Of a stretch of 64,000 bases of DNA, positions 1 to 64,000 are shown in pieces. This stretch comes from Takakia lepidozioides (lineage: Eukaryota > Plantae > Bryophyta). Position numbers and translations under genes: made by a program. The stretch covers positions 17,918,001 to 17,982,000 of the forward strand of contig CM060733.1 in the NCBI GenBank assembly GCA_030704615.1, read 5' to 3'. The notes under the pieces were generated by a model that saw nothing but the letters and a program-made list of their open reading frames with translations, made no database searches and was not told the DNA's origin. How positions within the stretch are numbered: the stretch's first letter is position 1; each line of letters starts with the position of its first letter.

Positions 1-700
1 AGCCACCTCGTACGCCTCATTCATTCGGCGTTGACATATTATAGCATCTTCCAGTTCGGACAACAACAAATGTCTCCCAATCGGTTGTCGCCGGTCGGTC
101 ATACAATTCGTTCTCCTCCGGCACCCATGGAACCTGTGGGAGCCGGATAAACTTGGACCTTCTTTGACTCCAATGCCCTCCCAGATTGCGGCAAAATTAC
201 TCTCTCTCCCACCAATCTCGAATGCCTCCCGCACGTATGATTATCTCCTAGTCAGATGTGACCCAAAAAATAATGGGAATCTTTGATTTATGTCGGGTTT
301 CCGGCATGTATGCCATGCATCTCTCTGTCTGCATCCCATACCAAGTTCTTGTCCCCAATGCACACAATTCAGAAATGTGAATGGTAGCACATCCAATGGG
401 AGGTTGTGTCGATTGTATTCAAAACCTATGGGGCATCCGTTCCTCCAAGCCCACCAGCTCATAGAAACGACGATGGATTGGTGTACGTCATTCTGGGCAA
501 GCGCTCATCCGCATGGCTTGCGGGATAAGACATGTGAGATGGAACATATGTCCACATGATCCAAGCACATGACAACCCTCTGGGCCGTATGGATTCCTAC
601 AAATCGAACAAACTATGTCATCTGATATCCATGACGGCAAAACGCGTCATGGTATCTCCTCTTTCTGGGCCGGTTTGATGTGGCTGGTCATCCTTGTTGT
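1..700 (-). pseudogene. Degraded ORF of unknown function (possible second cargo ORF)
   Basis: The frame of ORF 241..462 stays readable on both sides through isolated stops (RRYHDAFCRHGYQMT*FVRF...MSWWAWRNGCP...RR*SYVREAFEIGG). No family recognised. Confidence 0.3.
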
Positions 701-766
701 GATGTCCCACTCTTCATCTATCTCCAATTCCCAGTTTATGCTTCTGTTCGACCCCGAGATTCTGTG

Positions 767-1960
767 CTAACATCGATCGAACATAGAATCTACATCTGCC
801 CAATTGGTATACCCGACGAACACGCTTGATGCGATGCGGAGATCGTTATACCTTTGCAAGTTGGCATAAATGCTATCTACGCTACGGTTCGACATGCGTG
901 CGACACGTTGCAAGCCTGACAGTGCCCGCTCTACCCGTGCTTCTCTGGAGGCCAAATGGCTCACCCAATTCTCCCAATCGCCATTCAATGGGACCCCTGC
1001 CGGAATCTCTAACGTTTTGGACAAGCGCCATGCAGTTGCCATGACAATGTCTCGTTCCTTTCTAACGCGGTCGACATCTAATATCGGATTTATCTCGGAT
1101 TGAATGACGACCCTCGAGCATTCCCCGGTTTCCAGTACTGGTTCTTTAACTTTCCTCCTTCTCTCATCCGCAATTCGTTGTTCCTCAACCATGGTTTCAT
1201 CGGCCACAGGGTCAAGGATATCCGTAATTTCGTGAATGATGAGGTCAATACTGTGATCGGGCATCGCAAACTCCGCGTCCATGTCCACGACGTTTGTTTG
1301 ATCCTCATTGTGGACAACAATGCCTTCATTGTTTGGAGACATGTCTTGCAATCTAGTTTCCAACTTGGCTATGCGCAGTGTTTGCCAATCTAGTCGGTCC
1401 TGTAGGGTCCTGATTCGCTGGTCTCTTTCCACCAGTTGGTCCTCTAACGTTGCAGTCGGTTGTATTCCGAACGTGTCCAGGATGTACTCCAAATCGTATA
1501 GCAACCTTGCGTTCATCCTACTAGCAGTTTGCCAATTCACTGGACGCAAGAGTATGACCTCCACGTACAATATGGCTGCCAAGGTGTACGGGATTTGGCC
1601 CTTTAAGAGAGGTTGACCCCACAATGTGCAATGCACCTCATTCGGAAATGCAAGTTCGTGCAAGACCTGGACTCTGCGTAATTGTTTCAGGTTTGCACGT
1701 CATGCCTATCCAAATGCCACAATCGATTGATGTGGATTTCATGAATTTTTTGCATCTCGCCATCGGCCACCTGAACTCTTCCGGAACATCCTCCCAGCCA
1801 TCTTCTACTAGTATGCTAGGTCACCATATACTTCCCAATTCAAGTCTTGCCTTGACCCTTTGATTTTCTTAGGGGGCGGTCCATGTTCATTGGGGTCATC
1901 TCTTCCATGACACTCATCGTCCTGGCCCTCTGCCATTTTGCAACAATCGGAGCAACACTA
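767..1960 (-). CDS. Transposon-associated protein of unknown function (coiled-coil segment; 5' part frameshifted)
   Basis: 298-aa ORF 767..1663 with a heptad-like stretch (LEDQLVERDQRIRTLQDRLDWQTLRIAKLETRLQD). An upstream frame from ATG ~1936 (MAEGQDDECH...) is a candidate 5' part. A TATA-like motif sits at ~2077-2082 on the minus strand. Confidence 0.5.
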
Positions 1961-2129
1961 AACGAGGTTTACTAATAAGTCCCTTCTGCACGTGACTACG
2001 TGTCGTGGAATAATGAAATGCCACGCACACGTAAGTTGTGTGGAGAGGAAGTGAGGGAGAATAAGCCTCCCTTGGCTTATATGCCCTCCCTCTCATTCAT
2101 CGGGCCACGTGTAGGGCAAACCTTCTAGA

Positions 2130-3560
2130 AGTGACCGCCAACTTGGCGGTCGCTCCATTTTCCGGAAAAATAAAAAAACTGCGACCGCCAGAACTGGCGG
2201 TCGCTCCAATTTCCGTAATTAAAAAAAAAAAAAAAACGACAGCCAGAACTTGCGGTCGCTCCATTTTCCGAAAATAAAATAAATAAGCCATTTACAGAGA
2301 CATTAAGAATTGAAGCGACCGCCAGTAATAGCGGTCGATTAATTTTCAAAACAATTAAAATAAAAGCGACCGCCAGTCATGGCGGTCGCCCCATTTCCAA
2401 CAAAAATTTAATAAAAGCGACCGCCAGTAGTGGCGGTCGCTGGATTTACAAAAAAAAAAACAGCGGCGACTGCCCATAATGGCGGTCGCTCGATTTTCCT
2501 CCAAAAAACAGAGAAGCGACCGCCAGTAATGGCAGTCGCTTCATTTAATTTAAAAAATAAATAAAAGCGACTGCGGTCGCTCCATTTCCAACCAAATTTA
2601 AATAAAAGCGACGACCGCCCCTAATGGCGGTCGCTCGTTTTTCCTCCAAAAAACAAAAAAACGATCGCCAGTAATGGCGGTCGCTTCATTTCTAAAATAA
2701 TTAAAATAAAAGCGACCGCCAATAATGGCGGTCGCTTCATTTCTAAAATAATTAAAATAAAAGCGACCGCCAGTAATGGCGGTCGCTTCATTTCCAAAAT
2801 AATTAAAATAAAAGCGACCGCCATTTCCCCCCCCCCCCCCTACCCCTCCTCATTCCTCGCTCCACGCGTAGGACAGACCTCGTAGAAACGACTGACACCT
2901 TCGCGGTCGCTCCCTAAAAAAAAAACGACCGCCAATAATGGCGGTCGCCCCATTTTCAAAAGTAAAAAAATAAAAGCGACCGCCAATAATGGTGGTCGTT
3001 GCATTTAAAAAAATAACCATTACAGCGACCGCCAGAAATGGCGGTCAGTGCATTTTGTAAAAATAAAAACTGTAGAAGTGAGGGGAGACTGACTGGGAGC
3101 TTATATGGCCCCCCCCCGCCTCATTCCTCATTCCACGCGCAGGGCAGACCTCGTAGGAGCGACCGCCACCTTGACAATCGCTCCATTTAAAAACAAAAAA
3201 AAAAGACTGCCACAAATGGCGGTCGCTCCATTTCGCAAAAAAATAATAAAAAATGACCGCCAGTAATGGCGGTCGCTGCATTTTAAAAAAGAACAATTAC
3301 AACGACCCCCAATAATGGCGGCTCCATTTAAAAATCCCAAAAACACGACCGCAAAATATGACGGTCGATCCATTTTCCAAAATTAAAAAAACAAACGACC
3401 GCCACTATTGGCGGTCGCTGGATTTTCAGAAAAAATAGAAATTAAAGCGACCGCTAGTAATTTTACGAAGAAACAAAAGACGATCGCTATTACATTGCGT
3501 TCACTGTATTTATAAAGAATAAAAAACAAATGCGACCGCCAGTGATGCCGGTCGCTGCAT
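2130..3560. repeat. Array of palindromic GCGACCGCC-N3-6-GGCGGTCGC units separated by A-rich spacers (internal array)
   Basis: More than 20 visible units, e.g. gcgaccgccagtaatggcggtcgc, with ~55-60 bp periodicity. Confidence 0.95.
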
Positions 3561-3829
3561 TAAAATGAAAATGAATATAGAGTTGGAAGCATGACACAAT
3601 TGTTCTCCATTCCACAAGCAAATCACCGAACACAAACATGAGCAAGTGACGGTACCTTTGGCCGACATTTTGGCTGGTATACACATGAGCAACATCTTTT
3701 ATTTTCCAACAAATACACAACAACAATACAAATACTCATAGTGACAATGATTACACTGATATACTTCACTACAGAAATGTAAACATGTCCACTAAAATGT
3801 GCTGATGCATGCCTACAGTTGTTTTGCTT

Positions 3830-6800
3830 CAATTTCTTCTACTGCTTCGACGGCGGGACGAAGAAGATCCTAATCCTAGTGCTCCGATGGGTTGAAAATC
3901 CGGGTCACCCTCGACTTCACCACCATTGCCATGATCAATGTTGGAATCGTCCTCCCTATCCGACCTTATATGTCCAGGCCTTTGAATCTGCAAACGACCT
4001 CGAACCACATTTAGTTCTCTCTGAGGTCGACTCCCTCTCCGGTCTTGAATACCATCCACGATATCTGGCCTGTTTGTGGGCCAATCGCCTATAAAATGTT
4101 GGACTGTTCTCTGTCATTTATGGACTTGGGACGCAATCGAAGGTGGTCTCGAAAGAGGTACTGGAGGGGGGTCTGCTCGAGATGGTGGACCGACATTAGA
4201 TGATCGGCATGTGAGGAACCACGGGTCTGCTACGCAACACGTCGGTAAAGGTGGAATTGTAGTGGCAGGTTGTCATCATCCGAGGCTTCAACTTCCGCCC
4301 GGTCCAATGCGGCAGAAAGATGCATGCGTGTGGAAAACAGATCAACCCTGTTGCTCCTTAATGCCCACTGTGTTGATGGGGAGCTTGATCGGTTTTGGCA
4401 TTGTTGTGGAGCTGGTCGTATCGGTGAGGCATGATCATGTCCCGTCGACTGTACAATGGGTTCGACACCATCGTTTGTATGAACAGGGTTGCGTACGTCA
4501 CTCAGTCCTGGATGTTCATCACCCCTAAGCTCTATTGGTGCACTACCGGTGGCTTCAGCGTGTAGTGGGGGGCGAGGGTCGACCCCAACTTCATTTTGAG
4601 GACCATGTTCTGGGGATGACACAATTGTAGCTTCACCTTCATCTGCGATACGCACTTCTTCAAGAAGGTCATCAAAGGTCGGCTGGATATAAGCATCATC
4701 ATCTGTGAATGTAAACGGGTCATACGCATTTTCGAGAGCATCATCGGATCCATCTTCACTATCGGAGGCAGATGATTCCATCTGAGATGATTCTCTCTGA
4801 GGCTCAGTATCGTCACTCATCGAATCTACCTCAGAAGCAAAGTCTTCAGAATGCAAATTCCTCTCATATCATGCTGCAGCATCATCCGCTGTCCTCTCAC
4901 GTAGCAGTCGGCAATTGATATACATATACACCAATTTGTCAGCCCTCACGGGATTCAACCTGTTGTGAATCTTGTTGTGAACAAATGAATAACTGCTCCA
5001 ATTGCGTTCGCAAGATGAGGCAGAGCACACTTGAGCAAGAATATGCTTCGCAATGGGAGCCAATGTTCTTACTCCAGCTCCAATCAGATCCCACCATTCA
5101 TGTGGCAACATATTGAGCTATTTTGGATCCGGCATGTCCTCAAAAGGGTCGCGGCGATCTGAGAAGCATCGGATATAGCTCTCTCTGTCATGTTCGGCGG
5201 AGCCAGTCGCATGAGCACTCGCACGAGGCTGACCTTGGCATCAGCGTCGTCTTGGAGCATGGTATTGTCGAGTAAGAATGGATTGAGCAAAGCCCCCGCA
5301 TAATGCAAGTCCGTTCGAACCATCGAACGACAGTCGTAAAATGCATCATCATCATTGTCTGCAAGTTCAGGTTCCAAGGAGAATGGAGGATGCCTCAAGG
5401 ATTGGACATGCTTCTCAAGATTTTGCATTAGTAACCATGCCTTGCCCATTACTGGTTGTTTTTCATCAAACTCCCGTAAGACGATTAACACCGGCTCTAC
5501 CATTTAAACAAAGTTTTCACATTTCTTCCAGAAATTATGGCTGCGAATGCTATTTCGAACTTTTTGACTTTTGCCCATGACTTGGCTTTTATGGAGTCCC
5601 GCAATGTCCGTGTATACGCATCCTATTGAGGATCAATGATGGCGTGCTCCAGACTGCTCTTCACCGTCACCAACCGATCCACCATCAAGAAGTTAGTGGC
5701 AAAACGAGTTTCGTCTGGATTGCGGAGGCTGTATTTGGGTTCGTGTCTCTTATATATTGCCAAAGGGATGTGGTGTATGCGGATGAATGACACAACAGTC
5801 TTCGCTCGCTTGACAAGTTGTTTCATCCATTTTTCTTTTCCCCAATCTATTAAAAGAAGGTCAAGGATATGAGCAGCACAACCTTGATAGTACATATGAG
5901 GATAACATGTCAACAACATGTCTGCAGTGTTTCTCATGTTAACGGCATTGTCTGTGCATATTTGTATGATTCTATCATTTCCGACCTGTTCGATGAAGTC
6001 CGTCAATAGTTGGCATTGATAACATCCATATTTCTTCTCGCCGCTAGTGTCGACCGATCCCAAGAATTGTTCCCCAGCAAGACATACGAGCATGACATTG
6101 AATAACGGTCTATTTGTAACAGAACTCCAACCATCGGCACATATAGTGCTTCCATATTTTTTTGATGCATTCGCCCGTCCTGTCGTTGACCTTTTGGATA
6201 AGCTCGGTCATGACGTCTTCTAGCAATCCTGTACAGAGATTGTGATAAGTCGGAGGTACGTATGTCGATCTGGACTCTGAGGTTGCTCTAACGGTAGAAA
6301 CAAATGTCGGAAGCCTTGCCATATTAAGTGATATGTTGGCCTCGAAGAAAAACTGTGCCCATTTTTTATCCAACTGTCTTTTTGCAGACAAGTTAAGACC
6401 TTCCTACATAGATTGCTGCCATAATCATCTACTCCGTTGAAGTGTAGGGGTACAAGGAGGTGTCGAAGCAGGTGTTGCTTCGGCACGACCCACTTGTCCA
6501 ATGACACCTTAAGCCTTACAAGAGTCGCCCTGGTAACTAATCGGGGCATCCTGACGGGAAGATGAAGTGTTATACTCAGAGGTCATGTCCAGATCCAGAG
6601 ACATTGGAATATTGCCTCCACACTGGCCAAAGTGGTTTTTTACCCGCATAGATGATTTAGGGCATAAACCCACCCCAGCGTTCTTCACACCTTTATAGCC
6701 GAGGTGAGCGAGCAACCGATCCTTACGATAAAAAAGCTTTAATCCACATAGGTTGCACTCAACACTACCAGTGACATTGTCAGTATTCGGGATTGCCGTA

Positions 6801-6840
6801 TACCAAGGGCTCCATTCCTCCCTCATCTTTACCCAATATC
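3830..6840 (-). pseudogene. hAT-superfamily transposase (BED zinc finger, DUF659, hAT dimerisation domain, acidic C-terminal tail), inactivated
   Basis: BED finger VECNLC...LLAHLG...C (6509..6826). Conserved blocks: WAQFFFEANIS; ADGWSSVTNRPL (~6100-6145); QICTDNA; CAAHILDLLL; TRFATNF; WWDLIG..LAPIAKHILAQVCSASSCERNWS (4869..5111). Multiple stops and frameshifts. Confidence 0.92.
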
Positions 6841-7244
6841 TACTCCCCTGGGCCCTAGCGATGTAAGCAACAAAAAACAGTCACCTATAAATGAACGTGT
6901 TGTGAGTGTAGAGTGCAATGCGATAGCCCAACACTTCTACACCTGTCAACACCCAAGTGGGTTGATGTGGGTTGTAGTGTTGAGCTTATACACAATCTGT
7001 TGAAGTGGCTTTGGTGGAAGTCACAACGGCAAAAGATGCGCTCCCTCCTCTTGGGCTACACTCTCGTTCAATGGAAGAGAACATCCAAAGCAACCTCAAG
7101 TGTTTGCGCCAAAAAAAGTGAGGAGCTTGGTGACCCTCCTCCCTTATATATGATCCAAGAAGGATTAAAGTGAAATGAATAAATGACGAACCAATAGCGC
7201 CCACCCGAAAAAGGCTGTACAACCATATTCGTTACAATTTTGAA

Positions 7245-8210
7245 ATTAAGCGACCGTTAATATTACGGTCGTTATTTTTATTTTTTACGAAAAACAAGCG
7301 ACCGCCACTATTGCGGTCGCTTTTATTTCCTTTGATTTTGTGCAATATTGCGGTCACTTCTATTTTGTATATTTTTAAATTTAAGCGACCGCCCGTATGG
7401 CGGTCACTACTTTTTTTATTTCAAAATATAATGCGACTGCCGGTATGGCGGTCGCTTCATTTGTTAATATATTTAAAATAAAGCGACCGCCAATATGGTG
7501 GTCACTTTTATTTTTAATATTCTTAAAAAAATGCGACCCACAGTAAGGTGGTCACTTTTAATCTTTATATTTTCAAGTTTAAGCGACCTCCAGGCTGACG
7601 GTCGCTTAAACTTAATATATATTTTAAAATTGACGCGACCGCCGGTTTGATGGTCGCAAATATTGTATTGTTTTAAAACAAACGACCACCTGTGTGGCGG
7701 TCGCTTTTATTTTCATATGTCGCTTGTTTTTTTTAATATAATTTTAAATTTACTGACCGCCATATGGTGGTCGTTTGTTTTTCTATATATATTCTAAATT
7801 AAACGACCGCCCAATGGCGGTCTTATTGTTTTTTTTTTTTTTTTTTTTTGAAATTATCCGACCGTCGTATAGCGGTCGCTTGTTCTGTACATATTTACAA
7901 AATTGTGCGACCGCCAATACGGCAGTCGCTTGTTTTCTTTTTTAAATTAGGCGACCGCCAATGCGACCAATCTTGTTTTAAAAAAAAATTAGATTGAAGC
8001 GACCACCAAGATAACGGTCGCTATTTCTTTTTTAATTCAAAAAATAAAGCGACTACCAGTGCGACCGCCAATCTTGTTTTTTTTTAAAAATAAATTGAAG
8101 TGACCGCCAATTATGGCGGTCGCTATTTCTTTTTTAATTTCGAAAAACAAAGCGACCGCCACGCGATCGCACAATTTTGTTAGTTTTCAAAATGTATTTG
8201 CTACCGCCAC
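7245..8210. repeat. Subterminal array of the same GCGACCGCC/GGCGGTCGC palindromic motif
   Basis: About 18 units with T-rich spacers upstream of the transposase, mirroring the A-rich spacers of the 2130-3560 array. Confidence 0.93.
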
Positions 8211-8350
8211 CGTGTCGACAACGTGGCTGCTTAAGTGACAGTATTTTACCTGGTACTATTTTTACCAAAATATTCCCCGAATGAGGTCCCGTTAGCGTCA
8301 GGTCTGACGTGACCTGACTCTGATGGACGGACGTGACGCTGATAACCGGG

Positions 8351-9090
8351 ATCTTAACTAACTAAGGAACAAACTTTAGTCTCGCCAAACTGTGAAGGTT
8401 GAGAACATGACTGAACGTAAACAATATATCAGATTAGAGGTACAAGATCAGATAAGAAGTCAAGGTCGGCGTGGCCGAATGCATGATGGGTAAACATGAA
8501 TTAAGATGATCTTTATAACAATGGACAAAAATACAAGATACTGGAACTCGATTCGAATACTAGAATGCTGGGGACCCATGGCCGACTGGTGATCCAGGAG
8601 CTGTCCAGAAAGCACACAGGTCTCATGTCTCTTGGGTTGTCTGGAAACTGGACTGGGGTATCAGATACTGGAAACTGGACTAGAATACTGAAAACTGAAC
8701 TGGAAAACTGAGACTGGGAACAATAGTAGCTAGAACTTGTGTTGGCGAGACTAAAGAGTGTCCAGTCTCGCCTCCCATATATACTGGCTACTAGGAAGTT
8801 TTCTAAGAAGCTTCCCCAATGGAGGTTTCTTGATGAAGAAGTTTTCAAGTTAAAACGAAGGTTTTTTTATGGAGAAGTTTCCTTAAACAAATGAGGTATC
8901 TTGATGGAGAAGTTTCATAAAAAGGAAGGTTTTTGAGCAGTTTCCAAGTTACTCTCGATAATTTGGTAAACTTCCGATAACTTGATAACTAATGGTAACT
9001 CATGATAAATCATGATAACTTTTAGTAACCTGGTAACTTGATAACTTCTGGTATTTATTCTTCGTAAGTTCTTCTGGGCTGTCCGTGACA
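8351..9090 (-). mobile_element. Ty3/Gypsy (Tcn1-like) LTR plus leader, truncated at the gag start
   Basis: Reverse complement of 51233-51771. On the minus strand the LTR runs TGTCACGG (9090) to CCTTCACA (8391), followed by leader GTTTGGCGAGACT...TTAAGAT, which matches the sequence preceding the gag ATG at 51770. Confidence 0.85.
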
Positions 9091-9525
9091 GCTACAAGAA
9101 CACTTCACAAAGCCAAACCAAAAACTCTGATACCATGTAGAAAAATAAGCCTAGGACCTGTAAAATTGCTTGTGAATAGAAGCTCACCACCCAACCTTAG
9201 AACCACCACAAGCTAGAGTGTGTCATAAAACAACCAGTATGTGGTTCACCCGAGCCTCTTATATAGTTCTAGCTAGGCTAAAAAGCAATCTATAAAGGAC
9301 TTGCTTTACTATTTCTATATACAAAGTAGTCCCAACAATGGACTTACTTTTTTTCATATATACAAATAGTCCCACAATGGACTTACTTTTTCCTGTAAAA
9401 GCATCTCCAAACTTAGAGTTACTTTTAATGTGTCTATCCTTGTTTAGTCAAGTTATAAATCTGTCTATCCCTGTTTAGTCAAGTTGTAGATTCGTTCGTT
9501 GAATATGGAGCTACTTATTCCAACA
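9091..9525 (-). mobile_element. LTR with tRNA-iMet primer-binding site (probably Ty1/Copia 5' LTR)
   Basis: The minus strand reads TGTTGGAATAAG (9525)...CTTATTTTTCTACA (9136), immediately followed by TGGTATCAGAG (9135-9125). Confidence 0.8.
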
Positions 9526-10710
9526 CAGGAAACCAGAAGCAAAGGATTCGATCTTCCATCCCTGCAACAGAGATCAGCCAATGCGTGACAACAAAGAAAG
9601 CAACTTTGGAAGAGCCCGAGTTAAGCCAAACTAGGAGCTGCCTCATGTTGACAAGGTTGGAGGAAAGAGAGATCCACGATGTTACACGTATGAATCACCT
9701 GGCGAGCAGAGGACCGGAATGGAGGCAAGCCATGGCCGTGTTGTCAGGCTTTCAGGGTCCCAACCTGCAGTCATTCTCTTAGTGGAGAGGGAAGCCTGGG
9801 CCACCGCAGGGGGGATGAGGGCCCTATCTTCCCAAAGATGGAAGAAATTTGAGATACCAGCAGATTCCCAGAAAGCCCAGCGGTGTATGCACTTAACCAA
9901 AGGCTCTGAATCCCGATTGTAGTTACCGAAAAGAGGTTGCCTTAAGGTTTCCTCCATGGTGCGAGGCATAGTTTGATATAGGTGCTCCCGATAGAGAACC
10001 AGGCCTGCCAGATAGATTTCCAGGCCCCAGAGCCAGATGATGCTGAGGAATTGGAGGTCCCCCCTTGTACAATCCATCTGAGGGAGGGAGTCCACAATTC
10101 TGGGCAGGCTTTCAGGAGATGGTGGCGTACCAGGAGGCTCCAAGGAGACAGAAAATGTTTAAACACCCTAGGAACCCATTTTGCAAGCAAAGAACGGATT
10201 TGCGAAAGAGGGTCAGGCCTCCATTCCGTTTCTTTTGTGTTGGTTGCTTCCAGCTGACCAGTGCCCGCCGAGATACACCAGGTGAAGAAGCTCCCCAGAT
10301 GAAATTGCGAACCAAAGCCTTGATCTTGTTTACTGTGGCAGGTCCAGGAAACCATACCGCAGAATTGAACCACCGTGAAGCCAGCAAAACTTGGTTAACA
10401 ATTAGGGCTTTACCCGCAATGGAGAGGTGAACTGAGCACCGGTGTGTAAGCTTTTTCTTCAGGCTGGCAATGATTCCTTCGGCACGCTGCGAATCAGTAA
10501 GGTCGTGGCCAATTAAGTGTCCCAGCAGGACATGAGATTGTCCATCTTGCAACCAAGAGAGACCCCAGATCTCACCCCAATTGGGACAATGGGAAGCAGC
10601 AGCTGAATCCTTCAACTTGGATTTTATCCCTTGCGCTTTTGGCCAGTTAATATTGAGTCCAGAAGCATTACAGAAGTCTGAGAGGGTAGCTAAGGTGCGG
10701 TCCACATTGG
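9526..10710 (-). mobile_element. LINE (L1/Tx1-like) ORF2 fragment, RT C-terminal region
   Basis: FCNASGLNINWPK...LSIAGKALIVNQVLLASRWF...VRNFIWG...ALVSW, homologous to the other LINE ORF2 copies in the window. Confidence 0.9.
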
Positions 10711-12719
10711 AGCTCGAAGGGGAGGCGTGCTCGAACCCTTATTTGAAATCTATTACATGTAGAGCCCGATACCATTGAGGGGGGGAGGAAAATGACAGAT
10801 GCAGAAAGATCAGAGTCCGAAGCGCATATCTAGAGAGAAGCTGATCTAGCACATTAAAGCCAAGTGGCCCTATATAGATGGAGTTAGCAAAGACTGTTAT
10901 AAGGTCTTGTCTGCAACAGATATGCAGTCATGATTATTTGCACCCTCAAGGCAATGCTCGATGCATGTTCGAATCGAAATCGTTTTCGATCCAGTGTTTA
11001 GTGTAAGGTACTTGCTCATATGCATGCATGCAGTAGTCATCGGGGAGACTAATGTAAGTCGAATGAGTGAGGTGGGATAGGTGGATTTGAGAGAGCAGAC
11101 CTGTAGAGAAATTATGCAAGACAATATAAGCTGTAGAGCAATTTAATTGATAGGTGACTATGCAATGCACTTCCTAGAACAACATTATAGCAAGCATTGT
11201 GTTACAAGTCATAGGGCGGGGCAGTAGCCGCAAGGCGAAGTGGCTCTTAGTTACGCAGGCTTCGGCCGGAGTCTTCTGTCTCCCTCTCTTACAAGTCAAA
11301 ATATGCTGTCAAGTATTGTCCTTCCCTTTGCCACCCTTGTCGGATGTCTGGAGCTGGTGTACTAGTATTTCTGCAAGTTGGGATATTTTGCTATATGACT
11401 TCAACGATGTTGGTTGTGGTGAAAATCTGTATTGACATATATGACCCCTAGAGCTGGAGGTTTATGTGTTGAAGGTGATCATGAATTCATCTTTGTTCGG
11501 CAACTACCATTTCAATATGGGGTGCTGGGTCTTGTGACACTACGCCCTCTGTAGGGTGTGCACGCCTCTGGAATATTGGGCACCACCTTCATGTGTTCTT
11601 TGTGATCACATTGTTCTTTCACGACTAATCGTGAATGTATTTGTCAGCTGGAAAGTCTAGTGGCTTCTCAGTGTTTGTTGCCAAAATTTCAGGTCATTTG
11701 AGTCCAGGACCTATGGTCTTTCTCATGTACAGGGCAAACCCTCGGACCACACGAACCCGCCGTGGTTACTCCCTTGCGCTTGCCCTTGTCACCTTGCAGT
11801 TGCCCCGCTAAACTCTGCCCAGACATATATATAGTGCTCATCTCCGAGTTACTTAGACTGAGGCGTAGGAAGAGAAAGATTATTTTAAAGATTTTTCCAT
11901 GTCGTGTAACAGCTGAGACAGAAACATCTAAGGGGTCCTTGAATAGCACAAGATTTACATGTCACAAATTGTTCTAGATCTTTTGGACCATAACATGTCA
12001 GGATCCCATGCTAGCTTTTTATGTACGTACTTTTGTAAGAAGTGGAAATGTGCAAAAAGAACTGCAGACCTACAAATCCACAGGAGGCCATTTTTGTAGG
12101 AGATTTATACTATGATATATCCATGGTTTACGGGTTTGGGTACTAGTAAAGATCAAAATTTGAAAATAGTAAATTCACAGATTCAAGTGTTGAGCTACTA
12201 CAAAGGGATGCGCCTGAAATGGCTTCAAGATTCTCTTACTTTGAATTCAAGACCAAGAGGAGTCATATGCACACAATATCCTTTATTGCAAGATTGTCTT
12301 AAGATATTTCTTAAAAGTACATGAGCATCTACAGCATTCAAGTGGTCACCAAACCGGCCCTTGAAGCTTCAGAAACAGATTTCAAACAAATCATTTTCAG
12401 GATTGTAAGGGCTACATTACAAATTATATCTTTCAGAGAAAGAAGATCATGCTGTAGTCTTCCTAACAACAAGCCACTTCAGCTTTCAGCTCCTCCGCAT
12501 GTCAGGGATGGGCCCTAACTTATAACTAACTGTATATGTGCGGGGTTGGCGTTGTTCAAATTTTTATTTGATGGTAAATAATAATGAGAGACGGATCACA
12601 GCTTAGCGTACATTATGCCAGTAGATAAAATCAATGTAACGTATGATACTTCAGATTGATAGGATCCCGGCCGTGGTATCACCTCAGAGGTAGCGGATAC
12701 ATTTGCATAAGATTAGAGC

Positions 12720-14078
12720 TCATGCTTTGACGAATTCCACGACGGAGAGATCACCCAGAGAGACGGCAATGTCCAGGCGTGAAAAGCCTGCTGCCATTGC
12801 CAGATGCCGAAGTTCCTGCTCAGTGCGCTCCTGGGCGCCCAGTGATTGGGTGACCATCATGAGGAGGTTTTTGCGGAAGATCAGTCGAGCGGCTGCCCCA
12901 TGATCAACATCCACAGGCACCACTGATTCAACTGCTATAACCTTTCCATTGGGTGGGAGTGCCTGGTAGCAGTTCTTCAAGATCTTGATGCAATCGTCAT
13001 CGCTCCAGTCATGCAATATCGACTGTTCAAATGATTCACCAGGACCCCAGTGTTAAGGGCAAGAGAATTTTCACAGCATAACCGTTAACTCATTCTTGAG
13101 TAAAGACAAGGGAAAGCAAATCGAATATCAATTGGCACAGGGTCAGCAGGGGACCTTCATGAAGATTGCATCACCCGATGGTACACTCTCAAACATGTCG
13201 CCACCTTCATGCTCCACACCTGGCATGCATGGGATATAAAAACTCTGATTAATACAGCACAAACCAGGGGACTTGCAAGAAAAAGAAATCGACGAAAGTG
13301 TTCAGAGCGTACCAGGATAAGAAGGGGCGGCTGCAACTACATGAGGCTGATCAAAGTTTACACCCTGAATGTGGGGGTACTTCTTAGTGATGAGGCTGAG
13401 GGAGTAGCCCCAGCCTCCCCCTACATCTATCAAATGCTTCACATCACCGAAGCCGTGGTAAAGACTCAGGAAAAGCTGCATGGAGACTTGCGAATGACTG
13501 GTCATCCCTGCGTTGAATATTGCGTCAAAACGTGGATCTACAGCGGCATACTCAAACATACTCTTTCCATGTGCTTTCTTGAAAGGTTCACTGGTGTCAT
13601 CCAGAACTGTGGTGTGGAGTTGCTGCCACGTTTCCATCAGAATCTGGTCTTGGCTCATCAAAAGTATGGGTCCATATTTCGGGAACCCCTCCTCATCCTT
13701 GACAAAATAGTTGCTCACTGGCAGCAACCCGTAACGTCGCACGGTCTTGCTACCATCTGACTCTTTCTCCACTGTTTCGCTGAAGAAATCCTGGCTCGCT
13801 AGCACACGGAGAATTCGATCCAAGTAGACAGCATTGAGTTGCTTTCCTGGCATGACTTGGAAGGCAAGCTCTTCAGCTGTCAGACCTGCACCGGGTCCAG
13901 CTTTGGCTATAGTATCGGGAACGTTCAATAGAATGGCGGCTTTCAAAGCTGCAGGTACTGTGTTCATGGTGAAGAAGTCCATTGCATGTAACCATGGTTT
14001 GTAGTCTAGATCCCGCTGCCGCTGCTGCTGGAATGTACCAGACAGCAGATCACCTTCAATGCTACCGAATGGTGCCAT
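12720..14078 (-). CDS. COMT: Caffeic acid O-methyltransferase-like class II SAM-dependent O-methyltransferase; exons 14078-13313, 13219-13155, 13022-12720; 377 aa
   Basis: GT-AG introns give an uninterrupted 1134-nt CDS. It has an N-terminal dimerisation domain ([21 protein letters not shown]), SAM motif [33 protein letters not shown], catalytic ILHDWSD and GAQERTEQE. Confidence 0.93.
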
Positions 14079-14230
14079 GGTTGGACACTAATATCCACGG
14101 GCCAGACTCCAAGGGACAATTTAGAACAGAACTACTTTCGCAGTGTGTGTTTAAACAGCAGCGAAAGGGAGCAAGGAAACACAAGTTGCAGCTCAGGCAG
14201 TACGTTGATAGAGAGGCGGGGCCATCAGGA

Positions 14231-14238
14231 ATATATAT
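14231..14238 (-). promoter_or_regulatory. Putative TATA box of the COMT-like gene
   Basis: ATATATAT about 155 bp upstream of the ATG. Confidence 0.4.
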
Positions 14239-14984
14239 GTGCAGCTGGGTCCTCAGGCCGACGTTCCATCTGACCCATTTTTCAATTTTGCTGATGGCAG
14301 TCGATGGAAAATGGGTATCTGTGACCATTCCATGTGAACCCATGGGTTTGACCCATTGTCGTGAGGTGTGTCGGCACAGTGTATTTTTTCACCTGGGCGA
14401 CCTGCAATACTTACCATAATTTAGCTGACTTGCTGACTTGCTGACTCCGTTCTCCAAGTTAGTGTAGTCTGGGTGGTTTCCTCTAATTTTGTCGGCCTCC
14501 ATCACTCAGGCAAGGAGCGGGTGATTGCTTGGGAGGTTTTGCACCGGATGGACTTGAAGAGATTGGGTCTACATATGTCCACAAATGGTTACCAAAGCCG
14601 AATCTGTTTTCCAATCATCGGTGCTTGGGTTGAACATCCCATGAATTACAGTATTCCTACGATGGGTTTGTGAAGTCAAACCCATTTTGGGATGAGGTCA
14701 TAGGATGGGATAGGGTTGAAGAAAAGGAGGACTCTTGCCGAAGGTAACGTGTCCCTGCTATTCCGACGATACTGCTTTCTATTGGGAAGCTTCTATGCGG
14801 AAGATGGACAAGAGATTGGGTAGGATGTGCGTAGGCTGATGCCGCTGTGAGCGTGCTTGTGTTAAGCCGACTGACTAAAACATGAGCTTCACGTATTTAG
14901 AGAAACTGCCAAGTCCAAGAGGCAGCAAAGGCCTCAACCCACACTATGACAGATTGCCTATGAACGAAAATGGTTCACGGACAA

Positions 14985-16045
14985 GCGAACAAAGTGGTGA
15001 GTCGATGAGTCTTCATAAGCCGATGGTGCCTAAGTGATGAGTGAGCTTCGTGTCTTGGATGCATCCATAAGCACAGACGAACAACAACCGGAACTAAAAG
15101 CCTAAAAATGCTGTGAGCATACTAAACTCCCAAATTGAAGGGTGTTGTATGTTAGAGTGATGGTACTTAGGGAGCAGAGGGTAGTAGACGTTTTGCAGTA
15201 GGTTGTTTACCTGCGAACACGATTCACGTGCTTTCTTGTTCTTGTTGTTATCAGGAATGTTGCTGGTCCCACAAAATTTCCCATTTCCGTCGTTTCGACG
15301 TTTCGACCAGCATACCACCAAGTTGTTAGTACAGAGGTAGTCACGTGAGATGGCAGACTCTCAAAGAAATGAACAGAAGCTTTGTTTGTGTGGAACTAAC
15401 AAGCTCACAGGCGAGGTGAAGTGTAGCTGCTGGCCATCGTCCTCTATCGCAGGGGTCACTCTCTCATGATGGCATATGCTCAACTTTCTTCTCGCACAAT
15501 CAAGAAAGTGGAAGATCCTTGGCCATCAAGTTACCATCAAGTTTCAAGTTCTTGTTATATTTCCCATTCTGTCTTGATGAAAGCAGATTTGGTCTTATAC
15601 TTGTAAATTATCAGTATCTCCTCTCTTTTCACCTGCTGGATTCCCAGAAGATGTGAATGGAGTTGACAGGGGGGCCATATTTCACACCACAGCAACCCCT
15701 TGGCACCCTTGCAGAAACAGTATACCGCTAGTCTCTCAGACTCCCGGAGTCTTGACTCCCTTTCCAGAACAAGACCAACATTAGGTGTCTGGCAGGCCTT
15801 GCAGAGAGTATGTTGACCATTTGAACTTTCATTCATGGGAAATCGCACAAGTCACACTATAACCCAATAAATAAGAATGAATGGTTCTTTGCAATCTGTG
15901 GGGATGACTCTTATCAATCACTGGTCCAGTCCTAGGTTTCCAGATGAGACATATCAGTGTTCATATTTTCATCTTCTGCGACAAGCTATAAGTCGCACTC
16001 CACCGTGGAACAAGAAACTAGCTGTCTATCTTTGCCATATAGTGT
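14985..16045 (+). repeat. ~1-kb dispersed duplication, copy 1 (copy 2 at ~62350-63330)
   Basis: Long colinear shared blocks, e.g. gttatcaggaatgttgctggtcccacaaaatttcccattt, cacaagtcacactataacccaataaataagaatga and tttccagatgagacatatcagtgttcatattttca. Confidence 0.9.
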
Positions 16046-16282
16046 TACTAAGCCAGTTGAGTAGGTGAATGACTACCTGCCCCAGCAGTGACTCCCAAAT
16101 CTTACCAATTGATTAAGCCTTGTAAGGAACCAACTGTGGTGAAAATCCAAAATGCTTGTCGGTTTTAGAAAGTGAAATGCACTGCTAATTGAACAAAAAT
16201 GCTGGACCTGCTTTGGGAGGCAAGCTCGCAATACAGCCTCGCAAGGATGTGATCAACTCTCTGCCGCAAGAGTGAACATTAC

Positions 16283-16660
16283 TCAGTACATAGCCTTGAT
16301 GATGACCTCCCGCATCAGCTCTTTTGGAGCTGCAATGACACGAGTTATCCACACCACCATTTGCACTCCATTCTCTTGTGTAAAGCAAGTACCCAGAAGC
16401 ATCCGACATTTACCCTCTTGACAAACTGTTAGGTCACTCAGGAGATCATTGAACTGGCTAATAAGGCTCAGGAAACGACCGAAAGGACAGAGATTACCTG
16501 GACGGCCTGTGAAAAGCTCGAGCTGGCCAGTAGCCTGCCTAATGAACATCTCCAGCCCACTCACAACTGTAGCACCTACATCTGATGCCTCCCGCAAAAG
16601 GGTTGTGACTTTTGGTGTGTACACCGCATCAAACACGAGGCTGTATGAAGTCAATGCCTC
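16283..16660 (-). CDS. Last two exons (16660-16498, 16329-16283) of a 3-dehydroquinate dehydratase/shikimate (or quinate) dehydrogenase gene
   Basis: EALTSYSLVFDAVYTPKVTTLLREASDVGATVVSGLEMFIRQATGQLELFTGRP|APKELMREVIIKAMY*. Canonical CAG/GT splice sites and the typical SDH C-terminal motifs (FDAVYTP, SGLEMF.RQA). Confidence 0.88.
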   Translation of the reverse strand, partial: EALTSYSLVFDAVYTPKVTTLLREASDVGATVVSGLEMFIRQATGQLELFTGRPGNLCPFGRFLSLISQFNDLLSDLTVCQEGKCRMLLGTCFTQENGVQMVVWITRVIAAPKELMREVIIKAMY

Positions 16661-18944
16661 CTGCTCAACAACAAAACAAATCTATTTTCTGTCACCGATT
16701 ATATATATTATTATTTCTTTCACCAATTGCGTTCCTTCATGAGATACCCCTAAGCATGGTAAGATGCCTTTCCTCCTATGTCGCCTTCTTAAGTGACATG
16801 GTTGTAGCTTCTGATCAGATTGAATTGCTAGCTGTAGTCAGTCGGCCCACTAGGTTTGTATTTATAAACCTACGGCTCTGGGAGACAACAGTTTTGGGGA
16901 GGACAATGAACCAGTTGATTTGTAACTATTTGGTTCTAATCTGATATCAAGGAGGGTTGCTTACACAGACTACTCTTGCGTACGAGACGAAGTTTCCATG
17001 GAGGGCGATTTACTCAGATCGCCCATGGCATCTAAAGTATGGTTGGTGTGAATGGACTTGAGGCATTGTAGTTTTGTTTTAAGCATTGAGTTGCAGTGGA
17101 GCAGCTGTTTTGTGTTGTATGCATAGAGCATAGGCAGTAGTGAATTGCAGCTGAGAAATAGACAATAGTCAGCAAGCTTGTCGGTTCAAAGCTTGCGAGT
17201 TCAAATGTTGGATGATTTTCTCCTATGGTAAGGCAGTAAATGGCCTCTATTGTCATGTAAATGATGCAAGGATGATACCCTTCCTGCCTTAGTTTAAGGG
17301 GAAGGTGGTATTCCACTAGAGTCTGTCCACAAATGTTTATTTGAGTCCACATTTTCTTTTAAAATTGATTGACTGAGCATTTGTTTAAAGCAAGTTTGGG
17401 AAGGTGAAGTGAGTAGTTCATATCCCCACCCATTTTCACTCATGGGTGGTAAGGTGGTGTGGACTTCTACATTCCACAGGTCATGTGCGGGCAGGCACTG
17501 ATTGGGCCCCCAACCAGATGGCTATTATAGGGTTCGAACTTATCCTTGATGCACTCCAGGCCGAAAATTACAAATTTGGACTATTAGAAAATGGCTTTGA
17601 ATATCTTTGCAAGGAGTCGTTGTCTGAACGTGCAAAAGTTTCAGCTGTAATATGAACTGCCTGACGAACATTGAGTAACATGCCATGGATTGTTGCAGGT
17701 GCTGGAATCAACTAATTGTACTACATGGTCAGGGTCCTTGCTTAAATTTCATTGCATGTTTCTGTGGTAGCTTCAGCAGTTCGAAATGTGGATCTCCTGA
17801 ATTAATTCCTTTCCTCTTGGGTGGACTGGGAAACCAATATCTCAACTCCTGATAGTGGGTGGGTGTGCATGTTCAGCTGGCCATGGAGCAGTTCTTGGTT
17901 CATGGAGCAGTCCTAAGAGTAGATCTATGAAGTATCCCCTTCAGAAGCTGTGACGTTTCTTGAGTAGACATCATGTCCTTTTTAGAAGATGGACGTTCAT
18001 GTGCTGACTACCTGGAAACATCTCTCCTACTGTGTGGAATGAAAGAAAGACATCAAGGAGGATTGCCTGACAACTATCATTCCAGATGCAATTGAACAGT
18101 GATGTGGGTATAAGAAGACGACTCCAGCTGAAGCTGGGTGTAACTAAGAGGGATGTGGGTATATTTGTATAGGAGCTTCGCACTGACAACTGGCATGCGA
18201 CTGCGGTGAACTTCCTGAAACCTGTTCGTCAGGTCAATACTTTCCCTCGGATATGTTTTTGTGTTTGTCAACCCACTGTTGCCACTTACCCTACAACAGA
18301 TAGGATCGCACGGTGCTCGCAGTACGTCAGGCATGTCAGCGTCCATCCCTGTCCCAAGGCAGCTGGTGGTGACAGGTCACATGGAAATAACTTAGACCCT
18401 AATCGGATGATCCAAGTATCACCCGTCATTCGTGCTCAAATACTAAATTGTTTTTTTTAATAAAAAAATTTATCGAACAGGGGGCGAGGCCTTGATAGAG
18501 CTTTTATTGATAGGATTATTGAAGGGAAAAAATTAAACCCTTTAAGTGCCCGAAGGCTGCCATAAGGCTGATCTCACGGTTTGCCGTGCTGGATAACTCT
18601 CGAACAGTGAACGCATTACTGGGTACGTTACAGACCCCTGAAAATAACCTCTCTCTCACAGCGAGAGGAATCCTACCAATAAACTGGCATATCATGAAAA
18701 TTAACATGGTTGAGAACCAGAAAGAAGATGCTTATGGTATCAAGACCAAAAAGAGAGTAGATGAGAGAAGATGAGAGGGCAGGCAATTGGAGATGGCGAA
18801 AGAGGAAAGACAGCCATAGAGGGGCACAAGTGGAAGGTATCAATGGGCCCTAGCAAAGCACTGAAGACATTCTATCTATGAAAGCAAAGCTTGGCCGAGG
18901 ATGTGGGCCTGATGTGCTTCCAATTGACATCGGATCTTTCAAAC

Positions 18945-21900
18945 TTAGGGGAAGCTGAAGAGCTCGGATCTGAGTCCCTGCCAAGAGTGTGGAACTAAAT
19001 CTGCCCATACATAGGTGAGATCATAAGCGCAGCTACAAATGACCCCATGCTTCCCCCAAGTTGTTCGGAAGGCATGGAGGAGGGCTGGCTGACGCTGCAG
19101 CTTCCTGACAGCCTCTGCACACAATGAAGCCCATGCCTTCTTAGCCGTTATTGTAAGGTCAAAGAAGACCAGAGAGAGAAGGGCAGTAGGAGATGAGTTT
19201 TCATTGTTGAGGGCCCATGCACAACGACATTTCCATAAATTCCAGAGAGTGGATGCCCTTAGGGTCTCAAAGACCGGGCATGAGGAAGCCTGGGATTTCT
19301 GTGCTTGATCATAGTTAAGCAAGATTTGCACAGGGGAGTCCGGCAAGAGGTCCCAGTTCCTATAGAAGTCCCTCACTAGCGACCAGATGGCAGTGGGAGC
19401 TTTGCAGTAGATGAGGCAGTGCTCCAAGGTTTCGATGGTACCTATCGAGTAGCATTGGCATAGAAGGGCCTCTGCAAAGTTAAGAAATTGGCCTACTTTG
19501 AGGACTCGGTTGGCAACCTACCAAAGGAAAGCGCTAATCTTGGCTGGTTTTGATTTCTCCCATATTAAAGCCCAAATACACTTCCAGTTCTCATCAGCAA
19601 AATTTTCATGCCCTCATTTTTTATTCCATTTGGCATACAAGGGTGCTGCCCCCAAGAGGGCCCTGTACGCTCTCTTGGCAGTGTATGCAAAGAAGGGTAG
19701 GAGTTCATCTTTGAAGAGCCATTTCCATTCTGCAGGGTCTATTTGTAGAGAGGAAATCTGAGACCCTTCTATGAGAGCAAAAGAACTTTGTTGCAGCCAT
19801 GGAATAATGGGAGAGCCCATAGGAGCTTGAGGGTTGAATGGTTTGGATGGGTCAGACCAGTGGCAGATCCGGGCTGGTGAGCAAGAGGCAGAGGGTAGAG
19901 AAACTGTCTGTTGAGAGGAAAGAGAGAGCAGACCAGAGTAATCATCAGCCTGGAATTGATAACCAGAAACCTGTAACCTTGAGGAGGCAATGAGGTAGAG
20001 GACATGAAGGTTCTGGAAGTTAGAGAGAACCCACCGGTGGGGAGAAGGAGGGTCAGGGCCGCCTGCAAGAATAAGCTTCCACGAGTCTGGAATGGAGCGA
20101 ATGATATATGTTATGCCTGATTGAAGGCGCCGGGAACCCAGAGCTTGTTGGAGAGACTGGGGTGTACTATCCCAGAGAATTTTGACAGTGGAGACTCCTC
20201 TTGAATCCCAACCTGCCCATCTTTTGGCTTGGACTTTTTCCTCCCGGGAGGGATTGTTAGAGTTAAGGAAAAGGTGTTGTCTCAAAACTTCGTGAAAAGA
20301 AGCTGGCTCCTGCTTCCTAAGGAAGGGTCTGAAGTAGTTCCAAGCCTTCCAAATAGAGTTCCAAAGTGGGGAGCCCTGAGCTTTGTGGTTAAAGCCTTGC
20401 AGAATCCAACGGGAAGAAGGTGCCCAGGCAGTGCTTTGCATAGGGGAGGATTCCGAGATGGAAGCACCAACCATGAGTTTCCACCAGCCACCTTCTGGTC
20501 CAAAATATCTTGGAAGCCATTTACCAAGTAAGGCTTAGATTTGAGTTTCAGGATCCAGAACCCCTAGGTCCCCTTGTTTTTTGGGGAGACATATTTGGTG
20601 CCATGAGACTTGGGGTCTCATGTTTTGCTCAGATGAGTTTGCTCCCCAGATGAAGTTCCTGACAATTCTTTTTACTTCATTGAGAGTCTTTGAGTCTGGC
20701 CCCCAGGCTGCAGCAAAGAACCAGATACCTGCTTCAAGGATCTGGTTGACTGTAAGCGCCCTTCCAGTGATGGAGAGGAATCGAGAGCCCCAATAGGTCA
20801 TCTGCTTTTTGAGCCTCTGGATTAATGGGCCAAAACATTGGTCTTCGGTAAGGTTACTACCAAAGATATGGCCCAACAAGGTGGTTGTTTCACCTTCGCG
20901 CAACCAGACCAGCCCAAGGTGGCCCCCCCAGGTAGGCACGATGCCAATAGCAGATCTAGATGTATCCCCTACCAGGAGTGCTTTAGTCTTGGACCAATTG
21001 ATTTTGAACCCTGAAACCCCACAAAATTGAAGAAGTGTGGTTTCAGCTGCAGCCAGGGTAGATGGGGTAGCTTCCAATAGTAGAAAGGTATCGTCTACGA
21101 ACATAGAGTCTTTGACCTGTCTCCAGAGTTGCGGCTTCAAGCATGTAACCCAAGGCATCGGCTACAAAGAGAAAGCGGAAGGGGGCCAGTGGACACCCCT
21201 GCCTGACAGATCTTTGCAATTGGAATGGTTTAGAGAGGTAACCATTGAGGAGAACTCTGCTGATGGCCCCCCTTAGGAGGATTGTCACCCATTGACAGAA
21301 GCCCTCAGGCAACCCTGCTTTACGAAGAACTGCTATCAGGAACGTCCAGTCTACTCTGTCAAAGGCTTTCTCAAAGTCAAGAAGCCACAGAGCCAAGGCT
21401 TGGTTCGAATTCGTGGCATAAAAATCGGCTTCTTGGGCCAGTAAAACATTGTCTAGGATGTACCTCCCTTTAATGAATCCTGCCTGTCCTATTCTGATCA
21501 TAGCAGGGAGTAGAGGTTGGATGCGCAGGGCAAGGGTCTTGGCAATTAGCTTGTAGGCCACATTGAGCAGGGTTATGGGTCTATAGTTCCCTATGTTAGA
21601 CCTATCCCCTTACTTAAAGAGCAACGTTATTACCAGTGTTGGCCGGGTACCATGTTTTGAGCCCTCTTCCGGTCCCGGTTATGGCCTAATCCTTGAAAAA
21701 ATTGGATGGCCGGGGCAGGGTATATCAATAGGTTTGAAAAACATCTCGGTTACAGGTTCTCATTAAACACATGAATTTTTTCTTGTCCGGTTCTCAATCT
21801 ACCGGTTATGCCATCTTAAAAATTGCCGGTTCCATGATACCGGTTATGGGATTAATCCATTTTTATATTTTTACTTTCTCTAGCATTTTTGTGTATGTGT

Positions 21901-24060
21901 GAAAAAATACACAAGAGGGCTACGGCCTGGTGGTAAGCCACTCGTGGATTGGCCTTTAGGTCTCAGGTTCAAATGTTCAACCCCTATCATCTATCTCTCT
22001 GCCTTCAGGCTGCCCCTGTAATATACTAAGTTTATAACTATTGTTTAGCCAAATGTACAACTAATTAATTTCCTATTTACTTGGACATTCTCAATGTTGT
22101 GCACCTAATCTCCCCAACCATTGTAAACGTATAGTTACTAGTAAGACATAACTAGGATCTGTCCATCTGCAATAATCTTAACTACCATCACCCTACCATC
22201 ACCAACCCCTATACCTATATTATCTAGAACCGCCTTTATGCCATCCCCATTTGCTCCGGATCCTGCTCCGGGTATAACACCCTTACAATCACAATGCCGG
22301 TTCTCTAGCCCGTTAGGAAGCCAGATGGCTTTAGCCGGTTCCCTTCCATAGCCGGTTCCTCCGGGGGCTGCACTTTCCAGGTATGCATATGTGCATAACC
22401 GGCAAATAACCGCCGGGTATGCATGTCCAGATGCCATACCCGGCCAACACTGGTTATGACACCCTGTGTCATAAAAGCAGGCATGTGGTCTACATATTTG
22501 ATACCATTGGCCATATCACAAAAGTCCTTGGACATAGTGGACCATAGTGCCTTGAAGAACTCCACCGGCATTCCATCTATCCCAGGTAATTTGTTGTTGT
22601 TCATAAGCTTAAGGGCAGCTTCGAGCTCTTTAATAGTGATCTCCTCCGTGAGCGGGATGGAATCAGCTGGTTTGAGCTTTTGAGGAAAATTGTCCAGACA
22701 CTGTGAAAGGTGGAACTGGTAAGAAAGGTCTTTGATGTCTTCTTGAAACAAAGTCTCGAAATGGGTAAAGGCTGCAGCTGTCATTTCTTTGGGGTTGGTC
22801 GTTTTGACACCATCAGAATTATACAGATCAGCTATGGTGTGAGTGGCTCGACGGAGTTTCATTTTTTGGAAAAAATATTTGGACATCTTTTCTCCCTTAG
22901 TTGACCAATTGATTCCTGCTTGCATCTTGATTTTGGATTACTGGAGGAGGTAATAGTTTTCAAGGTTAATGCGTGCTTCCAGGTAAGTCTGATAGGTATG
23001 GTTGTCACAGGACCTGGACTCCAATTTTTTCTGACAGACACTCAGGCATTTTTTACGAGCTTGAGCTTTTCTCTTCTGGGAGGCAGTGATCTATCTGCTG
23101 AGGTTTTGACTGATCTTGCTGGTAGCGGTCAGTTTGGCTTGAAATTTGAGGATGGGACAGACAAGGTGAAGCCCAGCAGAGGTCCACGCTTTCTTGATTG
23201 CCTCGAGGAAGAAGAGGATACGAAGGTGAGAGGAGTTAAGCTTATAGATGCCTCTTCCTCTCGAGTGGGAATTACGAAGCTTGAGTGTAGCAGAGATGAA
23301 AGCATGGTCAAAACCTTGGTGGATTGGTTCTTGGTGGTTTTGAAGTGCAAAGGGGGCCAAAGCGAGCAATATATAAAAACGACCGAGCCTGACCATACAA
23401 AGGTCGAGAACTGATCTATTATTTGTCCAAGTGAAGAATGGGCTTGTGGAGGAGGCATGGTGCGGGGGCCTATCTATTTCAATAAGGCTATGGTTTTGAG
23501 TGAGGTTTTGCTATGCCAAGTCCTCATCAGCTGAAAGGTGGTGGGAGTTTTGGGAACCCTGCACACACTATCCTTTTCTGTCTTCTAAGTTTTCCACCAT
23601 ATTGAAGTCCCCAGCCAAAACCCATTTGTGGATTGCTGGTTCTGCAGCCATCTTGTCATTGAGTTTGAACCAAAGAGCTGATCTGTCTGAGGCAGAGTTA
23701 GGTGCGTAGATGTTAATGAAGCCCGTGGGCTCGGAATCATTGGAGAAGAGCAGGGAGCAAAATTGAACTCTTCCTGGGTCCCAGATCTCATCCTTGAGAA
23801 TGAATTGTGTTAGGGAAGGGGATAGAAGGATAGCAGTGCCTCCTTTTGTGCCATCGCTAGAGGGTTTCCAAAGAGCTAGTGTCTTAGGCCAGATTTGATC
23901 TGTGAGGGTTTGAATTTTCTTGGCACAGAGCTTATGTGAAGAAAAACAATAGCTTGTGAGGATATAAGGGGTGTAAGCCAGATGGAGAGCTTTATTTTCT
24001 TATTAGCCATCCGGTTCGAGCCTAGACCCGTAATGTTCCAGGAAGAAGACTAACCTGCAT
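18945..24060 (-). pseudogene. LINE ORF2 (APE endonuclease, reverse transcriptase, zf-RVT)
   Basis: MQVSLL[S]WNITGL start; INIYAPN; AGDFNMV; YRPITLLNVAYK; LLDFEKAFDRVDW; SVRQGCPLAP; MFVDDT; ETLEHCLIYC. Frameshifts and stops present. Confidence 0.92.
21634..22452. mobile_element. Non-autonomous hAT element (MITE) inserted in LINE ORF2
   Basis: Perfect 16-bp TIR CAGTGTTGGCCGGGTA / TACCCGGCCAACACTG; 8-bp TSD gttattac / gttatgac; internal (A)CCGGT(T) repeats. Confidence 0.95.
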
Positions 24061-27001
24061 CTTGTGAGGGTAGCAGGGTGAGAGGAAGTGTCTCAAATGA
24101 TGGCCTGGATAGGATGTAGCGGAATCTGGTTCGTTTGTCAAGAGGGGGGAGGGAGGTGGCCCAGAAGTGATTCAGGGGGGCAGGCTTAACCGGTTTTCTA
24201 AGCTCTATTAATAAGACTGGGGTTCTATGCTCGTGAGGGAAAGGTTCACCAACTGAGTTAATGGGTAAGAATCGTAAACATTTGAGAGATCTTAAACGAA
24301 TAGAGGCTGGTCTAGAGGATAGCTGCATGAAGAAGTCTGAGAGGAGTATCTGTTTGAGTGAAGAAGGGATGTCTGATGGAAACGGTCCAGACCCCAAGTA
24401 AATTGAGAATTCATCGTGAGTGGGCTCAGAAAAGGAAATGGAAGGGAGGAGTTTCCAGTTTGCTGGGCAGGTAAATTGGGGCTGGAGACAAAGAATTCTG
24501 CATTTCCGAGGGCAATTCGCAACAGCATAGAAAATGATAAAAGGAATCGGGGGGGGGGCTAAGAATGAGGGACTTACAAGGATTGGTGAGGAGTGTGGGG
24601 TGCATTGTTTGGAGTAGGTGACAATAGCGGCATGTGGATTGGGAGATGGGAAGCCGCCGGACGGTGAAGAAACTGAACTGCCTGGGGGAGCATCTGAGGC
24701 ATCTGCTGCAGGTTCGGAGGAACTCGATGTTGAGATAGCTCCCATTGGATTGTAGTTGTAAAGCGGATTGAAGCCTTGCTTGGAAGCTTCTTCGATGCGT
24801 AGCCTCTCGATCTCCTCGTTTTGGACTAGCCCCTCAGTTTCCAAAATGGCGTGGAGAATGGTGAAAGCATTGTGGAGGGCGTCCTTTGTTCTGGAGAGAG
24901 CCTTGTTGGTTGTGCAGGGGTCATTAAAATGAGGCGGCTCCGCCCAGACTCCTGGCAGAGTGAACTCGCTGTTGAGAAGCAACTTTTCGTCCATTAGAGC
25001 TAGGATGTGCGTGGAGGGAGATAAGTCTTGGCTTAAACCAGGGAAAGCCTCTGGGTAGCCCCAAGTGATGATATCTTGAGAAGGAGGGGAATAAAACGGC
25101 AGGTTAGAGCTGAAGTAGTTTTGGATTTTGCCATAGAGGGTGGGAATTGGGTTGCTATCCATGGGAGTTTTGGACATGAAAGAATGGACATCGAGAAGTG
25201 TGATCCAGAGTGATTCCAGGTTCATTCCATCCCTTGATGTGATGAGAAATGCGGGTCTAGGTTTTCTCCTAAGAACCATGGGTGTGATACAGGTGGCATT
25301 GGGCTCTCCAGATGATGTGAGCTGCGAGCAGCCTCTAAGGGAGAGAGTGGGAAAAGAATGCAGTTTGCTACAAATAGCTGCAATAACAGGGTTGTGGGCA
25401 ATGGGAGATGCTCGCTGGATGGGAGTGAAAGCTGAGCCCGGCTGCTTGGACTTCCTGTTTTCAGAACTGGAGGCTACTGCTTTCCCTTTCATGTCTGCGG
25501 TGTCCGTCCTATTACTGCCTTCTCCCATATTTCCAGGTGCTTTGTTGACAGATCTGGAGGATGCTTCAAGAATCATTGGGTCCAGAATTTCCTTTCTTTA
25601 ATTTGCCAGAGGCGAGGAGGAGATTTGGACGCATGCGGAATCCTTGGCCTGGAAGACAACATCCCGATGGCTAGTAAGTAGGGGCAGTCCTTGTGGCTCG
25701 TGGCTATGATGGAAAATTGGAGGACTAGCCGCAGCGTTGCGGCTGAAGATCCCCTGCTGATGTGTGCCAGAAACTGGATCTGAACTGGGATGAAAGGATG
25801 CTTGCGCAGATCCCAGATTGGCATTGTTCCTTTTCCTTTTGGCCTTCGGGTAGTTGGCCTTTAGGTGACCAGATAGTCCACAATAATAACAAGCCGATGA
25901 TGATGTATCCTCGGACACCTTGATTGAATAAAAGTTCCCTTTGTTGTCTATTGGCAATTTGATGAAGTCTGGGAGCACTGAGTCATTTGGCATCATAACT
26001 GCAATCCTTGGAAATCCATTCTCATTGATTCTAGATGTAATGGTACTGCCTTTCCAAGCTGGGTAGTCTTTTAATGACTCCATATTGGAGCAGGGATTGA
26101 AGACACCAATGCACCCCAAGAATACTCCAAAGAAGTTACCAATGTTTGGCAAGTAAAAGAGATATTGATTTGGGATGTAGGGTAGGGAGATAATTCTTGG
26201 ATTCCAGATCTTGCCGTTACGGTTTCCCATAGCCTTTGACCATGGAAAGATGTTTACATTGAAACCATGCAAGTGCGGATTAAATGCCAAGGCTCGGTCT
26301 GCTGCCTCCTTAGAATCCAAAAAATCGAGAAGAAGCCTCTCCCTCTAGCCTGACAGAAGTGGTGGAGAAGATCCCCCGAACCCCCCATGGAGAGCTCACA
26401 CCCGAATGATGGTTTTTGCTCCAATCGAAGATCCGTTGCTCGAACGAAAGGCGCGGGGATTATTTAAAAGGAACCATATGGATATAATGTAACCAACTGC
26501 GATGAGAGGACTGGTAGGACTATCACACAAGTGCCTGATCACCCAATCCCTCACAAAGGCAGGACTCACTTTTTTGCCTGGAAAGTGAAGCAGAATGCCT
26601 TTGCTCTCAAAATCAGCCACAGTGCCATCAAGGTGAGAGACTTCAATATTATCTACCATGGGGTGATCTTTGTTCATAGCAGACTGAAGAGCAGCAATAT
26701 CCTCATTGAATCCTTCCATGATTTCAGTGTTGTGACTAGGGGGGGAAGAATTGCTGAGTTCCATTGCATCCGGAATCTCCGCACCTGCTGGGAGGATGGG
26801 CCCTGATGAGTCATTCACCGAGATGGGCACCAAAGGAAAAACTGAGGGGGATGGATCAAAGCGGGCCAGATTTTTGGAGTGGGCCTGATGTGCCATGAAA
26901 AAACCAGTGCTTGTTGATGGAATCAGCCTGGGGTCGCCAAGCCGAGAAGGATCTGACCTTGTGGAAGCTGCGACAAAAGTCTTGTTGAGAATTGGGCCCA
27001 T
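24050..27001 (-). pseudogene. LINE ORF1 (~980 aa; RRM/DUF4283-like region, CCHC knuckle, long C-terminal extension)
   Basis: ORFs 26396..27001, 25598..26320 and 24050..25576; the last two are in frame across one TAA. Knuckle CYYCGLSGHLKANY. The ORF1 stop overlaps the ORF2 ATG region. Confidence 0.8.
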
Positions 27002-28169
27002 GATAAGGAAAGAAAAGGCGGGTGAGAAGGGGTTGGGGAGAATGACCTGCTCAGCCAGGGAAAATCAGTGATGGAGAAATAAAAAGGCAGCAGCTAGAGA
27101 ACTGCAGTCTAGAGCCCGTAGAGTGAAGCTATAGCGAACTCGGAGAATATTGGAGTTTGGAAAAAGAAGGAAAACGGAGCTGCAAGCTGTGAACCGCCGC
27201 CGAGAGCACGATGAGTGGGGCAGATGGGGAGCTTGGAGTTGGTTCACAGGCGAGGAAGGTGACGAGAAGCGCGGGCTTGGGGAAGAGGGATTTAACGCTG
27301 GAGACTGCTGCATGGCGGGTTGAGCCAGAGCTTGTCGACAGCCATAACTTTGACGTAAGTAGAGGCAAGGTGATTGGCTTGTGGATGGGTAATCAAGCGC
27401 CTCGAGGGAGGGGTCAGTTCTTGGCGGTTGCGCATTAAGAAGTTGATGGGAGACCTCAAGAGGTACAGAGCATCATATTCTCTAAAGGGATGAATATGGA
27501 TAGTTCGTTAGAGGTATGGGATCAGGCTGAGGCTTGGGATGTGATGTTCGGGAAGGGAGGTGTTGTTCCCCACAGTCGTTCCCTGTCCTACTCTTCGTTC
27601 CCTATGATCGTGACAGCTGTGTCAAGCTGTTAGAAAGATATAAAAATGAAAAACAATGAAATTACAGCGAAAAAAGAGGATGGAGGCGAAAGAAGAGCTC
27701 CGCGTTCTGCGGTGAGTGAGCAAGCTCCCCGAATGGCTCTCTATGGTGGATTGCCACCACACTCTATCGTTCTTCAAATCTCAAAGCCTTCACATCCTCG
27801 CGCCGCTGTCCTTGCGAATCAGCTCTGTATTATGAAGCTTAACTCAAAACAATCTAAATTTTAATGAACATTCCACTTCGTGCTAAGACTTATCATGAAA
27901 AGTGCCATCAACGAATTCGTATTTGTTAAAATGTGGACGTGGTGCTAAGGCAAGTGTGATTTGTAGTGTCACTCTTTGAAGTACAATGGCAAAAGGCTTG
28001 ATCTAAAAAACAAATAGTTCCTAAAAAATATCGAGCCTCTTCATTACAGTAACCTCCTATGAATGCCAAGCACCAAGGATGGGGGAGAATAATACCATCG
28101 TTGCATGATTTGAACCTAGACCCACCTGGTGACACTATGTGCACTATCCAAGTAGTTATTCTTTGTTCC

Positions 28170-29258
28170 TTCTTTTTTCTTTTTCTTTTTTTTTTGGTAA
28201 AAGGCTGATTGAAGGGCTAGGGAATTGTATTGAAATAAACGAGGAAAAAATAACCTCGGAGTACATACCATGACGATGAGAAAGGGAACACTGCCCCCTA
28301 ACCTATAAACGGGAAGAGTTGCAGGAAGCTAAGGACAAGAAGATTCCACAGCGAGGGCATGGGGCTCAAGGACTAGAAGCTAGCATTTTAGTGCTTAGAA
28401 GAAACGAAAGAAAGATGGGCCTTAGATTTGCCCTCCTAAGAGAGCGCTTGTGGCGCCAATTAACATCAGATTCCTCAGGCTCTTCTGACTGTATAGCACT
28501 ACGAGAACTACCAACATGGCGAGAAGCGGGTGTTCCAGATTATCGTTGATTTTGTTGATCTTGAGCACAACTGCCCTCATTTTCCCCAGGTGTTCACAAA
28601 GCTAGAGAGTAGTTGCAATTGCCTTCCTTGTGCACATCTAGGAATAGCTGCACACAACACACGCCACGCTTTTTGAGCTTCAGATTCAAGTCTGAGTGAA
28701 CTCTATACATCACCAATCTGGCACACGGTTGGACCCCAGAGAAAACAAAAAAACACCGATACTTCCAGATATTACAGTGAGTGTGTGCTCTGAGGGTAGC
28801 TCACACTGGGCAAGTACTCCAAATAATCCCCTCGTCAAGATTAAGAACCAAAATAGAGTATTGAAAGGAGAAATCAGGACGCCAAGCTGTATAGAACTTG
28901 CGAACTTGTTGCCAGACAAAAGAGGCAAGGGGACACTCGAGAAGACAATGCTCAATAGATTCATTACAGCCCAAGCTGCACAATGAACAAAACTGAGGAG
29001 AATCAGAGATATATCTTTCCAGACAACAGACCAGTTAGCAGGCAAGGTAGGCACATGCGCCCATTTTAAATTCCACTTGGCATTGAAAATAACAGGCAGT
29101 CCAAAGAGAGTGTAATTCAGCTTAACCGAATATGCAAAGAATGGCCTGTATAAGGAGACATCCAAGCCCATTCTGCCAGGTCGGATTGAAGGAGCTGCAG
29201 AGGAGCAGAAAGGAATCAGGTAAAATAATCATCATAATGAAGGATGTTGGCTGGCGGG
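28170..29258 (-). mobile_element. 3' part of an L1/Tx1-like LINE (zf-RVT, 3' UTR, poly-A), left of the Gypsy element
   Basis: CSLCSLGCNESIEHCLLECP; T-run at ~28172-28195 (poly-A on the minus strand); 29011-29258 is repeated at 41616-41860. Confidence 0.85.
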
Positions 29259-32200
29259 TTAAATAGGTGTCAGGTGTCAAGTTAAATAAACACAGTGTGA
29301 AACTAACTAGAATAAATCTAGTTATTTGTATTTAACACTTGGAATTAGTTCAAGTGTTAAGTCAGGTGTCAAGTTTAGCTTGACACCTGAACCATCTCAT
29401 CAGGAGCTCGTCAGTCGTGCGGCTCATCTCTCTCGAGTTGAGCCTGCATGACCGAGCTCCCTCGCTGCTTAGCATCTGAGAGTACTTATGGAGGGAGAGT
29501 AGGATGTTGTGAGGTGGAGTCCCCATAGCTTGGGGTGCCCCTGGCTCGACTCTTATTTTAACGAGTGATTGTATTGTATTTCGTGTTTTTGTGACAGTGT
29601 GAGTTTAGTTTTCATTTCACTCGAGAGAGATGAGCTTGCATCGTTAGTGCGAGATGTGAGTTTTTAGTTTTGCATTGTTTTTGTTTCAAAGCTTGTTTTG
29701 AGAGCTGGTGAAGTAGAGAATTATGTAATCCATATATATGTAGAATAGAAGATAGTGGCTATGAGAATAGAAAGGACCGCGCTGCTTTGTACAGGGTTGT
29801 TGGAAGAGGCGCCCAACACTGAAGGCTGAGCCGATTCAATCCTCACCATGGGGGCCGGTCCAAGTACTAGCGGCGCCATCTGAAATCACTGAGTGGAGCA
29901 TAAGTAGAAGCATGTATTGGGGCTAGTGAGGTCACCGAGAATGGTAGAGCAGGCGGTGACGGTGCACGCAGAACTGCTACAGTTACGGGGAAGCGTTGTA
30001 TGAGAGTTACGGTCTGAAAAGACGAAAGGTGGCACTGTTGTTGGCCATTGGACATGTAAGCTCTCTTTTACTAGCAACCTCGTGTATGTTGAATGCGGCA
30101 ATATCTGGAACTGAAGGCGGAAGCTCATGGTCACCTTCAGTTAGCCGTGTTTGTCTTGAATCTACTGCAGGATATTATGGGGCTAATCAGTATGGACAGG
30201 GCCTGTAACAACTTGGTGATGATAAGGCTAGCGAATGGGGGTTTCATACTCAGCTCGATCCAAGTTTGGCTGCTGATGGTAGACAGCTTTCATAAGGTTT
30301 GATTTTGTGATTGATCAAACGACGAGGCATTCCCGTATCGTCGAGGGCAGTCCGTGATCCAAGACAGGAGCTCAGTTTCTTCCATTGGTGCTGGGGTTAA
30401 GCATTTATTAGGATTTCGGAGTTTCAAGAAGGACTGGTCGAATTTGGGTAGCCAGCACATATGTGGGCTGAGGTGGCCGGAACTGCTTTGTTGATTCTTT
30501 TCTATGCGATGGCGCATGAAATTAGTAGGCCAACCGACCTCAGTACCGCAGAGAATTGAATTCTCGTTGGAAGACGGAAGTCTGGTTTAAGCAGAGACCT
30601 CGATCTCGGCTCGGCTGGCCTTGATCGCATGGATCGCTCCACGCTCTATGACGGTGGTAGTTCTTTGGATCCACGGACGTCTCAATAATGGCTTCTGATC
30701 TATGATTTTTGGGATTTAGTTCAAGGTTTTTGCCTGCTGGCCATGAAGCTGATTAATTGCTTTGGTAGAGGCAGCCTGGCAGGTAATGCAAAAGTGCAAC
30801 CAGCAGCCACCTAGGCTGTCCAGTCGTGGCTAGGCACTTTTGACATAGCAGAGCAGGCCGCGGCAAAGGTCTATGATTCGGCTGCACATGCCCTGCAGTG
30901 AGGTAAGACCAAGACCAACTTCTTCGTGTGACGATCTGAACAATAGTCATAGTTGTACCATCAGGTCTTGGAGCAGCCCCGAGAATATATACCGTTCTGC
31001 CCAACAGATTTCCATGCTAGGAATTTCTACTGATCGGAATCTTTACTGATGGTTCACATCTTCAAAAATAAAAGTGCCTGAATCGTAGTAGGGCCCCTCC
31101 CTTGCTGGAGCGACACAAGTGATATCCTCAGCAGGGCTCATGCACAAGCGGCTGGCACTCACACTCGTCAATGCTTCCCTACTCGGTTCCTCTACACATG
31201 TAAGATCGTGGACTGAAACATTGAGGTCAAGTCGGCTTAGCCAAGAGGGAACCTGGAGACAAGGATTGGAGGAAAATTAGCGTGGCTGCCACCCCAATGA
31301 CCCTTAGCAGGTGTTGGGGCACTGTCGGATGTTGTACTGCCTGCATGGGATATGCCACTTTCTCACGAAAGACTTGCAGAGTTGCCCTTCAGGTTGTGAT
31401 TATCAGGAATTGGTAGTGGCTGGCGTGGACAACACCGTGAGGTGGAAACCGAATAGCAAAGGCAAGTTGCTCTGACTTATTTCCATACTGTACAGTTGCA
31501 CAACAAAATTCCCAAGCCTGCAATTCATGTTTCATCTGCACCCATGCCAGTGACGGCGACAGTTTGGACATTGATATTCACAACGTAGCTGATCTAGAAG
31601 GCACAGAGAACTCAGGAACCTGCGGGGAACGGAGGGCATAAGGATGTGGATAATATCACTGATATAAACTATTCCATGGATCCTGTCCCCAACAGCTCCG
31701 CAATTGAACTCTGTGGCTATGTCGACCTCGAGGAAAAGAGGTTATTTGAAAACATTGGCTCTGATCAGGGTTGTGAACTGGGATAGAATTCTTGAAGTCA
31801 ATCGTTGGCCTTCAGTATTATACAATTTGTGAGCAGTGGCCCGACCTGCCTTAATGTCTCCATTGTTAGTGTGGCTTTGGTTTTCGATAGTTGTTGATCC
31901 CACAAAACCGTTAGTTAAAGGAGAAAGGAAAATCAAATCAGATCAGGCCTATTGTCGATTAAATGGACAAATAGTATGTTTATGGGATTAGATAAACTTT
32001 GGTTGGTCATATCTTTGTCAAAAGAGCTCCGTTTGACGTAGTTTTTGGGGGGTTACCTACAGATTGTGGAAATCTACATATTCAGACATATTTAGTTTTT
32101 TGGACTCTGCTAAAAATCTATGGAATTTTTTGAGTGTGAGTGTGCTATGAAAGATCCACAATTTTGTTTCTAGAACCTGTTGTGGTCTACATGAGAGACA

Positions 32201-33655
32201 AGTTTGTGGATGTCCTCCTTGTATGGCTGGGGGCAATGAGGACGTAAATGAAGGGCAAGTCTCTTCTCTTAGCCTGTGCACACAAGGAGACAAGATTTAT
32301 GTTTCTCAAGGAACTCAGAGTGATTTGAGTGGAGAACAGTTGGACGAGTTGATAGCATACTGGGAGTCAGGCATTAGCAATAGACAACAAACTGCTGTAG
32401 TTGGCGTTGAGGGCCTCAATATTGCTTTGGACAGTCAGAACTCTGTTGGAGCAAGCGTTCTACAGCTGTAGGTAAAATACCAAAGTGGATGGAAGCTAGG
32501 CTTGGAACACAGCCAAAGACAGCCCCGGGGACCAAGGTGTTCAGCCACAAGGCCGTGGTGTACTGGAGCAAAGGAGCAGGAGCTGCACAAGTTTTTGCAA
32601 TCAGACGTGGTTGCAGTCGGACACGCACTGCACGAGGCAACCACGAACGAGGGTTCATTAGCAACGAACAGTTTGTTCTGCTTGAAGGAGATGCAGTCAT
32701 TCGCAACGAGGACACCCGCAATTGTCTCAAAGCTTTTGAGTTGAGAGACTGTCAGACCCTACCTTTATTTTCTTTAGTATTCAGTGAGCGGGAGATAGGG
32801 GAGTATTGTTTTGTCTCTACCTGGCAGAGAGAGGAGGAGGGTTGGTTAGAGCGAGCTACTGTAGCTTGGGATAAGGTTAGTGGCAGGTTTCTGGATATAG
32901 ATATACCTCCCACACCTTACCATCATGCAAAGCGAGGCACTTTGAGAGAAGTCTGGCAGTTGATAGCATACATTAGAATTAGATCTTGGTTGGTCGGACC
33001 TATTCTTCCCCTCCCTCTCTTTACTATTTCATTACTTTGTACTTGTAGTTGCCAAAGCCTCTCTTGGTGGAGGCCAGTCAGTCCGGGGTTTTTGGGCTGG
33101 GGTATTCTGCAGGAGCAGCATTGCGGAGGGATTTTGATGTGGGGGTGTTGATGTTTTGGTTTCTTGTGTTTGGATCCCCCCCACACCTGCATGCTTGACT
33201 GTGCGCCATATTGGTTTTGTGTGGGCGCTTGCTTTCATAGGGATTAGGCTGGATTTGATCACCGGTCAATCCTAGAGTATGCTGTCGGTGGTGAGGCTGG
33301 AGTGATGACCAGCAAGACCACTAGTGTTTCTTCTATGGTGAGGCTGGGTTGATGACCAGCCAACCATAGGAGTTCTTGCGGTGGATGCAGGTGCAGATGC
33401 CTTTAGCCACTGGGATATGACCCTTAATCCGCAACAGGTGCTCACCCGTGTCACTATTAGAATTAGTACTAGAGCCTTATAGTGTCAGGTGGGGGAGGTG
33501 CGGGTTGTGAGTGTCATCACGGAGTTACCCAAGGGTTTTGAAGGGAGTACGGTGAGAGTGGGTTCACAAGACGAGGTGTTCGGTTCAGACCACCTTCACC
33601 TCCATCCTCAACTAGTGCAGAGTCTGACACAGACTCGGAGGCTTCATCAACAGGT

Positions 33656-34900
33656 GTGCAATTTCCTTCGCCATTGTTGTGGGACGACATGGAGGAGATG
33701 TATGGAGCTACCAAAGGGCCTCGTAGGTACTCTGGAGCTGTGGGCACAATCGAGTTGGATGACTTTATCCAGGAGTTCGACAGCTGGTGTGATTTGCAGC
33801 AGATGCGTAATCCACAGCTGTTCACACCATTCACGGCGTGGAAGGGACTGTTCCAACATTTGGAAGGCCCGCCTATGGACGGTTACCACGAGTTCAGGCG
33901 AGGACATGAAGCAGAGATTGAGGAGTGGAGGCTGTATTGGTCACCTGACTACGTTTCCATTACTCGAGGCACGACGCGACCAGTAGCTGCATCAGCACCA
34001 ATATCTCCCACTGCCAGCACTAATAGTGGAACAAGTAGTGCCGGTACTTCTGCAGGTGGTACCAGTTCAAAAAGTGCTACTACTCCTCATGCCACAACTA
34101 CAACACATGTGCCTAGATTCAACCCGGTGGTGGAGTTCTTCCAGGAGTTGCGGAGGAACTACCAAGGCGTACGGACAGAGAAGCTGCGAAGTTTGCAAGA
34201 CTTCCAGCGCAAATCCAGTGAGAGCTTGCGAGAGGCCTACACTCGTATGAGGCGCTTGATAAATATGACCCAAGGGGTTACTGAAGCTCAGGCAATCCAG
34301 TTCTGGTATGGAATTTTGGACAAGGAGCTCAGGAGAAGGGTGCAGGATACAACCCTGTTACAAGCGGCCCAACCCACATTAGTAGATGTGTTTCTGCTGG
34401 CTGAGCGGATTGAGCTCAACATGGTGGAGGAGCGAGTTGTTACCATTGGATTTGGTAAGGACATGCCTGCACGAGGCGCAGCTGCCAGCCAACAGGTACA
34501 AGGGACTACCCAATAGCGTGGTCAAGGGGGCAAGGTTGCCCAACCCAAATTCCATGGAGCTTACAGGGGGCCTCAGGTGCAGAGGCCAGTAGCTTCTTTT
34601 GCAGGCCAACAGCAACCAGGGGTGGTATGTTGGACATGTGGAGGACCCCATGTCAAGAAAGATTGCCCAGAAAGTGGCAAAGGGCCGGCACAAGCACAAC
34701 CTGCACAGTTGCAGTGTAGACATTATGGCAAGTATGGGCATGGAGATGTCCAGTGTTATGACTTGCACCCTGAGTTGCGGCGAGGCCAGTTCCAAGGGAA
34801 CAATGGTGGTCGAGGGCGAGGTGGAGCACCTCAGAAAGGACAAGGTGCAGGACGAGAGCAAATAGTATGGCCAAGGACGTGGAGGTCAGGGCGTTGACCA
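33656..34900 (+). pseudogene. Gypsy gag (capsid-like region and two zinc knuckles)
   Basis: ORFs 33656..34516 and 34577..34897 are in frame across a TAG. Motifs: RYSG...ELDDFIQEFDSW; FQRKSSESLREAYTRMRRL; knuckles CWTCGGPHVKKDC and CRH(Y)GKYGHGDVQC. Confidence 0.85.
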
Positions 34901-35599
34901 AGGCATGACCGACCGGCTTCAGCAGCTAGAGCAAAGGCTTGCTGTCATGGCCACAACTCAGGTGGTACCAGCTCCAAGACCTGAGGGTCCACCTCATGTT
35001 CCTCCTCAGCAACGTCATCCTGACGGAGGAGACATGGGAGGCATGGGATTTATATGTGGGGCAGCACTACCATTAGTGCAGGTGGAATCTGCTGCAGCCG
35101 TCACTCGAAGAGCAGCACGAGTTCCTGAGCCACGAGGTGCAGAGGTGGAGTTGGATCCACAGCGTGGGGAGGCAAGCCGTCAGGCGAGGTTGCCTCAATC
35201 ATTCATCTTGGCGGAGACAGTGTCGACGACATCCATGGCACCTAATTCTCGCCCCACGGATACCAAGGCAGAGGTTATTGTGCCATTGGGAAGAGCTACA
35301 CGTGCAACACTGATACCTGCTGCCAAGGCTAGTGCAGCTAGTGGGTTGTTGGGGGCGGCCACCTCTGTGTGTCAGGCCCCACTGTTCTCGGCAACCATGA
35401 TTGCGACGCCGGGGGTAAGACCAGCTGCAGTGTTCAGACTAGCAGCAACACTCTGTGAGAGTGGGGAGGTCACTTCATCTTCTGAAGAGTTAGTGGAAGG
35501 TGTAGTGGCAGAGGGGTCCTCGGATTTGAGGGTCAAGACTGCCACGACTGCACCATGGCTGCAGCTGCCAGGTTGACGGAGCTGCCAGCTAGGCTAGTC

Positions 35600-36030
35600 T
35601 TTGAGCGCGCCATGGTGACATCTGGAGTTGTCTTGTTAGACAACCAGGATGACATTTTCTCTTTGAGTGGACCGGCAAGCAAGAGGTACCATCCACTGCG
35701 GGTCTTGTTGGACTCGGGAGCTCAGCCATTGATGTTGGGCAGAGCCGCTATTGCAGGTTTGGGCCTCATGGAGGCGGATATTGAGCCCTGTCTCTTCCAG
35801 ATACAGACATCTCTGGGAGGATCAGAGCAGGCTCGGGGCATGACACGGTGTGAGTTGGCCATTAGACTACAGCCAAATCATCCTATAGATGGCTCAGTGA
35901 TGCAAGCCAAGGCCATTGTGACAGACGCGGTCTCTTACGATGTCATCGTTGGTGGGGCAGTATTGTATCCCATGGGCTTCACCCTGGATTTTTGGGAGGA
36001 GTCAGCATCCTACAGGCCTGGATTGTAGTC
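35600..36030 (+). pseudogene. Retroviral-type aspartic protease
   Basis: RVLLDSGAQPLML active site; YDVIVGG. Confidence 0.85.
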
Positions 36031-36419
36031 AGGGGATGGTCGTCGTATATAGCTCCATGTGACATTCATTGGGGGTGTTGTTGCTGCCCAGCGGGGCAAG
36101 ATGCCAACACTAGCAGCCTTCAAAGCTGCAGTTAGTTGGCCTAGAGAGTTGTTGGAGAGCAATGCCCATGCAGAGGATGTGCCACCTCCAGCAGAGCAGG
36201 ATGACATGCATGGTACGGCGGAGTTGCCTGCCATGGTTGCTCGCACTCCATTCTGGGATACGAGCAAGGATTTGCAGCAGGCTGCTGAAAGACGTGTGCA
36301 ACAAGCCTGGGTAGAGGCCTTTGTACCGTCAAGAGAGGAGGAGAGTGTGGTGATTGCACCAGAACCACCTCAGTTGTCACCATTGGACACCACACCTCTT
36401 GTGTGGCAGTGCCCGGATG

Positions 36420-37400
36420 AAGGCATATGCCTTCTGGACTTGTTTGGCGGGATCAGCACTGGATTGGCTGCAGTGCTACAGGCAGGTATACAAGTTCAAC
36501 GTTACCTGTATGTAGAGAGGGATGAAGACTACACGACGCGTCTCACTGCGCCATGTTGCTCAATTGGTGCAGCAGTACCCTGATTTGCTGCCAGTGTCTG
36601 CAGTTCGTGGATACCAGCAAGCCTTGCCATCAGACATCTCTTTGCTGAGGGCGCAGGATTTGGAGCGGCTTGGCCCTATTCACTTGGTAGTGGCAGGTTG
36701 GCTCTGCCAAGGGCATTCATCAGCCGGGCATGGCAATGGGTTACAAGACTCAAGGTCACGCCTGTTTTGGGAGATGCTGAGGGTCCTACGCTATTTACAG
36801 CTTCAGCAGACAGACTCTCCGGCATATATCTTTGAGAATGTGCCATTGATAGGTGATTCTTGAGCCAAGGTGATGGCCAGTGTACATCAAATGCGGTCTT
36901 GGCTTGGGTCAGCAGTGTTGCTGGATGCAGCTACAGTGGGGTCACGAGCTCATTGCCCACGACTATGGTGGATCAACTTGATGCCACCTGCATTGCTCAA
37001 GCGTGCATTTGATGGGATGTAACGGCCACCAAACCTGACGATGGATAGCATTTTGGACATAAGGGAGGCAGTCTTAACGTGTGAGACACGATGACCGATC
37101 ACCTTTGGCAGTGGTCAATAAGGTGGGTTACCCACGAGCAACATTGCCTACACTGCTCAGCTTTCCAGCATCTCATGCTTTCTGGGATGGTGGACCTGGC
37201 CTCTTGTGGGATAGCCAGTTGCAGCAGTTAGTGGAACCCAATGCTGACGAGCGCGAGCGGGCGATGGGTTTTACCACTGGTACCACGACGGTGCCATCTC
37301 TTTCTGAGGCATCACGTCGTCAAGTATTGGGGCAAGCAATGGATCTCAATTGCTTGACCTGGATTATCAGCTTGGCTATGGCTGAGCAGCGCAGAGTACG
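36420..37400 (+). pseudogene. C5 DNA cytosine methyltransferase domain (DNMT3-like) within the Gypsy polyprotein
   Basis: Motifs in canonical order: I LLDLFGGISTG (36431); II YVERD; III SDI; IV VAGW(L)CQGHS (GWLCQ at 36696-36710); VI YIFENVP (FENV at 36831); VIII AH(C)PRLWWIN (36951); IX EPNADERERAMGF; X RRQVLGQAMD. Two frameshifts and two stops. Confidence 0.92.
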
Positions 37401-37768
37401 AAGTACATTTCCCTTGATAGTCTCTCTGCCTACCGAGACGGTACAGGCTGGGAGCAAACAGGTGAGGCACACGTGGGAGGTGCTCGAGGTTCAGAGGGAG
37501 TTGGCAGCCAAGGCAGCGGTGATGGATGAGGTTGGGGATTTTTCTCGGGTTGAGGAGGTCCTCAAGGATGAGATGGTGGGGCAGGATGAGACATTGTCAC
37601 TGACAAAGCAGGCAGTGGTCACTGCTCAAGAGGTTGCAGCATAGCAACCACGGGACGCGTCTTCTACCTCTAAGCCTGTTGGACTCAAGGTTGCAGTCAC
37701 GGAGGACAACTGGGAGCCTGATGTTGGACCCATAGTAACCGGAGGAGGGACGACGTATACGGCGGTTC

Positions 37769-39150
37769 TTGAGGGCTTACATGAACTGCTTTGCCTTCAG
37801 TTTGAAGGACTTGGGAGCACTGAAGGGTCAAGAGATTCGCATTAAATTGGCCACTGACATGCCAATCTTTTGGAGACCCTATAGATATAGTGACATGGAG
37901 AGGTCCTTGTTTCAGATGAGGACTCAGGATCTTTGGGAGGCTGGTTTGGTGGAGCTATCTGGTGGAGAGTATGCTTCAGCCACAGTGATATCAGCCAAGA
38001 AGGATGTCTATGGCAATTGGACGGAGAGACGTATGTGCGGTGATTATCGGCCTGTAAATCGTCAGACCAAGTCCGATAGGTATGTCATGCCGACACCAGA
38101 GGAGATCTTTGATGCCATTGGACATGTCAAGGTCTTTAGCACTTTGGATTTACGATCCGGATATCACTAGTTGCCGATCAAGAAGGCGGATAAGCAGAAG
38201 ACGACATTTTGGGGGATCAATGAGCACGGGAAGGACTGCCTATACCAGTGGCGGTTCTTACCATTTGGGCTTAAGAACGCTCCTGCAGAGTTTCAGAGAG
38301 TCATGGACAGGATTCTAGCAGGGGTGGTGTTTGCTCGGTGCTATATAGATGACATCATCATCTTTAGTGCTACGGTGGAGGAGCATGAGAGACACCTTCA
38401 AGTGGTATTTGAGCGCTTGAGGGCGCACGGATTGAAGTTACATCCGGGGAAGTGCAAGTTTTTCCACAACCAAATTGAGTATCTGGGTCACATGATATAT
38501 CCTGGAGGATTGGGGATACAACAGACTAAGGTAGAGGCCATTGCACAGATTCCACGCCCCATGGATGTGAGCCGAGTTCGAGCTTTCATGGGGTTGGCAA
38601 ACTATTATTGACGGTTTGTCAAGGGATTTAGTGCCATTGCAAAAGCTCTAGCCAAGCTGACCAAGGTGGACCAGGAGTAGCAGTGGGAAGATGAACAAGA
38701 ACAAGCTTTTCAAGAGCTCAAGGTGAGGTTGACCTCGGCGCCCATTTTGAGATGACCTATCAGGGGGCGTCCTTTTCAGCTGCATACAGATTGGAGCATG
38801 CTGGGGCTTGGAGCGGTGCTCACACAGGTGGATGATGAGGGAAGAGAGTTTGTAGTGGCTTATGCTAGCCGCTCGAACAACGTTGCAGAGGCTAAGTATA
38901 GCTCATATGAGGGAGAGTGCTTGGCTACAGTGTGGGCCGTGGCACATTTCAGGTGCAATCTATACGGCAATCTCTTTACCCTTGTCACGGATCACTAGCC
39001 ACTCAAGTGGTTGATGGAGTTAGACAAGCTTACGGGGAAACTTGCACGATGGGCACTCATACTTCAAGAGTATGACTTTTAGGTTGTGCATCAACCGGGT
39101 TTGGTCAATCGGGATGCGGATGGGTTGAGTCGCAATCCATGCACGAGCCA
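37769..39150 (+). pseudogene. Gypsy reverse transcriptase and RNase H
   Basis: RT: RMCGDYRPVN, LDLRSGYH, LPFGLKNAP, YIDDII. RNase H: LHTDWS..GLGAVL, YSSYEGECLA, VTDH, DADGLSR. Confidence 0.97.
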
Positions 39151-39479
39151 GCATGATGACATTGGAGCTCGGTGGCATGGCGAGACGGACGAGGAGATGG
39201 TGCCCGGATGGCATGCATCTGCATTTCTATGTATCTTGGCAGCGGAAGGCCAGGTTGGACCTACAATAGGGATGACTGTAGACCGAGTGTCTGAGGACCC
39301 TGAGGCCAGCAATGAGCAAGGTGACACCAAAGATATACATGAGGATTCAGCTGTGTCGGACTATCTCCGCACTGGAGACACGGCAGCCACTGTGACTGCC
39401 AAGGAGAGGGATCGGATCCTACAACGAGCCAAAAGGTTCAAGTGGGAGGGGACACACCTGCTCCGAGTGTGGGAGGATG

Positions 39480-40580
39480 GTCGAGTGAGGATTGTACCTC
39501 ACCCAACACAACGGGCACGGTTAGTGCGGCATGCCCATGAGGAGTTGGGGTATTTTGGGGTGCGACGCACTCATAGTCTACTGCAGGGGCAGTATTGGTG
39601 GCATGGTATGCACACAGAGGTGCAACAATTTGTGGCTAGGTGCATGGTGTGTGACAGGGTGCGTGCTTCATTCAACGCTCCTACACCACAATTGCACCCT
39701 CTTCCGATTATGGGATTGGGCTACAGGTGGAGTCTTGACTTCGCAGGGCCGTTGCCACTGACCATGCGCCACAACAAGTACGTGTTGGTGATGGTGGAGC
39801 ACTTCTTCAAGTGGATCGAGTTGGTTCCATTGCCTGATAAGGCTAGTGAGGGAGCTGCGTATGCATTTTTGGATCGTGTACTTAACCGATTCGGTGCTCC
39901 AGCTGAGGTACTCACGGATCAAGGGAGAGAGTTCTTGGGGGAGTTTCAGGCGTTGTGTGACAAGGCCTTGATAGACCACTGCACCACTTCTCGAGATCAT
40001 CCTGAGGCCGATGGCTTGGCAGAGACAGTTGTGCAAACGGTTAAGAGAGGATTGCGCAAGTATGGTTTGCAGAAGGGGCACCTAGGAGATTAGGACCTTC
40101 AGCTACCTTGGTTGGCCATGGGCTACAGGTTTAGCAAGCAAGCATCACTTGCCTCGTTCTCACCTTATTTCCTTCTCTTTGGCCGAGAGCCAGACTTGCC
40201 TACATCTATTCGTAGGGAGGCTGCAATAGTCCTCAATCTTGACGATCCAGACGTGTGGGCACGTGCATGTGGTCAACGCGCGGAGTTGTTTAAGAAAGTC
40301 ATGCCCATGGCTTTCGAGAATCTTGGCATTGCACAACATCGTGATACGTTGAGGTATGCTACCATACGTGGTGGGGGCTATCGTCCTGGGGTTTGGAGAT
40401 TTCACCCTGGTGACTATGTTTATCTGTAGCAAACTGCTCCAACGACCCTGGATGTGACTGCAGGACGTGTTATTTTGAGGATTCGAGAGGTATTGCCCTC
40501 AGGCGTCTTGATCTTGGAGGGTCGGGATGGCATGACTTGGAAGGACCATGTGCGTAATTGAGCGCCATGTCACCTTCCGA
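39480..40580 (+). pseudogene. Gypsy integrase
   Basis: HHCC region HAHEELG(Y)FG...CMVC; DDE core WSLDFAGP, LTDQGREF, ADGLAE. Confidence 0.95.
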
Positions 40581-40633
40581 ATGTCGATGGCAGGATTGAC
40601 CCAAACCTGGCAGTGGTACTTGCAAGTTTGAGG

Positions 40634-40778
40634 TGTATGTTGTGTGGGTCTGCTAGAGGGGCAGCCACCATGCTGGTGTGTGATCAATGCTCTAGAGGTT
40701 GGCATAATGGGATGCTTGACTCCACCTCTTGAGATGGTTCCTAATGGGGATTGGTTATATCTGCATTGCATTGGATAG
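40634..40778 (+). pseudogene. PHD finger at the integrase C-terminus
   Basis: CMLCGSARGAATMLVCDQCSRGWH[frameshift]MGCLTPPLEMVPNGDWL(Y)LHC matches the C4-H-C3 PHD pattern with the conserved P-x-G-x-W; one Cys is TGT>TAT. Confidence 0.85.
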
Positions 40779-42528
40779 TGGGAGTGGATACAACCATGGA
40801 ATGCTAACAAGAAATGCAAGGCCAAGTTACTAGGAAACCAACACACGAGATCCTGGCTCAAGTTCACAGATTGCAAGACGGCGACTAACGATGGGGCTGC
40901 TCTTGTACCCGGCCACTTGTCTATAGAGTTTGAGTACAATAGGGACAGTGATAGAGGACTTAGTACGGCTGTGGCTATTACATCTTGTAGCTATCTGGAG
41001 TTAGAGGGACCTAACCACCAGCTAGGGGGGCGATTGTGGCAGACTACTTTATTGTGCATATATGTGTGGTGTGGTTTGGACAACGATGTAGCTGTGTAGC
41101 GATACGTATGCGCACGACAGCTGTCAAGTTAAATAAACACAGTGTGAAACTAACTAGAATAAATCTAGTTATTTGTATTTAACACTTGGAATTAGTTCAA
41201 GTGTTAAGTCAAGTGTCAAGTTTAGCTTGACACCTGAACCATCTTATCTTCACGAGCTCGTCAGTTGTGCGGCTCATCTCTCTCGAGTTGAGCCTGCACG
41301 ACCGAGCTGCCTCGTTGCTTAGCATCTGAGAGTACTTATGGAGGGAGAGTAGGATGTTGTGGGGTGGAGTCCCTATAGCTTGGGGTGCCCCTGGCTCGAC
41401 TCTTATTTTAACGAGTGATTGTATTGTATTTCGTGTTTTTGTGTCAACAGACAGTGTGAGTTTAGTTTTCATTTCATTGTGGCAGACTACTTTATTGTGC
41501 ATATATGTGTGGTGTGGTTTGGACAACGATGTAGTTGTGTAGCGATACGTATGCGCATGACAACAAACTTCCAAAGGAATCCAGAGATCTTAGCTGCTCT
41601 ATTCTTCCGCCACACATCTTTCCAGACAACAGACCAGTTAGCAGGCAAGATAGGCACATGCGCCCATTTTAAATTCCACTTGGCATTGAAAACAACAGGC
41701 AGTCCAAAGAGAGTGTAACTCAGCTTAACCGAATACGCAAAGAATAGCTTGTATAAGGAGACATCCAAGCCATTCTGCCAGGTCGGATTGAAGGAGCTGC
41801 AGAGAAGTAGAAAGAAATCAGGTAAAATAATCATCATAATGAAGGATGTTGGCTGGCGGGATGGGGCTACACTAACCAATGTTCCTGCAGAAAACACGAA
41901 TAGCATACAGGCTAGTCTCATAAGCAGAAGAAAAACAGGGCCTGAGGAGAGTACCATCCAAAGACACATTGAACTTCCACCCAATAAAGGAATTCGAGGA
42001 ACGAGAGATGGCATAGAAGGCAAATGGAACGGAGCCCGAACCCGATGACTCCAGATCAGAACCTCCCATCCAAACCGAGAGAGAACGCAGGGCAGCAGGG
42101 AAGGAGCAGATGTTAGACCAGCGAGATGGGATCTGATTTCACAGTAAGTTGCCAGGCAGTGGCTCTTCTTGATGAGAGAGAAGCGGAAACAAGATCGCAG
42201 GGCAGAAAGGTTCCAAAGTCCTATATATGATAGAAGTGCGAGACCACGGCCTGCTCCCAGTTGGCCCATCTCTTAGAGCAAGTCAGAAGATCCCCAGAGT
42301 CCACATTGTAATTCCCAAATCAGGGTTGCTGCCCAGTTGCTGAAGGACCTCCTCCACTGTCGAAGGTGTGGATTGGAAAAGCAAAGGTCGCATACGAAGC
42401 CAGGCAGTCAAAATTGACTGCCAAATTTTGGAACCCAAAGGCTTAGCTCTGGAGGTTCTGGCACCCTACACGATCCATCTTAGAGACTGAGGCCAGACAC
42501 CAGACGAAGGGGTGGCATCAAGCACGTG

Positions 42529-43455
42529 CACTACAGGAAAAAGGGAGGGTTGCGACGCCTACCCCCCGTGGCCCCTCTCCCATGCGACGCCCTGGGTGTC
42601 GCAACAATACTCCAAAATCCACTTTTATGTGGATTTTGGCCAAGTCCTTGATTGCGACGCCTGAGGCGTCGCTGGACAATTTTTTATTTATTTTTAAATA
42701 TCGCAGCCCAGCTGCGACATCCTAGGCGTCGCATCACAAAAAAAAAAAAAAAAAAAAAAAAAAACTTCGCATTTTTAATGCGACGCCCTGGGTGTCACAA
42801 AAATGTCGCATCAAGCACCCCAGGAGGGAAATTAAAAAATTAAAAAATTAATTATTATTTTAAAAAAAATCGCATTTTAATGCGACGCCTTGGATCAAGT
42901 CATTTTTTAGCAACGCCTAGGGCGTCGCATTTGAGTTTTTTTTTGTTCATAAGTCATTTGTAGCGACGCCTCATTTCTAGCGTCGCTACAAATGACTTGA
43001 TCATTTTTTGGTTTCTAGAGTAGAGGGTGCAGGAAAAGCGACGTCTCTGGCGTCACTTACATTTGAGCGACGCGAGGAGTGTCGCTTTGAGGTCGCGACG
43101 AGCAACGCTCGCATCAACTACCTTATGTATAATTAAAGCATGAGTTTGTGTGTAAGTTTGGTAAGTGATATGTTGGTTAGTATGAAGTGTTTTACTATGT
43201 GTATAATCTAGAGGTTTTGAGTTCAAATTTGTCTAGCAATATGTTGAATAATCAATATGTGTCGTATGTTGAAGGGTTAGGTTTCACACTACATGGCTAA
43301 TGTGTGTCTCGCCATTTTTTGAACCATGCACAATCCCGTTTTTTTTTTAAACCATGTGGATCCCGCCATTTTTTAAAATTCAAAATTCAAAAAAACCGCA
43401 AATGCGACGCCCGGGGCATCGCTCCCAAACAGCAACCCCTAGGGCGTCGCATTTT

Positions 43456-43488
<33 letters not shown>

Positions 43489-43670
43489 GGTGCCTGTATG
43501 ACCATTATGCAACGTCCGGAGCGTCACATTAAGTCTTACATTCTGCGACGTCACCATAGCGATGCATCAGGCGTCGCAGATTTGCGATTTCCGCGGAGCC
43601 GGAAAATCGCCATTAGTGACGCCAGGGGCGTCACTAGAGCGTCGTTAACCCCCCCCCAAATGGTGTAGTG
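42529..43670. mobile_element. Non-autonomous CACTA element
   Basis: Termini CACTACA...TGTAGTG, perfect 3-bp TSD gtg/gtg, subterminal GCGACGCC/GGCGTCGC repeats at both ends. Confidence 0.95.
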
Positions 43671-45238
43671 GTGATTCCTAACCAAAACTTCAAGTGACGA
43701 GAGATTAGTTAGCATTCTAGGGATCTACTTAGCAAGAAGGAAGATAACATGCGCTAGAGGGTCAATAATACCTAACCCCCCATCCTTCTTCTTTTGAGTG
43801 ATCTGTTCCCAACTGACTAAGGCTCTCCTGGAGGGGGAGGCTGGGGTAGCCCCCCAGATAAAGTTCCTAACTAGGGACTTTATTTGATTGATAATCGAGG
43901 AGCCCGCGGACCACACTGAGGTTGTAAACCAAATAGAGGCCAATAGAACTAGATTAGCGACAAGAGTTCTTTCCACTCCAATAGCTTAGCTTCCTTTTGA
44001 GTTTGAGGATGATAGCCTCATAATGAAGTTGATCTAAAATCCCATGGCCAATCATATGACTCAAAATATTATGAGCTTGCCCATCTTGGAGCCATCGGAG
44101 CCCCAGATCTTGACCCCACGGAGCAGAGTGAGAAGCGGAGGCCAGAGATTTGATCTTCAAGAGGATTGCAACTGTTCTTTCCAAATAAACCTCAAGTCCA
44201 GAGGCAGAATAGAACAAATTGAGAGCTTGAAGAGCAGCAGCTACGTTGCAAGATGAGGAGTTACCAATAAGAAACACAGTGTCATCTGCGTACATAAAAG
44301 CCTTAATGCTGGAGGGGGAGGGCAACGAACGGGGGATTTTCAAACCTTGAATAGTCGAGTTAGATTGAAGCAAGTGACCAAGAGCATTAGCTGCCAAAAG
44401 GAAGAGAAAAGGTGCCAAATTGGGCTTGCTAGAGGCCGAAGAAATGAGGATTTTGACCCAAGAAAGGAAAAAAACGAGCCAAACCCAATTTAGCTATGAC
44501 ACCCAAAAGGAAAGCATTCTCAAAATCCAACATAAGTAAGGCAAGGGGTTGATCCGTCTCGTAAGCGTGATGCAAGGCCTCAATGGAAAGGAGATGTTAT
44601 CAAGCTGAATCAACATAATTTTTATGAACCCTGTCTAATCAGGACGAACAAGCTTGCGGAGAAGAGGTTGAAGCCTCATCGCCAGAGATTTAGCTATGAT
44701 CTTATAAGTGGAAGAAGAGTAATAGGCCTATAATTGGTGATGAGATCTCGATCACCTTTTTTGAAGATAAGCACAATAACACCTTGGGACACCTGATAGG
44801 GCATAATTCCTTTAGCCGTGACATCATTAGCCATATGCAGAAAATCCTCCCCAACATGCTCCCATAACGATTTAATAAAACTCATCAGGAAGCCCATCCA
44901 GACCCGGGGATTTAAGGGAGGCGAGAGCCTCAGTGGCTTCCATCAATTCCAAGGCAGTGAAAGGAGCATAAAGAGACTAGCAATCTTCTTTGGAAAGAAT
45001 ACTGGGAGAGAATCCAGTACAGGAGACATATTGGATGACGAATTAGCAGAGATAGACGGAGGGGAAAAAATATCCGAAAAGTAGGAAGCGGCGAGGGAGG
45101 CCAACAATTTTGGATTAGTTTGGGGAACATTTATCCGGTCCAGCAGGGAACAGATGGATGTATCTGCTCGTCGTTGTTTCGCCTTATGGAAAAAGTAAGT
45201 AGTCATCTTTTCGCCTTGTAATTAGGACCAATTCACAC

Positions 45239-45524
45239 CAATGGTTTTTTTTTCAAATTTGGAAAAGAACAAGAGTGGCTACTGATTTTTGCAAGAAATA
45301 GCCATATTTTCTGTCCATCCACTGAAATTTGGATAGAATCATCCACCTCTGTACTTTCATCCATGTATATCATCCGTATTTGGCGAATTCATCCTAGATT
45401 TATAATGTTATTTGGAGAAGTTTGGCGATTTCATCCATGAGAAAACATGGAATTTACGGCATAATATTTTATTTTATTTTTGAGGTCGAAAAAGTGCAAA
45501 ATTTCGCAAGAAATAAAACCACTG
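45239..45524. mobile_element. hAT MITE
   Basis: TIR CAATGGTTTT / AAAACCACTG; 8-bp TSD attcacac / gttcacac; splits the LINE motif KAGVNWS. Confidence 0.88.
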
Positions 45525-46559
45525 GTTCACACCTGCCTTTCATTTTAAGTTTAGCTCATAATTAGTAGCCCAAAGCTCACACAGCTCCCTCCTAGCAGAA
45601 TGGAAAGATTGTATGGTGACTGGCCCAACCAAGTTGGATTCAATTTTCCATTGACAATGAGCAATGCATTTAAGCAACTATTCTCATTTGGCTACTAACC
45701 AAAAAATAGCGATTCAATTTTTTTCAGGTAATAATCTTTAACCTATATAATAATCATTTATCATTTATTGGCCCGGCCTTTCTAAGGCAGGACTACGCAA
45801 AGGGTTCAGCTGCTTAATGCTACTTTAGCGCCGATACTTTCGATTACACTTCCAATTCGATCGAGACAGTTGCCACCAGAATATTCTGTCCGTATTTTTA
45901 ATGAATGACATCCCCTGGATAAATAGTTCAAGGTCATAACCAGTTTGTTTGGTCTTTAGGTCTGGAGTTCAACTTCTATGGATTACCCTACGTGCTACCT
46001 GGGTGATTCAGGGCTCAAATCCTGTTACCGCAATATTTATTGATAAACACGGTGTGATCTTCTAGATTTTTACTATCTATTCATAATTACGAGAGGGCAG
46101 GGCTTGCATGAATTGCATGCATTTGTTTAGTAATATCAACGATATGTTACTCCTACAGATATTGATGCCACAAAAAAAGAAAAACGAAATAAAGATGCCA
46201 CGTAACAGACCAACATATCTTGGTCCCTAAATGCATATTAAATACTAAAGTTGGTGGGTGTGTGTGGAAGGCCTTGGACCAAGACCAAGAAAATTTAAAT
46301 GAGATGTGTCACTTTCTATCACCTTCATCTTTCCTACTTGACATTCGAAATTGATTCTAACTTACGTTTGCACTAAATTTATTTGAGAAAAATAGACTTC
46401 AATGTTTCCATATTTGGTCTAGGGTCCAAGAATTGGTCCTCCAACCTTTCTTGGTCCCTAGGCCAACAATCTCCCCCTACAATCAAACCGTAATCTTGCT
46501 ATGTCATTCGGTCTTCGTCTGTAGGGTAAAAGCCAATATGACAAAGAACAAAATAACTA

Positions 46560-48598
46560 GAACATGAGGCCATGAGGCTTACATCTTTGTAGATCGGGTA
46601 ACACCTAGACCAGCCACCAAAGGCAAGCTTTAAAGCATCTACCAAATTGAAGGCATGCTTCAGGAGAAAAAATAATAGCTAAGACTAATGATAGAGTGTT
46701 CCAAGACTAAGCTGCAGCCTACCTCGAAGCCTAAAAACCAGAGCCAAACTGAAAGCTTAGGGGGAACTGAAGCTATTCCAGAAGCTAACAGAAGATCAAG
46801 CTACCATCCTTGCAACCTACTGAGTTGAATAAGAAGGAGAGTAATAAGAACTCAGTTTGGGAGATCGAGTTTGAGTGCTTAGCAAGAAAGCTTCCACCAA
46901 AGCAAGGTAAACATCAGCAAAAATAAAGGGAAGCAAGCCTCTTAAAATGGCTTGCCAAAAAAATAAAGGCATAACCGAGATCAACCAAAGTCAATTAGAT
47001 GCTTAAAAGTTCAAGTGAGCTCTAGCATTTGATTCCCGACTTTTGTGGTGTTGCCAATTGGCATCCTGCTCTTCCACCTCCGTAGGAAAAGCCCAATGGT
47101 TGGGGAGTCACTACACTACAACACCACTTTTTACACCTGCAGGTGTAAAAAAAGCCACCTGCTCACACTCCCCTGGATGTAAGGTAAATCGTGTCGAGAT
47201 TCCGCCACCCTGTAGAAAAAGCCAGTGGTGTCGAAAAAGCCATCTTATACCCATCTACACCTTGACGTGGCGCTCGGCCTGTCTGGTTTTTTTGACATGG
47301 TTTTTTTTACACCCGTTTTGACTGATTTTTCTTACGTCCGTTTCGACTAGATTTTTTGACGGCTAATCTTACACCCTGCTTGACAATGTGGCGAATTCAA
47401 AATCCAAATTCAAAATCAAATTCAAATTTTAAAGTTTAAATTTTGGCGGTTTAAAATTATGCGTTGACCGTTGACCATTAACCGTTGACCCCGCCCCATC
47501 CCAGGTCAACGGTTGACCGCACACCATCCCACACATTACTACACAATACACACTTGAATCTAAGACCTCCTCATTATAACATCACTAAGTCACTATACAT
47601 TAACCAACACACTTATTACATATACATGCACAACATAAGTGGTTTGATTGTATATAAACATAACAAACTTTGCCCTACCAATGTGGCATAATCCACACTA
47701 GTGTAAAATAAGCCCAGTAACCTTTCTCACACCATGTCTAGTCAGCATGCCACCTCTGAGTTCCTTAATCGACGTGTACTACCAATGTGACATAATTTAT
47801 ACTAGTGTAAAATAAGCCCAGTAACATTTCTCACACCATGTATAGTCAGTATGCCACATTATATAGTTCCACCCCATTGTGTGGATTAACTTATACTATA
47901 TGGCTCATTCTCACATCGGTGTGAGATAAGCCTTGTACATTGTTGGACATCTTCTCGGTAAAAAACCGTTGACCACAGAAGGTGTAAGCTTGTTGTAGAC
48001 TAATCTACACGAAACGGCTTTTCTTACACTGACTCATTCTACACCATCGAATTTTTACAGGGGTGTAAAATTTTGTGTAAGAAAAGCCAGGTGTGAACTA
48101 CATTTGTTGTAAAAAAAGCCAGGATCTCTTGTAGTGCCAGTTGACTTGACTGGAGGTCCGGATGCCCAGTGAACTTTGCCCCTATCTTTGACATAGAAGT
48201 CTTGATTTCTCCCATTCGACATCGAACTGCTAGAGAAGGGAATGTGAACTGTGACCAACAGCATCCCCTACATTTTGCGACCCTCTACGAATAGGTCAAA
48301 AAAGATAGAGACTAAGCAAGCTTTGGAACATAAGGACTTTTAGTCAAATATGAAAGCACAGCGAGCTTTCCAGATGTGTCAAACTTGACAAGATGGCCAG
48401 AATGACAAGGATGAGGTGTTGAGAAGAGTAAGCAGATGGTCCCTACAATCAAAAGAGTGCCAAGCCACATACAAATAATGTATTTTGGACCAAATGAAGT
48501 AAATAAGGGACATGCTAGAAAACAATGCAAATATGTTTCAATATTCCCATAGGAACATGACATGCAGATTTTGTCAAGAGGTAATTGAGAGTATATAC
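46560..48598 (-). mobile_element. Old LINE 3' remnant interrupted by a CACTA element
   Basis: zf-RVT-like CMSCSYGNIETYLHCFLACP in ORF 48312..48638. The extent to the left is approximate. Confidence 0.6.
47114..48136. mobile_element. Non-autonomous CACTA element
   Basis: CACTACAA...TTGTAGTG termini; degenerate TSD cta/cca; subterminal TACACC/GGTGTA repeats; internal ~100-bp tandem duplication (~47695-47860). Confidence 0.85.
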
Positions 48599-48830
48599 CA
48601 GTGTTGGACAGGAATATAAGGTCAGGCCGGTGTATCAACCCGGTGCAACTGTGGTATTAAAGAACCGACCCCACTTGTATCACTTGGGTTAAAAACATCA
48701 CGAGTTACCCCTGGCATTGGCATTTGCAATACCTAGTTTAATACCCTATCTGGCAAAGACAATATCCGGGCAACACCTATATTAGGAAGAAAAAGAAAGA
48801 CGATGCACATGGTATTGGTATCAACCAATG
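48599..48830. mobile_element. hAT MITE remnant
   Basis: Begins CAGTGTTGGACAGG, resembling the 21634 TIR; right end uncertain. Confidence 0.45.
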
Positions 48831-49039
48831 TTGGGCAAGTGTAGATCCAGCCCACTACCTATTCTTTACTATTTCACACAACATGCCACACCTTGCAGAC
48901 CTTGTCTCCTTCATCAAGAGTTTTTTTCTGTTCAAACTAAAAATTCCTGCATTGCAGATTTGCCCATGTTGGACAATGAGACTTTGAACCAATTTCCCAC
49001 TTGGTTTGACAAAATATGCATATGCATGTATGTTGAGAT

Positions 49040-49155
49040 CAACGTCTTTTTGTATTGGCGAATTTTCGCCAGATTCGACCTCAAAAAATAAAATGGAATA
49101 TTCTGTCGTAAATTCCCTATTTTTTCACGGATGAAATCGCCAAACTTTTCCACTC
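49040..49155 (-). mobile_element. MITE fragment related to 45239-45524, in inverted orientation
   Basis: ttcgacctcaaaaaataaaat...ggatgaaatcgccaaactt is the reverse complement of ~45415-45490. Confidence 0.75.
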
Positions 49156-49959
49156 CTCTTAGATTCTTGGACTATTTCCTCTTGTGTAGCTGGAGTTTGT
49201 TAACTGGTTTGGGGGAAGGCTTTGCAAGGTAATTGTTTCTTTGCCTTTTTAATCTGATGGCTGTCCCGTTCTTGAAAATGAAAAATAAACATCGGAAAAA
49301 TATTTAGAAAAAATCAGATAATATAGGTAGACTAGATTATATCTCATAAAATGTTAAATATCATTTAGAGAGAAAACAGACCTGCGGCCATTCACATCCT
49401 TGAAGTCAACCAGACTGAGAGCACACTGCTCTCAGGAGACAAATATTATCAGTTGCTCTAAAATGCTGACCCTCACATCACTCCACGACCAAGTTGCTGA
49501 TCCCCCAGCAACAATTTTTCAATAAGATCTGTACTTAACAAAACCGAGGTTATATTTTACTGTCACTAAAATAATAAAACATTAAAGTCATGAGTTTTTT
49601 TTAAAAATGAGTTCATGTAATTTACGACAAAATGTGAGGTCATGTTTTCCTCATTATTGTTTTTTCAGCCTATCTCAGGCCTTGTTGCAAAATTTAAAAA
49701 TAAAAAATTGAGCTCAACATTATTTTTGTAGCAGAGCATTCAAGACATATTACAAGAATTAGAGAACATGAGCTCTCCCCAATTGATATTAGGCTGGGTT
49801 CGTCCCCCCCCCCATTGTTGGTGTGTTTGCTTCATGGCCCCACGTTGTTTTTTTTTTTTTGAATTTTTGAATTTAAATTTTTTCCCTTATCAGGGCTACT
49901 TCCCCTCTTTATATATATATACATTAGGGCACTGGAAATCAATTACCTGATAGAGGAGC

Positions 49960-50817
49960 AATGTAGCTCCGCAATCCGCGGAGTGTGTATTCGTCTGGGA
50001 CTTAGTTTTTTCTGCGGTTTCTTGTCCGTCTCCATCACCTCCTTCCCACCCTGTCCACAACCATCGCATTCTCGCTCCTTCTATGCGTATACAAGTTAGA
50101 GTGTCGCTCTTTATGCCGCATTGTCTTCTCCTTGAGGATTTAGTTGCTCTCATCGTTCTTCTATGCTCTCCGCCCTTAACTCCGTGGTTCTATATATTAA
50201 TTCCTGCTATTCGTCTCCGATTCTCCTTGCAGTAGTTCTGCCATTCTTTCATCATTTCTTGCTTCTCATTTTCTCGCCCAACTCCATCATCAGCTGATTG
50301 GCCTTGTCATCAGCTTCTCATCCTCTTTTGCTCTGGCTTCTCCTTGGTCGCCGCGCTCCTTCATTGCTCTTGTCCTTCTCCATTATTTCTCCTGTGCGAT
50401 GAAGTGCTCGGTTCCCTTTATTCGTGTGGAGTGAAGATCGTGAATATCTCCTTGCTGGCGTGGTTTATCATACATTATCTTCTCACTGTCTCTATCTGGT
50501 GGTTCTGCTCTGATTGTTTTGTCTGGGTTGTTTTTTTGCGGTCTTCTGGTCTTGTGCTTGTTCTGTATCTGTCTGCCTTTGGTTCTTCTCGTAAGTTTTA
50601 TGTGGTGGCTGGGTTGTGGCGATGGCTTTCCTTGGTGAGGGATCAGGGAGACGCGACAAAAGAGGTTATCTTTTCAGAGGCAAGGGGAGAGGCCATGGTT
50701 GGAGTTCACAATATGGTTCCTCAGAGAACACCTCCTCAACACTCCATCATCCCTGCTCGGTAAAGGGCCAGCCAGAGTATTGTCTTGATCTCCAGAGCCT
50801 GTGGACATGGTTATTTG
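49960..50817 (+). mobile_element. Probable LINE 5' UTR and start of ORF1 (may belong to the LINE at 52729-56757)
   Basis: Pyrimidine-rich leader starting ccgcaatccgcggag, similar to the 5' end of the 18450-27730 LINE (cgcagaacgcggag). A basic ORF (MAFLGEGSGRRDKRG...) is cut by the CACTA end. Confidence 0.4.
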
Positions 50818-51200
50818 CACTACAACAGATCGTGGTATTTATGAGTGTATATATGACTATTCTGTAGTCATAAACGGTACATATGACTTCTATGACTGTA
50901 AGTCGTGCAAACCAAGTCAATACAATGAGTACATGATGGTACGGTCCGGATGACTACAGTCATATGAATCAAGTGATATCTCTCACTGCAGTCATATATA
51001 CCATACTGCAGCCGCCGCTGCCGCGCCACGTGGCGAGGCGCAATTGATTTAAAAAATTAAATTAAATTAAATTAAAAAAAATAAAACATATGTCAAACGT
51101 CGAGTCGCACCGCATTGTGCCACATGACATAATGCATTTTATAATAATGAAAAAACCACGTGGCAGTCCATCTAGGGTACCACGTGCTATCCCTAGCTCG
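50818..51200 (+). mobile_element. Truncated CACTA end
   Basis: CACTACAA at 50818 followed by ATGACTA/TAGTCAT-type subterminal repeats; no right end seen. Confidence 0.65.
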
Positions 51201-51232
51201 CCTACTAACCCTAAGGCCATCTTGTCTTACTT

Positions 51233-52728
51233 ACTAAGTTATCGGGAGTTTATCAAATTACCAAGAGTAACTTGGGAAACTGCTCAAGAAGCTTCTTTTG
51301 GAAGAAACTTCTCCATCAAGATACCTCATTTGCTTAAGGAAGCTTCTCCATAAAAAAACTTTTGTTTAATCTTGGAAACTTCTCCATCAAGAAACCTCCA
51401 TAAGGGAAGCTTTTTAGGGAATTTCTTAGTAGCCAGTATATATAAGAGGCGAGACTGGATACTCTTCAGTCTCGCCAATACAAGTTCAAGCTACTCTTGT
51501 TTCCAGTCCCAGTACTCCAGTCCAGCTTCCAGTACTGTAGTCCAGTTTCTAGTATCTAGTACTCCAGTCCAGTTTCAAACATTCCAATATCCAAGTCAAG
51601 TTCCAGTATCTTGTACTCTTGTCCATTGTTATAAAAATAATCTTGATTCATGTATACCCATCATGCATTTGGCCACGCCGAGTCTTGTACCTCTAGTCTG
51701 ATCTCTTGTTTGTGTTCAGTCATGCTTGTCAGTTTGACGAGACTGAAGTTTGTTCCTTAGTTAGTTAAGATGGAAGACACATTTGCGGAAATGGTCGCCA
51801 TATTGCAGAGTCTTCAGCTCCAGATGCAAGAACTTCGTACATCTACTGCCCAATTACAAGCTGATCAGTCTCAAGATCTTGGCAACGTTCTCCACAATTT
51901 GCAACAACAAATTTCAGAGTTAAATGAGTCGAACAATGGATCTTCAACCATACGAGTCTCTACTGCAACAGCTCATACTGCAACGGTTCCTCTTCAACAC
52001 ATTATTAGAGAACCAAAGATCAGCATGCCCGAGAAATTTGATGGGACGAGATCAAGATTTCGCAGTTTTGTTCAACAAATACGACTGTTCCTACGACTAC
52101 ATCCACAACGCTACCTCGATAAAGGTATTCAAGTCGGATTCATAGGCACCCTTCTATCAGGCACTGCCCTATCTTGGTTTGCACTGCTATTAGAAAAAAA
52201 ATCGCATTTACTATACAATTTTGAAGCATTCATGTCCGAGTTCACTGCAACGTTTGAAGAAAATGATAGGGAGAGAGTTGCAGAGACAAAGATGCGAAAT
52301 CTTCGACAATGAGCACGTTCTGTTTCCGTTTATGCTGCCGAATTTTGACAACTTGCGGGCGACCTCGACTGGAATGAGAAGAGTCTCATTAGTCAGTTTC
52401 AATGTGGGCTAAAAGAGGATGTAAAAGATTTGTTGCTGATAATGCCAAACGTGAGCACATTGAGCGAATTCATCACCCAAGTCATTGCATGCGATAATCG
52501 TTTGTTCGAAAGACGTCAGGAGAAGTGATCTGGATGGTCGACGACGCATCATACCGCTGCTACTACGACACCAAACACAAAGATCCATCAGACATCTGGT
52601 AGTGATCCTATGCAGATTGATGCTGTCCGATTCAAGCCATTGACGCCACAAGAAAAAAGACGGCGCTCGAATGGATTATGCCTCTATTGTGGAGAAGAAG
52701 ATCACATAGCATTAAACTGCCCCAAAAA
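51233..52728 (+). mobile_element. Tcn1/Sushi-like Ty3/Gypsy: partial LTR and gag pseudogene (51770-52728)
   Basis: EPKISMPEKFDGTRSRFRSF...GTLLSGTALSWF...LR[Q*]..SVSVYAAEF..L..DLDWNE; PMQID...LTPQEKRRR...LCLYCGEEDHIALNCP (PEG10/Sushi-type gag signature). The LTR matches 8391-8990. Confidence 0.88.
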
Positions 52729-55700
52729 TGTCTCTTTCTACCTCCAGACCCTGCACCTTGCTTCACCCCTTATTAAATGCTTGAAGGTTTGCCAAAAGCG
52801 ATTAGAAAGAGGTTATCATGGGCCTCAAACTCTTGTTTCCTTGATGGAAGTTAAAGCCAAGCTTTCAGCTCTGCACCTTTCTAAGGACCGCTTCATGAGA
52901 ATGAAGGCTGAGATCAGTTGGTCGTTGAAAGGTGAAAAAATTAACCGTTATTTTTTTCTTAAAGCCCGACAAAGGATGGCTGGTCAGGGAATTAGTTGTT
53001 TATATGACAAGTCCATGGTCCCTTGCTCTCACCCAAAATTGCTTTCTTCCATTGCTAGAGATTATTTTTCAGCTCTTTTTTCTTCGGAGCCTGATTCTCC
53101 TGCCTCCTTGAATGCTGTAGTGTGCAGTATGATCCCCCCTCTACTCTCGCCAGGACAATCTGACTCTCTCAATGTGCCTTTCGAATTGATGGAATTATAG
53201 GATGCCCTCTAGAGCCTTAAAGTGCTTAAAGCCCCGGGGGTTGACGACATCCCGGTTGAATTCTTTGATGCGTTGTGGATGACTCTTGCTAAGGACTTCC
53301 TGTCCATGGCCAATGATATCTTCTTAAAGAAAATTATGCCCTCCCAAATGTCTTTGGGGGTTATTGCTCTTATATTTCAGAAAGGGGATAGGGCGGATAT
53401 AGCTAATTACCGCCCTATTACCCTCCTCAACTCTGCATATAAAGTTATTGCCAAGGCATTGGCTATGCGCCTTCAAAAACTGCTACCTGTCATGATTCGA
53501 CCGGCCCATACTGGCTTTGTGAAGAACCGGTTCATTCTGGACAATATTATCCTAGCCAATGAGGCCCTACATTTCGCTTTCGATTCTAATCAACCTCTTG
53601 CTATGTTGATGTAGGACTTTGAAAAAGCTTTTGATAGGATCAATTGGGGCTTCCTTCTTAAGGCTATCCAAGGTTCTGGGATCAACTGTAGCTTTCTTGA
53701 ATGGATCAAGATTATCTTGTTTTCAGGTTCCAGCAAAGTTTTAACCAATGGGTACCTCTCCTCTGCTTTTCCTCTTCAGCGTTCCGTCAGGCAGGGATGC
53801 CCTCTTTCTCCCTTCCTCTTGTTGATTTCGGCTGATTGCCTTGGTTACCTCATGGATACTCAAGTTAGGCTGGCTGGCCTCATCATCCCAGTTCCTGGTT
53901 CTCTTCCCTGTAATTTAAAAGTGTCCATGTATGTAGACGATACAGTTTTAAACTTTAGGAATGCTGACATCCAGAACATTAACCTGGGGCTTGAATCCTT
54001 GAACTTCTTTTGCCTTGCTTCTGGTTTTAAGGTGAATTGGGGAAAATCTGTAGGGATTCTCTCTTTGGGTGCAGCCGGGGCTGCGCATATTGCCCCCTTG
54101 GGGATTGGATCTTGGTTTGCGGTGGTTAGAAGATGGTGAATCCCACTCTCTGCTAGGCCATCTCATTGGTCACCACATCAGCTCTGAGGTCCGTTATCTG
54201 AAGGTGTTGTCTCACTTAAAGCAGCGCCTCGGTTTCTGGTGCTATGCCCAGCTCTCCCTGGCTGGTCGGGCCTTGATTGCCAATCAGGTTCTCTCTGCAT
54301 CTCTCTGGTTTATAGCGTCTATCTGGGATCCAGGCTCAGTTCTTCTGAAACACATTAAGTCTCTTATTCGGAACTTCTTATGGGGGGCTATAGATGCCAG
54401 GTCCTCTAAGAGAGCTCTGGTGGCTTGGGACCAGCTATGCTGCAAGAAAAGGGCTGGGGGGCTGGGCATTCTCGACATTGAGCGCCAGGTCTTGGCCTTA
54501 ATTGGGAAGTGGATCCCCCGATCATTTCTTCCTTTTGCTGGGCCCTGGAAGTTCCTCATTTGGAGGAACATTGCGAGATCTGCCCCGGCCTCCAGCTCTG
54601 ATTGGGTCCCATCCCTCAGGTGGTTGGTGCAGGGTGGTAAATATAATCGCAAGCAGCTCACTGGTTCGGATGCGTGGAAGGCAATCTGGAAGGCCTGGTT
54701 TTCCCTCAGGGAGTTCCTTTACCATGCCCCCTCATCTTTATGGGATGAAGTAATTAGGTAGCCCTTGTTTTTTAACATGCAACTAGATAATGAACTGATG
54801 GCAGATGGTTCTCCCCGCTAGGCAACATGGGAAGCTGCTGGCATCTGTAAGGTTCAGGACATCTGGTCCTCCACGGGTTTTTTAGTTCCTGGCGCCGGGG
54901 TTCTTTCTTTGCAGCGTTCAAGGTTGATTGCCGACTGGACCATTATTAGACAGGCGGTGCAAGACAGATGGGGGCCCCATCTCCTTTTGGGGAGGGAGTC
55001 TTGGCAGCCCCCAGCGTGGCGTGGCTGCCTATGGGGGGCAGCCTTGTGACATCATATACATCTCGTCGGTGGAAAACCAGGTTGTTTCGGGCCTTGGCTT
55101 CTCTGCTGATGTCAATGGCCTTCTGTCATGTGCCGGCCTGTTTAGTGCCAACAAAGGCTGCACCTATGCTGTCAGGATCATAGACCTTATAGCGGGAGTT
55201 GTCAACCCATTGTACAATGGGGCTGGCACCCTTCTCCAATGGGGCTCTTCCATCTCTGTTTTTTGGTTTCAAAGATCCCCTCTTTCCTTTCTCCCTTGGG
55301 ACCCCGGTGAGTGGAAGTGGTGCGTGAAGGATTCAGCCAACCCTTTTTTTTCTTACACTGCTAAACTTGGTTATTTGATGCAGGATTACCCTCTTCCAAT
55401 TAACTCCAAGTTATCCAGGAAGTGGGTGCACCTGGGGATCCGTCCCGAGGCCTGGCTTCACATCTGGTTAGATATTTGGCTCAAGCAAAGGGCTTCCAAG
55501 CATGCGGCGTTCCTTTGGAGGCTCTCTAACGGATTCTCCCTCTCTCTTTCTATCTTGAATCTCCTAATAATTGTTGCCTTTCTTGTTCCGGACAGGCAGT
55601 GGAAACACTCGAGCATTGTCTTGTCTCTTGCCCCTTCACCAGTCAGGTTTGGATGAAGTCATGGTCCCTCTACTGCCATTGGCGTAGGTTTGATTGGAGT

Positions 55701-56757
55701 GACCCCTTATTCTCTTGCTCAATTCCTCTAATTCCAAATTCTGGAGCTCTTGCCAGGTATGGAACAGCCTGAGGGCACTAACCCTATGGCATATATGGAA
55801 GGCTAGGTGTTCCTTGGTTTATGATCATAAACCAGTCAACTCCAAAGCCACTCTGCAGAATATTTTTTATGATCTTGTTATTGAGGGGCGTAAGTTGTGC
55901 GGGGTGTTGATGGATTCAGTTCTTAGATGTTCTGAGAGCAGAAGGACTGCCCAACTCGCGCAATTTGATGCTGAATGGGCTTTCCGTGGAGTTCTGTGCG
56001 AACGTGAAGGAGACACAGTCTCTTGGTCTTCTAGACCTCCAGTCGACTGGGGACTTCCCTAGTGCTCGGGCTTCCCCTGATTTTCCTGAAGACTGCGACA
56101 TCAACTGGAGACACAGGAAAAACAGGGATACAAAAGTCCGTGCTCATCTCAACTTCGAACCGATCAGACAGAAACACTGAGATATATTTTAGAATGGTAG
56201 CTGCTTGGGCCTGTTAGCTTTCTCATCTCTCGGGCTACACATCTTTGTTCCTTGATTCAGATCCCAGAACCTCTTGGTCTTCTGCCACTCTTTTGTTTCG
56301 CTGGTTTGTTCCTCATGGAGCCTGGGCTTTGGATAGGCTTTCAGATTGCTCATTTCAGAATGGATAGCCTATCTTGCTAGCTAGAACCCTAGTTTTGGAT
56401 GCATGCCTTCTCTCTTTATTGCAGGCTGAGTTTCTTTGGCTTCATGCGGTCCTCTCCTGTTAGGCTCCCCGCCTCCTTAAATGTGTTAGTTCCATTTACT
56501 TTGCCTCAGCTTGGTTGGAGGAGCTCTCTAAGTGGGTCTCTTAGTTTAGATCTGCCTCTGCAGCATGGTTTGCAGCTCGCTGGCCTTCCAGTAAACCATG
56601 GCCTGCTAATTAGAGCTTGGCCCTAGGTGCCAGTACATGGGTGCTACCCAATCACTTGCAATGTAAGCCTTATGGCCATCTGTCTTGGTTATTTTCTCCA
56701 AGACACCTTTAAAATGAATTACAAAGGGCCTCCGTCCCCCTTTGTTAAAAAAAAAAC
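52729..56757 (+). mobile_element. L1/Tx1-like LINE, ORF2 RT to 3' poly-A
   Basis: KAPGVDDIPVEF, NYRPITLLNSAYK, DFEKAFD, SVRQGCPLSP, MYVDDT, ETLEHCLVSCP; ends in an A-run at ~56746-56756. Confidence 0.93.
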
Positions 56758-58613
56758 CTGTTGGTATCGAGTATGAGCTAGTTATTTGTTTCATCACATC
56801 CACCTGTTTCCGGTATTGGTTGGGTCTCATTTTCTGATACCTGGTATTATTTTCATACCCTCCGGTTCCGGGTAACTTATTGATATGCTGTTGCAGAATT
56901 GATGCCCGCACAACACTGCTGCAATCCGTGACCACACTGAGCACTCGCTTCTACCAACGTACCTCTGCCTCCTCCTTCGCCCTAAAGCTACCAACGACTC
57001 CGGCCTGGGTCCTTTATCAATTTCTTATCTTTCCGTGCAGATTCAACTCCTCACGCCCTGGATGAACGAACATATGGACGAACGCTGCATCCGTGCGTCG
57101 TATTCATCGCACACGATATCGCACACGATGCCGTGCGTCGCCCCGGGCTCGCCAGGCGGCTTACCCCGCAGAGTCCCTAGAACGTAATTTATGGTGTCGT
57201 CCGCCTCACTATATTCCTCTGCTACTTAATTCTTGTGGAGTACTTATCCCCGGAAGTCGTCAGTAGCACAACGTGGCAGTCGTGGCTCAGTTGAGTTTCG
57301 CCACCGACCTACTGACACTCTACTCGGGAGTGGCGCACGTGGTGGACGAGAAACTGCTTCATCCATCCTCTTGACCATGGCTAAACTCTGGCTACCGACG
57401 GGATACCGCCGCCGTATTGCTGGAGCTATCTTAAAGTACAGGGGTATTCATCCAGTAGGTGGTCCAATTCAGGCACTAATACTGTGCTTGACTTTATGTG
57501 GGTGAAGCAGCATCATACATTTATGCACCGATGGGTTAGTTATCCCATATCGATTGCACCCATTCAAGGCTATCATTGACTATAAAGTGACGACTCCCAA
57601 GTCACAATGTCTAAGCAGCCAAAGATTAATTGAACTCTCCAAAAAAATCTCATCTGTTATGGCGGTACGTTACTAATAAGATGTCTGTAATATATGAATG
57701 AAGTTATTCTGTGGTATGCTGGCAGGGTAAGATAATAATAATAATAAATGAGAATTTGGCACGCGTCCATAAAGCCGAGCCGGTGCCAACTCCCTGAGTT
57801 CCCTCCCTCGCTCGCACTTGGCTTTGGTAAAACGCAGCCGCACTTTTCTCTGTACTTCCCCGCATTTTTTCTTTCACACGCGCTCGCGCTCTGTGCTTCT
57901 TGGACTGGATCATTGCCACCGACATCCTCGCTCTGTTTAAGCTTAGTCTTGTTTAGATTCCTCCATTGTGGTTGTGAATTGTCATGCGCCGTGTCTGGCT
58001 CTGTTCACGTTATCACTCTCCGAGTGTTCTCTACAACGCGCTTATTGTGTACACTTCAAGTCCGCTCATTCCTGTTTCGATACGCCATCTGTCGGTCTGA
58101 CTTCTAAGTTGTAACGATCTTGCAATCGCAGAGGCTTCAATTGTAGTCAGTACTTGGTGTTTAGCCTGTTCTTCAATTTAGACGACCTCACATGTCGAGT
58201 GCTGCCACATTGTGTCCACTCAGGGTCAAAGCAGCGGTATAGTTAGAGGTAGGTCAGGACTTTGTGTTGCAGTTTTCGGAAGGAGAGGCAGAACAGGGGA
58301 GGGACAGCGTTGGAGATACTCTTTTCTTTGACGTGAAATTTGTAGGTTGGAGGTCTGTTGGAGTGCAGAAGGGATCTTGATGCACATTTCTGTGATTAGT
58401 AGTTCGTACCAGCGGTGACCAAGGCCTTGCTTATGTTTTGTGTGGAATACAGCGGAATAGAAGAAGGGGTTGGAGGCCAAAGGCATTATAGGTAGATAAG
58501 AGGCTTTTAGTGGTCAAGGTAAGACAGGCTGGGAGAGGCGATTTGGAAGCTCATGACGGTAGGGTTGCAATCAAACACTGCTACGTCTAAAGATCTGTAG
58601 AAAGGAGATCGAC

Positions 58614-59750
58614 ATGGCAGACAAACTACTAGACTATCGGAGAATCGCCGTCAAAGGGATAACTGCGCTTGAACAAGCAGGGCGCTTCACTATTCGTGTG
58701 TTTGCTCAGGTATGGGATTATGATTTTCGATGTTAGGTGAGATGTTTTGCACGCGGAATCATTGTGAATTAGCACCGCCTTAAGCTATAATCTCTGATCG
58801 CGCCTTGCTAATGAATAAGTCGGCGTGTAACAGTAAAATGCCAAGCGCATGATGCCACCTAAAAGTCTTAAATTGCTTGAGGTCTAAACCCTGCACCTTC
58901 AGCATACTCTCTCCCTCGTGAATTGCTGTTTATGCAGGAAGTAGGTTCACAATGCGATGTTAATACGATCTCTCTTTAGTTCGGCCGTCTGGGATTGCTT
59001 TGGTGAGAATTGTAATGTTCTTGAAGGACGGGGTTGATCGCATCAGTCTCTTCCTGGACTACAAACATTACTGCGACCAATAATCGGGCATTTTTCGTAA
59101 ACCTCGTTTCAACTGTGCAGGTAGAAGGCTTGTGCAAGCAAAGCCTGGCTACACAAGGGGATGCGACATGTTGCTACATTTCTGTTGAAGACGCATGTGA
59201 AACGGGGTGCGCAGTTGCATGCGAGAGAGCTAGTCTAAATGCTAATTCCACTAATGCCTATCAGGTGTGCTGTTAGTTTGCTCTATTCATGTCCCCTGTC
59301 ATTTGATGTGTGCTTCCAAGGCATTGTCAGCCATTCTCTGGTTTGGTTGTTCGGAACAGGACTTCTCTAGGACGTGTGTGAAGGTTTGAATTTAGTTGCT
59401 TTATAGCTCACTGAGGAGCCCATTCGTACAGATAACCATGCATTAGCCTCAGGCAGATTGCAGCCATGGAGTTTCATTACTACCATCCCCCTTCCTTTGT
59501 GAGTAACTACATTTGCTTTCTACAGTTGAAAACCTCCTGCCACAATTGCACTCTAGTCTTCAGGGTGAGGTGAGTGTGCTTGAGCTCATGTTGATTGAGA
59601 AGGAGGCTTGTGAAGGTAGTCTCAAGGATTGCCAATGCTTATTCCTGTTGTATCTTGTCTCTCTTTCAGGATTGCCGCCAGGCATGTTTGCAGGCATGCG
59701 TTAGACCAGATCCAGCTGGAAAGTTTAGCACTATTGTTGTGAATAGTTGA
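58614..59750 (+). CDS. Small Cys-rich protein of unknown function (~106 aa; exons 58614-58709, 59121-59264, 59670-59750)
   Basis: Three phase-0 GT-AG-joined exons give MADKLLDYRRIAVKGITALEQAGRFTIRVFAQ|VEGLCKQSLATQGDATCCYISVEDACETGCAVACERASLNANSTNAYQ|DCRQACLQACVRPDPAGKFSTIVVNS*. A CT-rich 5'-UTR-like region follows cataaa at ~57770, and a further donor GTGAGT lies at 59755. Confidence 0.65.
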
Positions 59751-62349
59751 GATGGTGAGTGTTTCATATCTACTTGCACCCTTCATTCTGCAATGACTTG
59801 GGTGTGGTTTTTCCTGTGATTTTTTGACGTGGAATCTGTTTTTGTGGTTGTGGTTGCTGTATCTGACAGCTGAGTGTCTGATGCAGGTCTAGAGATCAAT
59901 TTCCACTGGCAAGCAACTCTGAAGCTGTGGTTTTAGGGGATGTTTCATCTGGCACATAGGACACTGTCCTTCCCTAAAAGATAGGAGAAGGATGTTGGCA
60001 GGCTACTACCGAATTATTCCATGCTACATCTGCTTGTAGACACTGTTCTCGAGTTAATCTCCGGCATAAGTTTTGGTTGATGAGAGCCTCTTCCAGACAT
60101 TATCTGCACCTTTAGTGACTAGCTGTGTATATGATAAACACATGGATTCAGTTATATACTTTGAACCCTCCCATTGATAGACAGCCTGCCTTCATGATGC
60201 TCTTAAAGTGCAATTGTATGCACAATCTGGCTTACTCTATGTTGGTTCCATGCTACTCTCAAGTCTGGGGTCTAAGGCGAAGTCTTCTCATGGCTTGTCG
60301 CCAGCCACATGTGCCCAGGCACACTGTAATATTACTTGGAAAATCTGAAAGGCAGTCTAGCTTAAGAGGTGGAACCTTTTCCTTAATGTGCAAGGATTGT
60401 ATGTATAGGGTAATGCCCTGAGTGGAGGGCATTCCCGGATTTAAGGGCCTGACCGGAAGGCCCGAAAATCCTGGAGTGCCCGACACGAGGAGCATTACCC
60501 TGCGTAAAGAAATGGGATGATTTCCTTATCTTTTCATCCTTCCTTTATGCTTTCTCCCCGCCAGTAGCTTGCCTTGAAAAAAGATCTTGCAGGTAAAGAT
60601 AAAGAAATACTCGTGTAATGCACCAGTGCATTACGCGAGAATGCACTGGTACTCGTGGGGCGGGCTCTTACGCTGGATAACGCGCAGAAATTTACAAAGA
60701 GCAACCAGCCCTAGTTCTTTACCACTAGTGATCATCTGCTCAATGATCAATGTGTTGGCCTTTGTAGTGAGTTTCACCAGAGGAAGCATGCCCAAACTAG
60801 ATTAAGAGTTGGCATTGCTCAAGGTGAGCCGCCTACTTGTTTTGTAATATTTATAAATGTAACATCAGTGAAAAGCAATTTGGCCCATCACATCTGGCTC
60901 TTTGCCTTACATGAAAATATCCGATGACTTGCTGACTGCATTGTCTCAAATCTCGTGTTTGGAACTTGTTTTGAGTACATGGCAGTTCTTTTCTACCTGA
61001 ATGTTTTGTACTGGTTTGCCTTGCAGCAGAAGGCTCTTAAGCAATGAAAATTTTGTTCTGTTGCTTCAGAGCAATTGATTTTCTATGTTGTTGCCCAAAA
61101 GTTGGAGGGGCTCCTAAGCAGGACGAGCAGAGTTATGTGTACAGTTCGGAAATCCCTGTTCACACTTTCCAAGACAGTCTGACTTGGAAAGTGAAGGTGG
61201 TTCAGACTGACTGTTCTCCTCCCCCTACTCTCCAAGGTTGAAATGCTCTTCCATCTTCTCATACAGGTATGTGTGGCGAGTGGTGCCAATACTGGAGAAG
61301 GACAATGTAGCTGCTCTGAGAAGGTGGAGGAGGAGTGGGTGGGGCCCGAGGGCAGGCTCGCAGCGACGTGGGCACTGTCATGCTGCAGGCAGCCAGGTAC
61401 TCACTAGTAAGTAACTACTCAACAAACTGACCTACATGTATTGACGGGACTGCCCTCGCACGAGGCTGGCGTGCCTGCATCCTATGCGTCGTGCCATCCA
61501 TGTGTCACTCTCTGTGCACTCTCTACTAAGTTTTGTAAGGTCCGGGGCTCAAATCTTTTGGACGCGCAACAGGTTTGAAACTCCAGTGTTCCCGCCATGG
61601 ACTCGGCGCTTGTCAAGCAGGTTCTTGCAAGACAAAAGTGTGTGGTGTAATGTGTAATCATCTGGGCAATGATAAGATGGGAGGGAGTGGGGCAGCTTCA
61701 CACACGTCAGCCATGGTTGCCATCCCCATTCGTAAAACACTGGCAAATGTTTTTCTTTGTAATTCAAGGAGCCTCCCTGGCCGCAAGGTTCCCCTGATTT
61801 ACGGGAAGTACCTTCCGCGTGTGGAAGGGTCCCTCCGATTTGTGGGGCAAGGAGCGGGAAAGAAAAATTTCCTCCTCAATTTTCGAGCACCAACTCGGGC
61901 TCCGCCCTCGTTGCCCGGTGCTCTCAAATTCAGGAAGGGCCTTGGGAACGACCCTTCCCTAATACAGAACTTTGAGCTTTAATGGCAAATTTTGAAGTGG
62001 GAGAGGGTAAGCGGGCCGATAAAAGTAGGTGGTTGTCTGAATCCGTCTGAATCCGTCATGTGCGGAAAACAAACAAAAGTTGAGGTGGCTCGTGACCAAA
62101 CTATCTCCACGTTGTCAGGGCCACTTTGGACTATTCGCCTGTCTCTGACCTCATATCTCAAGAGAGGATATCCACCGGATGCATGCCTCTCTCACTCTGC
62201 CATCGCGAGGCTGCATGCTACAGTTCAGGTAACGAACGAGGTTTTGATTACTGCTACCCATTCTCTTGGTGGGTTGGACGGCTACAAGCACCCACCACGG
62301 GGGCTCGTCTTCGCTACACCATTCAAGCCAAATGTGTGGACATATGAAG

Positions 62350-63330
62350 ACGCGAACAAAGTGGCCCGTGGCCGATGGTGGCTAGTGATGAGTGAATTTT
62401 GTGTCTTTGATGCATCCATAACCAGAGACGACAACAAGCGGCACTAAAAGCCTTAAAAATGCTGTGAGCATACTATAAATTCCCAAGATGAAGGGATGGT
62501 GGGTGGGTTAGAATGATGGTAAGGATCAGAGCAAACGTTTTGCAATAGGTTGTTCACCTGCGCACACGATTCACGTGCTTTCTTGTTCTGTTGTTATCAG
62601 GAATGTTGCTGGTCCCACAAAATTTCCCATTTTTGTCATTTCGACCAGCATACCACCAAGTTGTTACTACAGAGGTAGTCACGCAAGATGGCAGACTCAC
62701 AAAGAAATGCACATAAGCTTTGTATGTGTGGAACTAAGAAGCTCACAGGCGAGGTGAAGTGTAGCTGCTGGCCATCGTCCTCTGTAAAAGGGGTCACTCG
62801 AGCTCATGATGGCATATGCTTCAACTTTCTTCTCCCACAATGAAGAAAGTGGAAGATCCTTTGCAAATCAAAATACCATCAAGTTTTCAGTTCTTTTTAT
62901 ATGTACTACTTCTGTCTTGACGAAAGCAGATTTGGTCTTATACCTTATAATGTGGCAGTATCTCATCCTGCTGGAATCGCAGCAGATGTGAGTAAAGTTG
63001 ACACTCTGGGCCATATGTCACAACCCCTTGCCACCCTTGCAGAAACTAATGTATACCACTACTCTCCCAGACTCCCTTTCCAGAACAATAGGTGTCTGGC
63101 AGGCCTTGCAAAGCGTATGTTGACCATTCGGACTTGAAATCACACAAGTCACACTATAACCCAATAAATAAGAATGAGCGAATCTTTGCAATCTGTGGGG
63201 ATGCCTCTTATCATTCGCTGGTCCAGTTTCCAGATGAGACATATCAGTGTTCATATTTTCAACAAGCTACAAGTCTCGCTCCACAGTGGACAAGAAAACT
63301 AGCTGTCTATCTTTGCCATATAGTGTTGCA
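62350..63330 (+). repeat. ~1-kb dispersed duplication, copy 2 (copy 1 at ~14985-16045)
   Basis: Colinear match with scattered substitutions and indels. Confidence 0.9.
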
Positions 63331-64000
63331 GTCTACCTGTGGATAAGTGATAGAGTTATTTCTCTACATTTGTTAGGATTTTTGTACTCTCTAAGATTTT
63401 CCAAAGGAAATGTGTTACGAAAAGTGTACTCTCTCTTGTTTGTTTGGTCCTGCCCTCAGGCAGAGACAACGCAATGGTTTCTCCCCGTTTGTCAAGGGAC
63501 CAGTTTTTCATGGTCCAACATTGTTGGATGCATGTTTTGGGTGGAATACATCGATTTTGAAATTTATTTGCTGCTTTAAGATTATGTTAGAGTTTGCTGC
63601 TTCTCATGTCGAGTGACATGTGGGTAGCAAAAACAGAATTAGTCTGCGCATTCTTTGCATGAAAATAAAGTATGGAACAGTGATGGGGACGGATTAAAGG
63701 CTATAGACTCAAGCAATGTGGGTTAGATTGATCCGAAACCAACAGGACTGGAAGACTAATAACACCCTTATTTGGAACATGAACCATACTCTGAGATGAT
63801 GAAGGGCAGGGCTCGCATGTAAGTAGTAAGTACCATGGTTTGTTAAAATGCCCTTTGGCCACCGGCCGCCCTGCTAATGTCCGCTAAAAATAGGTCTGCT
63901 AGGATTTAGCTAATGAGGAGCCGCACCAACAGTTAGCGGTGATATATTTTGCCCAAAGTGCCAGTGAAGATGCTCAAACTGCCCGCCCAAAATGAATTCA

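Follow-up and report, generated by a model that had tools for sequence, protein, structure and literature searches.

The window, by which we mean the whole 64-kb stretch of DNA that was analysed, contains a decayed Ty3/Gypsy element of 12.3 kb at 29275-41562 on the plus strand, and a Pfam profile search gives its coding order as gag, protease, DNMT3-like methyltransferase, RT, RNase H, integrase and PHD. It is inserted into a LINE on the minus strand, the 3' part of which lies at 28511-29258 and the 5' part at 41563-45221. Positions 29013-29258 are a duplicate of 41616-41860; the left flank is rearranged, and no target duplication surrounds this copy. Read depth in run X1 exceeds 1e5 over the element body, against 169-422 over 29901-31768, and the depth of the DNMT part equals that of gag. 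The element itself is dead and belongs to a Ty3/Gypsy family of very high copy number. The positions of low depth fall in a low-copy 5' insert (29620-31900, plus strand) of apparent host-gene scraps without any Pfam match, in which an AP2-like motif near 30820-30900 and a zinc-knuckle-like scrap can be seen by eye. The high-copy 5' region also holds a 246-codon open frame (32411-33151, plus strand), which has no Pfam match and no tblastn match in 29 long loci, and may be non-coding. Plant-type COMT and DHQ-SDH genes with introns are found on the same contig, and the best named match of the COMT is Sphagnum, at only 50%.

The coding region, all of it on the plus strand, starts with a broken Gag (Retrotrans_gag-like) and linker at 33542-35600 (PF03732, E 7e-4; CCHC knuckle at 34628-34666), 64-73% identical to relatives, and continues with an aspartic protease at 35600-36025, which carries LLDSGA at 35705-35722, matches PF13650 weakly (E 0.042) and shares 49-53% identity with relatives. 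The DNMT3-like C5 cytosine methyltransferase domain, with its motifs in canonical order, lies at 36422-37390 (PF00145, E 4e-8), followed by broken RT and RNase H at 37739-39140 (YIDD at 38342; PF00078, E 3e-25; PF17917, E 6e-24), an integrase with an H2C2 zinc finger and a DDE core at 39500-40430 (PF17921, E 5e-15; PF00665, E 2.5e-12; D 39737, D 39917, E 40022) and, at the end of ORF2, a PHD-like finger at 40634-40760 (PF00628, E 4.6e-4), frameshifted in this copy and matching the same profile at E 3e-10 in the relative P0084. The original prediction had proposed the DNA_methylase, RVT_1 and rve profiles (PF00145, PF00078 and PF00665) as a check, and all three match; the motifs it had named, from LLDSGA through YIDD, are all in place and in canonical order.

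The Pfam matches follow the protease-RT-RNase H-integrase order of Ty3/Gypsy elements, the integrase is of the DDE type with an H2C2 finger and D-35-E spacing, and the ends are TG...CA with short target duplications, the latter taken from insertions of relatives. In place of two identical LTRs with a tRNA primer site there are split direct repeats, and inspection by eye found no TGG-type primer site 3' of repeat A1. This repeat (29275-29619, TG...CA) forms the left end and matches repeat A2 (41122-41476) with 336 matches, 9 mismatches and 10 gap positions, while repeat B1 (41035-41119, TG...CA) is identical at 83 of 85 positions to B2 (41478-41562), which forms the right end; all four lie on the plus strand. 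The layout A-body-B-A-B is complete in the window and in the related loci L059, L074 and L075/L076. B1 and A2 meet in a palindromic junction, GACA-GC-TGTC (41116-41125, plus strand), in which the two ends of the element are joined through a spacer of two bases; it is identical in L009, L033 and L059, and every intact junction seen has a spacer of this length. A purine-rich tract just 5' of B1 (41020-41034, plus strand), near-identical in relatives with differing B repeats, is probably PPT-like. Perfect 4-bp target duplications are present at five of seven distinct complete insertions of relatives, with three of four bases matching at the other two; target duplications also occur at L012 and L034, copies that end at B1. 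A DIRS identity was rejected, the integrase being DDE and a tyrosine recombinase not being found (no Phage_integrase match in 15 element frames and four further frames).

The profile match of the methyltransferase, with its middle piece read with X at the two stops, scores 33.5 bits against a cut-off of 22. Its motifs are LDLFGG (36434), YVERD (36509), GWLCQ (36696), ENV (36834), RAHCPRLWWIN (36945), RERAMGF (37252) and GQAMD (37330). The domain has suffered two stops, two frameshifts and altered residues in motifs IV and VIII, and these lesions are private to the window copy, the relatives being without them. No intron is needed, as had been predicted, since uninterrupted proteins from the databases can be aligned with the window pieces in colinear order. 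By its sequence the methyltransferase is DNMT3-like and non-permuted, unlike DRM. When the DNMT of a relative is compared with PDB, DNMT3A is best (E 6e-12 over residues 47-231), whereas DRM matches at E 1e-8 to 2e-4 over residues 44-170 only. A fold search with the same domain, from a structure model of mediocre quality (pLDDT 53.5), gives DNMT3A at E 6e-10 and top rows that are all DNMT3. We thus rejected a DRM identity, in agreement with the original prediction, DNMT3A being nearer and the motif order canonical. DUF3444 was not found in the element ORF1 proteins P0050 and P0037.

Outside the window the enzyme is well preserved. Relatives with the intact catalytic motif, which the original prediction had proposed to look for, are plentiful: the Pro-Cys is present in 63 of the 64 loci where the motif is readable (81 loci in the set) and in 44 of 45 such proteins (83 in the set), the exception being the window copy. 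Compared with L009, L021, L059 and L033, synonymous sites of the DNMT are saturated (pS 0.73-0.75), while identity is 67-68% and dN about 0.21-0.26, so that the DNMT is more conserved than the protease, at 51-53%. Even relatives of only 33-45% identity retain the SAM-binding, Pro-Cys, ENV and RxR motifs. The DNMT has been under long purifying selection.

Between DNMT and RT lies a conserved in-frame stop that ends ORF1, in the readthrough-type context TAG CAA CCA (37642-37650, plus strand), as seen by comparing junctions. In 46 of 51 junctions, across four diverged subfamilies, TAG or TAA is followed by CAA and two pyrimidines; the 80 loci used come from nine assemblies and are not independent, since they include duplicates of one insertion. 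The uninterrupted ORF1 proteins of relatives are 1280-1332 aa long and end just past the DNMT, and L021 is open in frame for 766 codons past the stop, through RT and RNase H and into the integrase. DNMT and RT are continuous, with no stop, only in the more distant relatives P0139, P0279, P0186 and P0281. The DNMT had been predicted to lie between protease and RT, which holds, and to do so within one polyprotein, which has to be modified: as the stop is conserved in frame, the DNMT ends a Gag-protease-DNMT frame and is not in Pol. The tobamoviruses have a type I stop-codon readthrough motif, UAG CAR YYA (PMC3542737), to which TAG CAA CCA in the window and L021 is alike; L075 has TAA CAA TCA, whereas the commonest context, that of the commonest subfamily, is CAA CCC (39 of 51 junctions), which is not a perfect CARYYA. 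A stop that separates gag and pol has been called rare among LTR elements (PMC3441728), and in the present family it follows the protease and DNMT instead of Gag. Occasional readthrough is the probable source of RT, RNase H, integrase and PHD; splicing or re-initiation could also serve, and an ATG two codons past the stop occurs in one subfamily only. Both the split repeats and the stop had escaped the original prediction.

The closest named relatives, at 52-72% identity, are from Marchantia and Calypogeia, known here from protein sequences alone, and Marchantia polymorpha has uninterrupted ORF1 gene models of the family. The window copy nests with these proteins with a support of 0.999, in keeping with the predicted land-plant host, which is likely to be of bryophyte grade, resembling a moss or liverwort. 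Relatives in Closterium have the protease-DNMT order of the window, while a second group, which includes a chlorophyte, has the DNMT between RNase H and integrase; a PHD finger stands beside the DNMT in both architectures. The RT tree has one distant outgroup and a support of 0.52, and with such unreliable rooting the move of the DNMT is given without direction. An origin before land plants, which had been suggested, is supported by the domain order of the Closterium relatives, although horizontal transfer could also account for it. No K. nitens sequence is among the matches with visible names; the predicted kinship with the Klebsormidium element is borne out by a shared repeat layout. Viral contigs gave one weak match among 36 candidate stretches (39%, E 7e-6).

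The conserved stop changes the likely mechanism. We consider it somewhat better than an even chance that the DNMT in ORF1 methylates the element's own new cDNA in the particle. ORF1 would comprise Gag, protease and DNMT, and since the DNMT is upstream of the stop, active copies would pack it with every Gag molecule, the RT-RNase H-integrase-PHD part being made only by occasional readthrough. The protease would release the DNMT, which would methylate the new cDNA inside the particle, and the new copy would land pre-marked in a host whose transposons are methylated. Both cDNA ends, with two extra bases, may be templated by the internal B1|A2 junction, and the DDE integrase would trim these bases off before inserting the linear DNA; as target duplications are also found with copies that end at B1, this end-templating model must invoke later recombination of B1 with B2. 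De Mendoza et al. proposed cDNA methylation for the DNMT3s of DIRS and Gypsy elements; in yeast, CG methylation was obtained with the SymbioDIRS-Dnmt3 enzymes, and KnitGypsy-Dnmt3 gave no activity, which the authors regard as inconclusive (PMC5890265). More tentatively, we hypothesize an ancient green-plant Gypsy lineage with an active DNMT3, reaching from chlorophytes via Closterium to liverworts, which in land plants shifted the DNMT behind a leaky stop, giving DNMT-loaded particles and pre-methylated cDNA, and in which ends rebuilt from the palindromic junction would combine DIRS-type replication with integrase-type insertion.

That the methyltransferase is a passenger or artefact, i.e. a one-off capture, a nested insertion or an algal or contaminant contig, could be read from the rearranged flank and missing target duplication of the window copy, but is very improbable: the DNMT precedes RT in 24 of 24 long metagenome loci that reach RT (28 long loci in total), an order common to relatives that makes it integral to the element, as predicted; its protein is conserved despite saturated synonymous sites, its read depth is that of gag, the copy groups with liverwort proteins, and the contig carries intron-containing plant-type genes. 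A nested DNMT insertion was rejected, the domain being part of the element across relatives, and a captured host DNMT3 mRNA was rejected as well. An unlikely reading, less so than the former, is that the domain has been retained for another job than DNA methylation: it might bind cDNA or RNA within the particle, protect cytosines or methylate RNA. This would agree with its place on the structural-protein side of the stop, with the K. nitens enzyme giving no DNA methylation in yeast (PMC5890265) and with the CpG content: observed/expected is 0.50 in the element, no lower than the 0.39-0.48 of neighbouring LINEs, and there is thus no footprint of self-methylation. No signal of CHG depletion was found in the element either, and the copy-private transitions, at least 48 among those listed (CG 8, CHG 15, CHH 25), lean slightly to CG and CHG against a cytosine background of 13/19/68%. 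The motifs retained at 33-45% identity, and nearest solved structures that are DNA enzymes, speak against such a job.

The alternative that we rate highest, though still doubtful, is that the DNMT is active in the nucleus, with the integration complex or in trans, on the target site, sister copies or competitors, while the PHD reads chromatin. Selection on the catalytic residues and the PHD that accompanies the DNMT in both architectures would suit this, and a Gag-level supply of enzyme probably exceeds the need of one cDNA. However, the DNMT consists of the catalytic core alone and lacks the DUF3444 found in host plant DNMT3, its fusion between RNase H and integrase in the second group fits action in cis, and the K. 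nitens methylome is described as not unusual (PMC5890265).

Methylation of the cDNA in the particle remains our preferred reading, and it bears on a role that the 2018 study left open, its Gypsy enzyme having been silent in yeast (PMC5890265). The conserved stop predicts DNMT at capsid-protein levels, and with uninterrupted ORF1 models in Marchantia polymorpha, a plant with methylation mutants, the role is directly testable there. The combination of split repeats with target duplications suggests that RNA becomes integrated DNA by a route not yet described. Elements of this build are likely overlooked by finders of paired LTRs, and unflagged copies can inflate the DNMT counts of bryophyte gene sets.

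Several known systems share parts of this design. In SymbioDIRS-Dnmt3 of Symbiodinium, too, a DNMT3 is carried by a retroelement whose direct repeats are split, but this is a DIRS with a tyrosine recombinase (PMC5890265), whereas the window element encodes a DDE integrase and 4-bp target duplications are seen in its relatives. PAT-like, Ngaro and DIRS-1 elements have in common with it an internal copy of the joined ends, the ICR, thought to restore termini and shown to be essential in DIRS-1; they carry a tyrosine recombinase, of which none was found here, and an adenine-type methylase or hydrolase (PMC7192593). The EpiLTRs and DAM-LTRs are likewise LTR elements with DNA methyltransferases and a chromatin reader, but their DNMT is sister to DNMT4 and accompanied by DAM and a chromodomain; the excerpted text cites 'streptophytes (Gypsy-DNMT3)' as prior work and names no land plant (bioRxiv 10.64898/2026.05.21.726589). 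Host DNMT3 of non-flowering plants, PpDNMT3a/b, has the same non-permuted catalytic type and, compared by domain make-up, a C-terminal DUF3444 (PMC6453930) that P0050 and P0037 are without. In the available text of the literature, a DNMT3-bearing Gypsy of this kind is described for K. nitens only and none for a land plant, which upholds the novelty claimed for embryophytes; the accessible parts of 10.1101/363937, PMC8616336, PMC11982613, PMC10952607 and PMC13398078 hold no relevant passage, and the main text of PMC6317226 does not contain 'methyltransferase', 'PHD' or 'Marchantia'. KnitGypsy-Dnmt3 of Klebsormidium nitens (de Mendoza et al. 2018, PMC5890265) is a close counterpart: it shares the Gypsy domain set, the intronless non-permuted DNMT3-like domain with catalytic residues kept in the family and damaged in the window copy, the DIRS-like A-coding-B-A-B repeats and the purifying selection on the DNMT. 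Its DNMT is described as one ORF with RT and RNase H, whereas here a stop conserved in 46 of 51 junctions precedes RT, the family has a very high copy number and its host is probably a land plant. Elements of the KnitGypsy-Dnmt3 kind were already known; new here are a DNMT3-Gypsy in a land plant and the stop behind its DNMT.

The Ty3/Gypsy element at 29275-41562 with its DNMT3-like cytosine-5 methyltransferase (DNMT) is a real feature. Translation of 33542-40760 yields fragments of gag, protease, C5 methyltransferase, reverse transcriptase (RT), RNase H, integrase and a PHD-like finger, and every motif listed in the original prediction was found at its given position. The middle DNMT piece, searched in Pfam with an X at its two stops, matched PF00145 (DNA_methylase) above the Pfam cut-off (E 4e-8). 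The assignment to DNMT3 rather than DRM also held: for P0003, a related protein with an unbroken frame, the best match among solved structures was human DNMT3A (E 6e-12, residues 47-231), and DRM structures matched more weakly and over a shorter stretch. In a fold search with a modest DNMT model (pLDDT 53.5) the top matches listed were DNMT3 chains only. The window copy itself is dead, because it carries 14 premature stops and about six frameshifts. In X1, a sequencing run of the same organism, 96-100% of the depth disagrees with the window copy at its two internal DNMT stops and where motifs IV and VIII are changed; these lesions are therefore private to it.

The family is large and keeps the domain. 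Out of 931 candidates in a protein search, 23 proved to be relatives at 52-72% identity; 15 of these have a named source, Marchantia polymorpha for 12 and Calypogeia fissa for 3. In metagenomes, 197 of 334 candidate stretches were confirmed, and 80 loci, drawn from nine assemblies and with duplicates among them, were retained. RT was reached in 24 of the 28 loci longer than 9 kb, and DNMT precedes it in all 24; of the other four, three stop short and one has no RT-RNase H. The summed depth of X1 contigs rises from 45-68 on the right flank to 1.1e5-4.3e5 over the body from 32236 onward (1.4e5 and 2.7e5 on the two DNMT bins), which marks a highly repeated family retaining DNMT, although summed depth is not a copy count. 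The constant position before RT and the body-level depth bear out the prediction that DNMT belongs to the element and is not a one-off insertion. The catalytic Pro-Cys is present in 63 of the 64 loci with a readable motif. Synonymous sites are saturated against four relatives, yet DNMT identity is still 67-68%, between protease (51-53%) and RT (70-78%); against two distant relatives it is 51-52%.

Full-length proteins of the first frame (ORF1, 1280-1332 aa) run Gag-knuckles-protease-DNMT and then end; in the window the corresponding stop and its context lie at 37642..37650. At 46 of 51 DNA junctions, the window counted, the stop is TAG or TAA and the next bases are CAA plus two pyrimidines; two of the five junctions without this pattern belong to an apparent nested insertion (L063/L064). 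The readthrough signal UAG CAR YYA, as given in the accessible text of PMC3542737, is fitted by the window and locus L021 (both TAG CAA CCA) and by L075 (TAA CAA TCA), whereas the main subfamily has CAA CCC (39/51). L021 stays open in frame for 766 codons past the stop, through RT and RNase H and into integrase, and in the window, by comparison with sister copies, a small indel puts the stretch after the stop out of frame. Judging from these sequences, the second frame (ORF2, RT-RNase H-integrase-PHD) would be made by stop readthrough, in which case DNMT would be made along with every Gag.

We lean towards a mechanism in which DNMT would enter the particle together with Gag, be freed by the protease and then, as a putative activity, methylate newly made cDNA, as was earlier proposed for algal DNMT3 elements (PMC5890265). 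Two observations count against methylation of cDNA: the Klebsormidium nitens enzyme gave no activity in yeast, according to the same source, and CpG depletion of the element is not stronger than that of nearby LINEs. The enzyme could instead act in the nucleus, on target or sister DNA, which we think is unlikely, and a non-catalytic or RNA-directed role seems more improbable still.

The element has no ordinary LTR pair, and its direct repeats are split in the order A1 (29275..29619), body, B1 (41035..41119), A2 (41122..41476) and B2 (41478..41562), with 9 mismatches over 345 aligned bases between A1 and A2 and 2 over 85 between B1 and B2. The 3' triple B1-A2-B2 was found at 10 loci, representing 7 distinct insertions, and the whole layout in L059, L074 and L075/L076. 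A 4-bp target duplication is perfect in five of the seven distinct complete insertions, and three of four bases match in the other two, consistent with the DDE integrase (D-35-E spacing); no tyrosine recombinase was found in the element frames searched. In the window, L009, L033 and L059 the B1-A2 junction reads GACA-GC-TGTC, a palindrome, and other junctions retain a 2-base spacer. On the analogy of the two-base trimming known from integrases and of the internal complementary region reported for DIRS-1 (PMC7192593, accessible text), the junction may template both cDNA ends. Copies L012 and L034 stop at B1 and yet carry target duplications, so later recombination between B1 and B2 or a second route is required.

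The host site is the interior of a LINE. The window copy has no target duplication at its flanks, and 246 bases of the right flank are repeated in the left (96%); its left junction was therefore probably rearranged after insertion. In the regions of the duplicated LINE piece (29013-29274 / 41563-41860) the left junction also has short filler and a deletion. In one X1 contig the beginning of repeat A is fused to body sequence (33431/29294), which suggests one copy inserted in another. Within the 5' region, 29620-31900 is low-copy with AP2/ERF-exon-like and zinc-knuckle-like scraps, likely host fragments captured in a small subfamily; parts of this stretch have matches in contigs of runs X5 and X7, where the strand changes at 31002/31248. 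The high-copy part holds an open frame of 246 codons (32411-33151, forward strand) with no Pfam match and nothing alike in related loci.

Elsewhere in the window lie an intron-containing COMT-like gene (12723-14087, reverse strand; PF00891 and PF08100), whose Atlas clusters are mainly Streptophyta and whose best named match is Sphagnum (50%), and the final exons of a DHQ-shikimate dehydrogenase gene (16286-16681, reverse strand), the exon being nearest to the chloroplast bifunctional DHQ-SDH enzyme (E 1e-15), with a LINE (18945-27470) on their upstream side. Taken with the place of the window copy in the DNMT tree described below, these genes point to a land plant as the very likely host, probably a non-flowering one. 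Three arrays (2143-3582, 7258-8124, 42550-43490), whose ~50-base units combine A/T runs with hairpin-like, GC-rich cores, look like DNA-transposon subterminal repeats, and hAT-like transposase pieces were recognised by eye at 5084-6207. A 1-kb repeat occurs twice (15019-16046 and 62371-63327, 82% identical), as does an inverted repeat (8351-8992 and 51227-51771, ~86%), whose second copy precedes a gag-like frame (51761) passing into LINE sequence.

A profile search gave 352 representatives at E <= 1e-30, and 160 proteins (the best 150 of these and 10 long ones) were classed by architecture: RT or RNase H ahead of DNMT in 68, DNMT then integrase in 15, gag or protease then terminal DNMT in 12, DNMT then RT in 4 and DNMT alone in 61. 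All ten long polyproteins (P0084-P0093; unbroken, 2.4-3.6 kaa, some with long additional C-terminal tails) have the order RT-RNase H-DNMT-integrase, and the only one with a named source belongs to the chlorophyte Hariotina reticulata, which is outside the streptophytes, the group named in print for Gypsy-DNMT3. Ten further proteins were looked up, and three of them, from Closterium, have the protease-DNMT architecture; in two Closterium models DNMT continues into RT with no intervening stop. The DNMT tree (48 rows, FastTree, midpoint root, 25 of 81 RNase H-type rows kept) splits the two architectures at support 0.986 and places the window copy among the Marchantia and Calypogeia proteins (0.999). 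The same three groups appear in a tree of RT-RNase H that has 37 rows (21 of 47 kept) and no reliable root; both trees leave out K. nitens and host DNMT3. The simplest reading is inheritance of DNMT-bearing Gypsy elements since before land plants, with horizontal transfer as a secondary alternative.

In the open literature, as far as accessible, this kind of element appears only in the 2018 paper (de Mendoza et al., PMC5890265) and later mentions of 'streptophytes'; subscription papers, the 2018 figures and 2026 preprint supplements lie outside this scope and may name land-plant copies. The 2018 survey covered, by its accessible text, 13 green species and no liverworts. The Gypsy element described there from K. 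nitens, KnitGypsy-Dnmt3, has in that text the same repeat layout as the window element, but the window family lacks its single-ORF feature, and we therefore keep the window element apart from KnitGypsy-Dnmt3 proper.

What the first reader, a model, noticed from the sequence alone, without database searches (positions are those of the whole stretch)
40634..40778. PHD finger, not a chromodomain, at the integrase C-terminus of the same element
Seen: a C4HC3 pattern with GWHMGCLTPPL..VPNGDW.C after the integrase, just before the stop and PPT. Known: chromoviral integrases use a C-terminal chromodomain for chromatin targeting, PHD fingers read the H3 tail (often H3K4 state), and animal DNMT3 is guided by a PHD-like ADD domain. 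Inference: the element couples a chromatin reader to integrase and carries a DNA-methylation writer, forming a self-contained targeting and marking module.
Basis: partly seen in the sequence, partly recalled or inferred. Interest (0 to 1): 0.72.

Follow-up and report, generated by a model that had tools for sequence, protein, structure and literature searches.

The report
Histone-reader finger on plant retrotransposon integrase
This is a broken copy of a green-plant jumping gene whose family ends its integrase with a PHD finger predicted to bind unmethylated histone H3 tails and likely to steer insertions away from active promoters, while its DNA methyltransferase sits in an earlier reading frame closed by a conserved, likely leaky stop codon, so the two likely do not act as one read-and-write unit.

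Summary
The PHD is real, but broken in this copy: there is a frame break after the His and ligand 7 is Tyr; three stops lie upstream. In relatives it ends the RT-RH-integrase frame: 69 of 90 homologues carry it, always after integrase, and none lists a chromodomain. It follows the integrase tail in 53 of 56 scorable loci; dN/dS is 0-0.14 among open copies but 1.0 in a decayed subfamily. Its best matches are readers of unmodified H3 (ORC1b, ATXR5, BHC80, KDM5-PHD1); 0 of 64 have an aromatic residue at the H3K4me3-cage position. A DNMT3-like domain co-occurs (26 of 27 loci), but in the land-plant branch it ends Gag-protease before a conserved stop in a leaky TMV-type context (29 of 38 loci), so an ADD-like module is unlikely. 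Algal relatives place the DNMT directly before integrase-PHD. Closest known: KnitGypsy-Dnmt3 (methyltransferase, split repeats) and Chlamydomonas Gypsy-7a (PHD, intergenic bias). This scan noted the family, stop and split ends before on other DNA. Binding and targeting are untested.

The parts
29275..29619 (+). Left terminal repeat A1; the element begins TGTCA
   Evidence: 94% identical to 41118-41476
29619..29635 (+). Primer site, a 17-nt perfect reverse complement of 29422-29438 inside A1 (predicted Tf1-type self-priming)
   Evidence: L003 has a different 17-nt pair at the same place
33542..34897 (+). gag with zinc knuckle (broken)
   Evidence: PF03732 E 7e-4, below cut-off; local match
35654..36040 (+). 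Aspartic protease (broken)
   Evidence: Weak Pfam hits; local match to P0093
36431..37404 (+). DNMT3-like C5 cytosine methyltransferase, in three frame pieces
   Evidence: PF00145 E 2e-8; profile map; the homologue in L037 matches DNMT3A/B/C best
37642..37650 (+). Conserved amber stop followed by CAR-YYA (predicted readthrough site between ORF1 and ORF2)
   Evidence: motif defined in PMC2754532
38003..38497 (+). Reverse transcriptase (broken)
   Evidence: PF00078 E 3e-25
38684..39073 (+). RNase H (broken)
39509..40219 (+). Integrase H2C2 finger and DDE core
   Evidence: PF17921 E 5e-15, PF00665 E 3e-12; a homologue's model matches foamy-virus and Ty3 integrases
40229..40633 (+). Integrase C-terminal part: long helix, SH3/Tudor-type barrel and a conserved P-C-H-L-P linker of about 20 residues
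   Evidence: linker Cys invariant in 41 of 41 and 49 of 49 aligned proteins
40634..40769 (+). PHD finger (the finding); frame break near 40706, ligand 7 is Tyr; stop at 40776-40778
41024..41033 (+). Polypurine tract directly before repeat B1
   Evidence: same place in most of the 15 loci printed
41033..41119 (+). Repeat B1, ending GACA; with a 2-nt spacer and the start of A2 it forms a 10-bp palindrome (41116-41125)
41122..41476 (+). Repeat A2
41476..41562 (+). Repeat B2; the element ends TGACA (layout A1-ORFs-B1-A2-B2)
   Evidence: 98% identical to B1

Best explanation
The stretch is the broken PHD finger that ends the integrase of a green-plant Ty3/gypsy lineage, and in working copies it likely binds the free, unmethylated start of the histone H3 tail, which would tether the integration complex to nucleosomes and likely bias insertion away from H3K4me3-marked promoters. 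Shown: the order RT-RH-integrase-barrel-PHD-stop in one open frame; its conservation from green algae to bryophytes; purifying selection among open copies; the Ala1 and Arg2 pocket residues; and no aromatic residue at the K4me3 cage position. Inferred: that the protease leaves the PHD on the mature integrase, that it binds H3, and that this biases insertion, as the chromodomain does in chromoviruses. The methyltransferase is a separate matter: it ends ORF1, would be made in Gag-like amounts, and likely methylates the element's own cDNA in the particle. RT-integrase-PHD would be made only by readthrough of the conserved stop.
For: 69 of 90 homologues carry a PHD, in every case after the integrase (67 of 90 by precomputed Pfam). 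53 of 56 scorable de-duplicated loci have it directly after the integrase C-terminal domain, 45 in the same frame and 4 with no stop from integrase to PHD. L037 has ORF1 of 1369 codons (gag, protease, DNMT), one TAG and ORF2 of 1047 codons ending in PF00628 E 2.6e-10. PHD dN/dS is 0-0.14 in the 7 of 10 pairs of near-open copies that gave a value. The 60 best PDB sequence matches shown (of 92) are CHD4, PHF12, Lid/KDM5 PHD1, BHC80, KAT6, ATXR5, DPF, UHRF, BAZ2, ORC1b, AIRE and similar; none is ING, BPTF, TAF3, RAG2 or PYGO (reader classes from PMC3241642, partly recalled). The model (pLDDT 85.8) matches ORC1b PHD bound to unmodified H3 (Z 9.4, rmsd 1.4, 52 aligned) and ATXR5 PHD (Z 8.6) above the K4me3 readers ARID5 (6.1) and TAF3 (5.9). 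Among 64 PHDs: Asp after Cys3 in 62, Trp/Phe in the Ala1 pocket in 64, Pro 59 and Gly 55, matching KDM5A D312, W335, P331 and G333; His-2 is Gly in 62, Ala in 2, aromatic in 0 (that His-2 is the cage Trp position is recalled). The PHD-bearing Gypsy-7a_cRei inserts 2.6 times more often than chance between genes. Stop plus CAR-YY lies before RT in 29 of 38 loci (7 exact CARYYA, 22 other, mostly CAA-CCC), against 7 of 1595 control windows and 0 of 901 decay stops followed by CARYYA.
Against: No binding or insertion-site data were obtained. The acidic residues that hold unmethylated K4 in KDM5A/BHC80-type fingers are mostly missing in the nearest relatives (1 of 6 with an acid before Cys1, 0 of 6 at the E305-like place; 17 of 25 and 25 of 33 in the more distant groups), so K4 discrimination may be weak in land plants. 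Within the large decayed subfamily PHD dN/dS is 1.03 (282 pairs, 25 copies) while integrase gives 0.38: decay, small sample or relaxed selection. Three Closterium proteins run 140-160 residues past the integrase core with no PHD, and P0009 has only a degenerate Cys-rich tail, so the finger can be lost. 3 of 56 loci lack it. Some PHDs do not bind H3 at all (PMC9640981 abstract). The authors note that the Gypsy-7a bias could be due to selection, and I could not show that Gypsy-7a belongs to this lineage. Most members of the biggest subfamily miss the last base of CARYYA and have an ATG next, so re-initiation is possible.
Confidence: 0.5

Rival explanations
1. The PHD binds the H3 tail through Ala1 and Arg2 only, as UHRF1's does, and ignores K4 methylation; it is a general nucleosome tether that raises integration efficiency without steering it.
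For: Ala1 and Arg2 pocket residues are conserved but the K4 acids are missing in the nearest relatives; UHRF1 PHD is among the sequence and structure matches and binds H3 regardless of K4 state (PMC3214078 abstract). An invariant Cys about 20 residues before the finger recalls UHRF1's extra zinc site.
Against: ORC1b, ATXR5, BHC80 and KDM5-PHD1 match better than UHRF1; most distant members keep an acid before Cys1; an intergenic bias is reported for a PHD-bearing Gypsy.
Confidence: 0.22
2. The PHD has a non-histone job: it binds DNA or a host protein, or stabilises the integrase tail, perhaps in the unusual step that makes inserted copies start and end at a palindrome inside the LTR.
For: All complete ends seen are of the split type (B-A-B right ends in 15 loci plus the window; A alone at the left end in the 12 loci printed plus the window), so this integrase does something atypical. 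The linker to the barrel is strongly conserved. Non-histone PHDs exist.
Against: The H3 Ala1/Arg2 pocket residues are kept across the whole lineage. The model suggests two separate domains (pTM 0.52; matches cover 38-101 and 111-166 apart).
Confidence: 0.18
3. First reader's module: the PHD guides the element's own methyltransferase, as ADD guides DNMT3, so that reader, integrase and writer act together at the insertion site.
For: Near-total co-occurrence (26 of 27 loci). The predicted preference for unmethylated K4 is the same as ADD's. In 25 of 80 proteins on the tree the DNMT lies just before integrase with the PHD after it; DNMT-to-H2C2 gaps are as short as 62-71 residues.
Against: In this branch the DNMT ends ORF1 behind a conserved stop, about 1000 residues from the PHD. 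One locus (L065) has a PHD without a DNMT. The isolated Klebsormidium DNMT showed no activity in yeast, which the authors call inconclusive.
Confidence: 0.1

Closest known systems
KnitGypsy-Dnmt3 of Klebsormidium nitens (de Mendoza et al. 2018, PMC5890265; seen: term passages, parts 3-4 of 7, three supplements searched; Fig. 4c image and the main supplement not seen)
   Same: Gypsy domains, DNMT3-like domain before RT, DIRS-like split repeats; the Klebsormidium DNMT-bearing protein P0024 is a homologue (46% over the integrase query) and groups with two PHD-ended proteins (SH-aLRT 100, quick tree).
   Different: Its text and the three readable supplements never mention a PHD, though the figure may draw one. 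It describes the DNMT inside Pol, whereas here a conserved stop puts it at the end of Gag-protease. Here the hosts include liverworts and Sphagnum.
Gypsy-7a_cRei of Chlamydomonas reinhardtii (bioRxiv 10.1101/2022.06.16.496473 and PMC9940879; term passages seen)
   Same: Gypsy polyprotein with a PHD, intergenic insertion bias, targeting proposed. Volvocine relatives of this window's integrase (Tetrabaena, C. eustigma) also end in a PHD.
   Different: No methyltransferase is mentioned for it, the PHD's place and reader class are not given in the text, and I could not test whether it belongs to this lineage.
Chromoviruses, above all Tcn1 / Tf1-Sushi (Neumann et al. 2019, PMC6317226; term passages seen)
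   Same: A chromatin-reader domain at the end of integrase; predicted self-priming like Tcn1.
   Different: PHD instead of chromodomain; DNMT; split termini, which that survey's LTR-finder criteria would likely miss. The paper has no mention of PHD or methyltransferase.
REM1 (antisense ORF with PHD and chromodomains) and CR1-like LINE ORF1 PHDs
   Same: Retrotransposon-borne PHD fingers proposed to guide insertion (cited).
   Different: Not fused to integrase (recalled; the papers were not held).
EpiLTRs (bioRxiv 10.64898/2026.05.21.726589; term passages seen)
   Same: LTR elements joining methyltransferases with a chromatin reader.
   Different: Chromodomain, adenine methylase and a DNMT4-related enzyme; stated to be distinct from streptophyte Gypsy-DNMT3.

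Membership tests
PHD finger (PF00628) | C4HC3 ligands with a Pfam score above the cut-off | tested here: met
   Family: L037 40.6 bits, P0001 38.4 bits, cut-off 24. This copy alone: 7 of 8 ligands and a frame break; 20.6 bits for the in-frame half.
PHD finger (PF00628) | Cross-brace PHD fold | tested here: met
   Model matches ORC1b PHD Z 9.4, rmsd 1.4 over 52 residues; BHC80 rmsd 1.2.
H3K4me3-reading PHDs (ING/BPTF/TAF3) | Aromatic cage with the invariant Trp | tested here: not met
   His-2 is Gly 62, Ala 2, aromatic 0 of 64; feature; its position at His-2 is recalled.
Unmodified-H3-reading PHDs (KDM5 PHD1, BHC80, ORC1b, ATXR5) | Ala1 pocket (P-x-G-x-W) and Arg2-binding Asp after Cys3 | tested here: met
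   Pro 59, Gly 55, Trp/Phe 64, Asp 62 of 64.
Unmodified-H3-reading PHDs (KDM5 PHD1, BHC80, ORC1b, ATXR5) | Acidic residues before Cys1 that hold Lys4 | tested here: inconclusive
   1 of 6 nearest relatives; 17 of 25 and 25 of 33 in the other groups.
Unmodified-H3-reading PHDs (KDM5 PHD1, BHC80, ORC1b, ATXR5) | Measured binding to H3 peptide | not testable with these tools
   No binding assay; no complex prediction was run.
ADD domain of DNMT3 | GATA-like plus PHD-like finger next to the catalytic domain in one protein | tested here: not met
   Single canonical PHD, no ADD family hit at E up to 1; separated from the DNMT by a stop and about 1000 residues.
Chromovirus | Chromodomain at the integrase C-terminus | tested here: not met
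   No PF00385 listed in 90 homologues or found in L037 ORF2; the PHD ends the frame.
Chromovirus | Placement in the chromovirus clade by RT-RH-INT phylogeny | not testable with these tools
   No reference set of named clades was available; the tree holds only this lineage and one outgroup.
Gypsy-DNMT3 (KnitGypsy-Dnmt3 type) | Ty3/gypsy order PR-RT-RH-INT with a DDE integrase | tested here: met
Gypsy-DNMT3 (KnitGypsy-Dnmt3 type) | Intronless DNMT3-like domain in the element | tested here: met
Gypsy-DNMT3 (KnitGypsy-Dnmt3 type) | DIRS-like split repeats | tested here: met
   Window, L003 and L046 show the full A...B-A-B layout.
Gypsy-DNMT3 (KnitGypsy-Dnmt3 type) | DNMT inside the Pol frame | tested here: inconclusive
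   True for P0009, P0021 and P0024; in the land-plant branch a conserved stop lies between DNMT and RT.
TMV-type stop-codon readthrough | In-frame stop followed by CAR-YYA | tested here: met
   Window and 7 of 38 loci exact; 22 more have CAR-YY plus another base. Readthrough itself was not measured.

The most novel reading that the evidence does not exclude
A green-plant-wide Gypsy lineage, missing from the standard plant classification, replaced the chromoviral chromodomain with an integrase-terminal PHD that reads unmethylated H3K4, the same cue that animal DNMT3 reads through ADD. It lands in chromatin without K4 methylation and arrives pre-methylated by its own DNMT3. In the algal branch DNMT, integrase and PHD stay one polypeptide, a true read-insert-write enzyme; the land-plant branch moved the writer to Gag behind a leaky stop.
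Probability: 0.2. Interest if true: 0.8.

Novelty: new variant of a known kind. Interest (0 to 1): 0.47.

Why it matters
Reader-guided insertion is established for chromodomains; for PHD-bearing retrotransposons it has been proposed since 2003 but, in the papers I could search, not tied to a position on integrase or to a histone state. This lineage gives a fixed architecture (integrase-barrel-PHD-stop), a specific prediction (unmodified H3, not H3K4me3) and natural contrasts (Closterium proteins without a PHD; two positions of the DNMT). It also has relatives in Marchantia, Sphagnum and volvocine algae, where chromatin maps can be compared with insertion sites. It would show a second, independent way for LTR elements to avoid promoters. 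The copy in the window is itself dead and ordinary.

Tried and rejected
No whole genome is held for this window, so there is no copy number and no insertion-site survey. No RNA holder was listed; one run guessed to be RNA has a 1205-nt contig across integrase and PHD, which is no evidence of expression. Pfam on the second PHD half alone: no hit. Homologue search with the DNMT piece gave only 4 proteins among 188 candidates. Foldseek on the 591-residue model returned only integrases, so the tail was folded alone. The careful tree did not finish; one search is the quick tree (81 rows; proteins with under 200 residues of integrase match, P0066 and P0092 were left out), and its two main architecture groups have only SH-aLRT 89, so no order of events is claimed. 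De-duplication at 99% left 68 of 80 loci, but some near-duplicates remain (L003/L005, L017/L021, L070/L071, L007/L042) and most loci come from one subfamily, so counts overstate independence. 12 of 68 loci were dropped before the PHD count because the contig ended or lacked the C-terminal domain. Rejected: chromodomain; chance Cys pattern; a host PHD gene inserted by accident (fixed place in 53 of 56 loci); a decay origin for the DNMT-RT stop (it is the only stop in otherwise open L037, and 0 of 901 decay stops share the context). No short target duplication flanks this copy, though L003 and L046 have 4-bp ones. The sequence look-up in earlier findings gave nothing. Paper searches listed no paper describing an integrase-terminal PHD in a DNMT-bearing or land-plant Gypsy; Fig. 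4c and the main supplement of PMC5890265, bioRxiv supplements, Repbase and Craig's thesis could not be seen and may show it. No complex prediction was run.

Full report
Observation. The stretch 40634-40778 holds a PHD finger in two frames. Four Cys and the His lie in the integrase frame; the next Cys, the PPL..VP.G.W stretch and the last Cys lie in the next frame; the seventh ligand position codes Tyr, and a stop follows two codons later. Pfam finds the first half below cut-off (E 4.6e-4). Read with X at the break against a profile made only from relatives, it scores 69.5 bits, against 15.7 for the best of 990 scored shuffles. Contigs from the same organism label are one base shorter at the break (34, 15, 21 and 2 contigs in four runs from two samples). 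With three stops between the integrase core and the PHD, this copy is dead.

The element. It runs from 29275 to 41562: gag, protease, a C5 methyltransferase (PF00145 E 2e-8), RT, RNase H, integrase and PHD. Its repeats are split: A1-ORFs-B1-A2-B2. A 17-nt sequence right after A1 is the reverse complement of a site inside A1, and L003 has a different 17-nt pair there, which predicts self-priming. The nearest named relatives are from Calypogeia, Sphagnum and Marchantia, so the host is likely a bryophyte.

Is the PHD part of integrase in the family? A search with the integrase frame returned 90 longer proteins among 5439 candidates; 67 list PF00628 and none lists a chromodomain. My own map finds a PHD in 69 of 90, always after the integrase. 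Of the 21 without one, most end inside or just after the integrase, one is unrelated, and three Closterium proteins, P0075, P0083 and P0009 continue without a clear PHD. Of 80 metagenome loci, 68 remain after 99% de-duplication and 56 can be scored: 53 have the PHD right after the integrase C-terminal domain, 45 in the same frame, 4 with no stop from integrase to PHD. Among near-open copies PHD dN/dS is 0-0.14 in 7 of 10 pairs, the other 3 being saturated; within 25 copies of the large decayed subfamily it is 1.03, against 0.38 for integrase, which I cannot explain beyond decay and a short region. A model of the tail (pLDDT 85.8) shows a long helix, an SH3/Tudor-type barrel like other integrase C-terminal domains (RSV Z 6.3, foamy virus Z 5.9) and the PHD.

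What would it read? The best sequence matches in the PDB are CHD4, PHF12, KDM5/Lid PHD1, BHC80, KAT6, ATXR5, DPF, UHRF, BAZ2, ORC1b and AIRE; none of the 60 shown (of 92) is an ING, BPTF, TAF3, RAG2 or PYGO finger. The best structural matches are ORC1b PHD with unmodified H3 (Z 9.4, rmsd 1.4) and ATXR5 PHD with H3 (Z 8.6). K4me3 readers need an aromatic cage with an invariant Trp, and K4me0 readers use acids before the first Cys (PMC3241642, passages). In KDM5A PHD1, D312 holds Arg2 and P331, G333 and W335 hold Ala1 (bioRxiv 10.1101/715474, passages). Among 64 element PHDs the matching residues are Asp 62, Pro 59, Gly 55 and Trp/Phe 64, and the cage position (His-2, recalled) is never aromatic. 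The K4 acids are common in distant members (17 of 25, 25 of 33) but rare in the nearest (1 of 6). So the finger is predicted to bind the free H3 start and not H3K4me3; whether K4 methylation repels it, or is ignored as by UHRF1 (PMC3214078 abstract), is open.

Does it work with the methyltransferase? They co-occur: a DNMT lies between protease and RT in 26 of 27 loci where that interval is visible, and DNMT3A/B/C are its best PDB matches. But an in-frame stop lies between DNMT and RT. In L037 it is the only stop between a 1369-codon ORF1 and a 1047-codon ORF2. The window has TAG-CAA-CCA at 37642. Stop plus CAR-YY occurs at this place in 29 of 38 loci (7 exact CARYYA, 22 mostly CAA-CCC-ATG), against 7 of 1595 control windows; none of 901 decay stops is followed by CARYYA. 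CAR-YYA after UAG is the TMV readthrough signal and works in plants (PMC2754532, passages). The inference is that Gag-protease-DNMT is abundant and RT-integrase-PHD is scarce, and that the DNMT acts on the cDNA in the particle, as de Mendoza et al. proposed for DIRS DNMTs. That makes an ADD-like partnership unlikely here. In the branch that holds Tetrabaena and C. eustigma proteins the DNMT instead sits between RNase H and integrase, as little as 62-71 residues before the H2C2 finger, and the PHD has a further tail. There a fused writer-integrase-reader remains possible.

Comparison with print. KnitGypsy-Dnmt3 has the DNMT3 and the split repeats (PMC5890265); its text and three readable supplements do not mention a PHD, but the figure was not visible, and its likely protein P0024 groups with PHD-ended proteins. 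Gypsy-7a_cRei has a PHD and an intergenic bias. PHDs on retrotransposons are called widespread (PMC6673714; bioRxiv 10.1101/2021.11.30.470311). The plant classification of Neumann et al. mentions neither PHD nor methyltransferase. EpiLTRs join methyltransferases to chromodomains. Searches listed no description of an integrase-terminal PHD in this lineage or in land plants. This scan has noted the family, the stop and the split ends on other DNA; I had found the stop and the repeat layout before those look-ups, and the notes are not counted as support.

Verdict. The element is a land-plant variant of the known Gypsy-DNMT3 kind. The best reading is an integrase-tethered reader of unmodified H3 (0.5); the coupled reader-writer module is unlikely in this branch (0.1). 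Interest 0.47.

Noticed in passing
window 41116-41125, 29275, 41562; L003, L046 and 13 further loci: Inserted copies begin TGTCA and end (T/C)GACA, and the same two ends face each other across 2 nt inside the right-hand repeat. The purine tract and primer site predict a linear copy B-A...B-A, so the inserted A...B-A-B form looks like an end-joined circle opened at this internal palindrome. L003 and L046 have 4-bp target duplications.
   Followed up: partly
window 29013-29258 and 41616-41860: A 246-bp piece of a LINE relic is duplicated (96%) on both sides of the element, and no 4-bp duplication is seen; the right flank continues the LINE frame, while the left copy seems to carry a deletion. 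A long target duplication or a recombinant of two copies.
   Followed up: partly
window 40565-40580 (P0001 C524): An invariant Cys in a P-C-H-L-P motif about 20 residues before the PHD, conserved from algae to bryophytes; possibly an extra metal ligand.
   Followed up: partly
P0057, P0063 and other algal-branch proteins: The PHD is followed by a tail of 100-340 residues; PF21743 (PTM/DIR17-like Tudor) is listed for P0063 and weakly hits P0057, which would be a second possible reader.
   Followed up: no
L065 8553-9101: A copy with only 548 nt between protease and RT, no DNMT, and a PHD: a deletion or a DNMT-less subfamily.
   Followed up: no
L006, L022, L023, L026, L028, L046, L055 (about 0.8-1 kb extra in DNMT, RT-RH or other parts): Many copies of the large subfamily carry an insertion of similar size; L046 has two related ones (about 80% alike), suggesting a small element that nests in these copies.
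   Followed up: no
window 2075-3580 and 7238-8124: Arrays of about 50-bp units with an inverted GCGACCGCC...GGCGGTCGC core, in opposite orientations, flanking a hAT-type DUF659 frame at 5626-6207.
   Followed up: no
window 13305-14087 (-): Plant O-methyltransferase gene piece (PF08100, PF00891), the only clear host gene among the frames scanned.
   Followed up: no
window 18945-24000 (-), 41565-44500 (-), 51761-55656 (+): Two LINE relics flank the element and a second Ty3/gypsy relic lies further right; 15019-16046 recurs at 62371-63327, and 8351-8992 recurs inverted at 51227-51771.
   Followed up: no
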